From Blasia pusilla (lineage: Eukaryota), in NCBI GenBank assembly GCA_050084515.1, contig CM114271.1:17670001-17734000 (forward strand): 64,000 nt of DNA. The letters run 5' to 3'. Numbering within the stretch: position 1 is the stretch's first letter; the number at the start of each line of letters is the position of its first letter. The translations under genes were made by a program, and so were the position numbers. This document shows positions 1 through 64,000 of the stretch, piece by piece. The notes under the pieces are model-generated. The model saw only the letters and a program-made list of their open reading frames with translations, did not search any database and was not told where the DNA came from.

Positions 1-1686
1 CCACCCCAAGGAGAGACGCCACCGACTGACGACGGCTATACGTCAAATCAAGACAACACCACCGCTACTAAGTCCTCGTCCAATGTATATTATTTAGAAT
101 GTTATGAAATAGAAGAGGAGGCGGTACCCTCCAAGCCAAGGTCGACTCGAAAGGAAGAGAAGCTAGGTCATAGCACCTTCCAGTTTACAGAAAACATGGT
201 TCAGGAGCAGGACTACGTCCAGGTCAATATTGCAGATCAAAAGTCTCTCCGCCTTTTGGCGGATTTGTCTCCCACCACACTTATAAAATATAAAAGACTA
301 CTGTTTGAGTATTTGGATGTCTTTGCATACTCCATGGATGAAATGACAGGCATTCCCGCACAATATGGTGAACACCGAATTGATCTTAAAGAAGGGGCGG
401 TCCCGGTGCGAATGCGACAATATCGACTGAATCCGAAGTACTCATTGTTAGTCAAGGACGAGATCGATCAGCGTCTCGAGGCAGGAATAATCTATCCGGT
501 GTTAAGCAGCGAGTGGATGTCGCCCATCGTAATTGTACCTAAAAAACAAACGGGCAAAATCCGAGTGTGCCAGGACTATCGGAAATTAAATGCCGCCACC
601 TTAAAAGACCACCATCCTCTACCTTTCACCGGCGGTATTTTGGATAAAGTGGCCGGGCACGAGCGTTATACTTTCTTGGACAAATATTCGGGGTACAACC
701 AGGTATCCATACGAGAAAAGGATCGTCCCCTCACAACGTTCACAACGGACTAGGGAACTTTCGCATATCGCGTAATGCCTTTTGGGTTGTGCAATGCCCC
801 GGCTACTTTCCAACGGATGATGATCTCCATCTTGACAAGGAGAAAGAGTCTGATTCGCTTGATCTGAGAACCTCCATCTTCAAGGAGTTCGTGGAAGTTC
901 TTGGAAATCTTTTAGACGATTTTTGTATCTTGACGGAGGCCAAACATCTGGAAAAGTTAGAGTTAACACTCACGCTTGTCGCATGAAGTGCATTTGTCCT
1001 GCATCCGGACAAATCGTATATCGCTATGAAACAAGGAATTTCTTTGGGACGAGTGTCGGCGCAAGGAATTGAGGTCGACAAGGCCAAGGTGGATATTATC
1101 GTTGTATTGGAACCACCTACTAATCTCCGGGAATTGAGAGGATTCTTGGGACATGTCGGGTACTATCGACGGTTTATTAAAGATTACGGGGTAAAAGCGG
1201 GCGCTCTTACTGCATTACTTAAGAAGACCACCGAATGGGAGTGGACACCAACGTGCCAAGTGGCATTTGACACCTTAAAAGACGCATTGCAAAAAGCTCC
1301 TGTACTTCGGTCCCCCGATTGGACCAAACCCTTCCACATATATGTGGACACATCCTCATTTGGCATTGGAGTAGTGCTCAGCGAATTGGATGAGCACAAA
1401 CATGATTTTCCAATTTACTACGCCGGCCGACAACTATCGGCGGCAGTGCAGAAATATACAACTACCAAACGAGAGGCTTTAGCATGGTCTTCTCGTGTAA
1501 AAAGTTCCGGCACTATTTATTAGGGTACGAATTTGTCTTTCATGTGGATTATTTTGCACTCAAACCCTTGATGGTGAAAGCCGACCTGTCATGACGCATT
1601 GCACGGTGGATCTTGTTGCTACAAGAATTCACATTCGATGTGGTGACCCAGGCCAGCAAGGTGCATACCAATGCCGATTTTGTTTC
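1..1686 (+). mobile_element. Degenerate non-chromoviral Ty3/gypsy (Athila/Tat-like) pol fragment: RT + RNase H, truncated at both ends
   Basis: ORF 196-753 has gypsy RT motifs (SEWMSPIVIVPKK, RVCQDYRKLN, FLDKYSGYNQV). It continues past a stop as GTFAYRVMPFGLCNAPATFQRMM and LDDF. ORF 1026-1523 gives LRGFLGHVGYYRRFIKD and RNase H FHIYVDTSSFGIGVVL, and the fragment ends RWILLLQEF...HTNADFVS. Confidence 0.9.
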
Positions 1687-1734
1687 ACCCCTTTGGACAT
1701 CACCCCGATTGTGTGGTGTATCCCAGATGAGGGT

Positions 1735-2568
1735 ATTCGGGTGTTGGATCTCTTTGGAGGGATCCAAAGAGATCCAACCCCTCCATTTACCCCTCCGTTT
1801 TCCCGACTTGTTTTCTGTGCCCGCCATTAAGGGTTACCTCATTTCCCTACCGAGGGACATTTCATTATTTGGGGCGCGGGACTTCGAGCAGGTAGGGAGC
1901 ATAGACTTGGTCACTCCTGGTTGGTCATGATAGGGCCAGTCGGGTGCTCGACGGAGAAGCGGATTAAATGACTCTCGTTCCATGTTATTTTGGGAAATGA
2001 TGCAGATCTTGCGACACTTGCAAGAGCATCAGTCTTCTCCTCCAACATACATTTTGGAGAAGGTGCCGATTTTGGGCGATTTGGAGTCGCGTGTGGTGAC
2101 AAGTGCACATCAAGTGCGCGCCTGAATCGGCCCAGTAATTTTGTTGGATGGAGCGAGTGTGGGTTCACGAGCACATCGCCCGCGTCTTTGGTGGACCAAC
2201 TTGGGGCCACAGGAGGTATTGCGGAGGGCTTATGCGAGAGTAGAGCATCCCTCCGATTTTTTGGTGGATTCTATATTGCAATAAGGCACGATGATCGACC
2301 GCCATTGATTGTGCTCAACAGAATTGGCATGCAAGGGGCAGCCTTTCCCACATTGGTGAGTTTTCCCGCTTCCTATGCATTCAAGGAGGACGGACCTAGC
2401 TTGGTTTGGGATGACTAGGTGCAGAGGTTGGTGGAGCCCAACGCCAGTGACCAAGCGATGGGATTCCCCATAAGAATAACGGCAATACCGTCACTATCAG
2501 AGGTATCACGATGTCATGTCTTGGGTCAGGCGGTGGACCTGAACTGCTTGATATGGATTTTCAACTTA
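1735..2568 (+). pseudogene. DNMT3-like cytosine-5 methyltransferase domain (inactivated) of retroelement copy 1
   Basis: Motif I IRVLDLFGGI. The catalytic motif has decayed to GWS** (1919-1933, versus GWPCQG in the other copies). AHRPRLWWTNL is readable at ~2170-2203, and motifs IX/X as AMGFPIRIT...HVLGQAVDLNCL. Confidence 0.8.
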
Positions 2569-2865
2569 GGGGTAGTTGAACAGCGTCGTTTGAGGATGTT
2601 GTTGATCACAACAGTTGTGTTGGTGAGCCCCATGCCTACCGTGACGGTTGTGGCAGTGGCTGGGGGCGAGACACGAGCAGATCAACACACCATGGGTGAT
2701 CGAGATAGACAGCCTTGGACTTCTTGGGATGTTTTGCAGGTACGCGAGGAGATGGTAGCCACACCATTGAGCGTGGTTTCGAGTACTACTCATAGAGATC
2801 AGATTTTGCAGTTGGGTCCAGAGGAGCAATCGAGTTCTGCTATTCAAGATGGGGTTGCACCATAG

Positions 2866-4360
2866 CAACCACCTACACCCGCGCCAAAGAGTCCTACTGT
2901 AGTCACGATGGAGACTTGGGAGCTAGATATGGGCCCTAAGATGACTTGAAGAGAGCGGCGCCGGATATATCACTTCCTTAGGAGTTATAGGAGTTGTTTT
3001 GCATTTAGCATGCCGGATTTGAACACCCTGAAGGATCGAGGGATGTGCTTTGAGTTGTTGAGTGACATGCCGATCTTCCCACGACCCTACAGGTATAGTG
3101 ACATGGAGAGGGTTGTGATTCATATAAGGAGGCAGGACTTGGTTGGAGCAGGACTAGTGGAGATGTCGCATGGAGGGTATGCATTTGCCATTGTCATGCC
3201 CACCAAGAAGGATGTGCATGGCAATTGGACACATAGGCGGATGTGTGGAGATTATCGACCTATCAATCAACAGACAAAGTCGGATAGGTATGCCATGCCC
3301 ACGTCTTAGGAGATTTGTGATGCTATTGGGCATGCAAAGGTCTTTAGATCTTTAAGCCGGATACCATCTGCTGCCTATCAGATTGGAGGACATGCAGAAG
3401 ATGGCATTTTGGGGCATCAATCCTTATGGGAAGGATTGCTTGTACCAACGGCGGTTCTTACCATTTGGGATAAAGAACGCCTTGTCTGAGTTTCAGAGGG
3501 TGATGGATAGGATCTACGCAGGTCTCAATTTTGCTAAGTGTTATATTCATGACATCGTAGTCTTTAGTGCCACGGTTGAGGAGCATGAGCGACATCTATA
3601 AGAAATATTTCAATGATTGCAGTTACATGGGTTGAAGCTACATCCAAGCAAGTGCAAGTTCTTCTACGACCAGATTGAGTACTTGGGTCATACGATATAC
3701 CCAGGTGGCCTTGGAGTGCAGCAGATGAAGGTAGAGGTTATGTCACACATTCCACTCCCAACAGATGTGAGTCGAGTTCGTGTATCCATGGGATTGGCGA
3801 ACTTCTATCGATGATACGTCAAGGGTTTCACCTCAATTGCGAAGCCGCTAACCTTGATGACCAAGGTGGATCAAGAGTGGCATTGGGGGGATGAGCAGGA
3901 GAGAGCATTTCAGATGCTCAAGGACAGATTCACGTCCGCGCCCATATTGAGGAGACCGATCAGGGGGCGTCCTTTCCCATTGCATACTGATTGGAGCATG
4001 TTGGGGCTTGGAGCCGTGCTCACCGAGCATGACGATGATGGTAGAGAGATCATGGTGGCTTACGCTAGTCGCTCGAACAACGTTGCAGAGGCAAAGTATA
4101 GCTTGTATGAGGGTGAGTGCTTGGCTACAATGTAGGTTGTCGCACATTTCAAATGTTATCTATTCGGCAATCCCTTTACCATAATTAATGATCATCAGCC
4201 ACTTAAGTGGTTGATGGAGTCCGACAAGCTTATAGAGAATCTTGTGAGGTGGGCTCTTTTCTTGCAGGAGTATGACTTCCAAATGGTGCATAGACTTGGG
4301 ACACTCAACCAGGATGCAGATGGTTTGAGCCGTAACCCATGTCCGAGTCAGCGAGATGCG
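2866..4360 (+). pseudogene. Reverse transcriptase + RNase H of DNMT-gypsy copy 1 (stops and frameshifts)
   Basis: ORFs 3010-3309, 3383-3601, 3617-3814, 3854-4135 and 4211- give consecutive gypsy RT/RNase H motifs. Confidence 0.9.
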
Positions 4361-4679
4361 ACTGGAGCTCTTTGGCATGGTGAGAGTGATGAGGAGTTGG
4401 TGCCAAGGTGGCATGCGTCAACCTATTTGGGCTTGTTGGCTATGAAGAGCCACATTGCTGAGACTTCGATGGCGAGGTTTGATGGAGAGTTCTTAGATCC
4501 AGAGGTTGGCAAGGAGACGATAGGTGGTCGAGACATTCACGACGATGGAGTGGTCTTGGAGTACATGCTTACTGGCAACGTCGCGAGCATAGTGGATGCT
4601 ATAGAGTGGGATCGCATCCTACAACGAGCCATACGGTTCTGATGTGAGGGAACACATGTGTTACGAGTGTGGTAGGATG

Positions 4680-5545
4680 GTAAAGTGCGTATAGTGCCTC
4701 ATCCTTTGGAGAGAGCACGTTTGGTGCGTCATGCCCATGAGGAGTTGGGTCATTTTGGAGTGAAGCGGATATACAACTTGCTCTAGATTCAGTATTGGTG
4801 GCGAGGCATGCAAACTGATATTCACCAATTTGTTGCCTGATGTATGGTGTGTGATTGAGTCAGAGCATCGTTCAATGCTCTGACTCCACAATTACATCCA
4901 CTTCGGCTCATGGTTTAGGTTATAGATGGAGTTTGGATTTTGGAGGACTTTTGCCTTTGACGGAGCGCCATAGTCATTATGTATTGGTGATGGTGGAGCA
5001 CTTCTCGAAGTGGATAGAGTTGGTTGCATTGCCTCACAGAGCGAGTAAGGGAGAAGCGTATGCCTTCCTAGATCGAGTGGTGAGTCATTATGGTGCACCA
5101 GCTGAGGTATTGACAGACAAGGGTACAGAGTTCCGCGGGGAGTTTCAGGCCTTATGTGATCAGGCCCTGATCGACCACCGCACTACTTTACGAGATCATC
5201 TTGAGGCGGATGGACTAGCGGAGCGGGTTGTGTAGACCGTGAAGAGAGGACTATGCAAGTATGGCTTGCAGAGAGGTCACCTAAAAGATTAGGACCTTCA
5301 ATTTCCTTGGTTAGCAATGGGATACAAATTCAGCAGGTAGACATCTTTAGCGACTTTCTTAGCATACTTGTTGCTTTATGGCTGTGGGCAAGATTTACCT
5401 GCGGCCATTCATCGAGATGTTGGTGAGGTGTTGAACCTTGATGACCCTGATGTATGGATGAGAGCATGTTCTCAGAGGGCTGATTTGTTCCAGAGAGTGA
5501 TGCCCATGGCGTTTGAGAACTTGGCGATTGCGCAGCATTGGGATA
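4680..5545 (+). pseudogene. Integrase (HHCC zinc + rve DDE core) of DNMT-gypsy copy 1
   Basis: HAHEELGHFGVKRIY...YWWRGM...CMVCD, followed by ORF 4855-5235 WSLDFGG...VEHFSKWIELVAL...LTDKGTEFRGEF...ADGLAERVV. Confidence 0.9.
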
Positions 5546-5653
5546 CATGGTATGGTTTGTAAGAACCATGTGCGTAATTGTGGGTCGTATCACCTTCCGA
5601 ATATAGTCAGTACAATTGATCCAAGCTTAGCAGTAGTTCTTGCAGGCTTGCGA

Positions 5654-5778
5654 TGTTTGTTGTGTGGTTCTACCCACGGTGCAGCCACTATGCTAGTGTG
5701 TGATGGCATATGGCATGTTTGACGTCACCTCTCACTAGGGTTCCTTAGGGACGATGGATGTGTCACAGATGTACATAG
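5654..5778 (+). pseudogene. C-terminal PHD finger of retroelement Pol (copy 1)
   Basis: CLLCGSTHGAATMLVCD, then after a small frameshifting deletion WHMACLTSPLTRVP*GRWMCHRCT*. This fits the C4HC3 PHD pattern with its typical LxPPLxxVPxGxWxC ending. Confidence 0.85.
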
Positions 5779-6179
5779 CGGAGATAGTTCTATATTTAGA
5801 CTTATGTTTGTGACATGGATGACAAGAAGGCAACTAACGATGGGGCCACATGAGCAGCTGGCCTTGTTGCTCTAAGCGTCCGAGAGAAGTATATCATCGT
5901 AGGTAGGGATAGATGGCTATATGGAGTTAGAGAGACCTAACCACCAGCTAGAGGGGTGATTTGAGATATTTTGGTACTTCTTGTCTCGTTGTTTGGATGC
6001 CATGAGTTAGCATGGGATCGTACGTGTATATGTGTGTGTTCGGTGACAACGATGTATGTTGTGTAGCGATGTGTATGCCTACGACAATGATGACTAGCTC
6101 ATATAATGGGGTTTCTGTTAGACTAAAGAGGAATGTTAATCCTTTTTTACTAGTGGACATTGTATGGCACATACGACTA

Positions 6180-7340
6180 ATCTAGCTAGCCTTGCTGCAT
6201 CTAAAAGTCCTATATGCAAGGAAATGAGTAATAAGGTGGATCATGTTCTGAATTTAGTTGCTCTTTACTTTATTAGGACCTATAAATGAAAGTCTACATT
6301 AATGCCAATTGGGGTGGATCTTAATGATTCTCATAAGTGTATGAAGCAATATCATAAAATTAGGTGGCTTAGTAGGTGGCATAGTTTGTAGTCTGTCTTG
6401 GTGTACTTCCAAGGGGTTGATCCTAGTGATGATAATGGAGTGGCAACCTCGTTTTTTCAAAAGTTGAAATCATTTAAAATCATATATTGTCTTTACTTTC
6501 TGCCTAACATTCTTCATTCTATGGCCACACTCAACAAAATATGTTAGATGAATTTGTAGATATTACTAATATGGCTTCCATTGTAAGCACTAAGATCGCA
6601 CATGTTTAGATGAATTACATTCATGAGAGTTTATACATTAATGCCTAACTAGTATCCAAATGTAGTGGCTTCCATTTTATTCCAAATTATGGGCCACCGA
6701 AAGGGTAATTGAAATCTCTACATTTTGAAATTAGAGGATGTTTCTACCATTCCATCCAAATGGAGAGGGATATATCATGTAAGGATCTAGAGGAGGCAAC
6801 TTTCTTCCAGAGGAATTTTTCTTTGAGGCAATATATGTAGTATTGTGAGAGAGATTTGAGGACAATGGTTTGGTCAAAGCAAAGGAGATCCCCTTCATAT
6901 GCCATCCCATGTGGGTGGTTTGAAAGATTGGGGTGTGAAAGAAATGTAAACCTTAGCTATTTTTTATGGAGAAGAAAAGCCTTCACATGGAAGGTTTAAT
7001 AACTGCAACCATCAAGAATTAGTTCCACGTTTTCAAGATCCAAGCCACTACAGAATGGAAAAAGATAAGTCCTTAAAGGACTTATGGCCAATGATTTGTT
7101 GTAGTCCTTCTTTGAATACAAGGTATAGTAATTTTCTTGTATTAGCTAACATAACTAGAGTGCAATGTGTAAGTCCAGCTACCCGTGAAAGAGCTTTTAA
7201 TATTCTAAATGTGATTTAAACAAGGCTAAGGAATATTTTGGATGCCCTAATGAAAGTTAACATGGAAGGTCCTTTTGAAAGAAGTGAGTGTGATGTTGTT
7301 TTAATTGAAGCTATAGACGTATGGAAGTGTTCTAAGGAGT
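6180..7340 (+). mobile_element. Highly degraded hAT-superfamily transposase remnant (C-terminal dimerisation region recognisable)
   Basis: About 7140-7275 translates to LANITRVQCVSPATRERAFNILNVI*TRLRN...LDALMKVNMEGP, resembling the hAT C-terminal S..CERxFS...KTxLRN...LDALM motif. The upstream boundary is approximate. Confidence 0.55.
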
Positions 7341-8154
7341 TCGATACGTGTATGCGTGCTAACCCTAAGTTGCAACTATCTTCTTCTTTAGATCATATGA
7401 TCATGCCATCTGAAGGTATTAATCTATCATCCCAAAATATATCCTCAAATGATCTTGCCTCTTAAGCTCTTCTTTGAATCTTTATTACTCAAATGTTGAT
7501 TGCTACTCAATTTTCATTTTACAATCGTCAATTCTTTTTCTCGATTTTTACTATGATTAGCCTTTTCTATAAAGGTTGCCAATGCGTGCCTTTGTACAAG
7601 AGGTTGTTAGCACCTCTAGCCCCATAAAGGTGGGGTTTTCAAGCAAGAATCCTACTAGAGGTGCATAAAATAGATTTACTTAAAAAAATCAACTCACAAA
7701 CGGGGGCACACTGTGAAATATAAAGAAAAATTGATAAGAGAAAAACCAAAAAATAACTTGAGAACACCAATGAAGTTCATAAAAGAACATGCAAAATGAC
7801 CGAAAATAAGACGAGTGAAATGACCGATTCATTAGAAAGAATCCTTGATGATAACTAAGACCAATTAAAAACCTTACGGGATGGTCAAAAGGAATATCAG
7901 GAAAAACATAGAGGATGAAACGTCTTAGTGAAAAACTCATGGGTAAAAACAAAGTTGTCCAAGCCTTGGTGTGGACTTTAATGAAAGAGGTTAATATTTT
8001 TTTAAGAAAGAGTAATATCGCACGTCTCATGATGGACACTATGGTCTGCTTACATCCACTAAACCACAAGGTATGGTGGAGATGAGCCAGGGAAATCCAA
8101 ACCTAACTTCCCATTCCATAGCCTGAACTCAAACAACAACAATGACATGCTCCA

Positions 8155-8183
8155 ATCATCATCATCATCATCATCATCATCAT
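8155..8183. repeat. (ATC)n microsatellite, ~9-10 units
   Basis: atcatcatc... read directly. Confidence 0.95.
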
Positions 8184-8995
8184 ACCTTTATTTGCATCTA
8201 AAGTTAAGGTATTCATCCACGTCAAGTGTGAAATCTTCTACATTATGATTTGTTTTCCTCTTATCCTATATTATCCTAAGAAGGATATGGGAATAAGAAA
8301 AGGAAATAAGTTAAGTTTTTACTTTTTGCTTTCGTAGTAAATTTATTTTTTCATTTTTTAGTCTCTTAGAAAAAATTTCGTATAAAAATAATTCTCCATG
8401 GTATTATTTTCTCTTAAATTTCTTTTAATATTTCCAAAAAATATTCCCTAGTCTCCCTATTCAAATTTTTCCATTCTCCCATTTTGAGAATATCATTGGA
8501 TCATTAAGTTACCAATTTTCATTTCCATCCATAACACTAGGTGCATTGATAGATTTGTATTTATGTTATGATTTAAAAAAATAGATGTGAAAAATACATA
8601 CGTAGAAGCCTTTTTCAAATAAGGTACATTAAACCTATTCAACCGAAATCCTAAGAGCATCTCCAACGGTGAACAATAGACGCATAGGGAACAATAAATG
8701 AGGCTACTGTCGGGCTTGAAAAGGAATTTAATTCCCCACCAATGCTTGTGCCCGCCAAAATCTTATATCGATCGCGCCAAAATATGGCTAGTGCGCACTA
8801 TTTTCACGAGATATGTTGCACCGGCAAAGCTCACACACCAATTGCTCTTCGATCCACATTACTCACGTTGCCCATCGTCTCAATGAAGGTTCTTCCACGC
8901 GTCATCGAATCAAACACTCAATAAAGCGCACGTTGAAGCTTTTTTTTGCACTCTAGTTGTGTCACACCTACTTCACTCTTTGTTGATCACACACG

Positions 8996-10053
8996 ATGGC
9001 CAACGCAGCCCGACTGCATGCAGCAATGTCTCAACTCCAATTCCTACAATGGGACGTGGGAAGAATTTTTTGGCCCTGGAAGAGACACAATTGTGTTTAT
9101 CTTTTCTCCATATTTCGCAAGACCCGATTTTCGGTAGTGGGCAGAAGGTTGGGAAATTTTTGGCACAAATTGACTAGCACTTCAATGAACGGAGGCCTAT
9201 ATATGCAGATTATAGACCTTCCCGAAGCTTGGAATCAAAATGGAGTGCCATTAAGCATGACATGTCAAAATTTGTTGCTTCCCACCAAGCTGTGTTGGCG
9301 CTCCACAAATCAGGGATGAATGAGCAAGACCAGATCGAGAAGGCTCTCCAGCTTTACAAGCAATCACGTCCGAGGGGCCACTCTTTCAATTTTTTGGAAT
9401 CATGGAGAATTCTCAAAGATGTCCCAAAGTGGAACGAGCTTGGTGATCGGTCTATGAAGTTGAAACAAGCGGGAGTGAACATTGCAGCCAAGGAATTCTT
9501 GCAGACATCACGATTTCAACTCCGAATGGCGGAAATGAAGGCAACTCGTCCAAGAAGGCATCTACCCCTTCTGCAAAAATTGCATACGGCATGAAATTTC
9601 CCCCTAGGAAACAAGAGCGCAAAGGACCAGTTGAAGAAGGAAAAATTAGTAGATTTGACATTGAAGGAGCAAGTGAAGGCATCTCAATCCATGGCAGAAG
9701 CCTCTTTGATGAAAGCCACATTGAATTTATTTTCTATGGATTTTTCAAGTTTAGATGCAATGGGGAAGGAGTACCTACATCTTTGAAAGACTGCAGAGCT
9801 TGCCAGACTCAAGAGACAAATGTTGGCTGAAGAAGATATTGATAATGAGAATATACGTCCATCAATATCTCCAACATCTCATGATTTGAGAGTCTCACCT
9901 AAAGATGTAGAAATAGATGAAGTTGTTGTACCAAAAAGAGATAGTGGGAATGTTCCCCCAATAGACGTAGGCATGACATGGGAGAATGGGCTTGGAAAAT
10001 ATGTTGTGAACGATTGGGATAGAGATATTGAATTTTTTTCAGATGACAAATAG
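8996..10053 (+). pseudogene. PIF/Harbinger ORF1, Myb/SANT-like (NAM-associated) DNA-binding protein, frameshifted
   Basis: QDPIFGSGQK...FW...SLESKWSAIKHDMSKF...LYKQ...FNFLESWRILKDVPKW is typical of Harbinger ORF1. Confidence 0.8.
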
Positions 10054-10666
10054 AAGGCACAGGTAAGACAGCTCCTTAATTTTGCAAAGCGATAGGCAAG
10101 GAAGAGGATAGTGCATTTTTCTACTCTTGATTGTAATAGTTAATTTATGGATTTTATTATGTGCAAGCAAAGTTGGCGAGTCTTCTCAATAATTTTTTTG
10201 ACAGAAGTGACTCCAAATTACTTTCATCAAAGCACATGATAAAACGGAATCCTCCCCTTTTGATTTTTGGGCTACGATTGCTCCAAAAACTTTCATGTGA
10301 ACATTGAGAATCATTCAATTCATTCCTGTCTTGGGACTCAAAATTTCATGTGAATAGTGAGAATTGTGCAATTCTCACTAGTTGTGCATAGTACACCAAC
10401 TACAATCACATTCCCAAGGAATCGTAAAGTAGATGTGGGACCAGCCTTGCAAGTGAGACAAAATCAAGCATAATCACGCTTCAAATTGAATAGGGAGGGG
10501 CAGACTCAATCCACAATCAAAACACGGGCATAGCTCTGTTATTTAATTCACAGATTACAAGGCCTCTCCATGAAACTCTCAATCAATTTCTATCACCAAT
10601 TATACAAAAGTAAAGCACATTTATTGATAGTTGTAGTAGGCTACTCGTCGTCTCCTTCAAGCATAC

Positions 10667-11880
10667 CTCAGGGTGCCCATAGGTGCTCAATTAAGTCATT
10701 TCTCATACTATATTGGGCTTCCTTATCCATGATCTCCATCATGCCTTCCATCAAATGCTAAAGAGTTAACCCTTGATGAACTCTTGGTTCATGAATGGAA
10801 TGAAACAAAGGTTCTAAATTCATGTCTTTCTCGTCTTCAATGATCAGATTGTGCAATAAAAAAACAAGGCATGCAAATGTTCTTCACTTGCAGTGCATCC
10901 CACATCCTGCACAGATTTGAAATTATTGCAAATTTGGCTTGTAGCACTCCAAATGCCCTCTCCACGTCTTTTCTAGCACTCTCTTGCTTCTTTGCAAAAC
11001 ACTTCTCAGTTTGTGGCTCATGAATATTTTGAAAAAAGATGGAGTACCCTGGGTAAATGCCATCAATCAACAAATAGTACCTTGGGTAAGTAGTTGCATT
11101 GAAAATAAATGAAAGGTCGTCAATATCTTGGCTTAAGAAATTTTCAATGAGAGGACTACGATCCAACACAGTAATGTCGTTATTTGAACCAGGAATCCCA
11201 AAGTGTGCATGCCAAAAATTCAAGGATTGGTCACACACAACCTCGAGCATTATTGAGTTGTCTCCATCCTTATTGTTAAATTGACCCCGCCAGGCAACAT
11301 GACAATTTTTCCCAGTGTAGTGCATGCAATCCAATGAAACGAACATTCCTGGCCATCCTCTACGTTCATTGATTTCCATTTGTCTCTCAATGTCCTCCCG
11401 AGTTGGTTGCCGAAGATAGAAGGGTTCCTAAATTTCCCTAATGGCCATGCAAAATCGTTTCATAGATTCCATAGTTGTGGACTCCCCAATCTTGCAATAT
11501 TTGTTTGTTGCATCTACAACTATGCCATAAGCTAACATTCTTCTTGTTGTAGTCCATTTTTTAATGGGCGAAATGCCTAAACTCCCAGTTGCATCTCTCT
11601 TTTGAACAAAATACATGTCGTGTGAACAGACCTTGTTCATGATTTGCAAGAACAATGACCTCCTCATGCGGAACTGTCTTCTGAACAAAATGTCCCCATA
11701 AACTCGTGAATGTGGGTAGAAAAAGTCTCGAAAGATCCGCTCATGGCCTACCTCTCTTTGTCGGGTTCACATTTGCAACCTTGCCAAGTCGTGAACCACC
11801 ATGGTGAGCAGATCATGTCAACAAAGAAGCTAGTACCTGGGTTGTTTGCTGCATAAATTTGAATTCCATCTGGTCTTCAT
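10667..11880 (-). pseudogene. PIF/Harbinger DDE transposase (HARBI1-like), frameshifted
   Basis: FRRQFRMRRSLF...RMLAYG; RGWPGMFVSLDCMH; GSNNDITVLDRS; YLLIDGIYP; QESARKDVERAFGVLQAKFAII; C-terminal RNDLIEHLW. Confidence 0.95.
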
Positions 11881-13068
11881 CTGAATCGTTGAGCCTGCGT
11901 TCATTTCTTCTCTCCAATCATCCATGAAAGCAATTTTCTTGTTTTAAAATTTTTTGAGATTCAATTGAATCGATGTTCTCCACTGCCGACCGCTGAGAAA
12001 AAAAACCCTTGCGAAGAAGAATCTGTGCCAATTGGTGGGGAACCGAAAACTCAATAGGCCCGTTAAACCAATGAGCGGGTGGAGAAGTTTTTACAGTTTG
12101 GTTACCCGGTATCATTTGAACCGGTTACAAACTCAATAAAATATAATTAACAGGCCACATTAGCGGACGCCGCTGGAGATGCTCTAAGTAGAATCCAATC
12201 CTCAACATAATGGGTTATTCCCCCCTCTAATGTAAGTTATCTTTCAAAGTAACAACTTGTTGAAATGTTTAAAAGGACTAAAAGTCAGAATTCTTGTTTT
12301 TAGAAATGGATATATGACGGGTATCAAACATTTATTTAAGACATCCTAGTAGGACATATCGTTCTATGAGGGTCCAAAGTTACTCCCACAAAACGCCACA
12401 CATCCAATTCATAATTCCTTTTTCAATTTTATTATTCTTAACTTATACCATAATTTGAATAAGGGATTACCCATTGTTAAATGCCTTGTTGATACTATGT
12501 GCTCATACTCCAATCCTTCAAAAAATTCAAATTATTGTTCATTAAGATTTCAAATTCTTGTCATTAAAAGTTAATGACTCATAAACTTTCTAGTCACTTA
12601 TATTTCCTTCTTCTTCATTATAAGGATCTTTTCATGGGAATGTTTTAATGTTTGCATCGCAATAGTCATGAAAATAGTTTTGTTAGTGTAAAGAGGATAA
12701 CATTCTCCTTCCGCAAGTGACAGCCATAGTTATAGCCCCCAAGTGAACACCCCTTCATAGATAGCCCAATAGTTGTAACCCAAAGATATAGTAATCTTTT
12801 GCACATAGACTAACAATTAACCCCAAACATAAGACATCATATGAATATATTCACTATCATGTGAGAGGCCAAAATCACACGGGAAGCACAACGCACTCTA
12901 AATCATTCAATAACCATTAAGCCAAACCCATTCTCAATGGAAGGAAATCCATATCTAATGCACCAACCGTAGCACTCTTTGTAGAGAACTCCTAAATGCC
13001 AACACCAATCTCATAGTCTATCTCTCACCCTTGATTCAACCTTGGTAAATCCCAAGATGGGATGAGGC

Positions 13069-13534
13069 CATTGTGAATAGCTAAGTCTATGGTGCCTACG
13101 CTAGCAGGGAACCAAGAAGTGTGTCCATGATCGTGAGTCCAAGAAGAAAGGACCTGAGTGTGACCCACCAAAGTCGCAACCTAGACTAACTACTCGCGAG
13201 ACTAGGAAGGGCGGTACAACCGACCATGAAACTAACACTAGGCAAGACGCCTATAGTTTCAGACAGATAGCCGAGAAGCCGTGAAGTATTAATCGGATCA
13301 AGTCTCCCTAAGTGTGTTCCATCTACCAAGGAAGCCTCTTCCCTAAGCCTTGACAATTCTCCCCAAGAAGCTCGCTGAAGGTAAAGGATGCATGTTACTT
13401 TGTCAAGGTGTATCCCTTACTTGTGTGTGTCTTACGTGGGTCACACCAAGGTCTTTCTTCCATGGACCCGCGATCATGACTCACTTCTAGAGTTCCCAAG
13501 AGCAGGGGCGCCATAGACTTAGTTATTCGCGATG
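13069..13534. mobile_element. Non-coding fold-back/MITE-like element with ~100-bp imperfect terminal inverted repeats
   Basis: 13069-13168 (cattgtgaatagctaagtctatggtgcc...gtgtgacccac) is the reverse complement, with mismatches, of 13436-13534 (gtgggtcacac...ggcgccatagacttagttattcgcgatg). No clear TSD. Confidence 0.7.
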
Positions 13535-16326
13535 ATTAAATGACACTTGTAGAGTATCATATATCACACAATGATGTGCAATTTCCCATTCATCCGGTTG
13601 CATCCCTTACTACCAATCATGTTCCTAGTGTAAACTATTTGTGTGATTAACTCCAAAATGCCCCCAACTCCTCATTGGCATGTTGCACAGATTATGGCTT
13701 CTAGGATGTATGTGGTATCAATTATGGTCATGCATCATTCCATACTCACAAGAGATGAACCACCTCTCATTTGAATGAGCTTCTTTGCTCTAGGCCTTCT
13801 GCCTTTAGTTAGACACATATACTTCCTCTTATTAAGATAAGGCATCCAAGAAAGTGATGGATTTCTATACTTGAATGTTAACAATAAGATTGGATTTTCA
13901 TTGTTCAAGGTCTTGGGGATAAGTAATTACTATATGCTCATTCAAGCTTTGAATTTATAAATCTTTTTGTTCTTAAGACAAAGTTCATCTGTTCTGTTCC
14001 AATCTACGCAGTCATGCTCCAAATGGAAAGAGAAATCAAGGGCATCTCCACTAGGAGAGATGGCTACGCGAGGGATAGATGTATAAAAAATAAAATACTC
14101 AACAAATTCGCTACCCTTTAATTTTTCTTCACCTTTATTTTGCGTTTTAGTATTAAAATGACATCTCACTATAAAGTGATAGGTAATCATACGTCATTAA
14201 TCTTCCATCTATATCTGCGCACTTACATGTGAGGATGAAGATACTTTCCACATGATCTCCACATCAAAGGATTTGTTGTAGGAGGATTCACGTAGAGCTC
14301 GACATATGAGTTTCTTTTTCCATGTTATAAATCAAAATTCTCCATTCTTACGTTTTAGAGGGTCCGAAGGCAACTCAGTTACCCCACCGACCAATTCAGT
14401 AGGGCGACAATCCCGCTTTAGGTAGTCGGGTAGATGTCCTCTAATTCGCAGGATGACAAATTCCATAAAGGCTTGCGTGATTACTTTTAAGATGAGGACA
14501 AGTTTGGTGTTAATTAACCTACAAATTTTCGTCCAGCGTCCCTCTTCATCCACCGGAGGGGAAGTTCATAACTCATCAAAGTACCACGAGCGCAATACTT
14601 TAGTGGGTATTTGAAGTGATATGAGTGCAAGGTGAGGTGAGAAACCAAGTACGCAGGTGGGCTAGGGCAATCGCATAGGATCACCTCTGCGAAGGCCGCG
14701 AACAACCACAAGCTAAGAGCAAGATGGCAGGCAGCTGAGGCAGGCTCGATATCTCAATTTGTGCGGCTCAAAATCCCAAAGGAACTAGGCCAAGACAGTA
14801 ATGGAAAAAGAAACACCACGATTGAAGAGAAGCCCCCAACTAGAGGCTGCAGAGGGACGTGGTAACCCGGTAGTAAAGGAATCTAGCATTGCTCGGGCAG
14901 TTGATGACATACCAGGATGACAGCTCCCAACAAAATTGACAAGAGGCCTTGCAGGCAACACCAGTTCTTGCAAATGCGGACTCAAAGCATTTATTCTATT
15001 TTTTTCCAACAGAGTACTCATATGGAGACGATCGGATTTGAACCGACAGTGACACACGGTGATGGCTGTGAGCATAATCATTGACTGGTAGGAGACCCTA
15101 GCAAGTCTAGCCATGGCTCCACTGCAAACTGACACGTGTCACCTGTAGAGTCCATGAATAATGGCCAGAGAAGGAAATCTACTGCTCTTCCAGATGACAC
15201 CTCAACAAAATGCAGAGCCCTGCCCTCCACTTCTGCTTCATTCAAATACACCGCTTCCACCTCCAAGGGTCATTACTCCTGCCTCCGGTGTAAAGCACAA
15301 AAGATTTCTCATTTCATTTCCATTCATCAACCACACATGAAAATACCCACTTACCCACTTTTGGAATCGCAAGGAATTTCAGAATTTCCATCATGCTAAA
15401 TCACCCAAGTGATTACAAGCGAGTGCTCAATATCATGCAGCCTTGTAATTAAATGAAGATTCAACTCCCTTGAAACTAGCTGTGTCCAATACACTTCTCC
15501 TTCAGCCATTATATTGACATGGATGTTGGTTTATGGTCGTGTTGCTATCATGCCCCAGTATAGAGACACACTTAATCAAAGTGCCACCAAAAGCCAATAC
15601 CAACAAAAACCAAATTCATATTCACTGCGCCTCACAACTTGTACTAAATACGGTATATTTATCCTAAAAAAAACCCATCAATTCCTGGAGTTAGGATCTA
15701 GATTTGATAAACTTGTCATTTCTGTACCGTAAGGACACCAGAGGCATATTGGCACCTACCCTCCAATGGTATCATGGCCTCCTGCGAGAAGTTGTAGTTT
15801 ACCTTAAGGTTTCCTTCAAATACAACCATTTTGCAGTGCATTGCAAAACATGCCAACCCAGGATCAAATGAAATTCAGGTCATGTATCTGCACAGTACAG
15901 GCTTGACCGATCTTCTAATTATGCCCCTTAAATTAATCCAATAGAACCGAGTCACGCCGCACTTACTTTCTCTGTTGACAGATTCCACACTCATCTGCTG
16001 TATTTATTATTCAAGATGTTTCTCATTTAATCACGAACAGGCAAAAAGGGGAAAAACGAAAAAGAAAAACACCCAAGGAACTGATGTAGTACCCAAGATA
16101 GAACATAATTGACAAGGAGCGAGTCGTTTACAGATTCCAAGGCAAGTCTCTCTCAGCTGTCAGTGCTATCAAAACTGGTTCATATTACGACAGAGCACCC
16201 TCTCAAAAACATTAGTAGATGGCATGAAGAGAACTCATTTCATGATACATAGAAGCCTCAACTTTCTCTAAACTCTGGTAAACTCTAAATTTTTCTCCAG
16301 AAAAAATACACAGGATCTCAGATCGC

Positions 16327-20542
<4,216 letters not shown>

Positions 20543-20589
20543 AACGTCTTCCGAATGCCCCAAACGGTGGAGAGGAGGATGCCGCAACT

Positions 20590-21950
20590 ACGACATAAAC
20601 CGGTCAGACGGCTATGTCGGCAGTTACCACGATAGACTTGCGCGAGTCAAAACGAAGTGAGGTCCAACCAGAAAAGGACCACACACTGTTCAAGCAGGTC
20701 TTGTCAGTGCACCTCTACACGACACTCGCAACTACGTCGGAACCCGCGAAACCTAAAGAAATCCGAGAGGGGAAAACTCGCAACTCGGGTCCCGAGCACT
20801 CTATACGCTCTACAACCTCAAGCAGCTGCGCACATCGCTTCTCACAGAAACCGAGTCTAGCCCGAAGTTCCTCGCAAACTGAATCCTCCCTCCAAATCTT
20901 TGCCGCAAACACAGAGAACCCTTCTACCACAGACTGCGGCTTCCCCTGCCCCCTACCTGCCAGCAAAACCTAATCCCTCACTACGGCGACAGGAGGACGG
21001 GCACCAAAGCTCCACCTCTCACAAATTAAAGCGCCCTACCACGCCCGCCCTCGCTACCTCCCTCACTTGGCCGCAACTACCGCACCCCAGAAACGAAATT
21101 GAAAGCAACACCGCGGCCGCTTCTGCTTGCACCAATGCGCCTCGCCTCACCAGCAGCACCACTCCTCTGTCTCTGCTCTTCGCAGAGGTGCGCGGCTGAA
21201 TCCCGCTCCTTCCGCATAGGGAGCCAGCGAGCGAGCACTCGGCGGTTCCGACGCGATAGAGACTGCACTATTACACTCTTCTACCACCACTACTACAGTA
21301 CACACCACTTTCCTTCCCTCTTCGGCCGCACAAGAAACTAGAGAGGGAGAAGAAGACTGCCAGCCAACGAAGCCAGGTGAAAAAGTAATTTCGAGTCCGT
21401 CCTCCGGCGCCCGCGACGGTGCCCGCAAGCGACAACAGGGGGGTCCCTCGGGGGTAAGAGCGTCGCGGCCCTGAATCCCCGACCTCGCGACTCTGCGAAT
21501 GGTTGCCGCCGGGGATGCGTCGGTAGCCGGGAGTTCCCACCGCAGTCCCTCGATCCGCGAACTGTCCTAGTGGGAGAATCCATCCATCACCACCTCCGTC
21601 CATCCAGACCTGGAGGCGCCGTTCCCACGAGCGACTCCGTTCGCCGACCGTCCGGGTTTGGACAGCATCGTCACGTGAGCCGGCCAGGCATCCGAGGCCC
21701 GGTCCGGTCCGTGGAGGTCTCCGGCAGAACGCTCAGGCCGTCTCCTTTCGTCCGGATCCAACGATCAGGATGTCCTCGTTCCCGACGCTACGCGACAAGC
21801 AGCTTTTACTAAGGGCAAGTAACTCTTGGGGGCTTCTCCGACAACTCCTACTGCGACTTGTGAGACAACCGCAGTTACATTAGGTCATCCTATAGCTCCA
21901 CGTAAATCGAGCGACCCCGTCTCCTTCCGGGCGGATTCCATGTGGAGTCG
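20590..21950 (-). promoter_or_regulatory. GC/CpG-rich promoter and 5'UTR region of PRP43
   Basis: High GC with abundant CG dinucleotides directly upstream of the ATG, unlike the CpG-decayed flanking TEs. A possible 5'UTR intron at 20956-20588 (GTAGGG...GTCGTAG) is not confirmed. Confidence 0.5.
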
Positions 21951-22321
21951 ACTATTGGTACAAACAAAAACGTTTTTCCATTATCCCGTCTTTCCGATGG
22001 ATAATGGATAGATATTCGGCAATTCGTTAGAATGTCCAAAGAATAAAGAATAACGACCTATCAAGACTCGACAGTCCTTTTCTGGAAAAAGAAAAAAAGC
22101 GTGGAACCCTAGCATCTTGATGACCTCTCTCGCATGGATTTCGCCTCTTGAGGCCGTTGGACGACATCGGGCGCTTAATATTGCACAATGTCTCTTCAAT
22201 TTGAGATCATTTTTCCTTTTGACACGTGTCCTTTTTAGCCAATAGAATCGTTCGATGCCTAAGACAATAAGATCGCTCGAATTCAATTGTGCACTTAGGA
22301 TGGGTAATTCAAAATTATATA

Positions 22322-22348
22322 TCTATGCATCGCACGAGCACTAGCTAG
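22322..22348 (+). mobile_element. Helitron-like 3' terminus
   Basis: tgcatcgcacgagcactagCTAG|T: a decayed GC hairpin followed by CTAG and T, as at plant Helitron 3' ends. Confidence 0.55.
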
Positions 22349-24018
22349 TCATCTCAAAAGGTCGGGGTTGATAATGAGTGGCCATAGTCGTAGGGTTGTT
22401 CACGGGGTCATCCTATGTCTTGCGTCCAAGAAAGAACCTATGTCCTTCCACCCTCTCTAAAACCTGTTGAGGCTGATATAAATTTCAAATAACTAGTTAG
22501 AGTTTTTTCAGTTTCATTTTAATCTTTGACAATACTCAAATGGTAAAATCCCCATGGGACTTGGCCCTAATGGCCAATCCCCGTGACAAATCCAAATAGT
22601 CGAAGTTTGGTGCGCCCTAGCTCATGATTCTTGCAAGTGCCATTTTGGAAGATTGTTGCAAACTCCTTGTATATGAAGACCAACCTGAAGAGGCAACAGG
22701 GGCAATTTGAAATACCCTCTAATGTACGGATATATTCATACCCTCACATCAATACACGCATCCATCCATTCATACTTCCACTCAAAACTATCTATACTAT
22801 TATTGAGACATGGGGGGTTACTATGTGTGGTAAGAAGAAGACAAAAAAATGGCTTGTTGTCTATAATGTCACGTCTTTTAGGATAGATCGGTGAGATCTA
22901 GTAGAGCGTCTTCGCGAGTAGTGGAGGACACGCTTAGTAGGTCGAGGATGACCTGCCAAGGCCCCGTGAAACCTGAGAGAGCAGGTTTCCCCTTCGTTTT
23001 GGCTCATTTGGAGCCATATTGAATAACTTATTATTTTAGGTAATTACCATTTTTAGTATATGATTGACTTTATATTTTTGGTAAGTGACCATGGACCTCC
23101 TACATCATGTCAAGACCCAAGGAGGGGACTTGGGAGAATAGGTAACCATGGAGAGAGCTTGGGAGAGGGGAGGGGTATACCTCAAGGAGAGAGAGCTTGA
23201 GAGCTCATTCTCTTTTTGTTGAACCTCTTGGCATGAGGCGGAGGAGCTATGGTCCTTTGCCTTGTGAGTGTAACCCAAGCCTCTCATTAGGAGAGTGGGT
23301 TTGGTTTGACATGAGAGAGAGTGCACACCTTTGAGAGCTATGGTGTGAGATGGTTTAGAGATTGGATCTTACTTTACAAAGAGAGAATGAGAGAGTGAGA
23401 GAGCTTCATGGGGGAGCTCACTGGTCATTCACTGTTTTTGCAGGTTTTGGATGGTGTTCCCCATTCAGTGGCTCATGGGAGTGCTCACCGGAGCAAGGGC
23501 TACTTTGATTGTTCTTTGCATTTGCCAATTTTTCGTGTGGAAGAGTGGCGCGCGGAAGCGCTGCCCAATTTGTGATAGGGATTGATTATGGGGGCGGGTT
23601 GCCCCATGCTGGTGCTCTCAAGAGCACCATGTAGCTTGTTTATAGGTTTTACATTTTGGTTGGGAGAAATCAGCGCTTAAGCGCTGCCATATTTTGTGTA
23701 GGAGAAAGAGACATTGGGCTTTACAACAATCCCCTTTAGTTTTTACTGGAATGTTCAATTCCAAATATTTTTTGATATTGTTGTAGATCGTGAAGTTATG
23801 CACGTTGTGCAATAAACGGTGCGCAATTTGGAGTTGTAAGTAAAAAGTAATGATCAATCTTGCAAAATTGCCATTGCTAGGCGATTTTTAGGGTTAAATT
23901 GTTCAAACCCTAAACCAGTCGCCACGGCGGCGGCGGCCGTCACCGTCACCGGTAAAAGTCAACTATCACCGGTAAAGTCAACCGTCATCATCAATAGTCA
24001 ACCATCACCATCAACGGT

Positions 24019-24046
24019 CCACCGTCCACCGTCCACCGTCCACCGT
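24019..24046 (+). repeat. (CCACCGT)4 tandem repeat within a degenerate caccgt/tcaac repeat tract (~23937-24056)
   Basis: Read directly. Confidence 0.85.
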
Positions 24047-25129
24047 TGCCGTTGCCCAGCGTTGCTTAGAGCTGCATTCGGCCGTTGTCCACCCTTTGGT
24101 TGCCATTTCCGCCATTACGAAGTGGAGGGTCTTCCACGACCACCGTTGATTCTCAGACTTGCGCCGCCACCACGTACTTTGGTTTGGCCGCCACCTTCAT
24201 TGAAGTTTTGTCATCAACATGTGATGGTAGATCACCTCTGGTTCTGGTGTTTGAGTTTTCATTTCATGTTGCTATGTTGTGATAGGTAGCCGCTCGACAA
24301 GGATCGAGTACCATGCCATAACGCGTGTAGCCGCAACGCGTGCTCGATTTCGCGCCGTGCCGCTCGTGGCCGCACCGTACCATCTCAATCGCGTAGCCGT
24401 ACCGTCATTGTGGAGTAGAGTGTGGGTTTATTGTTGATTAAGGAGAATATCGGACCGAGTGCCGCTCCCACCATCAAGGGCGGTGCCATTTGTAGTTGTT
24501 CCGTGCCGCCTACAATGCCATACCGTTCCGCTGGAACAGTACGGCGTTGATCCATCAAGGAGTTTAAAGCACCGTCAGTACGGGAGGAGTATGACTTGTT
24601 GATTGGAGGAGTTGTCTCCACGACCGAGTTAGAGTCAAGATTTGCAGTTGCTGAGGAGCGACATCGGTATGTGTTCAGGTTACCCATTCTCGTCCTTTAC
24701 CCTACACGTGTGAGGGATTCACGGATTTTGGTAGTTTATTTGGGGATATTGGATGTGTGGATGCTGAGAGCATCATTTATGTATGTGGTTTATGGGACAT
24801 AGACATGTGTGGGATGTCTAAAGTTGAGGGTAGGTTGTCGATGAGATGACAGCCTGGTCGATTTGCCGCACCACGCCGCTTTTTGCCACACGTTACACGT
24901 CTCACAGAGGGAAATTGTAGATTGAGTGCCGCATGTTTGGGATGAGTGATTGAGAGATTACTCACGAGGTTGAGAGTGATCGTGTGAGAGGGGCACGAGG
25001 GCCATCACGGCGTCCTTTTAGGATTTTGAGAGGCGAGGTAGTGGACCTGAGAGTAGCTCTGGAGGGTTTACCCGAAGTGGTGCGAGGTTTCAAGGGTCTC
25101 AACGTGAGAGACCACCTTGATCTCTATCT

Positions 25130-26413
25130 GTGTCATCTTCAGACGAGGGGGAGCATGTAGAGGAGTTTGTGAGCACATCGCCACACATTGTGAGTGGTCC
25201 TACCACTTGGGCGGATGAGATGGACGATCGGGGTAGAGGACCGCGTAGGTTTTCAGGTTCAATATGCACGATTGAGTTGGACAATTTCATAGCAAAGTTT
25301 AGAAGTTGGTGCGACTCCCAGCAGGCCAAGAACTCTAGAGAGTTCAAGCTGTTTACAGCATGGAACCGTATGTTCCACCATTTAGAGGGGGCACCCATGG
25401 ACGATTATCATGAGTTCTCCCACATAAATGCCCACGAGATTGAGGCATGACGACAATACTACGACCCACACTATGTGTCATGGACAGAGCCTTTCCCAGA
25501 TGAGGAGGAGGAGTCAGGAGAGGCTACTTCCTCTTCCACTAGTGATGTTTTAGGAGGGGTCACTTGCACTGGACCGGTTGCACCGTCTAGTTGGGTTCGT
25601 CCCAGGTTCAAGCCTGTGACTGAGTTCTTTGTTGAGTAGAGGGCGAGCTACTAGGGGGTACGGACAGAGAAGTTGCAGAGCATCCACGACTTCCAGAGAC
25701 GCCCGGGTGAGAGTTTGTGTGAGGCTTACACTTGCTTGCGCCGATTGATCAACGTCACTCAGGGGGTGACAGAGGCTCAGGCTATCTAGTCATTGTACGC
25801 GATGTTGGATCGGACCTTGCGGACACGAGTGTGGGAGGGGGTGCTTCTTATGAACACCTCCCCTACGTTGAGAGATGTTTTTTGGACCGTCGAGAATATT
25901 GAGCGCAACATGGCGGAGGAGAGGGTAGCCACCATAGGTCCTGGGCGAGAGCAGTCACGATTGACTGCACCACCTGTGCGGGAACGTGGACTCCGAGATA
26001 GGTTGACTATGGCACCACAAGCTCTAGGAAGATACCAAGAGGCCGTGCCACAGAGACCTGCGTCTCCATATGCGGCTCAGCAGCTGCCGCCTACTATTAT
26101 TTGTTGGTCATGTGGTGGAGCCCATCATCAGCGCGATTGCACTCGTCAGGGTCATGGACATGTGCCTCATCATGGAGGAGGAGATGGTGTTGCACCAGGA
26201 GGTTATCAGTGTGACTATTGTCAAAGGTATGGTCATACACGCGCAAAGTGTTTCAGTTTACATCCTAAGTTACGTCTAGACCGAGGGCCAGAGGGGGCAC
26301 TAGAGCGAGTAGCCGGTCCGGGTGGGCTAGAGATCGTGCACCATGTGGTCCCATTGGGGACAAGGAGTTGGAGCTGCCCGACATGGTGGTGGAGCTGCCC
26401 GTGGAGGAGGTAG
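25130..26413 (+). pseudogene. Gag with two zinc knuckles (DNMT-gypsy copy 2)
   Basis: IELDNFIAKFRSWCD...HLEGAPMDDYHEF is homologous to copy 3 gag. CX2CX3-4HX4C knuckles lie at ~26100-26250. Confidence 0.8.
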
Positions 26414-27129
26414 AGTCCTACCACTTAGACGCATCGAGGGAGATTTCGGGCGTGAGGCTAGGATGGTTGCTCAGATACATCAGCTAGAAGAACAGATTGC
26501 CACTACGGCATTGAGATTACCCGATTCCGGATCCGTGGCATCGACATCATATGGAGGAGCCAGAGATATGGAGGATCCTGGTTGGATGTGCGGGTTGCCC
26601 AGATGGAGGCCGCCACAATTGTGATGCGTGGAGCAGCCGTAGAGTTGGATCCACACCGAGGGGAAGCCGGGAAACAGACTAGGCTTCCCCAATCTTTCAC
26701 GTTGTCTGAGGCGATGAGGATCCCATCGATGGATCTTGATCAGAGTTCCTGGAAAATTGGTGACGTTTTTGGTGTGCAGGCACGGAGGTTGATGGGAGAA
26801 GCGAGTGCGATAACTCCTATTGTTGATGCACAAGAGGGGCATCTATCAAGCACGTTGTTGGGGGCGGCCACCATTATGTACCGCGCTCCTTTATTTTCTG
26901 CTTCCGATGTTATGGCATTGGGGGGTACGCACGCCGAGGCTTTTTGGCTAACCGCTATGCTATGTGAGCGTGGAGTTAGAGTTACTGCATCTGGTTCAGA
27001 GGTGATTGTATTGAGGTGATGGACCTGCCCTTGGAGCAGATGCACAAGCCGTCCACGTCAGATTCATGGCAGGCTGCGGATGCTTGGATGGCGGAGATGC
27101 CCGCTAGACCCGCGATAGAGCGTGCCATG

Positions 27130-27510
27130 GCTCCTCCTGGTATTGTGTTGGTGGATAACCGAGGAGAGGTCTTCCAATTCGTGAGTCCCGGAGGTAGAGC
27201 TTTTAGTCCACAACGCGTCTTTTTGGATTCAAGAGCGGAACTCTTGATGTTGGGGAAAGCGTCATTTAGAGGATTGGGCTTGACGAGATCCGATGTGGAG
27301 CGTTGTCCATTCCTGATACAAACATCCTTGGGTGGATCAAGTACCACACAATATATCACCCGACATGAGGTCATGGTGAGGATTTGCCCAAGACATCCTA
27401 CATATGAGTCTGTGGTGCGAGCCAAGGCGATAGTGACTGATATAGAGTCCTACGACCTCTTGGTTGGTGAAGTTGTGTAATACTCGATGGGGTTTTCCCT
27501 GGATTACTGG
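27130..27510 (+). pseudogene. Retropepsin-type aspartic protease (DNMT-gypsy copy 2)
   Basis: RVFLDSRAELLMLG (LDSGA-like) and C-terminal SYDLLVG. Confidence 0.7.
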
Positions 27511-27939
27511 GAAGAGTCAGCGTCCTACAAACTAGGATGGCAGTCAAGTGATGGGCGCCTTAGCTCATTACCCGTTCGATTCACATGTGCAGTGATCGAG
27601 CAACGGCCAGGAGAGATGGCGACCTTAGCAGCATTTAGCAGTGCCATCACTTGGCGTAGTGATTTGATTGAGGGACATGTCCATGCAAAGGATACTCCCG
27701 TTCCTGACATTTCTATGGACAGGAGTGTTATGGTAGCTGCATCATTCCGTGGAGGACAGATGCCGTTGTGGGGCTCGACTGAGGAGCTTCAACGAATGGC
27801 ACATGAGCACGTGCAAACCGCGTGGAGCGAGGCGTTTGCACCGGCGCATGACGAGTCTGAGGAACCCGAGATAGTAGGGAGTGCTAGGATCACACCCTTG
27901 GATACCACACCCATTGTGTGGTGTGCCCCGGAGGAGGGT

Positions 27940-28885
27940 ATTCGAGTGTTAGATCTCTTTGGAGGGATTAGCAACGGGTTAGCAGCTGTTTTGCAATCAA
28001 GAGTGCGAGTACAACAGTACATGTATGTGGAGAGTGATGATGTTGCAAGGCGCATCTCACTACAACATGTGGCGCAGTTACGCCTATGTTTTCCCGACTA
28101 TTGTCTGCGTCCGCGGTAAAGGGATACCAGAGTTCCCTACCGAGGGATATTTTGTTGTTGGGGGTGCAGGACTTAGAGCGGGTAGGGACCATTGATTTGG
28201 TCATTTCTGGTTGGCCATGTCAAGGCCAATTGGGTGTTGAACAATGCAGCGGGTTGGATGATACTCGGTCCAAGTTGTTTTGGGAGATGTTGAGGGTCTT
28301 ACGGTAGTTGCAAGAGCACCAATCTTGTTCTTCAGCCTACATTTTGGAGAATGAGCCCATCTTAGGAGACTCCAGGTCACGGGTGGTGACGAGTGCTCAT
28401 CACGTGCGTCCCTGGATCGGCCCAGCAATGTTCTTGGATGCGGCGAGTGTAGGTTGTAGAGCCCATCGCTCGCGTTTATGGTGGACCAACTTGGTGCCCC
28501 ATGCGGTGTTACGGAGGGCGTATGCAAGAGTCAAGCGTCCCTCCCATTTATTAGTGGATTCCATTCTGGATCCATGTCGTCGATCAAAGGCAGTGAGGCA
28601 CGATGATCGACCACCGTTGACTGTGATCAACAGAGTAGGCAGGCCGTGGGCAACCTTTCCCACGTTTGTGAGTTTTCTTGCTTCCTATGCATACAAGGAG
28701 GCTGGTCCTAGCTTGGTTTGGGATGACTAGGTTCAGAGGTTGGTGGAGCCCCACGCCAATGAGAGAGAGCGGGCGATGGGATTTGCCCTAGGAGTGATGG
28801 CAATTTGGTCACTATCAGAGGCATCACGACGCCATGTCTTGGGTCTGGCGATGGACATGAACTGTTTGACATGGATCTTTAGCTT
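27940..28885 (+). pseudogene. DNMT3-like cytosine-5 methyltransferase domain of retroelement copy 2
   Basis: Motif I IRVLDLFGGISNGLAAVLQ..YMYVE; motif IV DLVISGWPCQG (28209-28226); motif VI AYILENEP; motif VIII RAHRSRLWWTNL; motif IX ERERAMGF; motif X RHVLGLAMDMNCL. Confidence 0.9.
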
Positions 28886-30973
28886 GGGAGTGGCTGAGCA
28901 GCGTCAGATGAGATTGCGATAGATCACAGCGGTCGCATTGGTGAGCCCCATGCCTACCGAGACGGTGGAGGTAGTGGATGGGGGCCAGACCCGAGGAGAT
29001 CGACACACCATGGGAGATCAAGAGAGACACCCTTGGACTTCTTGGGATGTCTTGCACGTACGCCAGAGATTATAGCCACACAATTGAGCGTGGTTCCGAG
29101 CACTGCATGTGGTGGAGATCAGAGTTTGCAATTGCCTGCAGGACAACGGTCAAGTGTTGTTGTTCGAGACGGGGTTGCACCATAGCAACCACCGATACCA
29201 GCGCCGGAGAGTCCCACCGTAGTCACGATGGAGACTTGGGTGTCAGATATAGGCCCTTAGTTGACAGGAGGATAGCAGCGCCGAATACATCAGTTCCTCA
29301 AGAGTTATAGGAATTGCTTTGCATTTAGCACGGAGGATTTGGGTACGCTGAAGGGACCGGGGATCCGCATTGAGTTTTCGAGTGATACGCCAATCTTCCG
29401 ACGACCCTACAGGTACATAGATATGGAGAGGGCTTTGATTGAAAGTAGGAGCCATGACTTGGTTGGAGCACTCCTCAAAGTGGATCGAGTTGGTTGCATT
29501 TCTTGACAAAGCGAATGAGAGAGTAGCTTATGCCTTCCTTGACAGATTGTTGAGTCATTATGGCGCACTAGGCTGAGGTGTTGACAGACCAGGATACAGA
29601 GTTTTGGGGTGAGTTCCATGCCTTGTGTGATCAGGCGCTGATCGACTATCACAGGACTTCGCGAGATCATCTTGAGGCGGATGGATTAGCGGAGAGAAAG
29701 TTATATAAACGGTGAAGAGGGATTTATGCAAGTATGGCTTGCAAAGAGGTCACCTAGGAGATTGGGACCTCCAGTTGCCCTCGTTGGCGATGGGATACAG
29801 ATTCAACATACAGGCATCCTTAGCATCTTTTTCACCGTACTTGCTAATTTATGGCCGAGAGCCATATTTACCTACGGCCATTTGTCGAGATGCTGGTGAG
29901 GTGTTGGACCTTGATGATCCAGATGTATGGATGCGAGCATGTCCTCAGAGGGCTGAGTTGTTTCCAAGAGTGATGTCCATGGCGTTCGAGAACTTGGCGA
30001 TTGCGCAACATCGCCTAACAAAATCTCTATGCATATCAAACTGCAATATGTAGTCTCAAAGCCCTTGCTGATGCAGCCTCAAAGCTCTTGACAATGCCCA
30101 ATTGTAAAATTATCGATTATAACCATGGATTTGAGCCAATTTTGACATACTGCAAGGACTTGAAGGATTTAGGATGCAGCCTATTGAAAAGCGTCGATTT
30201 GAAGCTCTTACTTTGTTCTAGATCGCCATCGGTAAAAAAAAAAAAGGATTTCCCCATGGAATATAATTCACACGGTCGGAATCAAAGGTTATCTTCTATT
30301 GATAAGGCGTGATTGAGTGACAACCGAGTAACAAAAGCTGCACGACCTTTCCAAATCTTCCTCTCACAGGTACATAAAGTCGTTGATTCATCAACTTGAG
30401 CTGATTCCTCCGTAGCATTTCTAAGGTCCTGCATCCCATCTGCTCCCAAAATCAAAGCAGATGGGAGCAAATTCGGTCCATGCGCCTGTAGGACTTACTT
30501 CCAGACCCTATGCATCAGACTCATGGCGCACGACATCAAATTAGATGTCAAGACCGTGGGAAGGTGGTGCATGCAATATTCGATCAAGATCACATACACG
30601 CAATGAATATACTTTCCTCCATCGCCGATGCTGGGCGGCAACCATGAAACTCACTTGCATGTGTGTGTCGGTGTTGTGGAAGTAACATATTCTTGTGGAA
30701 GAGCTCCAGGCCTGAGGTTTGAACTAGAGGTTGAGGCTAAGGCCGAGGCATGAGGCTAAGGGAGATGCATGAGGGAGGGTTGCAAGCGATTCCAATCCAG
30801 CTGCATAAGCCTAGGGCGGGATCACTAGACAACCAGGTAAGTTTTTGCCAATTTTGCACTCCCTACATGTAATCTACGATCTCCCTCAATTGTATGTACC
30901 TTTGGTAACACATGCATGGCCCACTCAACCAATATATCGTCACCGGTAAAGTTGCAACGGTAAAATTTAACGT

Positions 30974-31001
30974 CGATGCATCGCACGGGCATTCTTACTA
31001 G
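30974..31001 (+). mobile_element. Helitron-like 3' terminus
   Basis: cgatgcatcgcacgggcattcttaCTAG|T closely resembles the plant Helitron end pattern gcaacgcacgggc...ctag. Confidence 0.65.
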
Positions 31002-31676
31002 TCTTAGAAATCCAAAAAATACAAACTACAAAAATGAAGATATGATGTAGTTTATAACATTATCTTTCGTTGCAATATGTAGCATGCGTGCTACATTTTG
31101 GCATAAGGTGGCTCCTACCTCGAAATATGATGTCCCACACTTGTCATGTCAAGTCTGATTTGGAGGAAAGGAATGAAATGGCTTATTGACCTAACTTTGT
31201 TTGTATGTCCTTAAACTCAAAGTTGTGTTTTTGGGTTGGAAGGGAATAGAAAAGAGTTTATTGTTTCCCAAAGGTTATTTGGTTTGCATCTAGCTCTTCT
31301 CTAAAGAACTTTAATCCAATCTGTCTTCTTTCTCAAAGACTAATCTATACACCTAGTTGCTAACAAAGTTTTATGGACACCAAAGACCTTATCCTGAACG
31401 TACACCTTCATCAGACTCAATTATTTCCTTGAAGTTGACCAAGGATTTGTACAACGACTCAATGGTTATAAACTATCGTCAATTTTCGGTATCTTGCATT
31501 CAACTCCTTCAATGCACTTTTTCACCTTCTGAAACGTATGTTGAATATCATTGGTAGTAGATATTCCATTTATGTCAATCGCCTCCTCATCATGTGAAAG
31601 TAAGTAACTTATGTAGTCAACATTATTATCATGAGAGTTCCACCCTATCAAGGGAGTGGAGCTATCCAAGGCTTTC

Positions 31677-32123
31677 TGTCGTGCGCCTACTCTCCTTGAA
31701 CGTTAATCTTGTTTGTTGCGGAAGCGTGCGTTCAGTAGGTCACGCTCTCAACGCTGATCTGCCTCCAAACACGCACTTCGGTTAGTCGGGTCTTGGATCA
31801 ATCAGCGGGATTACTTTCCGAGTTCTCGTCTCGGACTCTCTCTTCAAGCTCAACCTTCCTAGTTTCGCGGTTCACGTTCCTGAACCGACCAGAAAGTCTA
31901 TCCCAAGTTTTTCGAGACTTGCCCGTGTTGGAAACCGCGAAACAAGGAAGGTTGAGCTTGAAGAGAGAGTCCGAGATGAGAACTCGGAAAGTAATCCCGC
32001 TGATTGATCCAAGACCCGACTAATCGGCGCGTGTTTGGAGGCAGATCATCGCGTTGAGAGCGTGACTCATCAACGACGCCGCAACAAACAAGATTAACGT
32101 TCAAGGAGAGTAGGCGCACGACA
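31677..32123 (+). repeat. Aberrant 5' LTR: inverted copy of the LTR 3' end (31677-31872) joined to the last ~250 bp of the LTR (31876-32123)
   Basis: 31677-31872 is the reverse complement of ~38325-38520. 31876-32123 matches ~38269-38520 directly. Confidence 0.92.
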
Positions 32124-32125
32124 CG

Positions 32126-32137
32126 TGGTATCAGAGC
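32126..32137 (+). promoter_or_regulatory. Primer binding site, tRNA-iMet
   Basis: TGGTATCAGAGC, 2 nt after the LTR end CA. Confidence 0.95.
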
Positions 32138-32277
32138 TTGTATTCCTTGATGAGCGTGAACTTGGGGTCGTTGAAGATCTAGACGTTTGGGGAGAACTCA
32201 AGGTAGCCGGAAGACCGTGACGCCAAGGAGGAACGCAAGAGGCAAGGAGGAGATCTGAGAAAAGGCGACGACTCGCA

Positions 32278-35200
32278 ATGGCGACCAAGGGCGAAGAACC
32301 GAGGAAACCGCGAGTCAAAGCAAAGAAGCCAAGAGACGAATCAATGACGGACCAAGAGCCGGAGGTGGAATTTGCGACTCCCGAAGTGCCGAGTCCCAAA
32401 CATGAGGATGTTCCAACCGAAAATCTTTCCGCGGGACCTTCGGGTCCTAACTTAAACGATCCGGCCTTTTATACCCAAATGATGGGATTGATGAAGGTGA
32501 TGGCGGACCAGATGGCTGAACAGAGCAAGGTGATCTCGGAATTCAAGTCAAATGGAGCCTCTAGTTCTGGCAAGAAGCTTTGTAAGACTAGTTTGCCAAC
32601 GCCATTCACAGGAATGGGGCGTTCTCGGAAAGTGAGCGAGTTTCTAACGGAACTCAAACTCTATTTCGAAGCGCAAAAGGCAGATGAACAAGACAAGGTG
32701 ACTGTAGCGGTCACATTTCTGAAGGATCACGCTCTCCATTGGTGGACGGCTCACCGCAAAGAACATCTAGGTCGTGGAAAACGTTGAGTTGGGAAGATTT
32801 CAAGGAGTTGATTGGGAACCGATTCACTCCGGAATATCAGGAGTACCGCAATGGCATGGAGGTGGTGAGGTTGCGCCAGAGTGGATCACTTGGCGCTTAT
32901 GTGCGAGAGTTTAGTGCGCTCATGAGTGCACTTTCCACGAATGAACATACTAAAAAGGTGATCTTCCTAAGTGGGCTCAAACCGAGTGCCAAGAAGGCTC
33001 TCTTTCGTATGCCTCACATCCCAGAGACGTGCGCGGACCTCTTGAGACTAGCCGAGCGGATTGGGGACGATGAAGTCCAACACCCGAAACCCTTTGAGAC
33101 AAAAAGTTTTTCTAAGTTACAGAAGAATAAAGGGACATCCAAGAGGGTTTGGAATAGGGGTGAGCGTGACCACGGAGGGTCTCTCGCCCCAACGGCGAAA
33201 CGAGTGGAACTCAACGCGAAGCCGAAGGGGCCGCCGTTTACGAAGTCAACGAATGCCAAAGTGATTTGCTATAATTGTGGCGAACCCGAGCATATGGCTA
33301 AGGAATGTGTGAGGCCCAAGGTGAGTAAACCGAGTATGATTGCGTTTTCCGCTAAGCATTTATCGGAGGGAGATCTAGATACATCTCTACAAGTCACCAA
33401 GAGAACGCCCAATTTGGTTTACCTAGGATCCAAGATCGCTAATCGCGATGTGATGTTGCTCGTTGATACAGGTGCTTCGCACTCATTCTTGAGTCCGAGA
33501 ATCATAAAAACGTTGGGATTGCCAACCACCAAGGCGGATGAACCCATTAGGGTAGGATTCGCGGGAGGCAAGTCCCACCAGACATCAGATCTGGTTTTAG
33601 GGCTAGTTGTGAGATGCGGAGTATTTGAGTTGAAGGAGAATTTTACAGTTTGCGAGATGGACGGTATCGACGGAAGTCTTGGGGAACACGTTCTTGGATG
33701 CGTATGAGGTGGAACTGAGGCGGAGACCTTTGAGGTTAAGCGTCTTGGTTAACGGCAAACGGACGGACGTCAGATTGGTTCGTGAGGTGCCTAGAAAGAC
33801 GGAGTTGGTGAACGCCATCACGAGGACGAGTTTGGCCGAGTTAGAGGAAGGATTTCTTTGCTTGATGAGACGAGTAGAGGATGATGCAAGCGCAAGATGC
33901 AGAGATCATAACTCAGCTTCAAGGGGGATCCCTGAAACACTCAAGAGAGTTGTGAAAGAATTTGAAGATGTGTTGACTAAGGAGCTTCCGACTGAGTTGC
34001 CACCACATAGGGCGGTTGATCATAAGATTGAGGTGATACTAGGATCTCAACCACCTTCAAAGGCACCATATAGGTTGGATCAAGAGGAACTTGCTGAGTT
34101 GAAGAAACAGTTGGGTGAACTCCTAGAGAGGGGTTACATCCAAACAAGCAAGTCACCTTATGGGGCGCCCGTCCTCTTTGTCAAGAAGAAGGATGGGAAG
34201 TTGAGACTCTGTGTTGATTATCGAGCGCTGAATAAAGTGACGGTAAGGAATAACTATCCTCTAATGAGGATGGATGACCTCTTTGATCGATTGTCGGGTG
34301 CCAAGTATTTCAGCCGGATTGACCTGAAATCAGGATATTATCAGATTCGGATTGCCGAAGCGGATGTAGAGAAGACTGCCTGTAGGACGAGATACGGTTC
34401 GTTCGAGTTTGTAGTAATGCCTTTCGGTCTTTGTAATGCGCCTCCGACGTTTACCACTTTGATGAACTCCATCTTTCACAAGGAGACGGATGAGTTTGTG
34501 ATCATCTATATAGATGACATACTCATCTATTCGAAAACACTACAGGAGCATGCTCGACATTTTAAGACGGTGTTTGAGAAACTTAGGGCGAACAAGCTGT
34601 ATGCGAATGCGGATAAGAGTGAGTTCGGTTTGACAAACATCAAGTTCTTGGGGCATGTGGTTAGTGCGGATGGAGTGAGTCCAGAGATGGAAAAGGTCGC
34701 GATTTCGAATGGGAACCGCCTTCCACGGTGAAGGGATGAGAAGGTTCATCGGAGCTATCCAGTTTTACCGGACATACGTGAAGAACTTTTCGGGCATAGT
34801 GAAACCTCTCACGGATTGGACCGCAAAGTTTACCAATACTACATGGACCGAGGAAGTGGATAAAGCGTTCAATCGAGTCAAAGAGATCCTCTCGCAGAAC
34901 CGATTCAAAGCTGCCGGAGTTTGAACAACCGTTCGAGGTGCACACGGATGCTAGTGATTTCGCGATTGCGGCAATGTTGGTGCAAAAGGAGACAGAGTAG
35001 CATACGAAAGCAAGAAGCGACCGACACCAAAAGGAGATGGCCTACTCATGAGAAAGAGTTGTTTGCGGTGGTTCATTGCTTGAGGAAGTGGCGTCACTAT
35101 TTGGGACTTCACAGACTCGAGTATTTATCGATAACATATCGCTCAAGTATTTTGAGACCAGGATCGCGTGGACGCCAAAACAACTTCGGTGGCATGATAC

Positions 35201-36805
35201 CTTGGCGTTGATGAATGTGGAGCTAATCCATAAGCCGGGAAAGACAATGTCATTCCAAATCGTTAAGTCGCAGGATGAACACATGCCATCGCGACACAAG
35301 TGTTGAGAGCAATGTTCCCTAATGAAACAGACCTGGAAAGAAGGATTCGTGAAGGATACATGAAGGATGAGCAAGCGAGGGAGTACCTCGGGAAGTTAAA
35401 GCGGGGCGAGAAGGTGGCCAATCTGAGTTTGAGACACGGCTTGCTAAGGTTTAAGCAGAGTAGGATCTATGTAGGCCAAGGCAAGCTACGGACCAAGGTG
35501 TTTGTGGAATGTCATTATGGACCTTTGGCAGGACACAAAGGGGAGAAATCCACTCTTCTTTGTTTTGTCTAAGAGGTTCTTCCGGCCCAACATGAAGGAA
35601 GATGTTGCTCAATATGTGAAAACATGCGTGACCGCCAAAGCGAACCGCGTGTCTTATGCCAAGAAACAAGGTTTACTTCATCCTTTGCCAATCCCGAAGG
35701 GACCCTTGCAAAGCATTAGCATGGATTTCATTACGAGTCTTCCAGAATCTGAGGAATACAACGCTATACTTGTGATAGTTGATCGGTTTAGCAAGTTGGG
35801 GAGGTTTGTGCCGACGAGAGAGTCTGCGACGGCCTACACGACTTCCCGACTATTCCTGGATGGTTGGTGGTGTGCGCACGGATTTCCTAGGAGCATTGTG
35901 TCCGATCGGGATCCGAAGTTTACCAGTGCCTTTTGGAAACATCTATTCAGGAGGTTCCGGACCAAACTCAGCTTTAGTACGGCCTTCCATCCTCAAACGG
36001 ATGGGCAAACGGAAAAAGTAAACTCAGTCGTAAACCAATACTTACGGAATTACGTGAGTGCGGACCAAAGAGATTGGGCCAAGTGGTTAAGTATGGCTGA
36101 GTATTGTAACAACTCGACTAAGCATTCTGCAACCGGAGAATCTCCGTTTCTTCTGGCGTATCAAAGAGAACCAGAAGGGCCTCTTGACTTAGCTCTTTCG
36201 AAGGGCAATACATCGACACACACTCGTCAAGCAACGGCGGAATGTTTGTTAGTGGAAATGCAGGAACAACAAGAGCGAGCGAGAGAAAGTCTTGCCGAGG
36301 CTCAACTAAGGTACGTAAAGCATGCTAACAAAAGTCGGCGCCAAGTGAGTTTCCAAGTTGGGGAACAAGTGTGGTTGAGTGTTAAGAATCTCACTCTTCC
36401 GAAGGAATTGTCCGCGAAATTGTCAGCTAAGTATGTTGGACCGTATGTGATCAAGGCAAATCCGTTTGAGGATGTGTACACGTTGGAGCTGCCAAACGAG
36501 TTCAAGATTCACCCGACTTTCCATGTGTCATTATTGAAGAAGTATCTTCAAGACAATGTGCGTCCGGAACGAAGGAGGATGTTGAGACCACAACCGGTCA
36601 TCAGAAATGAGGAACCGAGTTCGAGGTTGAGACCATTCTGCGTTCCAGACGTAGGGCCACCAAGTACGAGTACATGATCAAGTGGAAAGGCTATCATGTG
36701 AAAGAGGCGACTTGGATTGCGGAGGCGGATCTAGAACATGCGCAAGAAGCATTGCGTGACTTCAGATGGATGCAAAAAAAAGGCACGTGCGTTAGTACAT
36801 GGTGA
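32278..36805 (+). pseudogene. Gag-Pol of the chromovirus: gag, zinc knuckle, protease, RT, RNase H, integrase, chromodomain; frameshifted
   Basis: CYNCGEPEHMAKEC; LVDTGASHSF; RLCVDYRALN...YIDDILIYS; SISMDFITSLP...SDRDPKFTS...QTDGQTE; GPY. Chromodomain EFEVETIL...EYMIKWKGY...ATWIAEADL at ~36617-36765. Confidence 0.93.
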
Positions 36806-37476
36806 AGCAATGGACATAACTTGTGACCGGAAAGCTTGGGCCGATAACCCGTTGTAACTAGAAAGGTTTAGTTGTTGCAATAAAGAAGACATGGATTTGG
36901 AGATTCGATGCTTGTATTATAATTTTGAGTTTGGTTGTGCAAGGCAATGAGTAGTTCTTCATATGCTTAGGATTTAAGTCAAGGAGACCAAACAATGAGT
37001 ATTTGAGGTGAGAGCTTGTATTCAGATAAGGCTTCTAGATCAGGACCAAGTGTTGAAGTACTAGCATTTGGGCTCGCCCTAACGTCGGCGGGGCAGATGA
37101 GTCTGTCTTGGGGTTTGTGGTGATCTTATTCATGTTTCATGACTGAACTTAGTGACGCGCCTAGGTGGAATACAAGTGACCCAAAAGTAGTACGAGTTGG
37201 CTAGGTAGACAGGCGGTTGTTTACAAATAGTGAGTGAAGTGTTAGGTTGCAGACTTAGTGAGCTTATTTTGATAGTTAGATTAGTTCGGAAGAACAAGTC
37301 TAGGCTCATCAGAAAGCAGAAGCTAATAAGTCTAAGTGCTGCAAGCGACAAACCTAACACTTAAGCCAAAAAGAGGAATTGCGGGTTAGCTACCAAAACG
37401 CGATTCTGTGTTAAGGAGTCGGCTTCCCAGAACTTAACATCAATAAGGTTTGCGTTGATGAGGACATCAACCTTCT

Positions 37477-37489
37477 AAGGAGGGGTGAG
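37477..37489 (+). promoter_or_regulatory. Polypurine tract of the chromovirus
   Basis: aaggaggggtgag directly before the TG of the 3' LTR, preceded by a gttgatg-agga-catcaac hairpin. Confidence 0.85.
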
Positions 37490-38520
37490 TGTCGTGACCC
37501 TCATAACCAAACAACACCAAATACGCGCCAAGCGAAACATCAGAGTCAAAGGAACTCACGCCGCGAGGTTTGCGCTTTGGAGAGGCGTTTGGAAGAGTCT
37601 CTTGGAAAAGTCTAAGAGACGAAACGCGGAACAGAGTTGTGCGTTTCATGCGTGAGTGGTCGCAACCAGGAAACCTAGACCAAACGCGAGCCGAGGCTTG
37701 AGATGAGTTGAGTCTTGGAGGTTGGTTGCCAAAGAGGTGAGAACCAGTTTGGAACACGACTAGCGTTTGGGAGAATCTGACTGTGTTTAGGACCATAACG
37801 TTGAGCTACGAGATGCGTTCGGGACAAGTAAGAGCGCGTTGGAAAGCTGATCTCAAGACGCTTCCAACGCATCAAAGATCTCAGAAAACGCATAAGTACA
37901 GGCTGAGATATTGGCCGAAAACGATTCAAAGAGCAATCGGGTTGAGGGCCAATTGGAGAGGCCCGGGTGTCTTTCCCTAAATGTAGGGGGCCCCCGGAGA
38001 TCCCCAGAAGTACTAGTAAGGGGAGTACCTTCTCTGAGATGTCTCGGGAAACGAAACCCCATTTTGGGCGCCAAACGGGGTTTTAGAGGCACGAGATGAA
38101 ACGGGAGTTTGGCGCGGAAACCCGAAACCCAAACCTGATCCAAGGGAGTGGACTTTGTACGCCACACTTGGATTCCAACCCGAGATTCACTTCGTGCGAG
38201 TCTTGGTGAGGAACTCATTGGATGTTCATCGACGATTGGAACCGCTTAGGCGCTAAACGCCGCTTTCAGTTCCTGAACCCGACGAAAGTCTGTCCCAAGT
38301 CTTTCGAGACTTGCCGGTGTTGGAAACCGCGAAACTAGGAAGGTTGAGCTTGAAGAGAGAGTCCGAGACGAGAACTCGGAAAGTAATCCCGCTGATTGAT
38401 CCAAGACCCGACTAACCGAAGTGCGTGTTTGGAGGCAGATCAGCGTTGAGAGCACCACCTACCGAACGCACGCTTCTGCAACAAACAAGATTAACGTTCA
38501 AGGAGAGTAGGCGCACGACA
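37490..38520 (+). repeat. 3' LTR of the chromovirus (1031 bp)
   Basis: TGTCGTG...CACGACA terminal inverted ends; follows the PPT and is followed by the TSD. Confidence 0.92.
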
Positions 38521-40472
38521 CTTTCATAAGTCCTCTAAAATTGCGTGCCCTTGATCCAAATTTAGCACAAGATATAAAAGGACTTACATTTATATATGTT
38601 CAATTCGTAGAAGACACGTGATTTATACATACAGATGTTGCCATTGTGGTATAGTCACCAATAGTTTATCAAAGGTAATGGAGCCGAGATCCTTTTTTTG
38701 GTCTGAAAATAGAGTGTAAATATAACTCAATTTATTACAACCATGACACTTGGTATCCCAACCTTATTAGTCATACTTAACAAGATTCAATTGTCAAGCC
38801 TCATTGTGTGTGATTGGCCTGGGTGATCTATAATTGGATCTACCAATAGTCTATAAAGATGCCCCACTCATGCATTAGCCCCCCTTCAAACCTCATGCGG
38901 CATGAAGTTTATCCATAGGGACATGGATGATCCAACATCCTCACACTCTCCTCCAAAAATTGGCACACAATCAAGATGGGGTCCAAGGCTATCAATGAAA
39001 CACTCTCCATAACCTTAAACTCCTTAGATTTTCTCGGCCTTTTTCAAAGACCTCACTCCAAGTCATCTAAGCATGCTCTCTGACACTGTATCAAAACTCC
39101 TTTAGCAAACCCCATAGTGGTACTACAATGTCTTCTATTCTGATAAAATCAGTGTTTTGGACGTTTAAGGTATGATTAGTTCCCCAAGAGGATCATCTTG
39201 TTCTCTCAAAACATAAATATGTCAATCTAATGCTTGCAAGCTGACTGAAGTTATTTCAACACTCTATAACTCACATTTTCATTCCTCTATTCTTCTCTTA
39301 GTAGGACATATAATTTCCTTGTGAAGTGTCTTCTTAGTGAAATTCGGAGTTGGTTCTCTCGAATCTAAGCATGACTTATCCAAAAGAGCCTCAAAGAGAA
39401 CACAACGTTTACATGGCTCTTCCTAGAGTCAAAATTCAATCCGTCATGGCACGTCACATATTCTCTATCTACCCAATTTATTAACTCGTATTCACAGTGC
39501 ACTCTTTCTTTATCAAAAATCATACTAACAAATTCTTTCCATATAGTAGACCGAATCAGATAGAGACTACCACCATCTTCGTACAACAGGAAATAATGGA
39601 ATGCTTACTATTTCATTCCAACAACATCTACACGCTTACCCAAATGGTGGTTCTTTCTCCTTAGAGTCTTCTTTAAATCCTACTTTTAGAAGGATCCTAT
39701 CTTGAGATATAGATCAATTTTTTGGACCAAGATGTCTCTTAAGATATTGCTAACTGTTTGATGAAGGGTTAATATTGCTTTCCTGGTGATCCCGCTGAAT
39801 CAGTTGATCCTACGGCCGCGTTCTTTCTAAGCATCGTGCCCCTATTTTTCTTCTTGCCCAACTGTTGTGTCATTCCCATACCAACTCCAGTCTTTGGACT
39901 CCTATAGTCTTCGTTCCGAATAAGTTTAAGTCTTGGCTACAAAGACAAACTATCTTCGCAAAGACTATTTATTTCTCCTTACTTGGTCTTTGTTGAAGAG
40001 TCTTTGTTCCGAAGACAAAATATCTTAGTTTTCACTTATTGTCTTTAAAAATATTCTTCTTTGTCTATCCAAACTTACTCCAAATCCATTTTCGCTTTCC
40101 TCAAAGAAAATTCCTTGTTCTCAACAACTTGTTCGTCTTCTCATTGGAATTCAAATCAATTCATTGTTCCAATAGTCAAATATTTCTCGAATTTTTTTAC
40201 ATTCCCAAACAATGCCTCTTCCTTGCTCTGTCTTCGTACATACAAAACCCTTATTTTACTTAAAAGTCTTACATTTTACAAAATTTTAAGAGATAATAGG
40301 TATCACAGGTACCTCCCCTCCATCGGCTAGTGAGGCCATCATCACACTCCACTTCATAAAAGTCTCACCCTCTAGTATATCCTCTACATGAACATGACCT
40401 TCCATCTGGAAAAGTGATTGTGTTGTTCATACTAGAGTCCACCCCTTACCAACATAAAAAGGCGGTTGCATG

Positions 40473-42024
40473 CTAACGTGGCACCATCTCCTCATCAACC
40501 TCGCCATGCCATCTAGCCCGAGTTGCATCCTCTTGGCTAGTACATGGGTTCCTACTCAACCCATCAGCATCAAGGTTGGCAACTCCAGGTCTATGTACCG
40601 CTTGGAAATCATAATCCTGTAAGATAAGAGCCCACCGTGCAAGCTTCCCTATAAGCTTGTCAGACTCCATCAACCACTTGAGCGGTTGGTGATCAATAAC
40701 AAAGATAAATTGTGTGCCAAACAAGTAACACCTAAAGTGTGCCACAGCCCACACTATTGCCAAGCACTCTCCCTTATATGAACTATAGCGCGACTCCGGT
40801 GCATTATTTGAACGACTTGCATAGGCCACCACAAACTCCATGTACTCATCATCATGTTGTGTCAACACCGCTCCAAGTCCCAACCTACTCCAATCAATGT
40901 GTAACTGAAATGGGCGCCCTCTAATAGGTCTCCTCAAGATAGGCGCCGACACCAGCTGGGCCTTAAGCTCCACAAAAGCTCTCTCCTGATCATCTCCCCA
41001 GTGCCACTCTTGATCTGATTTCAGCAATTGGTTCAAAGTCTTTGCCAGAGCACTAAATCCCTTCAGATACCTCCGACAGTAGTTCGCCAATCCCATGAAT
41101 GCCCGAACTCTACTCACATCTATCGGACACGGAATAAGTGCAATATCCTCCACCTTTGTTTGCTGAACTCTCAAACCACCTAGATAGATCACATGACCCA
41201 AATACTCAACATCCTCATGGAAGAACTTACACTTTCCTGGATGCAAACGTAGACCATGAGCTTTCAACCGCTCAAACACCATCTGCAAATGTATCTGATG
41301 CTCCTCCACCGTGTTACTCAACACCAAGATATCATCAATGTAACACCGAACAAAACCCAACCCTGCTAGGATCCTGTCCATCACTCTCTGAAACTCGGCA
41401 GGTGCATTCTTCAACCCAAAGGGTAAGAATTTCCACTGGTACAAACAATCCTTGCCATGAGAGTTGACACCCCAAAATGCTTTATTGGCCTTGTCACTCT
41501 CACGAATCGGCAATTGATGGTATCCTGCATGAAGATCCAAAGTAGTGAAAATCTTTTCTTGTCCCACCACATCAAAGATCTCCTCAGGTGGAGGCATGGC
41601 ATACCTATCGGCCTTGGTTTGCCGATTGATAGGACGGTAATCTCCACACATCCGCCTATCCTGTATAGTTGCCATGCATATCCTTTTTAGCAGGCATGAC
41701 AATGGCTGATGCATACTCTCCATGTGACAACTCCACTAATTCAGCCTCCAAAAGGTCCAACGTCCTCCTCTGAATCAAGTCCCTCTCCATATCACTATAT
41801 CGGTAGGGACGACGGAAGATTGGCGTATCACTAGCCAAATCAATATGTATACCAGGTCCAACCAGAGCACCCAACTCCTTCATGCTAAAGGCAAAACAAC
41901 TCCTATAAGCACGTAGGAACTGTGTCAAGCATCGTTTCTCACCTCCCATAAGCTTGGACCTAAGTAATGGCTCCCAAGTCTCCTCCACTAGCACACTAGA
42001 GGGAGAGGACGATGCCATTGGCTG
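40473..42024 (-). pseudogene. Reverse transcriptase + RNase H of DNMT-gypsy copy 3 (one frameshift near 41660)
   Basis: ORFs 41656-42018 and 40473-41723 carry intact RT motifs LDLHAGYHQ, PFGLKNAPAEFQR and CYIDDILV. Confidence 0.93.
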
Positions 42025-42274
42025 CTATGCAACCCCCTCACAAGATGGTATACCCTTAGCTACACCATCATCTGAGCAAATAACTTTTCCACTCGCATGA
42101 GCAACCAACTCCACATGCCCAGCCATTACATCCTATTTACTCCAAGGATGCAAAATACTACTCTCCTCGCCCCTAGCCGATGCCTCTACCGTCTCGGTAG
42201 CCATCGAGCTCATTACAAGGGGTGGAAGACCCACAGACATAGTCCAAATTCGACGCTGCTCGGCCATACCAAGA

Positions 42275-43198
42275 ATCAAAATCCAAGTCAAACAATTCAG
42301 GTTCATGGCCGAACCCAACACATGACGTCATGAAGCCTCAGAAATGGAAGCAACCGCTGTCATACCAGTAGCAAATCCCATCGCACGCTCTCTCTCATCA
42401 GCGTTAGGCTCCACCAATTGTCGCACATGAGAATCCCATACAAGTCCGGGACCACCTTCCATGTAGGCATGTGACGAGGGAAAACTCAAAATGTGGGTAG
42501 TGCCATCCTTGGCTGGCCCACACGGTTCACCACTGCCATGGATGACCGATCAATAACCCTCACCACCAGAGAAAGTCGCCCAGTATCCAAGATACTATCC
42601 ACTGTAAGGCAAGGATTCCGCTGCATTGCATCATATGCTCGACGTAGAACCTCCCTAGGCAACAAGTTTGTCCACCACAAGCGTGGACGATGTGCACGCA
42701 AGCCAACTCGCGCTGCATCCAACAACACCGCTGGTCCAATCCAAGACCACACCTCATGAACACTTGCCATCATCCAGGTCCGAGTGTCACCCAAGAATGG
42801 AACATTCTCTAGAATGTAAGCTGGAGCACGTGCCTGATGAAGTTGAAGATGTCGTAACACCAGTAACATCTCCCAAAAAAATCAAGACCTAGGATCGTGT
42901 AATCTCTCACCACGATCTGCACGTGTATGACCCTGACATGGCCATCCAACAATCACCAAATCCACAGGACGAACCCTCAACAATGCAATGTGTGACGACA
43001 AAGCATGCTGGTACCCACGAATAGCTAATCGCGGCAATTGTCAAGATATCTCCGCATCAACAAATGAATATGTCGGGATGAGACTCTCTGGGCCATCTCA
43101 TCTTGCTCCACATACACGTATCTCCGCACAGGAATACCGGTCTGCAACATTGCAGCCAAACCAGTGCTAATCCCACCAAAGAGATCTAACACACAAAT
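42275..43198 (-). pseudogene. DNMT3-like cytosine-5 methyltransferase domain of retroelement copy 3
   Basis: ICVLDLFGGISTGLAAMLQTGIPVRRYVYVE; DLVIVGWPCQG (42947-42930); AYILENVP; RAHRPRLWWTNL; ERERAMGFATGMT; HVLGSAMNLNCLTWIL. Confidence 0.92.
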
Positions 43199-44388
43199 GC
43201 CCTCAAGAGGATACTGCCATACAATGGGTGTAGTATCCAAAGGGGATAACCCAACTCGACTAGAGGTAGGACTCCGCCGTGGGGCCTCCTCTTCCTCGTG
43301 AGGTATAATAGCCTCACACCAAGCCTCCTGCACTAGGCGATCAGCCTTCTGCCATAGTGCAGCGCCTTAACTCCAAAGTGGCACATCCGACAATGAGGAT
43401 GCCACTGCTGCAAAACTAGGGACCTCCTCTACCTCCTCATTGATAGGAGAATCCATAGCATAAACATTATCCTCCAAAAAGTCTCTTGGCCAAGTGACTA
43501 CTCCACTAAAACCAGCCACAGATGCTAACACTGTTGGGGAAGACCCTCCTGGTCGAGCCCCATTAATAAATCTCATAGGAACTTGGCTCATATGTCCATC
43601 CCCGGACTACCAACCAGGTCTATAAGACGCTGTCTCAGTCCAGTAATCCATCTGAAAACCCATCGAGTACAATACTGCTCCTCCAACTAGTACATCATAC
43701 GACTCGGCTAATCTAACTACTGCAGGTACTCCCAACCGGGAGCTATCAATCGCATGATCGGATCTCAATTGTATAGAAAACTTCTCCCGTGTCATGAATT
43801 GAGACCTATCATTGGCTTCTCCAAGTGAGGTTTGAATCTAGAATGGGCAAGGCTCAAGCTTTGACCTCCGAATACCCAAACCAATACATGCCGCCTTTCC
43901 TGGGCACCAAAGTCTAACAAGACTCTATCTGGTCTATACACTTGTCCTATAGGACTCACCAATCGGAATATCCCACTCCGATTGTCCAACATACATATAC
44001 TAGGTGTAAGCCTCTCACAATCAATGGCTAGCCGGGCTGGTAATGCATCCATCTTCACCGATGCTGCTTACCAAGTAGCAATGGTACTAAATGCTACACC
44101 TGACATAGAGGGCCGCTCCACTGCAACACCCTCATCCACCTCAGCACGTGTAGCAGTAATACCCCCACCTTCAGACAACGTGACTGCTAGCTGAAATACA
44201 GGAGCTAAGTCAACTCCTAAAGCCATAAGTTCCATGGCCGAAAACAATGGGTATCCCAACACCGAAGTTGCCATCTGCAATAGTGCATGGGATGGTGCAT
44301 CCGTGTCTACTACACGCGATGTAGATGCCTCAATCCCCACTATCGGCTCAATAGGCTGCGTAGGAACCATGGATGGAGTCCTAAGCAC

Positions 44389-44668
44389 CTCAGACAACAA
44401 GAATGACTGGGGAAGCCTAGTCTGCCTCCCAGCCCCATCCCTCTGTGGGTCCAACTCCAAAGTATCACCACGTGGCTCTGACGCTCGAGTGGCTCCTCTC
44501 GTAACTGTTGCTGATGCCTCAACATGTGCTCAGACAACAAGAATGACTCGGGAAGCCTAGCCTGCCTCCCAGCCTCACCCCTCTGTGGGTACAACTCCAA
44601 AGTAGCACCACGTGGCTCTGGCGCTCGAGTGGCTCCTCTCGTGACTACTACTGATGCCTCGACCTGTG
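44389..44668. repeat. 140-bp imperfect tandem duplication in the gag-protease linker of copy 3
   Basis: ctcagacaacaagaatgact...gatgcctc(a/g)ac(a/c)tgtg begins at both 44389 and 44529. Confidence 0.9.
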
Positions 44669-44696
44669 ATGCACTCGCCATATAAGAGAGATCATC

Positions 44697-46212
44697 CTAT
44701 CCATAAGAGGCGGAAGCCCCTGCTCCCGAACCTGATCTATGTTGGATACCAGCCATAGTAGCCAACTTTTGCTCCAACTGCTCAATCCTGGAAACCATAG
44801 CTGACTCTGTTGTAGTGGTAGGGGTGGCCACCGTAGGCTCTCCAACCACTGGTCTACCTCTACCACCCCAACCACCTCTATCACCTCGGCCTCTCCGAGC
44901 TACTCCACCACGGCCGTGGCTTGATCTCAACTCTGGATGGAGATCAAAGCAACGCTCTCGAGGATGACCTGGTCTCCCGTAATGATCACACTAAGTTGGG
45001 GCCGATTGAGGCCCATCCTCCAAAGTCCATCTCCCATACTCTTGGGGACAAAAATTCCTAACATGATCACCTCCACATGTCCAACATGACTGTCCTTGCT
45101 GCGGGGAAGCAAATGAAGGCAATGGTCTCTGCGCAAGTGTCCCTCTAGGACCTGACTGAGGTCGTGTGTACCCCCCACTACTCCCACTACTACTACCACC
45201 ACCACTACTACTGGCGTGAGGTGGGCTGCTGAACATGAGAAGTAGTAGTTGTATCCCTACTGAATGCGGATGTCACCACTCTCTCCTTCACCATGTTAAG
45301 CTCAATCTTCTCAGATAGAGCAAACACATGGGTCAATGTGGGTGAATCATCACTCGTAAGAGTAACATCACATACCCTTCGGCGCAACTCTCTATCCAAG
45401 ATCCCATACTAAAACAGGACTGCCTAAGCCTTAGTCACACCCTGGGTAACAGAAATCAAGCGTCCCATACAAGTGTATGCCTCACAAAGACTCTCACCAG
45501 TCTTTCGATCAAATTCCTGAAGACTCCTCAACTTCTCTATCTTCACTCCCTGATAGTTCTTCTTCAACCTCTTGAAGAACTCTGCAACCGGGCTAAACGA
45601 TGGTGGGGCACTAGTACCTCCACAAGTACCCCCATTGGTACCTCCATGGGTACCTCCACTGGTACCCCCACTCCGGCTCATACTCGTACCACTCAACGTC
45701 GGGCTGGCTGGCATAGTAGGAGCACTACTACCAATACCACCATGGGTGATAGACACATAGCCAGGAGACCAATATTGTCTCCACACCTCAATCTCACCAA
45801 CATGGTCCTTCCTAAACTCATGGTAATCATCCATGGGTGGTCCCTCCAAGTGCTAAAACAACCCCTTCGAAGCCAAGAAGGGTGTAAACAACGTGGCCTT
45901 CCACAACATTTGCATATCACACCACGTATCAAACTCATGCATGAAGTCCTCCAACTCAATGGTGCCCACTGCACCCAAGTATTGTTGTGGGTCCTTCATG
46001 GCCCCAGATATTCCGTCCATGTCCCAAATCAATGGAGTTGCAACACTCGATAACAACGTAGAAGACTCGGTGTTTGGAACACCCTCGTCCTCCTCTTCAT
46101 CAACCCTCGGAAGTGGAAAAGGTAGCCGATACGTCAATCCACTCCGTGTAAAACCACCACTGTCCGCACCACGGTCCCCAACCACACCAACAAACAGCTC
46201 CGTGATGACCAA
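44697..46212 (-). pseudogene. Gag with zinc knuckles (DNMT-gypsy copy 3)
   Basis: IELEDFMHEFDTWCD...LEGPPMDDYHEF...EKLRSLQEFDRKTGESL; CWTCGGDHVRNFC. Confidence 0.8.
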
Positions 46213-46892
46213 CGCCGATGCCGCACCACCACCAAATTACCACCACTAAGTAACCAAGTGACGTAAATGTCGCTGTACTATTCTAGCTCTACTAGCTATG
46301 GGTGTAGGCAACCTAATATTTCATCACCACAAGAATCCTCCCACGGTCTACTGGTCATCGCTCCAGCCTCACTACGGGTAGCACACATGAGTAACACTAC
46401 TCTGGAAATCAGCGTCAACCCTAACAATGGGCGCGCAAGCAAGAAGCAACGATGGAGGGGATCCAAACACATGACGTCCAACGACAACCCTCCAGTCGCA
46501 AATGGAAATCAAGGTAACAAAATCCACCAAACGTGGCACCCCCTGAATCCGGAGAACCCACCACACAATTCTAACGCAATAGCTACTCCGCCGTGGGTCG
46601 ATGACGTGCTAGTCGGACTCACATCACATGAAAATATCACTTGCATGGAGAGGCTACATCGTACTTTGCGCTAGAGGTCCATCAACCAAATACCTGAGAT
46701 GCATAAAGCGCATGATACCTCTCCGAACAGCAATAAATGAGCTACATCAGTGTCTACACTGGCATAATTAAGAACTCAACAGTTAAGCGTCTTCCTGGAA
46801 GAATAGCCCAAAGATGGGTGACCCGTTATGCAACACTCAAATCACAAATCTTGCAAAAATTGCCTCACACCCAAGCAAGCAAGTTTGCTTAT

Positions 46893-46920
46893 TTGCTCCT
46901 TGCTCCTTGCTCCTTGCTCC
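46893..46920 (+). repeat. (TTGCTCC)4 tandem repeat in the leader of copy 3
   Basis: Read directly. Confidence 0.85.
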
Positions 46921-49218
46921 TAACTCCGCCTCTCACGCCCACTCGCCGAGACATGCCTCTATCGCCCCATTCGCCACGCTTCGCCATGCTTCGCTATGGA
47001 GAGAGGCCCAACCAAGGCGGTTTCAACAGGATAGGCGTCTCCAACAATAAATGAGTCACCAACCAACTAGCCCCTCCGATCCGCTATCCACCATAGCCAG
47101 ACCTTGAGGTAGTCCGCAAAATTTTGATCAGCAATTACTCCACAAATCCTCAACACGAATTAAATTGACCACCATAGCTATCTCTCAACAAAAAAATCAG
47201 GTACAACCGAGCTTTGTGCTCCGAGCTAAAAATCAAACAAACTTGTTGTCCATACACCTCCAGAATTCCAAATGCACGCAGAAATCCGCAACGCTCCATA
47301 CACTCTAGCTGAAAGCTTCACATGAGATCACAATACAAGTAGCAATAGGAACCTCTCACCCGATCTGGATGAACTTCAACAGAGCTTCCGCACTCCAAGC
47401 TCTCCACATCAGAAAACCGTCGAACACGAACCAGAATCTTCAATCCTTGATAACTTCCAACTCCCTTGATGAAATCCGGCGATCTAAAGCACGTTGGAAA
47501 GCTCTTAGCAAGGTGCTTCTTTTCCATTCAACTATGCACCATATTCTTACCTCCAACATAGGCCACAAGCCATGATCATCCACGGTTGAGTACACAATCA
47601 GCCCTAACCAAATCCTACTGATCCACAATCGAAGCTCCCATCGATCTACGTGAATTCTTTGAGTGAAATCCGTGAAAGACCTACTTTCATAAAACACGTA
47701 TAGAATCACATACAATCGAGCCAAACCCACTCCACGATGGGAGAATCTAGGTCGAAGCTTGCGGGAAACACCATAGCCAAGAGCTCTACTCACTACGAAG
47801 GCTAACTCCCAACGCAACACGCTCAACTCAAAGAACTGACTATTCTTTGATGCACTCCACACTATATCCTCCAACCTAAGAGCGGGCCCTAGTGGGAAAG
47901 TTACCCCCAACTGAGAAACCCCCAACCCTATATATGAAACCGCATCTCTACCTAGCCATTACCGTATGGCCTCTACTAGCACACTATACTCTACGACAAA
48001 ATCCGTATGGTCATGACACCAATTTGAGAGAATATGATTCTTCTTTCACTCGATTATACATCTAGTCAAGGTGTTGCATATTGAAGTGTGTGAGAGAGTG
48101 AGAGAGGAAGAGTGAGTGGATTGGAATTGAAAAGGATAAATCCTAGATTGAATCATTTTCATGATAAATCAGGCTTTCAAAAGCTAAGAGTGATCCTTTT
48201 TGGAGAATGAATTCCATATTTAACCATTCAAAAAGTGAAATTAGTAGTCCTAAAGACGTTACAAAGCACAATATGATGCCCCACTTATAGAGTTTTGAAG
48301 GTGATAGAGTCGTAACTCACTTATTGTATATTCTGAAGTTTGAGGTATTGGTATCTACCTTATCCATCTTCTTCGCTCACAAGGTTTCTTTGTTGTGATG
48401 TTCAACTAAAAATTGGTTAAATAAATCTATTTACTATTTAACAATTTTCTCAATTTGTGTTGTGGTCCTACTACTTCACAACGTATATCTTCAAGAAAAT
48501 ATACAAATTAGAGCGTATTCTATCAAGTATATGTAAACAAAATCTAATTTTATGTGAATATGATCTCACAAGTAATGTTTTACTTCCAAATTATAAAACC
48601 TTTTAAGACTATTACAAAAAAAGGGCTTGAGATTATGTGTTTTCTTATCATAATTAAAAATATTTTCTAGTGGTTAATGCAAATACAATAATATAGTAAA
48701 TACAATTTATAATAAATCTAGAAGCACATGAAATAGTTTCCAATATTCATCTGAATCACTTGTCTTCTCAACGTACAATTCTATCCAAAGTGTGAATCGA
48801 CAAAACATGTCCTAAATCCTTTTATAACTAATGTGGAATAAGATATGCTTATTATTTTTGATAGATTTATTCTATAATCTTGAAAATAAGTTTTAGATTA
48901 ACAACATAATTTATAAATATAAAAAACCTAAAATGAGATATATTCTATCTAAACATCTAATGAATATATCATGGATGGATATAGCAGCGAAAGATATTAT
49001 TTTCATATGAGTGGATGCAAGCATATCACAAGTGTGCTATACTAACTCCAAACTATATGGATATCATCTCACTAACCACGTGTAAATTGTTTGTTTATAA
49101 GTCCTACTTAGGGATGCATTTACGACAACATGTAATTTTGTATTTGGAATATTATTTCAGTTATAGATTCATCTTGCTTTCACACTTGTATTGTTATACA
49201 TAAGTTCTCTATAGATGG

Positions 49219-49621
49219 ATTTTCAACATCCACTTCTCTGAACACCATTAATCTGATCGACCCCTTGTATGAGGAGAACCCTAGATCGATGGTTTCCACT
49301 TAGACGTCGGAGGAGTCATAGTAATATGACCTATGTGGTTTTAGGAGTAGCGTTACTATGATTATCTAATCATATATAGATAATATAGTGTTAGGGTGCA
49401 AATTTTCCCATTAATAGAAACGAAGAAAAATAGATAAAAAACCATAGTTTGGTGAGAAGTGAAATAGTTAGGCCCCTGCGGTAGCGCGTTCTCGTATGTC
49501 GAGTTATCCCTATGCTCGAGTTCCATCGAAGCTCTTCTATGAGCGCACAGACGGACTATGCCACTTTGTATCTTTAATTTTTGTAATGATTTCAGTGATT
49601 TCGCCACTTTCTGTTTTCTCA
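49219..49621 (+). repeat. Copia 5' LTR (start uncertain by a few bp)
   Basis: aacatccactt...ttttctca, repeated at 57348-57770. Confidence 0.85.
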
Positions 49622-52600
49622 TATGGTATGAAAGTTGTTGGTTTTCTAGTATTTTGTATCTGGTGATCTAGCGTGTTTGCACAAAATCTTGAGGGATGGC
49701 TACTTCTTTGTCAGTCCGTGCTTGCCCTCATCCGTTGGATGAAGGGAAGTTATATGGATCTAAGTATACATTTTGGAAGTTCAAAATGAGAGGTATCCTC
49801 GAATCATTTGAGATATAGGAGACGCCGAAATGGGTCGATTCGAATCCACAAGCTACTTTGAGTTCTGCATGTTCATCTCATCTGGTGATATCAATCCTGT
49901 TGTATTGTTGGCATGGAAACGCAAAAATGCTGATGCTCTATATGCAATTGTCACGAATGTAACTGATTTTGTCATGACTCTTATTCAACATACGACCACC
50001 GCTAATGAGGCGTGGAATATTCTAAATAATCACTGTGAAACCAAGAATGAGACTCAATTTCATAATATGAAGAATTTGCTTACTCTAGGAAATTTTCATA
50101 AGGAGAAAGCCCGAAGCAGTTTTTTACAAGGATCAAGAACCTTCAAGATCATATTGCGTCCGTAGGAATTTCAAAGTCTAGGGAAGATTTGGCGTGTCGG
50201 TGCATAAGGATTTTGCCTCCAAGGTATGATAGTTTGGTCACTGCATTTAATACTCAAGTAAAACTTACGCCGCTTACTTTTGAACAATTTAGTGCAATAT
50301 TGGTAGAAGAGGAAATCTGCTTCAAAGCAAGAGAGAGAAGTGATGCAGCATTTACTACCAACGTACAAAGAGGTAGAAATCAAGATTACAGTTCCAATAT
50401 CAAGAAGAAATTTCCAAGGAAAGCCTTCAAATTCTTTTATTGTCATAAGCTAGGTTATCTTAAAAGAGATTGTAGAAAGAGGAGTCAGGATGAGAAAAAC
50501 GATGGTTTAAGACCTAAGAGGGAGTCTGGAAATTTTGTAGAACTAGGAGAACATGAAGTAATTGCTTGGGTGGAAATCGAAGAGTTTAGGGTTCATTCCA
50601 CTAAGTCAAAAGGTGAAGATGCATGGGTGCTCAATAGTGGATCATCTAGCCATATAACCAATCATAAGGATTGATATACCTCCTTACATCCTCTACGGGA
50701 GCCCATCGTTGTTATTGTTGGGAATAATTCAAAGTGCCCTTTATAAGGGAATGGCATAATTTCTTTAGTCTCACAAAAATGAGATGAAAAGAAGTTAACT
50801 GATATATTGTACGTACAAAAGTTAAAGCGGAATTTGATTATAGTAGTAGTATTATGTGATTGTGAACTAGAAGTTTGTTTCAAGAAAATAAGAGCAGTCA
50901 TTGAGGATACCAATGGGAAAGTAGTGGGTGAAGATATACGACGTGGAAATATCTAAATTTTGTATGCTTTCACAACAAGTGTAGGTACGGATCTTAGTAG
51001 CAGTAAGTTGAGGCATGAAAGATTTGATCACCTAAGCTTTCCCTTATTAAGTCAAATGCAAAAATTTGACATGGTTGTTGATTTACCAACAATTTTTGGA
51101 GTGTCGGATACATGTAAAGCTTGTATGAAGGGCAACCAACACCGTCAACCATTTCAACAAGAGTCCAGCAATGGGGCAAAGGTTCCTCTAGAGCTGATTC
51201 ATGCTCACCTTTGTGGTAAAATTAGAACAATCGCACTAGGTGGTTCTTCATACTCTTTTTAGTTGTTGACGATTATAGTATGAAGATATGGATGTATTTC
51301 CTTCGTGATAAGGGAAGTAGTTTTGAAAAATTTAAAGTATGCCAGAAGAAGGTTCAGAATGAGACAGGAAAGAAGGTACAGAAGCTTCGCACCGATCAAG
51401 GAGGAGAATTCTCATCAAGAGAATTCAACAAATATTTGGGGGAGCATGGAATCAAGCGAGAGTTAACCATGATACATACAAAATGGAGTTATTCAGCGTC
51501 AAAACCGTACAATGGTGGAGATGGCAAGATGTATGATGAAAGCAAAATATTTGACAAAGGATTTTGGGCTGAAGTTGTTAATACTCCCGTTTACATTCTA
51601 AATAGAAGTGCTACCAAGTTAGTGCAAGGCATGACTCCTCATCAATCATATTCATGTAAGGTACTATAAGTCCAACATTTCATGACTTTTGGTAGTGAGT
51701 GCTTTGTACATATTCCTTAAGCATCCAAGACCAAGCCCAAGTCCAAGAGTAGGAAATGCATCTTTATAGGATATAGTGATGAGTCTAAAGCTTATCGCCT
51801 ATGGTCTCTTGAGGCAAAGAAGATGCTTGTGAGTCGTGATGTAGTGATCAAGGAACAACCTCATCAAGTGGCGGATATCAATGGTCCGTCCACATTATTA
51901 TCAAACGAATAGATAACCCACCGGAGCACACCACCAATATTTACACCAAGAAGAAGAATTTGGTGGTGATTACAAATAGCAGCTTGCTCTTTCACTACGG
52001 TCATCATACCCTAAGTGGATACATCACCTCTTGGATGATAAGGATCCACAAGCAACTCATGAAGTTGTTACATATGCAAGGAGATCCAAGAGACTAGAGG
52101 AGTAGAATAGTGCTTCCACACATCTCATCAACATGGCCTTCATAAGAGACGTGTTGAAGGTCGAAGAGCCATCATGCTTGGATGAGACCCTTGCTCGTCC
52201 TCAATGGAGAGAGGCCATGTAGATGGAGATGGACGATATTAAGAGAAATGAAACTTGAATTTTGGTTGAGAAGAAAAATCTTAGGAAGATAATACGCACA
52301 AAGTCGGTGTACAAGACCAATTACAAGTCGGATGCTACATTGGATAAATTCAAAGCGAGGTTGGTTGCACAAGGATGTTCACAAATCAAAGTTTTTTACT
52401 ACTATGAGACTTTTGCTCCTACTGCAAGGACGACAACGATTCAAATTGTTCTAGCGGTGGCAGAAACAAGACGTTGGCTTGTATACCAATACAATGTGAA
52501 GTCTGCCTTTCTGAATTGGAGTCTCAAGGAGGAGGTGTATGTATCTCAACCACCAAGTTTTGAGATGATTAGATTAGAAGAGAAAGTATGCCTACTTCAT

Positions 52601-55600
52601 TGAAAAAGATGCACTCTCATAAAAACGAGTGATGGAAAACCCATCGGAAGTACAAAAGAGGGGGACTCAAAGAGTCAAAACCTGAAGGACACAACAAGAC
52701 CAAAAAAGGAAGAAGGGGCATCCCCCCTAAGGACAAAACTCACCGACAACACAGACAATATCAGCAAAAACAAGAGAGCTATGACTACTACTAAGTGGGC
52801 CTCTAGCGCCGGCGTCTCCCACAGCCTGAGCCCGCCGCAAAATCCCATTAGCCTGGGCACGCTCCAACGCTATGGAGACCCGCTACCTATAATACAGAAT
52901 CGCAGTAGCTAAGGAAAATCCATTTGTCGAGTGGAGATGATGGCGCAGTCCGTAAGGAACGAGTCAAACCTCTCCCCCATAGCCCTATACATCTCTATGG
53001 CAAGGGGGATGAAGATGTGTCCCTCGTGAAGTCGACTGTAGATATGTGTCTTCTTCACCTCCGCCGCCGCCGCTCCTTGTAGCATTCGCCCTTGGGCCAC
53101 CACTTGGGCTCCGACTGCCTCCCGCGTAGGATCTGTGACTACCACGTCCGCCACCACCACCTCAGCCTCTCGTGTCATGTAGAGATCAGCACGAATAAGG
53201 GAATCCCGCATGGAGTAGTGCCTCTCTCTTTGCACATGGGAGCCACTCTCCCGAGCAATACTGAACATGATATCCCGCACTGCATTGTGAGTGGCTATCA
53301 TCTCACCCCCAACTGGACAGCGTGCCAAATGCACACCAAGTGGATCCAGGCTCCGGCGACACTTGCAGTGTGTTGAACCAACCACCGATGGTTGGGGGAG
53401 GCCCAGGCGGAACCGCATCGCTGTGATATAGGTAAGTGGTGCAATACGGAAAGCCTGGAGAAGGGGGCGTGCCCCTACCCATGAGCCTGCCCACTTTCCG
53501 GAGCAAGAGCGAATACGGGCCCTAACCTCCATGGGGATATTCCCATCATACATAGTGCCTCTAAAAACTGCATCAAAGTGGGCTTCCATCAAGGAAGATT
53601 GGAGCCCGGACTGACTGGAGGTAACTAAGGAGGAGAAAGTGGGGAGAACGGCTCTGGCCTCAACTCGAAGGGAATCTCTACAAGCTGTGAGTGAAGATGG
53701 AAGTGGGAAAGAGCCATCCTCAACCTGGGAGACAAAGTGTAGAAGGAGCGGTCTATCTCTAACCAAAAATCGTGAGCAAAGGAGGGGTCCCACTGTGGCC
53801 CAACTCCCTAAAAAAGCGGAGGGCGCCACTAACTCGTTCGAGAGAAGACCTACTCCACCAAAAGAAATCGGCCAAGAGGCATGTCTACGAGCTAACTCCC
53901 CCATGGGGCACTCTAAGGAGCCGGGTCCTAGAAGATCCCCAAACACCTGCATGAGCTTCCTATCAAAGGATCTATATAGGGAAGAAAGGTGACTAGATGT
54001 CCACACAATTCTAGTGAGATAACCAGGTCTACGATCAAAACAAGAAGAGAGAATGCCGAAGGCGACTTGAGGGTCACCAATCCTCGTAAGATCATCAACG
54101 TGGAGAAGATCCTCGATAAGAGCCGCTGCCACAAAACTCGATACAAAGTCCTGGCTCCGGAGCGGGACTCCCAAGACTCGAAGCCCTCCGACAGGTCGCA
54201 AGAAGCCGTCGGGTAAATGTAGATCATCACGTAGGCCTGATGGAGACCAAGCCTTGCACTTCCCCACCTTCACCGCCAGGCCGACACGTGCCAATTTGTC
54301 TTTGAAAAGTGCTCGAATGCAGGGACAACCAGATCTCCGGGACCAACAATATGAGTATCACCGCCAAATGAAGGAACATGCAACCCAGGAAAGCCTCAAC
54401 AGAGAATGAACCGCTCGGTAATGAGCCACAAACAAACAACGCTCCACCAGAGGGTCACCCCGACGAGTCCTGGTAGCGGACTCCAAGACCGTGACCTCCT
54501 CCTCGAATCGACCATGGTGGAAATAGAGGGCCGAAGGGGCCCCATAGAAAGCTTTGCACAAAGGGAATGAGGCTCGCCATGGGGCCACCAGCGTCCCCTC
54601 AACTTTCGAATATAGTAGCCCGAGATCTTGAGTTGAAGGCGTTCTCCACGCCCACTTGGAGAACCACCCACTGGATGTACATCTAGACAAGCCCTCAAAC
54701 CTAAGGCAACCGTCTCACATCCGGTCGGGCGTGGCAACTCCAAACTCGATGGACAGAGATATGACGAAAGCCTCACGGAATTGCAAAGCAAGAGTACGAC
54801 TCACCAACCGCAAGAGCACCTCACCTGTGGGCAATCGGACGGATACAACCACCCTCCTTCGACAACGCCAAAAGTTGCCCGCTCCTAATACTTGGGCCAT
54901 CTTTGTTGGCACTCTCCCCGAGCTAGGTGAGAGGCAACCTGAAGCAACTTTCGGAGAAGCGCTAGCGGTGTCCTCGGAAGGAAAGCAATCACGAAGGTGT
55001 TCGTACATCATACAGCACAAACCTCCGCCGCAATCCTCGGAGAACGCCCGAGTGCCCATGCAAAGAGGGACGGGTCAAGGCATATAGCCGTGTCAGGATG
55101 GAAGTCACGTGCAAAAGCTGGAATGTCAACCGTTGGACGAGGATGTAGCCTCCGGAGAGCATCGATGGTAACAGCTGAAGAAGGAGCCATGCCCATCGGG
55201 CGAAGAGCACGTGCAGCTCGGGAGTACTCACATGCTCGCCCCAGTGTCCTACATCGTCGCAACCTGGCAGCTCCAAGATCGTCCGCCGGGAAACCATGTG
55301 AAGTACTACCTCTGGCAAATGCCACAAACTCACTCTGCAGAGACTCCTAGTCACCTCCTCGAAAGCGTCTCAGACGTGCCATAACCACTCTATGACTGGC
55401 CTTCCCTCCCCGAGTGTAACGAAGATACCATCGTGGAAGGAGAAGTAGTAGGTACCAAGAGAGCTCATCCATAGGATCAAGAGCGATCCTAGCTAGGGGA
55501 AGGAGGAATGCGTGGCGGAGGTCGTCCCGAATAGCATGGTGGATCCTATGAAACAACCTCGGGCAGGGAAAACGGGTCTCGAAGAGACCTATAATGCTGC

Positions 55601-56540
55601 CCTGGTGGGACCTCAACCACTCCCATGCCTCATGAGGCGGCGATGATACGGGAAGCACCGGAGAGCATCCATGGTCGACAGGAGGGACCACCCATCCAAA
55701 TCTATCAAAGTCAAGATGTTTAGCCGCTAAGTGGTTCCGAATTCCTGAACGAGTGAAGAATTCGGGACAACATGGGCATTTAGTATCCCGACAAGACGAC
55801 CCACGGGTCCCCACATAGGGAGCCGATGCGGGTTGAGGCATGGATGCAACTCACCAAGAAGGGGACATGGCCCCCTCCAATAGAATCGTGCCACAATCCC
55901 CCGCCAATAACAATCCTATCATCCCCATTCGAATGAGCGGTCTTGAAAACAACTCTCTTCCCGTCCACGGTAATGCTCCCTCTAACATAAACTCTCACCT
56001 ACCGACATCACCTAGGACTTCTAGTCCCAACCCCCTCCCAAAAATGAACTCATGAATACGTAGATTTGCTAAGGGTGTGAAAAGATCATGGGCCCTTCGA
56101 GATAAAATAGATGAGAAGAAAAGTGTATGTACGGGAGGGGTAACAAATACAAACGTGAATCGAACCAAAATGAGAAGCACATACGACCAATACGACAAAC
56201 AAGAAAGGACTTGGGAAAGGAGGGGAAGGGTGGGTGAATAGAGGACGTTACTTCGGGAAATTTCTCCAAATGACAATAAGCAAAGCCCTAATACTCATAT
56301 TTGGAACCCTAATATGAACCGAATTCTAAAAAGATAAATAAAAATAAAAATACTTCATGCCATGCAGCAAGGTCCGGATCAAAACAAAACCCTCGTCAGG
56401 CTCTCTGTTTCAACATGTAGCACGTCCCTTTTCATCCCCGACGCCCATGGTTCTTCCTCCCGCCGTCCCCGTCCATGCCTCCTACCGTCCCCGCCCAAAA
56501 TCGCGTCCACTCGCGTCGCGTCATCTCTCTCTCTCTCTCC
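52601..56540 (-). mobile_element. Non-LTR retrotransposon with restriction-like endonuclease (CRE-clade-like), inserted antisense in the copia RT
   Basis: Copia RT breaks at KVCLLH (52600) and resumes at K..GLKQAPRVW (~56541). The insert encodes an N-terminal C2H2 finger CPCCPEFFTRSGIRNHLAAKH, RT motifs (VENAFN, RRGDPL, decayed ADD, GLAVKVGKC), a CKC..HLARC...HNAVRD knuckle and an RADL...DVVVTDP...KK..Y...FIPLAIE endonuclease. Confidence 0.85.
52909..55841 (-). pseudogene. Single ORF (zinc finger-RT-zinc knuckle-RLE) of the CRE-like element, disrupted
   Basis: ORF pieces 55347-55841, 55008-55325, 54715-55059, 54358-54791 and 52909-54294 (461 aa). Confidence 0.8.
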
Positions 56541-57347
56541 AAAAGCCAATTGTTTGGGTTGAAGCAAGCCCCAAGGGTATGGTTTCAACGAATAAATACA
56601 TTCTTCAGAGAGAAGGATCTCATCAAGAGCCCGAAAGAAACAAATTTGTATGGGTTTTGCGAAGCTGGGATGTATATGTTGATAGTGGTGTATGTGAATC
56701 ATCTGATCATCATAGGAGACATAGTAAGAAAATACAAGAAATGAAGGGAGTGTTGAAATATGAGTTTGAAATGTCAGATTTAGGTCTTTTGCACTATTTT
56801 ATAGGGTTGGAGATTTAGTAACAGCCAAATTCTATTTTTCTCTCTCAGCAGAAGTGTGCTAGAGAAATCTTGAATAACTCAAAACTATTCTCCAAATATC
56901 CAAATAGATTTTGGCTGTTACTATTGAAGGTGTCATGGATGAGCAAGAAGTAACCTACAATGGCTCTTTCTTCTACCGAGGTAGAGTACAAGGCGGCTTG
57001 TTATGCTTCTTGTGAAGCACTATGGTTGAGATGGATATTGGAGGACATAGGAGAAGCACGAGAAAGTGCTACTGAAATGTGGTATGACAATCAAAGTTGC
57101 ATTCCCATTGCACATAATCCTGTGTTTCATGCTCGTACGAAGCACATAGAGATACAATATCATTTTGTTATTGAGTTGATTGAGAGAGTGGTTTTCAAGT
57201 TAGTCTATTGTCCAACAGAGGATAACCCTGTTGACATCTCCACGAAAGCTTTGAGCGAAGATCAGCTTCACCGACATTTGAAGGATCTTGGCATTGATCC
57301 AAGACAATAGTTCACATGAGGCAGGATATTGAAGGGGGGGGGGGGTT

Positions 57348-57770
57348 ATTTTGAACATCCACTTTTTTGAGCACCATTAATCTGATTAGCCCCGCTATAT
57401 GAGGATAAACCTAGATTGATGGTTCCGACTTAGACGTCGAAAGAGTCATAGTGATATCACGTAGGTGGTTTATGGAGTGGCGTTACTAGGATTTTCTTAC
57501 CCTATATTGCATCAGGGTGCCGGCCACCTTGATACAATATGAACCCTAATACAACATTTTTCTTTTAATGGGAATAAAGAAAAATAGGTTAAAAGCCCTA
57601 GTTTCCCAAGTAGTGAAATAGTCGAGAGCCATAGCGGTAGCGCATTCTCGTATGTCGAGTTATCTCCATGTTCAAGTTTCATCAAAGGTGAGCGCACGGA
57701 CAGACTAGGCCACTTTGTATCTCTAAGTTTTGTAAAGATTTGAGTGATTTCGTCACTTTTTGTTTTCTCA
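57348..57770 (+). repeat. Copia 3' LTR
   Basis: Follows the poly-G PPT and aligns with the 5' LTR with many substitutions and indels. Confidence 0.85.
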
Positions 57771-58925
57771 CATTTATTTCATATTATCACAACTATTTTA
57801 AATAAAAATAATTAATAATTCGTTAATACCATTTGCAATTGTTATGGGCCTAACGTTCTTCCTTAATTTTGCTATATGTGTAAAGTCTTGGCCACATATG
57901 CATTCTTTATGTATAACATATCAAGGGTCATTCATATAACGTGATCTTGATATTGTGTCTATTACATTTAATTTGAGACATTTGCTTGTTTTTGGGGTTC
58001 TCATGTCCTCTACATTTAATGGGCCACATATAATGTAGGTTAGTGAAGGACATATGCATACACTATGAGGGCACTCATAGATATCATCACATTTCCTATG
58101 GATCCTCTCATGTGCTCAATTCCGCCCCATCTTCTCACCTGTTTGTCTATAGTATACTACCACCTTAACTATGTATAAACTATTGTTGATTATCTTATAT
58201 TTCATTCAAGGCTAGATATTTCTAACTCATTCTAGAATACAAAAATTAATAGGCGTTTAACCCATATATGAATTTGTAGGTATTTTGGCTGGATATCTTA
58301 AATATTTCAAATTTTCGTAATAACATTATTTTTTCTTGTTTAATTAGATCCATACCAAGCATTCGGATCCATATTTATTCTCATTCGATTAAATTCATAC
58401 GAAGTGTTAGATAACAAAATCCGTGCATTTTATGTTTTGGTTTGCTATCCACATTTTTTATATAATTAAATCCTTTTTCTTCCTGGTTTAATTAGTTAGG
58501 TTCATAAAAAACGTCACGATACAAACCCGTTCATTTTCATCCCTCCTTATTGTGCAAATACATAGATTCTTCCCATTTCTTGCATGTACTAAACATTGCG
58601 TACTTTACTTATCACATCCCCTCCCTAATTTTTTGGGCGTCCACACTAGTTGTTTGGTTTTTTATACACGAACCCCCAAATAACCATCATGAGATGCCTC
58701 GTGAAGGAATCAATCTTATGCAATTGCTAATAATACGTCTATTTTTTTAATATATTATATAATTTGCGCATTGGTGTATGATACCGTTCTAACATGGCGA
58801 CACCTCGGGAACATTACACGTGTTCCTAGAAACCCTACGCCTATTTCAGATGAGGCATATAAACATGGGGTAGGGCGCGTATTCATAGGAGGGCGTATAC
58901 GGGGATATATATGCACAAGATCTTG

Positions 58926-58956
58926 CATGGCACGGTCTGTCACGAGCACTTACTAG
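58926..58956 (+). mobile_element. Helitron-like 3' terminus
   Basis: catggca-cggtc-tgtcacg hairpin, then agcacttaCTAG|T. Confidence 0.5.
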
Positions 58957-61900
58957 TTTTCATAAATTTGTAGAAGAGACTCCTACAAAGTGAGGATTGA
59001 TACACACTATAACGAAGAATGACATACCGAGGTAAAACTCAACAATATTATACGGGGCATTCACTTGATAATACGTTGAGATATAACACACGTAAGTTCT
59101 AGAAGAACAAGTAAACAAGGTATCAACTCGTGATAGCTTTCAGCGTTCAATCGATACAACTTTGAGTACACCATTCCAACGAGAAAACACACTATTCTCT
59201 ATTCAAGCTCATGTTTTGGATTTTTCTACATTTGAATGGTCTATGCTTCAGAAGCAGAAACCACTTAACAAAAATATATGGATTCACACTTCCTTGTACA
59301 AAAAAGATGAAGGAACGAATACTATTCATGATTTTGTGTGCCACGTATAGAAAGAGAGATTTTTCATAATATAATAAGTAAATTAAAAGACACCAAAGGA
59401 AAAACGATTGAATGAATATTCTCCCCGGACCAAATTTAGTTCATATTCGTATGTACATCTTCTATTCTTGTACAAATTAATTCCCCACTATAGATATTTA
59501 CCTTTTGCATTCTTAGGGCTCGCTAATATAAAAACTCTTTGTGAATATCCTATATTTTTTAAATTAGCAAATTAAGTCTTGACTATAAAATAAACAAATA
59601 AAAATTTATTGAAATAAGGAAGAAAATTTAATTTTCAACATGTATTCTATAAGGATATGTTGTAAAGTGATGGCCTCTAGATATGAGGGGAATCAAATAT
59701 TGGGACTTTTGAATACAAAAAGGAAAATAAATAAATGATTCTTTCTCACAAACGATGGGAATTTATTTTAGTTGTTTCATCAAAGTCTTATTTGCAATAG
59801 CTAATATTAAGAATTTATGAGTAAATGCTAGGTGTAAGGCCAATGAAATATTTTAATTTTTACGTTGCTCTCTATTGAGCTAATAATTTGTGGGGTGGTA
59901 ATATTCTAAAATTTTGAGAACAATTTATAAAGTAAATTTCAAATAAAATCCCATATCTTTATGATTTTTTCAAGAACATTCGTGTGATGGACAAGTTGGA
60001 TAATAAGACAAAATCACAACATGGTTGAATTTTATTCTTTGATGCATAACCATCATGATTTTGAATGGGATAGGAAAATACTTTATGTAATTATAACTTA
60101 TAATATTAATGAATACTATTGTCGATGATCTTAGGTGAGGTCCCTTTTCCTATTTCCTCGCCGTTTATGGCCTTCACGTTCTCGACTCATTGAGGTACCC
60201 TTTTTTTGTACTTAAAGGTTTTCCATCATCTGCTTTTCATTGAGGCCTCGTATTTGAAAAAAGGAAAACACAAGAAAAAACTGTCTTTTTTTTTTTTTAT
60301 ATGAGAATTTTGCAATTTTGTCCCTTGATTCATTTTAGATGGGAAGATAAAATAATTTGAATGGGGAAGTAGTAGATATTGTTTTCATATAATTAAAAGG
60401 TAGAATTCTCTAGGGGAAAGGGATATGTTTCAAATTTCAACTAAGGAGTAGAATAAGAAGAGTGAAATTATATTGCTTTTCTAAGATTTGAGAAAATGAA
60501 AGTGATATTTACTTTTCTTGAATGTTTAGTTTTTAAAACGAAAATTTTATTCATAATTTACATATTGGGAAAGGAATCGAATCATAATGGAAAATAGAAA
60601 AGATTTTATTAATTATAATCAGCTCATTATTTAATTAATCGATGATATTTTGGTGGGAAGAAAGGGAAGGGAAGAGTCGTAATATTCAAACTTCTATGGA
60701 GGGCTTAAACTATTGATGGGAATTTGATATTATTTAAATGTGAAATTATATTATTCCTTAAAGATTATGAGATTTAGATTTGCATTTGAATTTTATTATG
60801 AAAATATTTATACATTATAGAAAATTAAATTTTGCGCGCGAGCGCAAGCACATAGACAAGTATTGTCTTAAGCTTAAGACACATAAATGTTACAAATGTC
60901 CTTTTTTTGAGTTTCAAAGAAAATGAAAAAAAAATATGTTGGGGACTTAATGCAAAAGGATAACAAGAAAATTCTGGAAATTGCATTGTGTTTAAAAAGA
61001 ATAATTTGACTCTCTTTCTAATTAAAAAATTAAAGCTTAGTTAGAAATCCAAATCAATTATAAACTAGTATTCTCATTCTCTTAATTGAGAGCGTGAGGT
61101 TTGAAAAACACCACATAACTTCTTTTCCCCTATTTCTAAGCGAAGAAATATCTACTTCTTTTGTTGAAAGCAAGGGTGTTATTTCATTGTTACTAATATT
61201 CAAAGGGGAATTTATCTTTACTTTCTTAACATATCAATTTTTACTAGTCTTACCCATCGATGAATAACTACAAGTCTTCCATAATTAAGGAGAACATTGA
61301 GTGGGAGGAGAAGACAAACATGATGTTCCATAATTGGCCTGCCACAAATATTGTGATTAGAAACCATTCATACAAATTAAGACCAAGTAAAAAGCATCAA
61401 TTTTAAAAGTATAAATAGCATATCTTATAATAGCTTGGGCATGAAACTCATTAGTAGTCATAGACCTAGAGTAGGACTTCCTCTCTAGGAAATAGATTCA
61501 AGAACATTTGATGAATATTCGATTGGGCCAAATTATTGTGCCTTCTTCTTTGGCATTCCGCTGAACAATTGTGCCTTTTGAATAATGATCACCACAAGTG
61601 ACAAAGAAGAAGTCACCATTGGCTTCAATATGACTCAAGTGAACTAAATTAGCATGTCTTCAATTTTGTCCTTAAACTCTCACAATTTGATGTATATCAT
61701 GTAACCATTAAGGGTTTGGTGCATTTGGAAGTCTATAGCACAAACATTAGAGACATTAAAGTCACATAACAAATATAGAGTGTGCACACATGGTTACGAT
61801 GTCATTTTATTATCATAATGCTCAACATTCTTACATTGGAGATGACAAAGTCGTGGAATGAGTTACAAATCGCGTATCTTGAAGCGCCCTTCTGTTTCTT

Positions 61901-64000
61901 TGAGATGCAAGTCTTCTTGCCTTCTTCCATGCAAGCTTCTCTCTTTCCTCTGAAACCCGTATAGAAGATGGTGGACTACATGAAATGTGGGGATCATGAT
62001 CCATATTAGATAAAGAGACTACACTGGTGAGGTCTACGAATGGTCTTTTTTCATTCCCCTTCTATGGTTCCTCTTGAGATTCATGCATCTTGTGACAATA
62101 TCAACCATCCGACAAAACAAATATATTGTCCGTATATAAAAAATTAGTAGAATAAATAAATAAATAAATGCAAAAATCCTTAAACTAAAATTTATGTCCT
62201 TGAACATTATATTCTAATTTAAAAAACAAATTCACATATAACTTAAGTTTTCATACAAAATATGAAATAAGACAATAATTCGAATGAGCAATGAAACTCA
62301 TATGTACTGATCTCACTTGAGTCCTTTGAGCAAATTTTATGACAATCACTTATTCTCCATGATCTCAACCCTCAACAATCAAGTACATATGAATGGCCAA
62401 GGGATGCGATCGTGTGAAGAATTTGTATCTCCTTCTCTTTCATGACCTCCAACTACTTATTCTGAAATACATTGATGATTTACCATAGGCGTGGTAAAAA
62501 AACTTGATGCACTCTCATCAGAACTATAACTCAAAGTGTTTCTCAAAGGGCTTATACTAACATTAAGAGCATAAATCCCATTTTAAAAAATCAGCAATAG
62601 TCCTTAGATAGGACTTGATGCCTTATCCATACTTAAACAAGTCAGCAATGGAACCTAGCCACAACTTGAAGCATTATTCCTATTTTCAACGATCCGCGAT
62701 GAAACATACTCCAAACTTGATATTTCTATTACCTCAACGATGTCGGCATCTATAGGTATATAATCCCTTTCTTGTTCATCAAGAGGAACGTAGAACTCAC
62801 CATCGCTATAGCGTAAATTGTCAACACTCATTTATAAAGTATCCTTTGGTAGAATTTGCATTATCCATAAATATATTATAATTAAAAAAATATTTTAACA
62901 TAATAATAAAATCAATAATAAATGATAATAAATCTCCACATATTAAAATTATAATATAAGTAGAGAATACTTGCTTTTTTGAGTCAGTCCACTCCCAAAG
63001 AAATGAAACTATAACGTTTGCTCAACTCAACAATCTGAACCATACATATATGAGAACAAAACAATACCAGTGAGACACTTTAGAAACTTCAAATAATGGT
63101 GAGGAAACATTAGAAACGTTCATGTTTCTTAAAGGATTTCAAACATTCAAATCATCCAATTTCTCACATCGTACCGAATGGAAAAATAGAGGAATTGTTG
63201 TGGAAAAATATAGGAATTAAGGAAACAAACGAAGAAAACCGATCATCTACTTCTTTACTTCCTCCTAAAATTAAGTGAGTGGGCAAGAAGTCAAGGAGCA
63301 CTTTTCTCTTGCCTACTAATTTTCACCTTTATGTTCAACACTCGAATTATAATTGGGAGAAAGAATATCAAACATCGAATCTCCAATATCCCCTACTCTG
63401 TAGACCTGAATTCCAAGTCGAACTCATCAAAGACATACCATCCCTCTAAATGATAGATGAAAGTGAAGGAATATTCTTCACCGCTCATGGCACCTGGGTT
63501 TGATAATAGCAATTGAAACAGAAGGCAGTGAATACAAAACCTTACGAGTTTACGAAGAATAGCATGTTCGAGGTGCGCATGCCCACCACTGACATCCCCA
63601 CAAAGCAAAAACCTTGGTTTGTACACAAAAGGTGTATAGGATCTAATCTTGATACCAAAGGAGCTAGCAAAGGCATGATCGCCACAATTGCCTTGTGAAC
63701 AAGACAAAAACATATCTTGCCAATTCCCCGCAAGCTTGCGATGCGTGGCGGAAAAATAGAGGAGAGAATGTGATCCAACATATGTTTTGCCTCGTCAAGC
63801 TCTCCAAGCTATGCGGAGGTTTTGCAATGCAAGCAAACTGTAGGATGTTTTGATGATGAAGGTGTTATTCACATTAAATTACTAATGTTTTAAGTCAATT
63901 GGTTATATTTCTACGAGACCGCGAGCCAAGGGGAGAAAGGTTGTAAGGTTTTGAAAAATGATTGGGATCCAAAAGAGTCAAGGAATTTGAGAATAGGATG

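Follow-up and report, generated by a model that had tools for sequence, protein, structure and literature searches.

For tobamoviruses and other plant viruses, UAG-CAR-YYA has been described as the consensus of efficient readthrough sites (PMC3542737). This type I readthrough is found in the TMV replicase and in the coat-protein extensions of benyviruses and pomoviruses. It does not need a 3' RNA structure, and the polymerase is carried by a minor, C-terminally extended product (PMC3542737). In retroelements, Gag and Pol are linked by readthrough at an in-frame stop in MLV, Tca2, Skipper and the fission-yeast Ty3/gypsy elements Tj1, Tosmo and Tcry, and in the fission-yeast group the stop has strictly conserved flanking nucleotides (10.1101/2022.12.06.519325). 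The usual description of plant LTR retrotransposons is that of single-ORF elements unable to use translational recoding (PMC5580714; 10.1101/2022.12.06.519325), and the members of the 'Plants cluster' usually have a single ORF (10.1101/2022.12.06.519325). Stop-codon suppression has been reported for SIRE1, a Ty1/copia Sirevirus of soybean (PMC2829016). As for methyltransferases, KnitGypsy-Dnmt3 is a Ty3/gypsy LTR element with a DNMT3-type enzyme (de Mendoza et al. 2018, PMC5890265), and 'streptophytes (Gypsy-DNMT3)' are named in a further account (10.64898/2026.05.21.726589).

The locus described here lies in 64,000 nucleotides of Blasia pusilla DNA (assembly GCA_050084515.1, contig CM114271.1, positions 17,670,001 to 17,734,000), hereafter the window. 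It contains three copies of a Ty3/gypsy element in which an amber codon stands between a DNMT3-like methyltransferase and the reverse transcriptase (RT). The UAG and its CARYYA context are shared with type I readthrough, and no 3' RNA structure was detected in the window copies. The hexamer is CAA-CCA or CAG-CCA here, compared to CAA-UUA in the tobamovirus type. The same arrangement of a minor extended product carrying the polymerase is predicted. However, the host of the type I signal is an RNA virus, whereas here it is a chromosomal bryophyte LTR retrotransposon, for which readthrough is predicted from sequence.

Both SIRE1 and the bryophyte element are plant LTR retroelements with one in-frame stop between two coding regions. 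They differ in superfamily (Ty1/copia and Ty3/gypsy, respectively) and in the position of the stop, which lies between pol and an env-like ORF in SIRE1 but upstream of RT in the bryophyte element, where it would set the Gag:Pol ratio. The logic of the proposal is that of MLV, Tca2, Skipper, Tj1, Tosmo and Tcry, with a fusion rarer than Gag. In MLV, Tca2, Skipper and the yeast elements the stop precedes the protease (PR), while the bryophyte stop follows PR and the captured DNMT3. The contexts also differ, with UAG and a pseudoknot in MLV, GAA-TGA-CT in the yeast elements and CARYYA in the bryophyte element. The type III spacer of MLV is purine-rich and 8 nt long, whereas the bryophyte spacer, CAACCACC or CAGCCAAU, is not purine-rich; this and the absence of a stable structure from the folds argue against an MLV-type signal. 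Plant elements do not usually recode after PR. Precedents exist in retroviruses: the Gag of avian sarcoma/leukosis virus includes PR, and a pro/pol frameshift occurs in beta- and deltaretroviruses.

KnitGypsy-Dnmt3 and the bryophyte element have in common a DNMT3-type domain inside the polyprotein of a Ty3/gypsy LTR element. In Gypsy-DNMT3 the DNMT lies within an uninterrupted Pol ORF, whereas the bryophyte DNMT is found upstream of RT with the TAG between them. The accessible parts of the accounts of KnitGypsy-Dnmt3 and Gypsy-DNMT3 mention neither a stop nor readthrough and do not name bryophytes as hosts. In the accessible literature, supplementary files aside, no stop or readthrough in DNMT-bearing Gypsy elements was found. 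Among the search matches, there was no Klebsormidium-named sequence.

Three decayed copies and their shared amber codon

All three copies are dead Ty3/gypsy relics carrying a DNMT3-like methyltransferase, and they express nothing functional. Their DNA identity to one another is only 66-77%. In copy 1 (plus strand), the remnant of the DNMT3-like C5 cytosine methyltransferase occupies 1681..2739 (translation; tblastn with residues 863-1245 of Marchantia P0010). It spans motif I (DLFGGI) to motif X, with a PCQ motif broken by two stops. The first-pass annotation had placed Gag-PR upstream of the DNMT, which is not true of copy 1: a foreign RT-RNaseH immediately precedes its DNMT instead. A poorly conserved linker at 2740..2862, identified by translation, ends in QDGVAP. 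It is followed by the in-frame TAG at 2863..2865, which forms the ORF1/ORF2 boundary, and by CAACCA at 2866..2871, a type I context under the published motif definition (PMC3542737). The RT-RNase H-integrase-PHD region extends over 2872..5772 (Pfam; tblastn with P0007 and P0129) and has many stops and frame changes. Approximate limits are 3010-3697 for RT, 3886-4273 for RNase H, 4711-5544 for integrase and 5567-5772 for the PHD remnant.

Copy 2, also on the plus strand, retains degraded gag (CCHC), PR-like and DNMT3-like sequences at 25214..29081 (tblastn with P0010 residues 2-1253), and its DNMT gives a weak match to Pfam PF00145 (E = 1.4e-3). The homologous TAG is found at 29183..29185 and CAACCA at 29186..29191. 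An internal deletion of about 1.85 kb (repeat offsets 26320 vs 24473) was detected, and the N-terminus of RT is joined to the C-terminal part of integrase at 29192..30023 (tblastn). In copy 3 (minus strand), gag, PR-like and DNMT3-like sequences at 42082..46020 (tblastn with P0010 residues 1-1258) are spread across three frames, again with a weak PF00145 match (E = 3.7e-3). Its homologous TAG at 42025..42027 is in the frame of both DNMT and RT, and CAGCCA follows at 42019..42024. An ATG comes directly after it, 6 nt past the stop (TAG CAG CCA ATG). Copies 1 and 2 have CCT/CCG at this +3 position, and their first in-frame ATG lies 15 codons downstream. A short linker, RT and RNase H occupy 40302..42018 of copy 3 (Pfam, with E = 2e-29 for RVT_1 and 3.1e-31 for RT_RNaseH; tblastn with P0007), and the element is truncated past RNase H.

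The identity of the domains was also examined in homologues. The DNMT of P0009 has its best PDB matches in DNMT3A/3B (E = 8.4e-11); motifs I, IV (PCQ), VI (ENV) and IX-X are readable, and PF00145 is found in homologues. The Ty3/gypsy domain order is evident from the Pfam matches of copy 1 (RVT_1, RT_RNaseH, Integrase_H2C2, rve) and from RT-RH in copy 3, and P0007 and P0013 have the same RT-RNase H-integrase order. Homologues to which copies 2 and 3 align show a CCHC knuckle and an LLDSGA motif. No Pfam call was obtained for the protease family in P0010 at E <= 0.001.

Direct reading of the sequence bore out the earlier claim that TAG and CARYYA stand at the homologous codon of each copy. Copy 1 reads GGG GTT GCA CCA TAG CAA CCA, copy 2 is identical to it over these 21 nt, and copy 3 reads GGG GTT GCA TAG CAG CCA, so that UAG-CAR-YYA is matched by 3/3 window copies. 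The nucleotide island kept is GA(T/C/G) GGG GTT GCA (CCA) TAG CA(A/G) CCA, and the linker around it otherwise barely aligns between copies. Read by eye and with the 3-nt indel set aside, 19/21 bases of the island are identical between copies 1 and 3. In a profile for which the comparison of copy 1 with copy 2 alone was used, 21-nt identity rises from 0.52 in the linker to 1.00 directly upstream of the TAG. MAFFT misplaces the 3-nt indel when applied to the three junctions, making the TAGs seem offset, and the alignment was therefore corrected by reading.

Translation and tblastn confirmed that the TAG shares the frame of the downstream RT N-terminus in all three copies, as had been stated. The DNMT C-terminus is also in this frame in copies 1 and 3; in copy 2, the DNMT end (frame 3, to 29081) and the TAG (frame 2) are offset by a 1-nt frame change. 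Each copy has 9-16 other in-frame stops besides frameshifts and truncations. Stops beyond the shared TAG include a TGA near 2947 in copy 1 and TAGs near 29255 and 29270 in copy 2. Over 1083, 1279 and 1749 aligned codons, the shared TAG is the sole in-frame stop common to all three copies, and one other stop is common to two. A second stop reported for copies 1 and 2 (WDD*) proved real (TAG at 2416 and 28728), and copy 3 has CAT at the homologous position. Because both carry this inactivating TAG, copies 1 and 2 may count as one witness. No direct repeat pair was found flanking any of the three copies. Since the copies are truncated or chimeric, the lack of LTRs bears on the relics and not on the family. 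Being dead, the window copies cannot show function.

TAGCARYYA shows no enrichment across the window: 6 matches compare to 3.71 expected, and 14/100 shuffles reach 6. The signal is one of position, not frequency; this is the only stop common to all three copies. A fourth TAGCARYYA inside copy 3 (44181-44189, minus strand) was rejected, as it does not share the local coding frame. The 120 nt past the stop were folded in the three copies, and none beat its shuffles (z = 0.99, 0.35 and -0.16); this absence is weak evidence, given that the copies are decayed. The folds covered structures other than pseudoknots. A structure-dependent (type II or III) signal is unsupported by these folds, and the lack of significant structure fits a sequence-only type I signal.

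The homologous codon in related elements

The first-pass annotation had suggested aligning this codon across relatives. Protein sequences were compared for this purpose, and the outcome speaks for an ancestral TAG rather than CAG>TAG decay. The tally took in Sphagnum-type ORFs of no more than 400 aa with 60% or higher identity to P0166; 59 were classified, one of them a gene model gapped at the site. A stop was assigned at the homologous codon in 45/58. Two of these ORFs end exactly one residue before the site and 43 begin at a Met three codons past it, a criterion that hinges on the start choice of gene callers. The remaining 13 ORFs read through the site with Y (4), L (4), W (2), E, Q and S (1 each). 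The ancestral codon would be TAG, because it is the sole codon one base change away from all six residues; TAA is excluded as ancestor by W, and TGA by Y, E and Q. Moreover, the residues after the site are Q-P in 12/13 read-through ORFs, which fits CAR-CCN. Outside the window, TAG is deduced from the substitution spectra and CARYYA from Q-P, at the protein level and with the third base of Pro unread.

A Gln codon in RT, termed site B, served as control. It is a stop in 34/108 Sphagnum-type ORFs, and its read-through residue is Q in 63/74, compared to 1/13 at the site of interest (Fisher p = 8.6e-8). Sharing of a stop is weak evidence when taken alone, because the nonfunctional stop at site B is common to a third of copies. 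The warning that CAG>TAG deamination may have produced the shared codon is largely answered by the Y/L/W/E/Q/S spectrum together with the liverwort ORF1 ends, the common frame of the two ORFs and CARYYA in 3/3 window copies. Recurrent CAG>TAG change does occur at site B. A search of the protein collection gave 17 matches to the copy 1/2 subfamily, none of them close (best 39-60% identity), so that the family test draws on the copy-3 (Sphagnum-type) subfamily together with the ORF1 ends of liverworts.

These ends were compared across 50%-identity representatives and share a '-V-A/S' end residue. In Marchantia, ORF1 ends in SLEKVA or, in Mp_4g09160 (1278 aa, 18-member cluster), in PLEQVS; in Calypogeia it ends in PPKIVA. 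Further ORF1s end at the same place in SLEDVA, SLKDVA, SLQDVA and PKVLA. For the liverwort lineages, the evidence consists of gene-model ends alone and not of codon or frame. Four gene models run on into RT, and all of them skip the block around the site. Gene models of Sphagnum, Marchantia and Calypogeia split these elements or splice around the stop, and present annotations would thus hide their true architecture. In distant relatives, DNMT and RT are found in one uninterrupted ORF (P0056 with 2188 aa, P0020, P0034 and Closterium P0115), and therefore the stop is not obligatory for the DNMT-RT architecture. Taken together, the codon comparisons indicate that the shared TAG is the ancestral state across the family and not a result of decay.

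A predicted readthrough switch and its alternatives

The three sites are likely to be relics of one ancestral UAG-CARYYA readthrough switch of type I, belonging to a bryophyte lineage of DNMT3-carrying Ty3/gypsy elements. In this lineage, a DNMT3-like cytosine methyltransferase would have been placed between the protease and the reverse transcriptase. The UAG would close ORF1 (Gag-PR-DNMT3), in frame with ORF2 (RT-RNaseH-INT-PHD), with CAR-CCA next to it. In active elements, most ribosomes would terminate at the UAG and release Gag-PR-DNMT3, while a few per cent would decode it as an amino acid and go on to make the full Gag-PR-DNMT3-Pol fusion. Structural protein would then be in excess over the enzymes, as retroelements need, and the methyltransferase would fall in the abundant product. 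The stop probably sets the amounts of each protein. That readthrough occurs, its efficiency, the Gag-like stoichiometry and the packaging of the methyltransferase are all what we infer from the sequence data.

Other origins of the codon have to be weighed. Deamination of a methylated cytosine, arising independently in each copy at a hot spot during decay and turning CAG (or TGG) into TAG, would agree with the CpG depletion of the copies (observed/expected 0.49-0.71) and their TG/CA richness, with the many stops that derive from Gln, Trp and Arg codons, and with the recurrence of CAG>TAG at site B. Nevertheless, this origin is disfavoured and appears highly improbable. The residues in read-through relatives speak against it: besides the near absence of Q, neither Y nor E lies a single base change from TGG, and the same holds for W and Y relative to CAG. 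Furthermore, at the Gln-to-stop rates observed per copy (3/47, 2/53 and 4/73), three independent hits have a probability of about 1.3e-4, a product that assumes an ancestral Gln. The TAG might instead go back to a single inactivating event in a defective progenitor, never have been functional, and have spread by copying in trans. Site B demonstrates that null alleles can be widespread, and copies 1 and 2 have the evident null TAG at 2416/28728 in common. Yet subfamilies with a DNA identity of just 66-72% have the stop, ORF1 ends at the same residue in the Marchantia and Calypogeia lineages, and a null allele is unlikely to last while the RT protein stays 72-79% identical between moss-type and liverwort copies. 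Reading through site B gives the expected Gln, whereas the site of interest gives a scatter of TAG neighbours, and a random null stop would precede CARYYA about once in 512 (uniform bases). We consider a defective progenitor very unlikely.

An ancestral TAG could also be a true ORF1/ORF2 boundary at which Pol is made by other means, such as termination followed by reinitiation at an AUG close by, initiation at an internal site, or use of a spliced or subgenomic RNA. The ATG lying 6 nt past the stop in copy 3 and in Sphagnum-type relatives, where the 43 ORFs start, would suit reinitiation, and splicing balances Gag and Pol in some plant Ty1/copia elements (PMC5580714). However, the ATG at +3 is not conserved, since copies 1 and 2 lack it, whereas the CARYYA hexamer is kept in all three copies. 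Reinitiation or splicing would not need a strict in-frame relation of ORF1 and ORF2. A Gag fusion usually carries Pol into retroelement particles, and Pol made alone would be without it. Production of Pol by these routes is judged unlikely. Readthrough at an ancestral UAG-CARYYA is preferred, and the proposed switch would be a variant of a known mechanism. A wider reading has evenly balanced chances of being right: that a Ty3/gypsy lineage of mosses and liverworts holds a captured DNMT3 in its 'Gag arm', with UAG-CARYYA after the DNMT acting as a Gag:Pol rheostat.

Implications for bryophyte retroelements

A conserved UAG-CARYYA switch in a bryophyte Ty3/gypsy element would, if true, add a clear case of recoding among plant LTR retrotransposons. 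It would show that chromosomal elements use a signal known from tobamoviruses, as an independent use of it. Among plant Ty3/gypsy elements, it would also be the first case of a recoding switch placed downstream of a captured chromatin enzyme. For experiments in Marchantia or moss systems, the stop with its six-base context offers a simple handle.

Moreover, with the switch at this position, DNMT3 would belong to the abundant product and RT-INT to the rare one. Synthesis of the methyltransferase, and possibly its packaging, would then reach the levels of a structural protein, and in every cell that expresses the element DNMT3 could act on newly made cDNA or on the genome of the host. The position of the switch thus bears on the purpose of a transposon-borne methyltransferase, be it self-silencing, targeting or host manipulation.

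The junction in the three copies

Direct rereading of the sequence bore out the first-pass annotation, in which a TAG followed by a CARYYA hexamer had been placed upstream of the reverse transcriptase (RT) in all three copies. Copy 1 reads GGG GTT GCA CCA TAG CAA CCA (TAG 2863-2865, + strand), copy 2 has the identical 21 bases (TAG 29183-29185, + strand) and copy 3 reads GGG GTT GCA TAG CAG CCA (TAG 42027-42025, - strand). The six bases 3' of the TAG match CARYYA in 3/3 copies, and the residues before the stop are DGVAP* and EGVA*. The codon lies within a small island of nucleotide conservation: copies 1 and 3 share 19/21 bases when a 3-nt indel is set aside, and the 21-nt identity of copies 1 and 2 is 1.00 just 5' of the TAG and drops to 0.52 farther up the linker. 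The TAGCARYYA pattern itself is not enriched within the window (6 matches vs 3.71 expected).

A translation that writes stops as X, Pfam, and tblastn searches with intact relatives as queries identified a Ty3/gypsy element in the order gag (CCHC), a protease (PR)-like region, C5 DNA methyltransferase (DNMT), linker, TAG, RT, RNase H, integrase and PHD. The best solved-structure match for the methyltransferase of an intact relative, P0009, is DNMT3A/3B (E = 8.4e-11). Each of the three copies in the window is a relic. At the DNA level, copies 1 and 2 share 77% identity and either is 66-72% identical to copy 3, whose best eight matches among Sphagnum-type ORFs are 78-89% identical to it in protein. 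Aligned with intact relatives, copies 1, 2 and 3 carry 14/1083, 9/1279 and 16/1749 stops per codon, respectively. They are CpG-depleted, as expected for methylated, deaminating DNA, and the window repeat comparison found no LTR pairs for them. Copy 2 has lost about 1.85 kb from RT into integrase and changes frame by 1 nt between DNMT and TAG. Copy 3 ends after RNase H, its DNMT is split across three frames, and its gag/PR-side region holds a 140-nt tandem duplication (44389-44528 and 44529-44668, 90.7% identity). Copy 1 begins within the DNMT region at about 1681, immediately 3' of a foreign Ty3/gypsy RT-RNaseH (265-1690, +; junction about 1681-1690) that is merely 33-37% identical to the RT of the DNMT-bearing family. 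As no gag-PR or LTR lies between them, copy 1 is chimeric or recombinant. Its order RT-RH-DNMT resembles that of a distant type, P0129 (2720 aa), with DNMT between RNase H and integrase.

Other elements are found in the window. An ordinary Ty3/gypsy element without DNMT (32688-36677, +) encodes gag, CCHC, protease, RT, integrase and a Tf2-type SH3 domain, with its PR ORF overlapping the RT ORF in another frame. On either side (31677-32124 and 38265-38521) lie segments that match each other at 90-97% identity, one pair in inverted orientation and the other direct. A direct repeat pair of 74% identity about 8 kb apart (49219-49624 and 57348-57773) may represent the LTRs of another old element, and between them lies an open frame of 482 aa that matches no Pfam family (52909-54357, -). 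A PIF/Harbinger-type 'Plant_tran' DDE transposase fragment occupies 10837-11427 (-). The 415-aa open frame at 18315-19562 (-) encodes DEAH-type helicase C-terminal and HA2 domains and probably represents an exon of a host gene.

Decay or ancestral stop

In the aligned codons, the junction TAG is the sole stop common to all three copies. A second stop had been noted in copies 1 and 2, and indeed both carry TAG within DNMT (WDD*; 2416-2418 and 28728-28730, +); copy 3 has CAT there, and the residue varies among relatives. This points to a progenitor of copies 1 and 2 that was already defective, or else to a parallel hit. Gln-to-stop rates are 3/47, 2/53 and 4/73 for copies 1 to 3, and three independent hits on an ancestral Gln would have a probability of about 1.3e-4. 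If copies 1 and 2 are one lineage, however, a chance coincidence somewhere in about 100 susceptible codons would not be unusual, and the window alone is therefore insufficient to decide between decay and ancestry.

The search with the copy 1 junction retrieved the same architecture in gene models of Sphagnum fallax, Marchantia polymorpha and Calypogeia fissa. Three such models terminate within the linker (...PPLEQVS, ...PPLEK, ...SLEVVV) and further models begin inside the RT N-terminus. All four that extend into RT omit a block around the site, which is how a gene predictor would get around a stop. With the copy 3 junction as query, an exhaustive search returned 794 matches, the best 150 of which fall into four groups: ORFs ending exactly one residue before the TAG site (...PKVLA), ORFs beginning at a Met three codons past it, a few read-through ORFs, and distant relatives (29-36% identity) with DNMT and RT fused through a different linker and no stop. 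Since these distant relatives are fused, the stop appears to be derived within the bryophyte clade. One uninterrupted DNMT-RT ORF is seen in P0056, P0020, P0034 and P0115 (Closterium sp. NIES-53). A search with the read-through ORF P0015 gave 272 matches; of the 120 listed, many come from Sphagnum species. Among 50%-identity representatives, ORF1 ends at one aligned place with a '-V-A' terminus (SLEKVA, SLEDVA, SLKDVA, SLQDVA, PLEQVS, PPKIVA, PKVLA).

The tally covered ORFs of up to 400 aa that share at least 60% identity with P0166. At the junction, 13 ORFs read through (Y4, L4, W2, E1, Q1, S1), and one further gene model has a gap there; two end there and 43 start at Met +3. Q-P follows the site in 12 of the 13, matching CAR-CCN coding. 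Only TAG is one base change from all six residues: W rules out TAA as the ancestral codon, Y, E and Q rule out TGA, Y and W rule out CAG, and Y and E rule out TGG. At control site B, a Gln codon in RT ('PINR-Q-TK') that often mutates to a stop, 74 ORFs read through (Q63, H4, I2, L2, K2, R1), 34 end and none starts at Met +3, which shows the pattern of an ancestral CAG mutating often to TAG. The first-pass caveat that the junction stop might reflect CAG>TAG deamination, arising independently in each copy, is contradicted by this residue spectrum (Q vs non-Q against site B, Fisher p = 8.6e-8).

Site B is still sense in the window (CAG in copy 1 near 3290, CAA in copy 3 near 41620). In Sphagnum-type relatives, 34/108 ORFs end at the Gln of 'RPINR-Q-TK', giving many 131-132-aa ORFs, named Sphagnum gene models among them; because the read-through residue is Gln in 63/74, site B resembles either a CAG>TAG hot spot or a null allele that has been copied widely.

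The alignment across related species proposed at first pass, run at the protein level, thus favours an ancestral TAG by residue spectrum and ORF ends. Judged from these sequences, the active ancestors of the window copies already had TAG at the junction. The codon persisted across subfamilies in moss-type genomes and, from the position of the ORF1 end, probably in liverwort lineages too.

Candidate readthrough and its carrier element

An ancestral stop could also be a null allele that spread through the whole family by copying in trans. This is less likely, given the depth of conservation, the spectrum of TAG-neighbour residues and the CARYYA context. Reinitiation at the ATG 6 nt 3' of the stop in the copy 3 type is possible, but copies 1 and 2 lack that ATG and yet keep the hexamer. 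Type I readthrough, in its tobamovirus definition (PMC3542737), would link ORF1 to ORF2 at the UAG. It fits the in-frame ORFs, the UAG stop, the hexamer in three diverged copies, and an ORF2 that carries RT-RH-INT, which is indispensable to the element. No RNA structure stands out 3' of the stop in the window copies. The usual plant UAG suppressors are cytoplasmic tRNA-Tyr and tRNA-Gln.

Protease also lies upstream of the recoding site in avian sarcoma/leukosis virus. In-frame Gag/Pol stops occur in MLV, Tca2, Skipper and fission-yeast Ty3/gypsy elements, and 'Plants cluster' elements are described as usually having one ORF (10.1101/2022.12.06.519325, PMC5580714). In the plant retroelement SIRE1, stop-codon suppression operates between pol and the env-like ORF (PMC2829016). 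For Gypsy elements with DNMT3, the methyltransferase was described within the Pol ORF in Klebsormidium (PMC5890265), and Gypsy-DNMT3 is mentioned for 'streptophytes' (10.64898/2026.05.21.726589). A literature search, confined to main texts and mostly to papers outside subscription, found neither a stop or readthrough in DNMT3-bearing Gypsy elements nor a description of such elements for bryophytes. Under the readthrough model, the methyltransferase may also be packaged.

Follow-up and report, generated by a model that had tools for sequence, protein, structure and literature searches.

Introduction

Ty3/gypsy elements that carry their own DNMT3-type methyltransferase were previously described once, in a freshwater alga. 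In the sections of the 2018 paper that deal with it (PMC5890265), KnitGypsy-Dnmt3 of Klebsormidium nitens has a gypsy-type Pol whose DNMT3-type domain is non-rearranged and evolves under purifying selection, the repeats are arranged as A-coding-B-A-B, and the capture is regarded as peculiar to the lineage of K. nitens. The same sections describe SymbioDIRS-Dnmt3 of Symbiodinium, which shares with the family analyzed here a DNMT3-type domain within Pol and the A-coding-B-A-B repeats, and whose enzyme is reported to perform de novo CG methylation (PMC5890265). It is, however, a DIRS element with a tyrosine recombinase, whereas our family encodes a DDE integrase (rve), has termini of the form TG...CA and is flanked by target duplications of 4 bp.

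A further gypsy architecture, RT-RNase H-DNMT-integrase-PHD, occurs in a Scenedesmus 'pol' protein (KAF8056149.1) and in many metagenome ORFs. Its DNMT3-type domain is related to ours and its RT is 40-45% identical to that of copy 3 (below), but the methyltransferase follows RNase H instead of preceding RT, there is a PHD finger after the integrase, and these elements form a separate clade (support 100/99). The literature searches, which were aimed at other elements, turned up no account of this architecture. Chromoviruses, gypsy elements with an integrase chromodomain, offer a looser analogy, as they too have taken up a host chromatin module; theirs is a reader domain at the integrase C-terminus, while the present family has an enzyme between protease and RT. 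Full-text literature searches found no description of such an element in a land plant, in line with the earlier note on this DNA.

Results

Three decayed copies in the window

The window, by which we mean the whole 64,000-nucleotide stretch analyzed, is a nest of transposon fragments, including other gypsy, copia and PIF pieces. It holds three decayed copies of the methyltransferase-bearing element, all of them dead. Copy 3 is a 3'-truncated Ty3/gypsy element on the minus strand, in the order LTR, gag, protease, C5-cytosine methyltransferase domain and RT-RNase H; the integrase and the 3' repeats are missing. The earlier note had placed it at 40473-46212; the element itself stands, but its extent is 48018-40428, as the 5' LTR and leader lie further upstream. 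Its features are as follows.

47660-48018, minus strand: 5' terminal repeat 'A' (LTR), 70-74% identical to the A repeats of full-length relatives L037, L056, L063 and L071
47413-47659, minus strand: leader / 5' untranslated region (47522-47413 is 71% identical to the L037 leader)
44635-46236, minus strand: gag in several frames, from ORFs; 73% nucleotide identity to L037 gag
44389-44668, strand not applicable: private tandem duplication in the gag/protease interval, 2 x 140 bp, 91% identical (repeat family D6)
43560-44067, minus strand: aspartic protease, approximate bounds, from alignment to relatives with DTGA/DSGA and frame translations
42250-43366, minus strand: DNMT3-type C5-cytosine methyltransferase, motifs I-X, from translations, Pfam and relatives
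41656-42249, minus strand: linker from methyltransferase to RT, 56-57% amino acid identity to the matching region of copies 1 and 2
40473-41735, minus strand: RT and RNase H in a single open frame of 420 codons (RVT_1 8.6e-31, RT_RNaseH 1.6e-32)
40428-40472, minus strand: truncation point; similarity to all full-length relatives stops at 40428, with the integrase and the 3' B-A-B repeats lost

The 5' end at 48018 starts TGTCATGACCATA, and sequencing reads part from the window sequence at this position, in agreement with a 5' terminus; beyond 40428 the RNA reads of relatives continue as loose ends. Two CCHC-like zinc knuckles survive in the gag region, in ORFs 44991-45272 and 44697-44990, and the gag pieces are 32-48% identical in amino acids to copy 2. 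The protease motif is mutated to LDFGA, with the YDVLVGG portion in a different frame, and Pfam gave no match to this fragment. The reading of LDFGA as a mutated D[S/T]GA is nevertheless borne out by intact relatives, which have DTGA or DSGA at the same column.

Copies 1 (1672-6097) and 2 (about 25067-30011) also carry the methyltransferase domain.

25067-26413, plus strand: copy 2 gag, found by tblastn with copy 3 gag pieces; zinc-knuckle remnant at 26210-26317
27019-27480, plus strand: copy 2 protease, with the motif altered to LDSRA and YDLLVGE retained
27787-28919, plus strand: copy 2 methyltransferase domain, of which 28113-28919 stays in a single frame interrupted by two TAG stops
29216-30011, plus strand: copy 2 start of the RT region, internal deletion, then integrase remnant; similarity stops at 30011
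1672-2589, plus strand: copy 1 methyltransferase domain, 5'-truncated inside its N-terminus and heavily decayed
2896-4416, plus strand: copy 1 linker, RT and RNase H; 63% amino acid identity to copy 3 over 424 residues, 72% nucleotide identity
4855-5562, plus strand: copy 1 integrase core region, from ORFs and from alignment with copy 2 and the corresponding part of full-length loci
5547-6097, plus strand: copy 1 3' non-coding region and one short 'B' repeat (6024-6097); matches the L037 3' end

Copy 2 keeps GWPCQG, with ENV changed to ENE; about 1.85 kb containing RT-RNase H has been deleted, as shown by a shift in the repeat offsets relative to copy 1 from 26320 to 24470. In copy 1, stops fall inside the catalytic PC motif and ENV reads EKV; its B repeat matches both B copies of L037 and L056, and the subsequent A-B is absent. 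The window contains two subfamilies, copy 3 on the one hand and copies 1 and 2 on the other.

The domain is DNMT3-like and colinear

Three-frame translation of the minus strand over 42000-43500 recovered motifs I, IV, VI, VIII, IX and X in canonical order, as had been claimed (DLFGGISTG, GWPCQG, ENV, AHRPRLWW, ERERAMGF and LGSAMNL). The copy 3 domain is not an open frame: it is spread over three frames (43366-43025, 43028-42489 and 42486-42250), and TGA stops interrupt it at 42884 and within the C-terminal piece. The proposed PF00145 search was only partly positive, since the middle pieces of copy 3 (E 5.1e-5, 23.3 bits) and copy 2 (E 8e-5, 22.7 bits) match barely above the 22-bit cut-off, with alignment limited to the motif IV-VI region, and the N- and C-terminal pieces alone give no match.

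Relatives resolve the class more sharply. The copy 3 middle piece has 75-79% amino acid identity to the metagenome relatives P0001 and P0003. Against the PDB, a profile of 12 relatives gave DNMT3A at 8.8e-13, tobacco DRM at 9.3e-8 and HhaI at about 7e-3; with 46 relatives the values were 7e-27 for DNMT3A, 2e-24 for DNMT3C, 4.5e-24 for DNMT3B, 2.8e-14 for DRM, 5e-9 for HhaI and 6e-6 for DNMT2, and DNMT1 and CMT chains were absent at E <= 0.01. The DNMT3A match is colinear over motifs I-VIII and again over IX-X, while that to DRM is far lower and partial, which upholds the assignment as DNMT3-like without the circular permutation of DRM. An AF2 model of the domain (pLDDT 92.3) superposes on DNMT3A with a TM score of 0.82, and a Foldseek search with it placed DNMT3A/B/C at every rank among the 47 best matches listed (top E 3e-20). 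The catalytic Cys and the Glu of ENV are invariant in 46 aligned relatives. Animal DNMT3A/B/C and plant DRM, the best PDB matches by profile and structure, share the catalytic fold and motifs, but identity is only 20-23%, and the element domain sits in a retrotransposon polyprotein without PWWP or ADD domains. By sequence and predicted structure, it is thus a colinear DNMT3-like catalytic domain lacking the host regulatory domains.

The domain occupies a fixed position in a widespread family

All three window copies have the methyltransferase between protease and RT, and this position recurs elsewhere. Among metagenome loci, protease is upstream in 62 of the 66 with upstream room and RT is downstream in 40 of the 54 with downstream room. 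The order gag-PR-DNMT-RT is found in proteins of five streptophyte genera (Marchantia, Calypogeia, Sphagnum, Closterium and Klebsormidium). The Closterium protein contains CCHC, protease, DNMT and RT; K. nitens GAQ93235.1, which we infer to be a copy of the published KnitGypsy-Dnmt3 family, contains CCHC, protease and DNMT, matches the window copies in this order and falls in their clade. Two intact metagenome ORFs of 2188 and 2138 aa span gag, DNMT, RT, RNase H and integrase, with Pfam finding the protease in the former only. The domain is thus a fixed part of the family and not a one-off acquisition, as the earlier note had proposed.

That the window is a nest of fragments might favor reading the locus as a host DNMT3 gene interrupted by, or beside, unrelated retrotransposon pieces, or as an assembly chimera; this is refuted by the same two junctions in three diverged copies, in the independent loci counted above and within single uninterrupted ORFs.

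Protein matches comprised 42 near-length and 21 longer ones, 13 of the latter from Marchantia polymorpha; other named sources were M. paleacea, Calypogeia fissa and Sphagnum. Predicted introns in the long Marchantia gene models may serve to bypass stops, and no ORF exceeded 545 codons in 80 metagenome loci. Metagenome candidates were confirmed in 96 of 281 cases, and representative clusters numbered 3895 at E <= 1e-3 and 365 at E <= 1e-30. Judging by these matches, the family is widespread in mosses and liverworts.

Public runs of one organism contain near-identical copies (95-99%) in abundance among the 78,928 DNA contig pieces compared. Three runs yielded 859, 730 and 975 RNA reads on the element; these extend from LTR to RT, are strongly biased to one strand and, with few exceptions, show 95-99% identity. 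The copy 3 flanks were not found in the compared runs, so the transcribing organism may not be that of the window.

The methyltransferase has been under purifying selection

Between the subfamilies, non-synonymous change is far below synonymous change, the outcome that the earlier note had set against passive cargo. For copy 3 versus copies 1 and 2, the methyltransferase gave pN 0.26 and pS 0.71-0.73 (omega 0.13-0.15; 259 and 363 codons) and RT-RNase H 0.20 versus 0.70 (omega 0.11), values that are rough because synonymous sites between subfamilies are saturated. Copy 2 versus copy 1 gave an omega of 0.30 for the methyltransferase; of three integrase pieces, two gave 0.29-0.31 and one 0.78, with out-of-frame controls at 0.50 and 1.94. 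In 15 young metagenome copies, omega was 0.57 for the methyltransferase (median of 105 pairs), 0.52 for integrase and 0.33 for RT; much of the 0.57 is post-insertion decay, yet it is not strong selection.

This last value, and the broken state of every copy seen as DNA, could be taken to mean that the methyltransferase is a dead passenger without a role in the life cycle. We consider this very improbable, given that pN is about one-third of pS between subfamilies, as for RT, that the catalytic residues do not vary among 46 diverse relatives, that the domain holds its position from Klebsormidium to mosses and that intact ORFs of 2138-2188 codons exist.

The tree follows host order at depth

The methyltransferase tree covers element domains only and so does not prove a single capture. 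A branch supported at 100/99 separates the PR-DNMT-RT group from the rest of the tree. Within this group, Klebsormidium splits first (rest 96/89); Closterium forms the next clade (98/90) and the bryophytes another (100/89; crown 100/100), in which both window copies in the tree fall. This deep order is the host order. Inside the bryophyte clade, host relationships are not followed, Sphagnum lying nearer Marchantia than Calypogeia does, which implies either old subfamilies or transfer between hosts.

Discussion

Compared with KnitGypsy-Dnmt3, the window family has in common the gypsy Pol, the DNMT3-type domain and the A-coding-B-A-B repeats, which its full-length relatives display; it differs in its land-plant-type hosts, the nearest named relatives being from Sphagnum, Marchantia and Calypogeia. 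Because the domain order recurs, the methyltransferases form one clade in host order and the repeat layout is the same, we regard the window family as the land-plant (bryophyte-type) branch of the KnitGypsy-Dnmt3 lineage, represented here by three decayed insertions of one old family, with a probability of about 0.72.

A bryophyte gypsy element could have taken up a host DNMT3 independently of the Klebsormidium element, their likeness being convergent; the 2018 paper, in the sections concerned, interprets its data as an acquisition by the lineage of K. nitens and shows captures to be recurrent (PMC5890265), and the second architecture indicates that the domain was placed at least twice, or moved. 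Such a separate capture is quite unlikely, as the K. nitens, Closterium and bryophyte proteins have gag-protease-DNMT order in common, their methyltransferase domains form one clade (100/99) with host branching order, and the rare repeat layout is shared. Alternatively, a single lineage might have spread horizontally to mosses, liverworts and algae instead of being inherited by descent. The copy 3 RT-RNase H is 82% identical to Marchantia polymorpha P0048 over 342 columns, Sphagnum and Marchantia domains differ by only about 0.3 substitutions per site, and the order inside the bryophyte clade departs from host phylogeny. We find horizontal spread unlikely, though, since the deep order matches that of the hosts at support values of 96/89 to 100/89, every named genus forms its own clade, and old co-existing subfamilies, such as those in the window itself, explain the shallow conflicts. 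On balance we favor one capture, before land plants arose, followed by mostly vertical inheritance.

As for function, the family has a single Gag-Pol polyprotein, consisting of gag (CCHC), aspartic protease, DNMT3-type methyltransferase, RT, RNase H and DDE integrase, and the methyltransferase would be packaged in the particle as part of it. Our leading guess, a tentative one, is that the packaged enzyme methylates the element's own new double-stranded cDNA before or at integration. A different target is somewhat less likely: host chromatin near the insertion site or genome-wide, or the element RNA. Without the PWWP and ADD domains of host DNMT3 (Pfam found none in the proteins or ORFs) the enzyme would be unguided, and the Discussion of the 2018 paper lists these options and tells of one LINE-borne enzyme that gave no DNA methylation in yeast (PMC5890265). 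Against such targets stand the predicted fold and the motifs, which are those of the DNA-acting DNMT3, the CG methylation of DNA reported for the DIRS-borne enzyme (PMC5890265), and the location inside Pol, which would put the enzyme in the particle with the cDNA.

To conclude, the tree suggests a far older, streptophyte-wide family in place of the K. nitens-specific capture put forward in the sections cited (PMC5890265). The family is probably ancient and vertically inherited rather than the product of a new capture, and in Klebsormidium, Closterium, liverworts and mosses alike, purifying selection has, to judge from sequence comparison, kept its domain in place. If its putative function is as we propose, new copies would enter the genome already marked.

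The methyltransferase domain of copy 3

Our analyses show that the methyltransferase domain carried by the three insertions is a DNMT3-type catalytic module that forms part of Gag-Pol and has been conserved for a very long time. Stop-to-stop open reading frames (ORFs) and three-frame translation place copy 3, the clearest example, on the minus strand, where it reads from high to low coordinates as gag, protease, methyltransferase domain, linker and RT-RNase H. The principal features of the three copies are as follows.

Features of the three copies in the window
46236-44697, minus strand: copy 3 gag pieces with two CCHC-like knuckles (ORFs and translation)
Between gag and methyltransferase, minus strand: copy 3 protease, catalytic motif LDFGA (translation)
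43366-42250, minus strand: copy 3 methyltransferase domain (translation)
41735-40473, minus strand: copy 3 RT-RNase H, an open 420-codon frame (RVT_1 8.6e-31, RT_RNaseH 1.6e-32)
~25067-30011, plus strand: copy 2, with gag, protease (motif LDSRA), methyltransferase, RT start and integrase remnant
27787-28919, plus strand: copy 2 methyltransferase, of which 28113-28919 is a single frame with two TAG stops
1672-6097, plus strand: copy 1, beginning within the methyltransferase, followed by RT, RNase H, integrase and one short terminal repeat

The copy 3 RT-RNase H frame matched Pfam RVT_1, RT_RNaseH and RT_RNaseH_2. Its methyltransferase uses three frames, with TGA stops inside, and contains in sequence DLFGGISTG, GWPCQG, ENV, AHRPRLWW, ERERAMGF and LGSAMNL, which we take to be motifs I, IV, VI, VIII, IX and X; the canonical order of C5-methyltransferase motifs that the earlier note had claimed was seen in the three-frame translation. 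That note had also bounded the element at 40473-46212. The element is real, but its extent is larger, as comparison with full-length relatives puts the 5' boundary at 48018, where copy 3 opens with TGTCATGACCATA, the family's conserved 5' terminus, and shows the copy breaking off at 40428, with the integrase and 3' repeats missing.

Some catalytic motifs have been lost from copies 1 and 2, and in copy 2 a deletion of ~1.85 kb fuses the RT start to the integrase remnant. The same domain order was found in each of the three copies, with the methyltransferase between protease and RT as originally proposed. DNA identity is 75-86% between copies 1 and 2 and 66-72% between copy 3 and both, and the window therefore holds at least two old subfamilies. 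Past the integrase core of copy 1, a Cys/His-rich stretch (5501-5722, plus strand) is reminiscent of a zinc finger and lacks any match in Pfam.

The surrounding sequence holds other features, including two unrelated gypsy fragments whose RT is only 33-38% identical to that of copy 3.

Neighbouring features in the window
1-1690: RT and RNase H of a third gypsy family, lacking a methyltransferase domain and adjoining the truncated start of copy 1
10837-11427, minus strand: PIF/Harbinger-type transposase ORF (Plant_tran 1.4e-63, DDE_Tnp_4)
18315-19562, minus strand: uninterrupted 415-codon DEAH2/PRP2-like splicing helicase frame, ~92% identical to seed plants and 90-91% to Closterium
31892-38418: unrelated gypsy element lacking a methyltransferase domain, with 135-bp ends 96% identical (31892-32026, 38284-38418), RT at ~34204-35336 and an integrase at 35475-36677 with rve and a Tf2-1-type SH3 domain
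49540-57773: possibly a decayed copia element, with weak copia-type matches (gag 50102-50674, RVT_2 56348-56818) bracketed by 85-bp repeats at 49540 and 57689 that are 88% identical
52909-54357, minus strand: 482-codon ORF with no Pfam match

Class of the methyltransferase

The HMM match to Pfam PF00145 that the earlier note had called for was obtained just above the cut-off of 22 bits, albeit to part of the model (23.3 bits in copy 3, where the alignment covers the motif IV-VI stretch only, and 22.7 bits in copy 2); intact relatives scored 35-58 bits, again with part of the model aligned. The Cys of PC and the Glu of ENV are invariant across 46 relatives, of which the lowest identity shared is 32%.

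Comparison with known structures is more informative as to class. A profile of 12 close relatives found DNMT3A as its top match in the PDB (8.8e-13), colinear from motif I to VIII and then through IX-X. The profile of 46 relatives matched DNMT3A (7e-27), DNMT3C (2e-24) and DNMT3B (4.5e-24), followed by tobacco DRM (2.8e-14), Arabidopsis DRM2 (1.4e-10), M.HhaI (5e-9) and DNMT2 (6e-6), and no DNMT1 or chromomethylase (CMT) chain appeared at E <= 0.01. The DRM chains aligned only to the early part of the two profiles (25-152 out of 343 positions, and 88-227 out of 500) and scored more weakly than DNMT3A. An AlphaFold2 model of P0001, an intact relative ~75% identical to the middle piece of the copy 3 methyltransferase, reached a pLDDT of 92.3 with the 46-relative alignment; an earlier model from a shallow 12-row alignment (pLDDT 40.9) was set aside. 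In a Foldseek search with the P0001 model, all rows listed, down to rank 47, were DNMT3A, 3B or 3C, with a best E of 3e-20 and target-normalised TM scores of 0.80-0.85 for the DNMT3 rows.

By profile and fold, the element domain thus belongs with the DNMT3 catalytic domains, closer to them than to DNMT1, CMT, DNMT2, DRM or bacterial enzymes. A DRM-type rearrangement is rejected, since motifs I to X are colinear with DNMT3A instead of running VI-X before I-V; motif order, profile and Foldseek agree here with what had been read from the sequence alone. Unlike a host DNMT3 gene, it has a protease on one side and RT on the other, and neither PWWP nor ADD had a Pfam match in any polyprotein scanned. 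Given the colinear DNMT3 match and the lack of PWWP and ADD, the element METHYLTRANSFERASE is a bare DNMT3-type catalytic domain, unlike the rearranged DRM.

Element class and termini

The Pol features of Ty3/gypsy elements were found in the RT/RNase H of copy 3 and the integrase region of copy 1, and the complete complement occurs in P0076, an intact relative. Within the window none of the three copies is bracketed by a pair of repeats, and the termini were therefore taken from related metagenome loci. The terminal 19-mers of these loci have no occurrence in the window at <=3 mismatches, the 5' end of copy 3 being recognised by reading; of the terminal repeats, copy 3 retains its 5' A and copy 1 a single B, and no others survive in the window.

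In the related loci, A repeats of 320-345 bp stand at both ends and are 88-94% identical, and a B repeat of 115 bp flanks the 3' A on either side in three of them (L037, L056 and L071), the full-length relatives of copy 3 totalling 9.1-9.3 kb. The elements start with TGTCATGA and finish with GCACGACA (TG...CA). They are bordered by 4-bp target duplications, CATA in L071, AAGG in L063 and AACA/AATA in L037, which are exact in two of the three loci and carry a single mismatch in L037. In L037 (14615-15170), as well as in L056 and L071, the first B/3' A junction looks like a 3' end joined to a 5' end; this end-to-end arrangement resembles a circle junction and is odd with a DDE integrase.

The published element of Klebsormidium nitens, KnitGypsy-Dnmt3, is a gypsy element with a non-rearranged Dnmt3 in its Pol and a Ka/Ks <0.2, and its repeats are described as 'the same as that of a DIRS retrotransposon', the DIRS-type layout being given for dinoflagellate elements as A-coding region-B-A-B (PMC5890265). 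Going by that wording, the full-length relatives of copy 3 have exactly the layout of KnitGypsy-Dnmt3 (PMC5890265). A DIRS element, which would have a tyrosine recombinase in place of the DDE integrase, was considered and rejected: rve and Integrase_H2C2 are present in the polyproteins of the relatives, and Pfam scans of these polyproteins found no phage-integrase domain. A DDE integrase is likewise indicated by the TG...CA ends and the 4-bp duplications, which set the family apart from true DIRS elements.

Distribution and a second architecture

The copy 2 domain, used as a query, matched 42 proteins close to it in length and another 21 that are longer. The named sources are Marchantia polymorpha (13 of the longer proteins), M. 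paleacea, Calypogeia fissa, Sphagnum troendelagicum and S. fallax. One Marchantia model continues from the methyltransferase into RT and RNase H, one metagenome protein has a protease and then the methyltransferase, and one Sphagnum model combines the methyltransferase domain with an rve integrase. Bryophyte annotations label such polyprotein pieces 'DNA (cytosine-5-)-methyltransferase' or 'hypothetical protein'. Mislabelled pieces of this kind could inflate host DNMT3 gene counts in bryophyte genomes, including that of Marchantia polymorpha.

Metagenome contigs supplied 281 candidates, of which 96 were confirmed on scanning. The 80 loci retained are all decayed, with a longest frame of 545 codons. 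Copy 3 is ~77% identical to many of these loci across 4.1 kb. The position of the domain is fixed rather than being variable among a few copies, the outcome that would have spoken against a stable family: a protease lies upstream in 62 of the 66 loci with room upstream, and RT downstream in 40 of the 54 with room downstream. We also considered, and rejected, a chimeric origin from a host gene and fragments of transposons.

A profile searched against 1.84 billion representatives matched 3895 of them at E <= 1e-3 and 365 at the stricter threshold of E <= 1e-30. Among 228 proteins compared, 31 wholly or partly show the protease-DNMT-RT order and 82 show a second architecture, RT-RNase H-DNMT-integrase. 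In 112 the domain stands by itself; the other three comprise one with integrase only, one with RT-RNase H only and one without a match. The protease-DNMT-RT group also has several Closterium proteins and Klebsormidium nitens GAQ93235.1 (CCHC-protease-DNMT). Two intact metagenome ORFs, of 2188 and 2138 codons, encode gag, methyltransferase, RT, RNase H and integrase, with a Pfam protease match in the 2188-codon ORF only.

The second architecture includes a Scenedesmus 'pol', and a PHD finger lies past the integrase in three of the four proteins scanned. It is represented by P0099, P0137, P0161, P0168, P0228 and ~80 more proteins, and many intact metagenome ORFs, 2000-3456 codons long, are of this type. 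The portions of the literature on element-borne DNMT3 that were consulted yielded no description of it.

Origin of the lineage

The domain tree comprised 66 element domains, with five duplicate rows and one gappy row left out, and was confined to element domains. It splits the protease-DNMT-RT group from the second architecture at 100/99, so that K. nitens GAQ93235.1, Closterium, the bryophyte proteins and both window copies form one clade. Within this group Klebsormidium and one metagenome protein branch first, the remainder being supported at 96/89; next come a clade containing Closterium (98/90) and a clade at 100/89, the crown of which, 23 rows at 100/100, unites all named bryophyte sequences with both window copies.

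Klebsormidium, then Closterium, then bryophytes is the accepted branching of the streptophytes. The tree order mirrors it, which favours one old capture followed by descent, and we infer that the DNMT3 domain was captured a single time. Within the bryophyte crown the branching does not match the hosts, and old subfamilies or some transfer must be allowed. The closest named relatives of the element are bryophytes, and the window also has the Plant_tran ORF; we think it very likely that the window derives from a land plant, probably a bryophyte, the helicase frame at 18315-19562 being too strongly conserved to help with placement. In the RT-RNase H tree, for which the two unrelated gypsy fragments of the window were the only outgroups, a possible grouping of the two DNMT architectures apart from gypsy elements lacking DNMT had a support of 70.

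KnitGypsy-Dnmt3 was interpreted as an acquisition in the K. nitens lineage (PMC5890265). Our tree places K. nitens GAQ93235.1 in the same domain clade as the window copies, this protein being the putative representative of the published family; the data favour one old capture kept for hundreds of millions of years.

The most far-reaching interpretation, to which we give a probability of about 0.35, is that the gag-protease-DNMT3-RT lineage, rather than being peculiar to Klebsormidium, extends across the streptophytes, having been captured once before plants reached land and inherited through Klebsormidiophyceae, Zygnematophyceae and bryophytes; that it is still transcribed and perhaps transposing in present-day bryophytes, among them the model liverwort Marchantia polymorpha; and that its unguided DNMT3 would pre-methylate new insertions.

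The kind of element is itself already known. Its members in land plants and Closterium appear to be new, as do the second architecture in green algae and the evidence that the lineage is single and ancient. In line with the statement of the earlier note, full-text searches of article bodies yielded no description of a land-plant element of this kind, though relevant trees may stand in supplements, nor any mention of the gene identifiers of the Marchantia models. Two relevant items were found: the 2018 report (PMC5890265) and a single sentence in a later paper, which repeats its finding for 'streptophytes and dinoflagellates' (PMC12344493).

Selection on the domain

A domain carried as passive cargo was expected to show an omega near 1 between subfamilies. 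In the methyltransferase, copy 3 against copies 1 and 2 gives pN 0.26 and pS 0.71-0.73, with an omega of 0.13-0.15, and in RT-RNase H pN 0.20 and pS 0.70, with an omega of 0.11; synonymous sites are saturated between subfamilies, so these omegas are rough values, yet pN and pS clearly differ. The more closely related pair, copies 1 and 2, gives an omega of 0.30 for the methyltransferase, 0.29-0.31 for two of three integrase pieces and 0.78 for the third, and 0.56-0.58 for the linkers, with out-of-frame controls at 0.50 and 1.94. Fifteen young dead metagenome copies have median omegas of 0.57 for the methyltransferase (105 pairs), 0.52 for integrase (103) and 0.33 for RT-RNase H (105). Neutral decay after insertion inflates omega in young copies, and their support is therefore weak.

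Transcription and abundance

Reads from the public runs of one organism, which may differ from that of the window, were compared with positions 40000-48200; the sequencing-run index listed no RNA run as sharing the sequence, and its best DNA run shares 0.38 of the words. The DNA contigs gave 78,928 pieces matching the copy 3 region, 30,040 at >=99% and 48,888 at 95-99% identity, pointing to a large number of near-identical copies. From three RNA runs came 859, 730 and 975 reads, almost exclusively at 95-99%, with only 7, 4 and 6 at >=99%. They cover the LTR, gag, methyltransferase (depth ~4-40) and RT with a strong strand bias (e.g. 66.9 vs 4.2 at 41096-41369), and the favoured strand is the sense strand of the element, given the usual stranded protocol. 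The reads show fixed differences from copy 3, extend past 40428, where that copy is truncated, and depart from it at the 5' end, and the flank at 40000-40273 had no read or contig coverage in the runs compared. It follows that the transcripts derive from sister copies, possibly in an organism other than that of the window. In the domain tree, the Marchantia polymorpha copies (P0046-P0056) have end branches of mostly 0.003-0.06, suggesting recent amplification in this model plant.

Proposed function and meaning

Cytosine methylation is the main weapon of the host against transposons, and a transposon with its own de novo enzyme is therefore a paradox. The apparent long retention of one old capture argues that the enzyme serves the element. 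In the 2018 report, a DNMT3-type enzyme of a DIRS element performed de novo CG methylation in yeast, and its authors proposed that cDNA is methylated on reverse transcription, with self-marking, deamination protection or self-restraint as the benefit (PMC5890265). By the same route, the predicted methyltransferase of the present elements would enter the particle with Pol and methylate the new double-stranded cDNA, so that insertions would arrive pre-marked, and host maintenance enzymes could retain the mark. We regard this packaging and marking of the element's own cDNA as a tentative proposal, with chances somewhat below even. The enzyme could instead act on RNA, or on the DNA of the host close to the target; taken together, these two alternatives seem rather unlikely.

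The material of the 2018 report was a dinoflagellate and one charophyte (PMC5890265). Neither lends itself readily to manipulation. The many very similar copies in Marchantia polymorpha and the sense-biased transcripts of near-identical copies in the RNA runs of one organism move the question to systems with methylomes, mutants and transformation. If the far-reaching interpretation given above is true, an unguided, element-borne DNMT3 would constitute a transposon-encoded layer on de novo methylation in living bryophytes.
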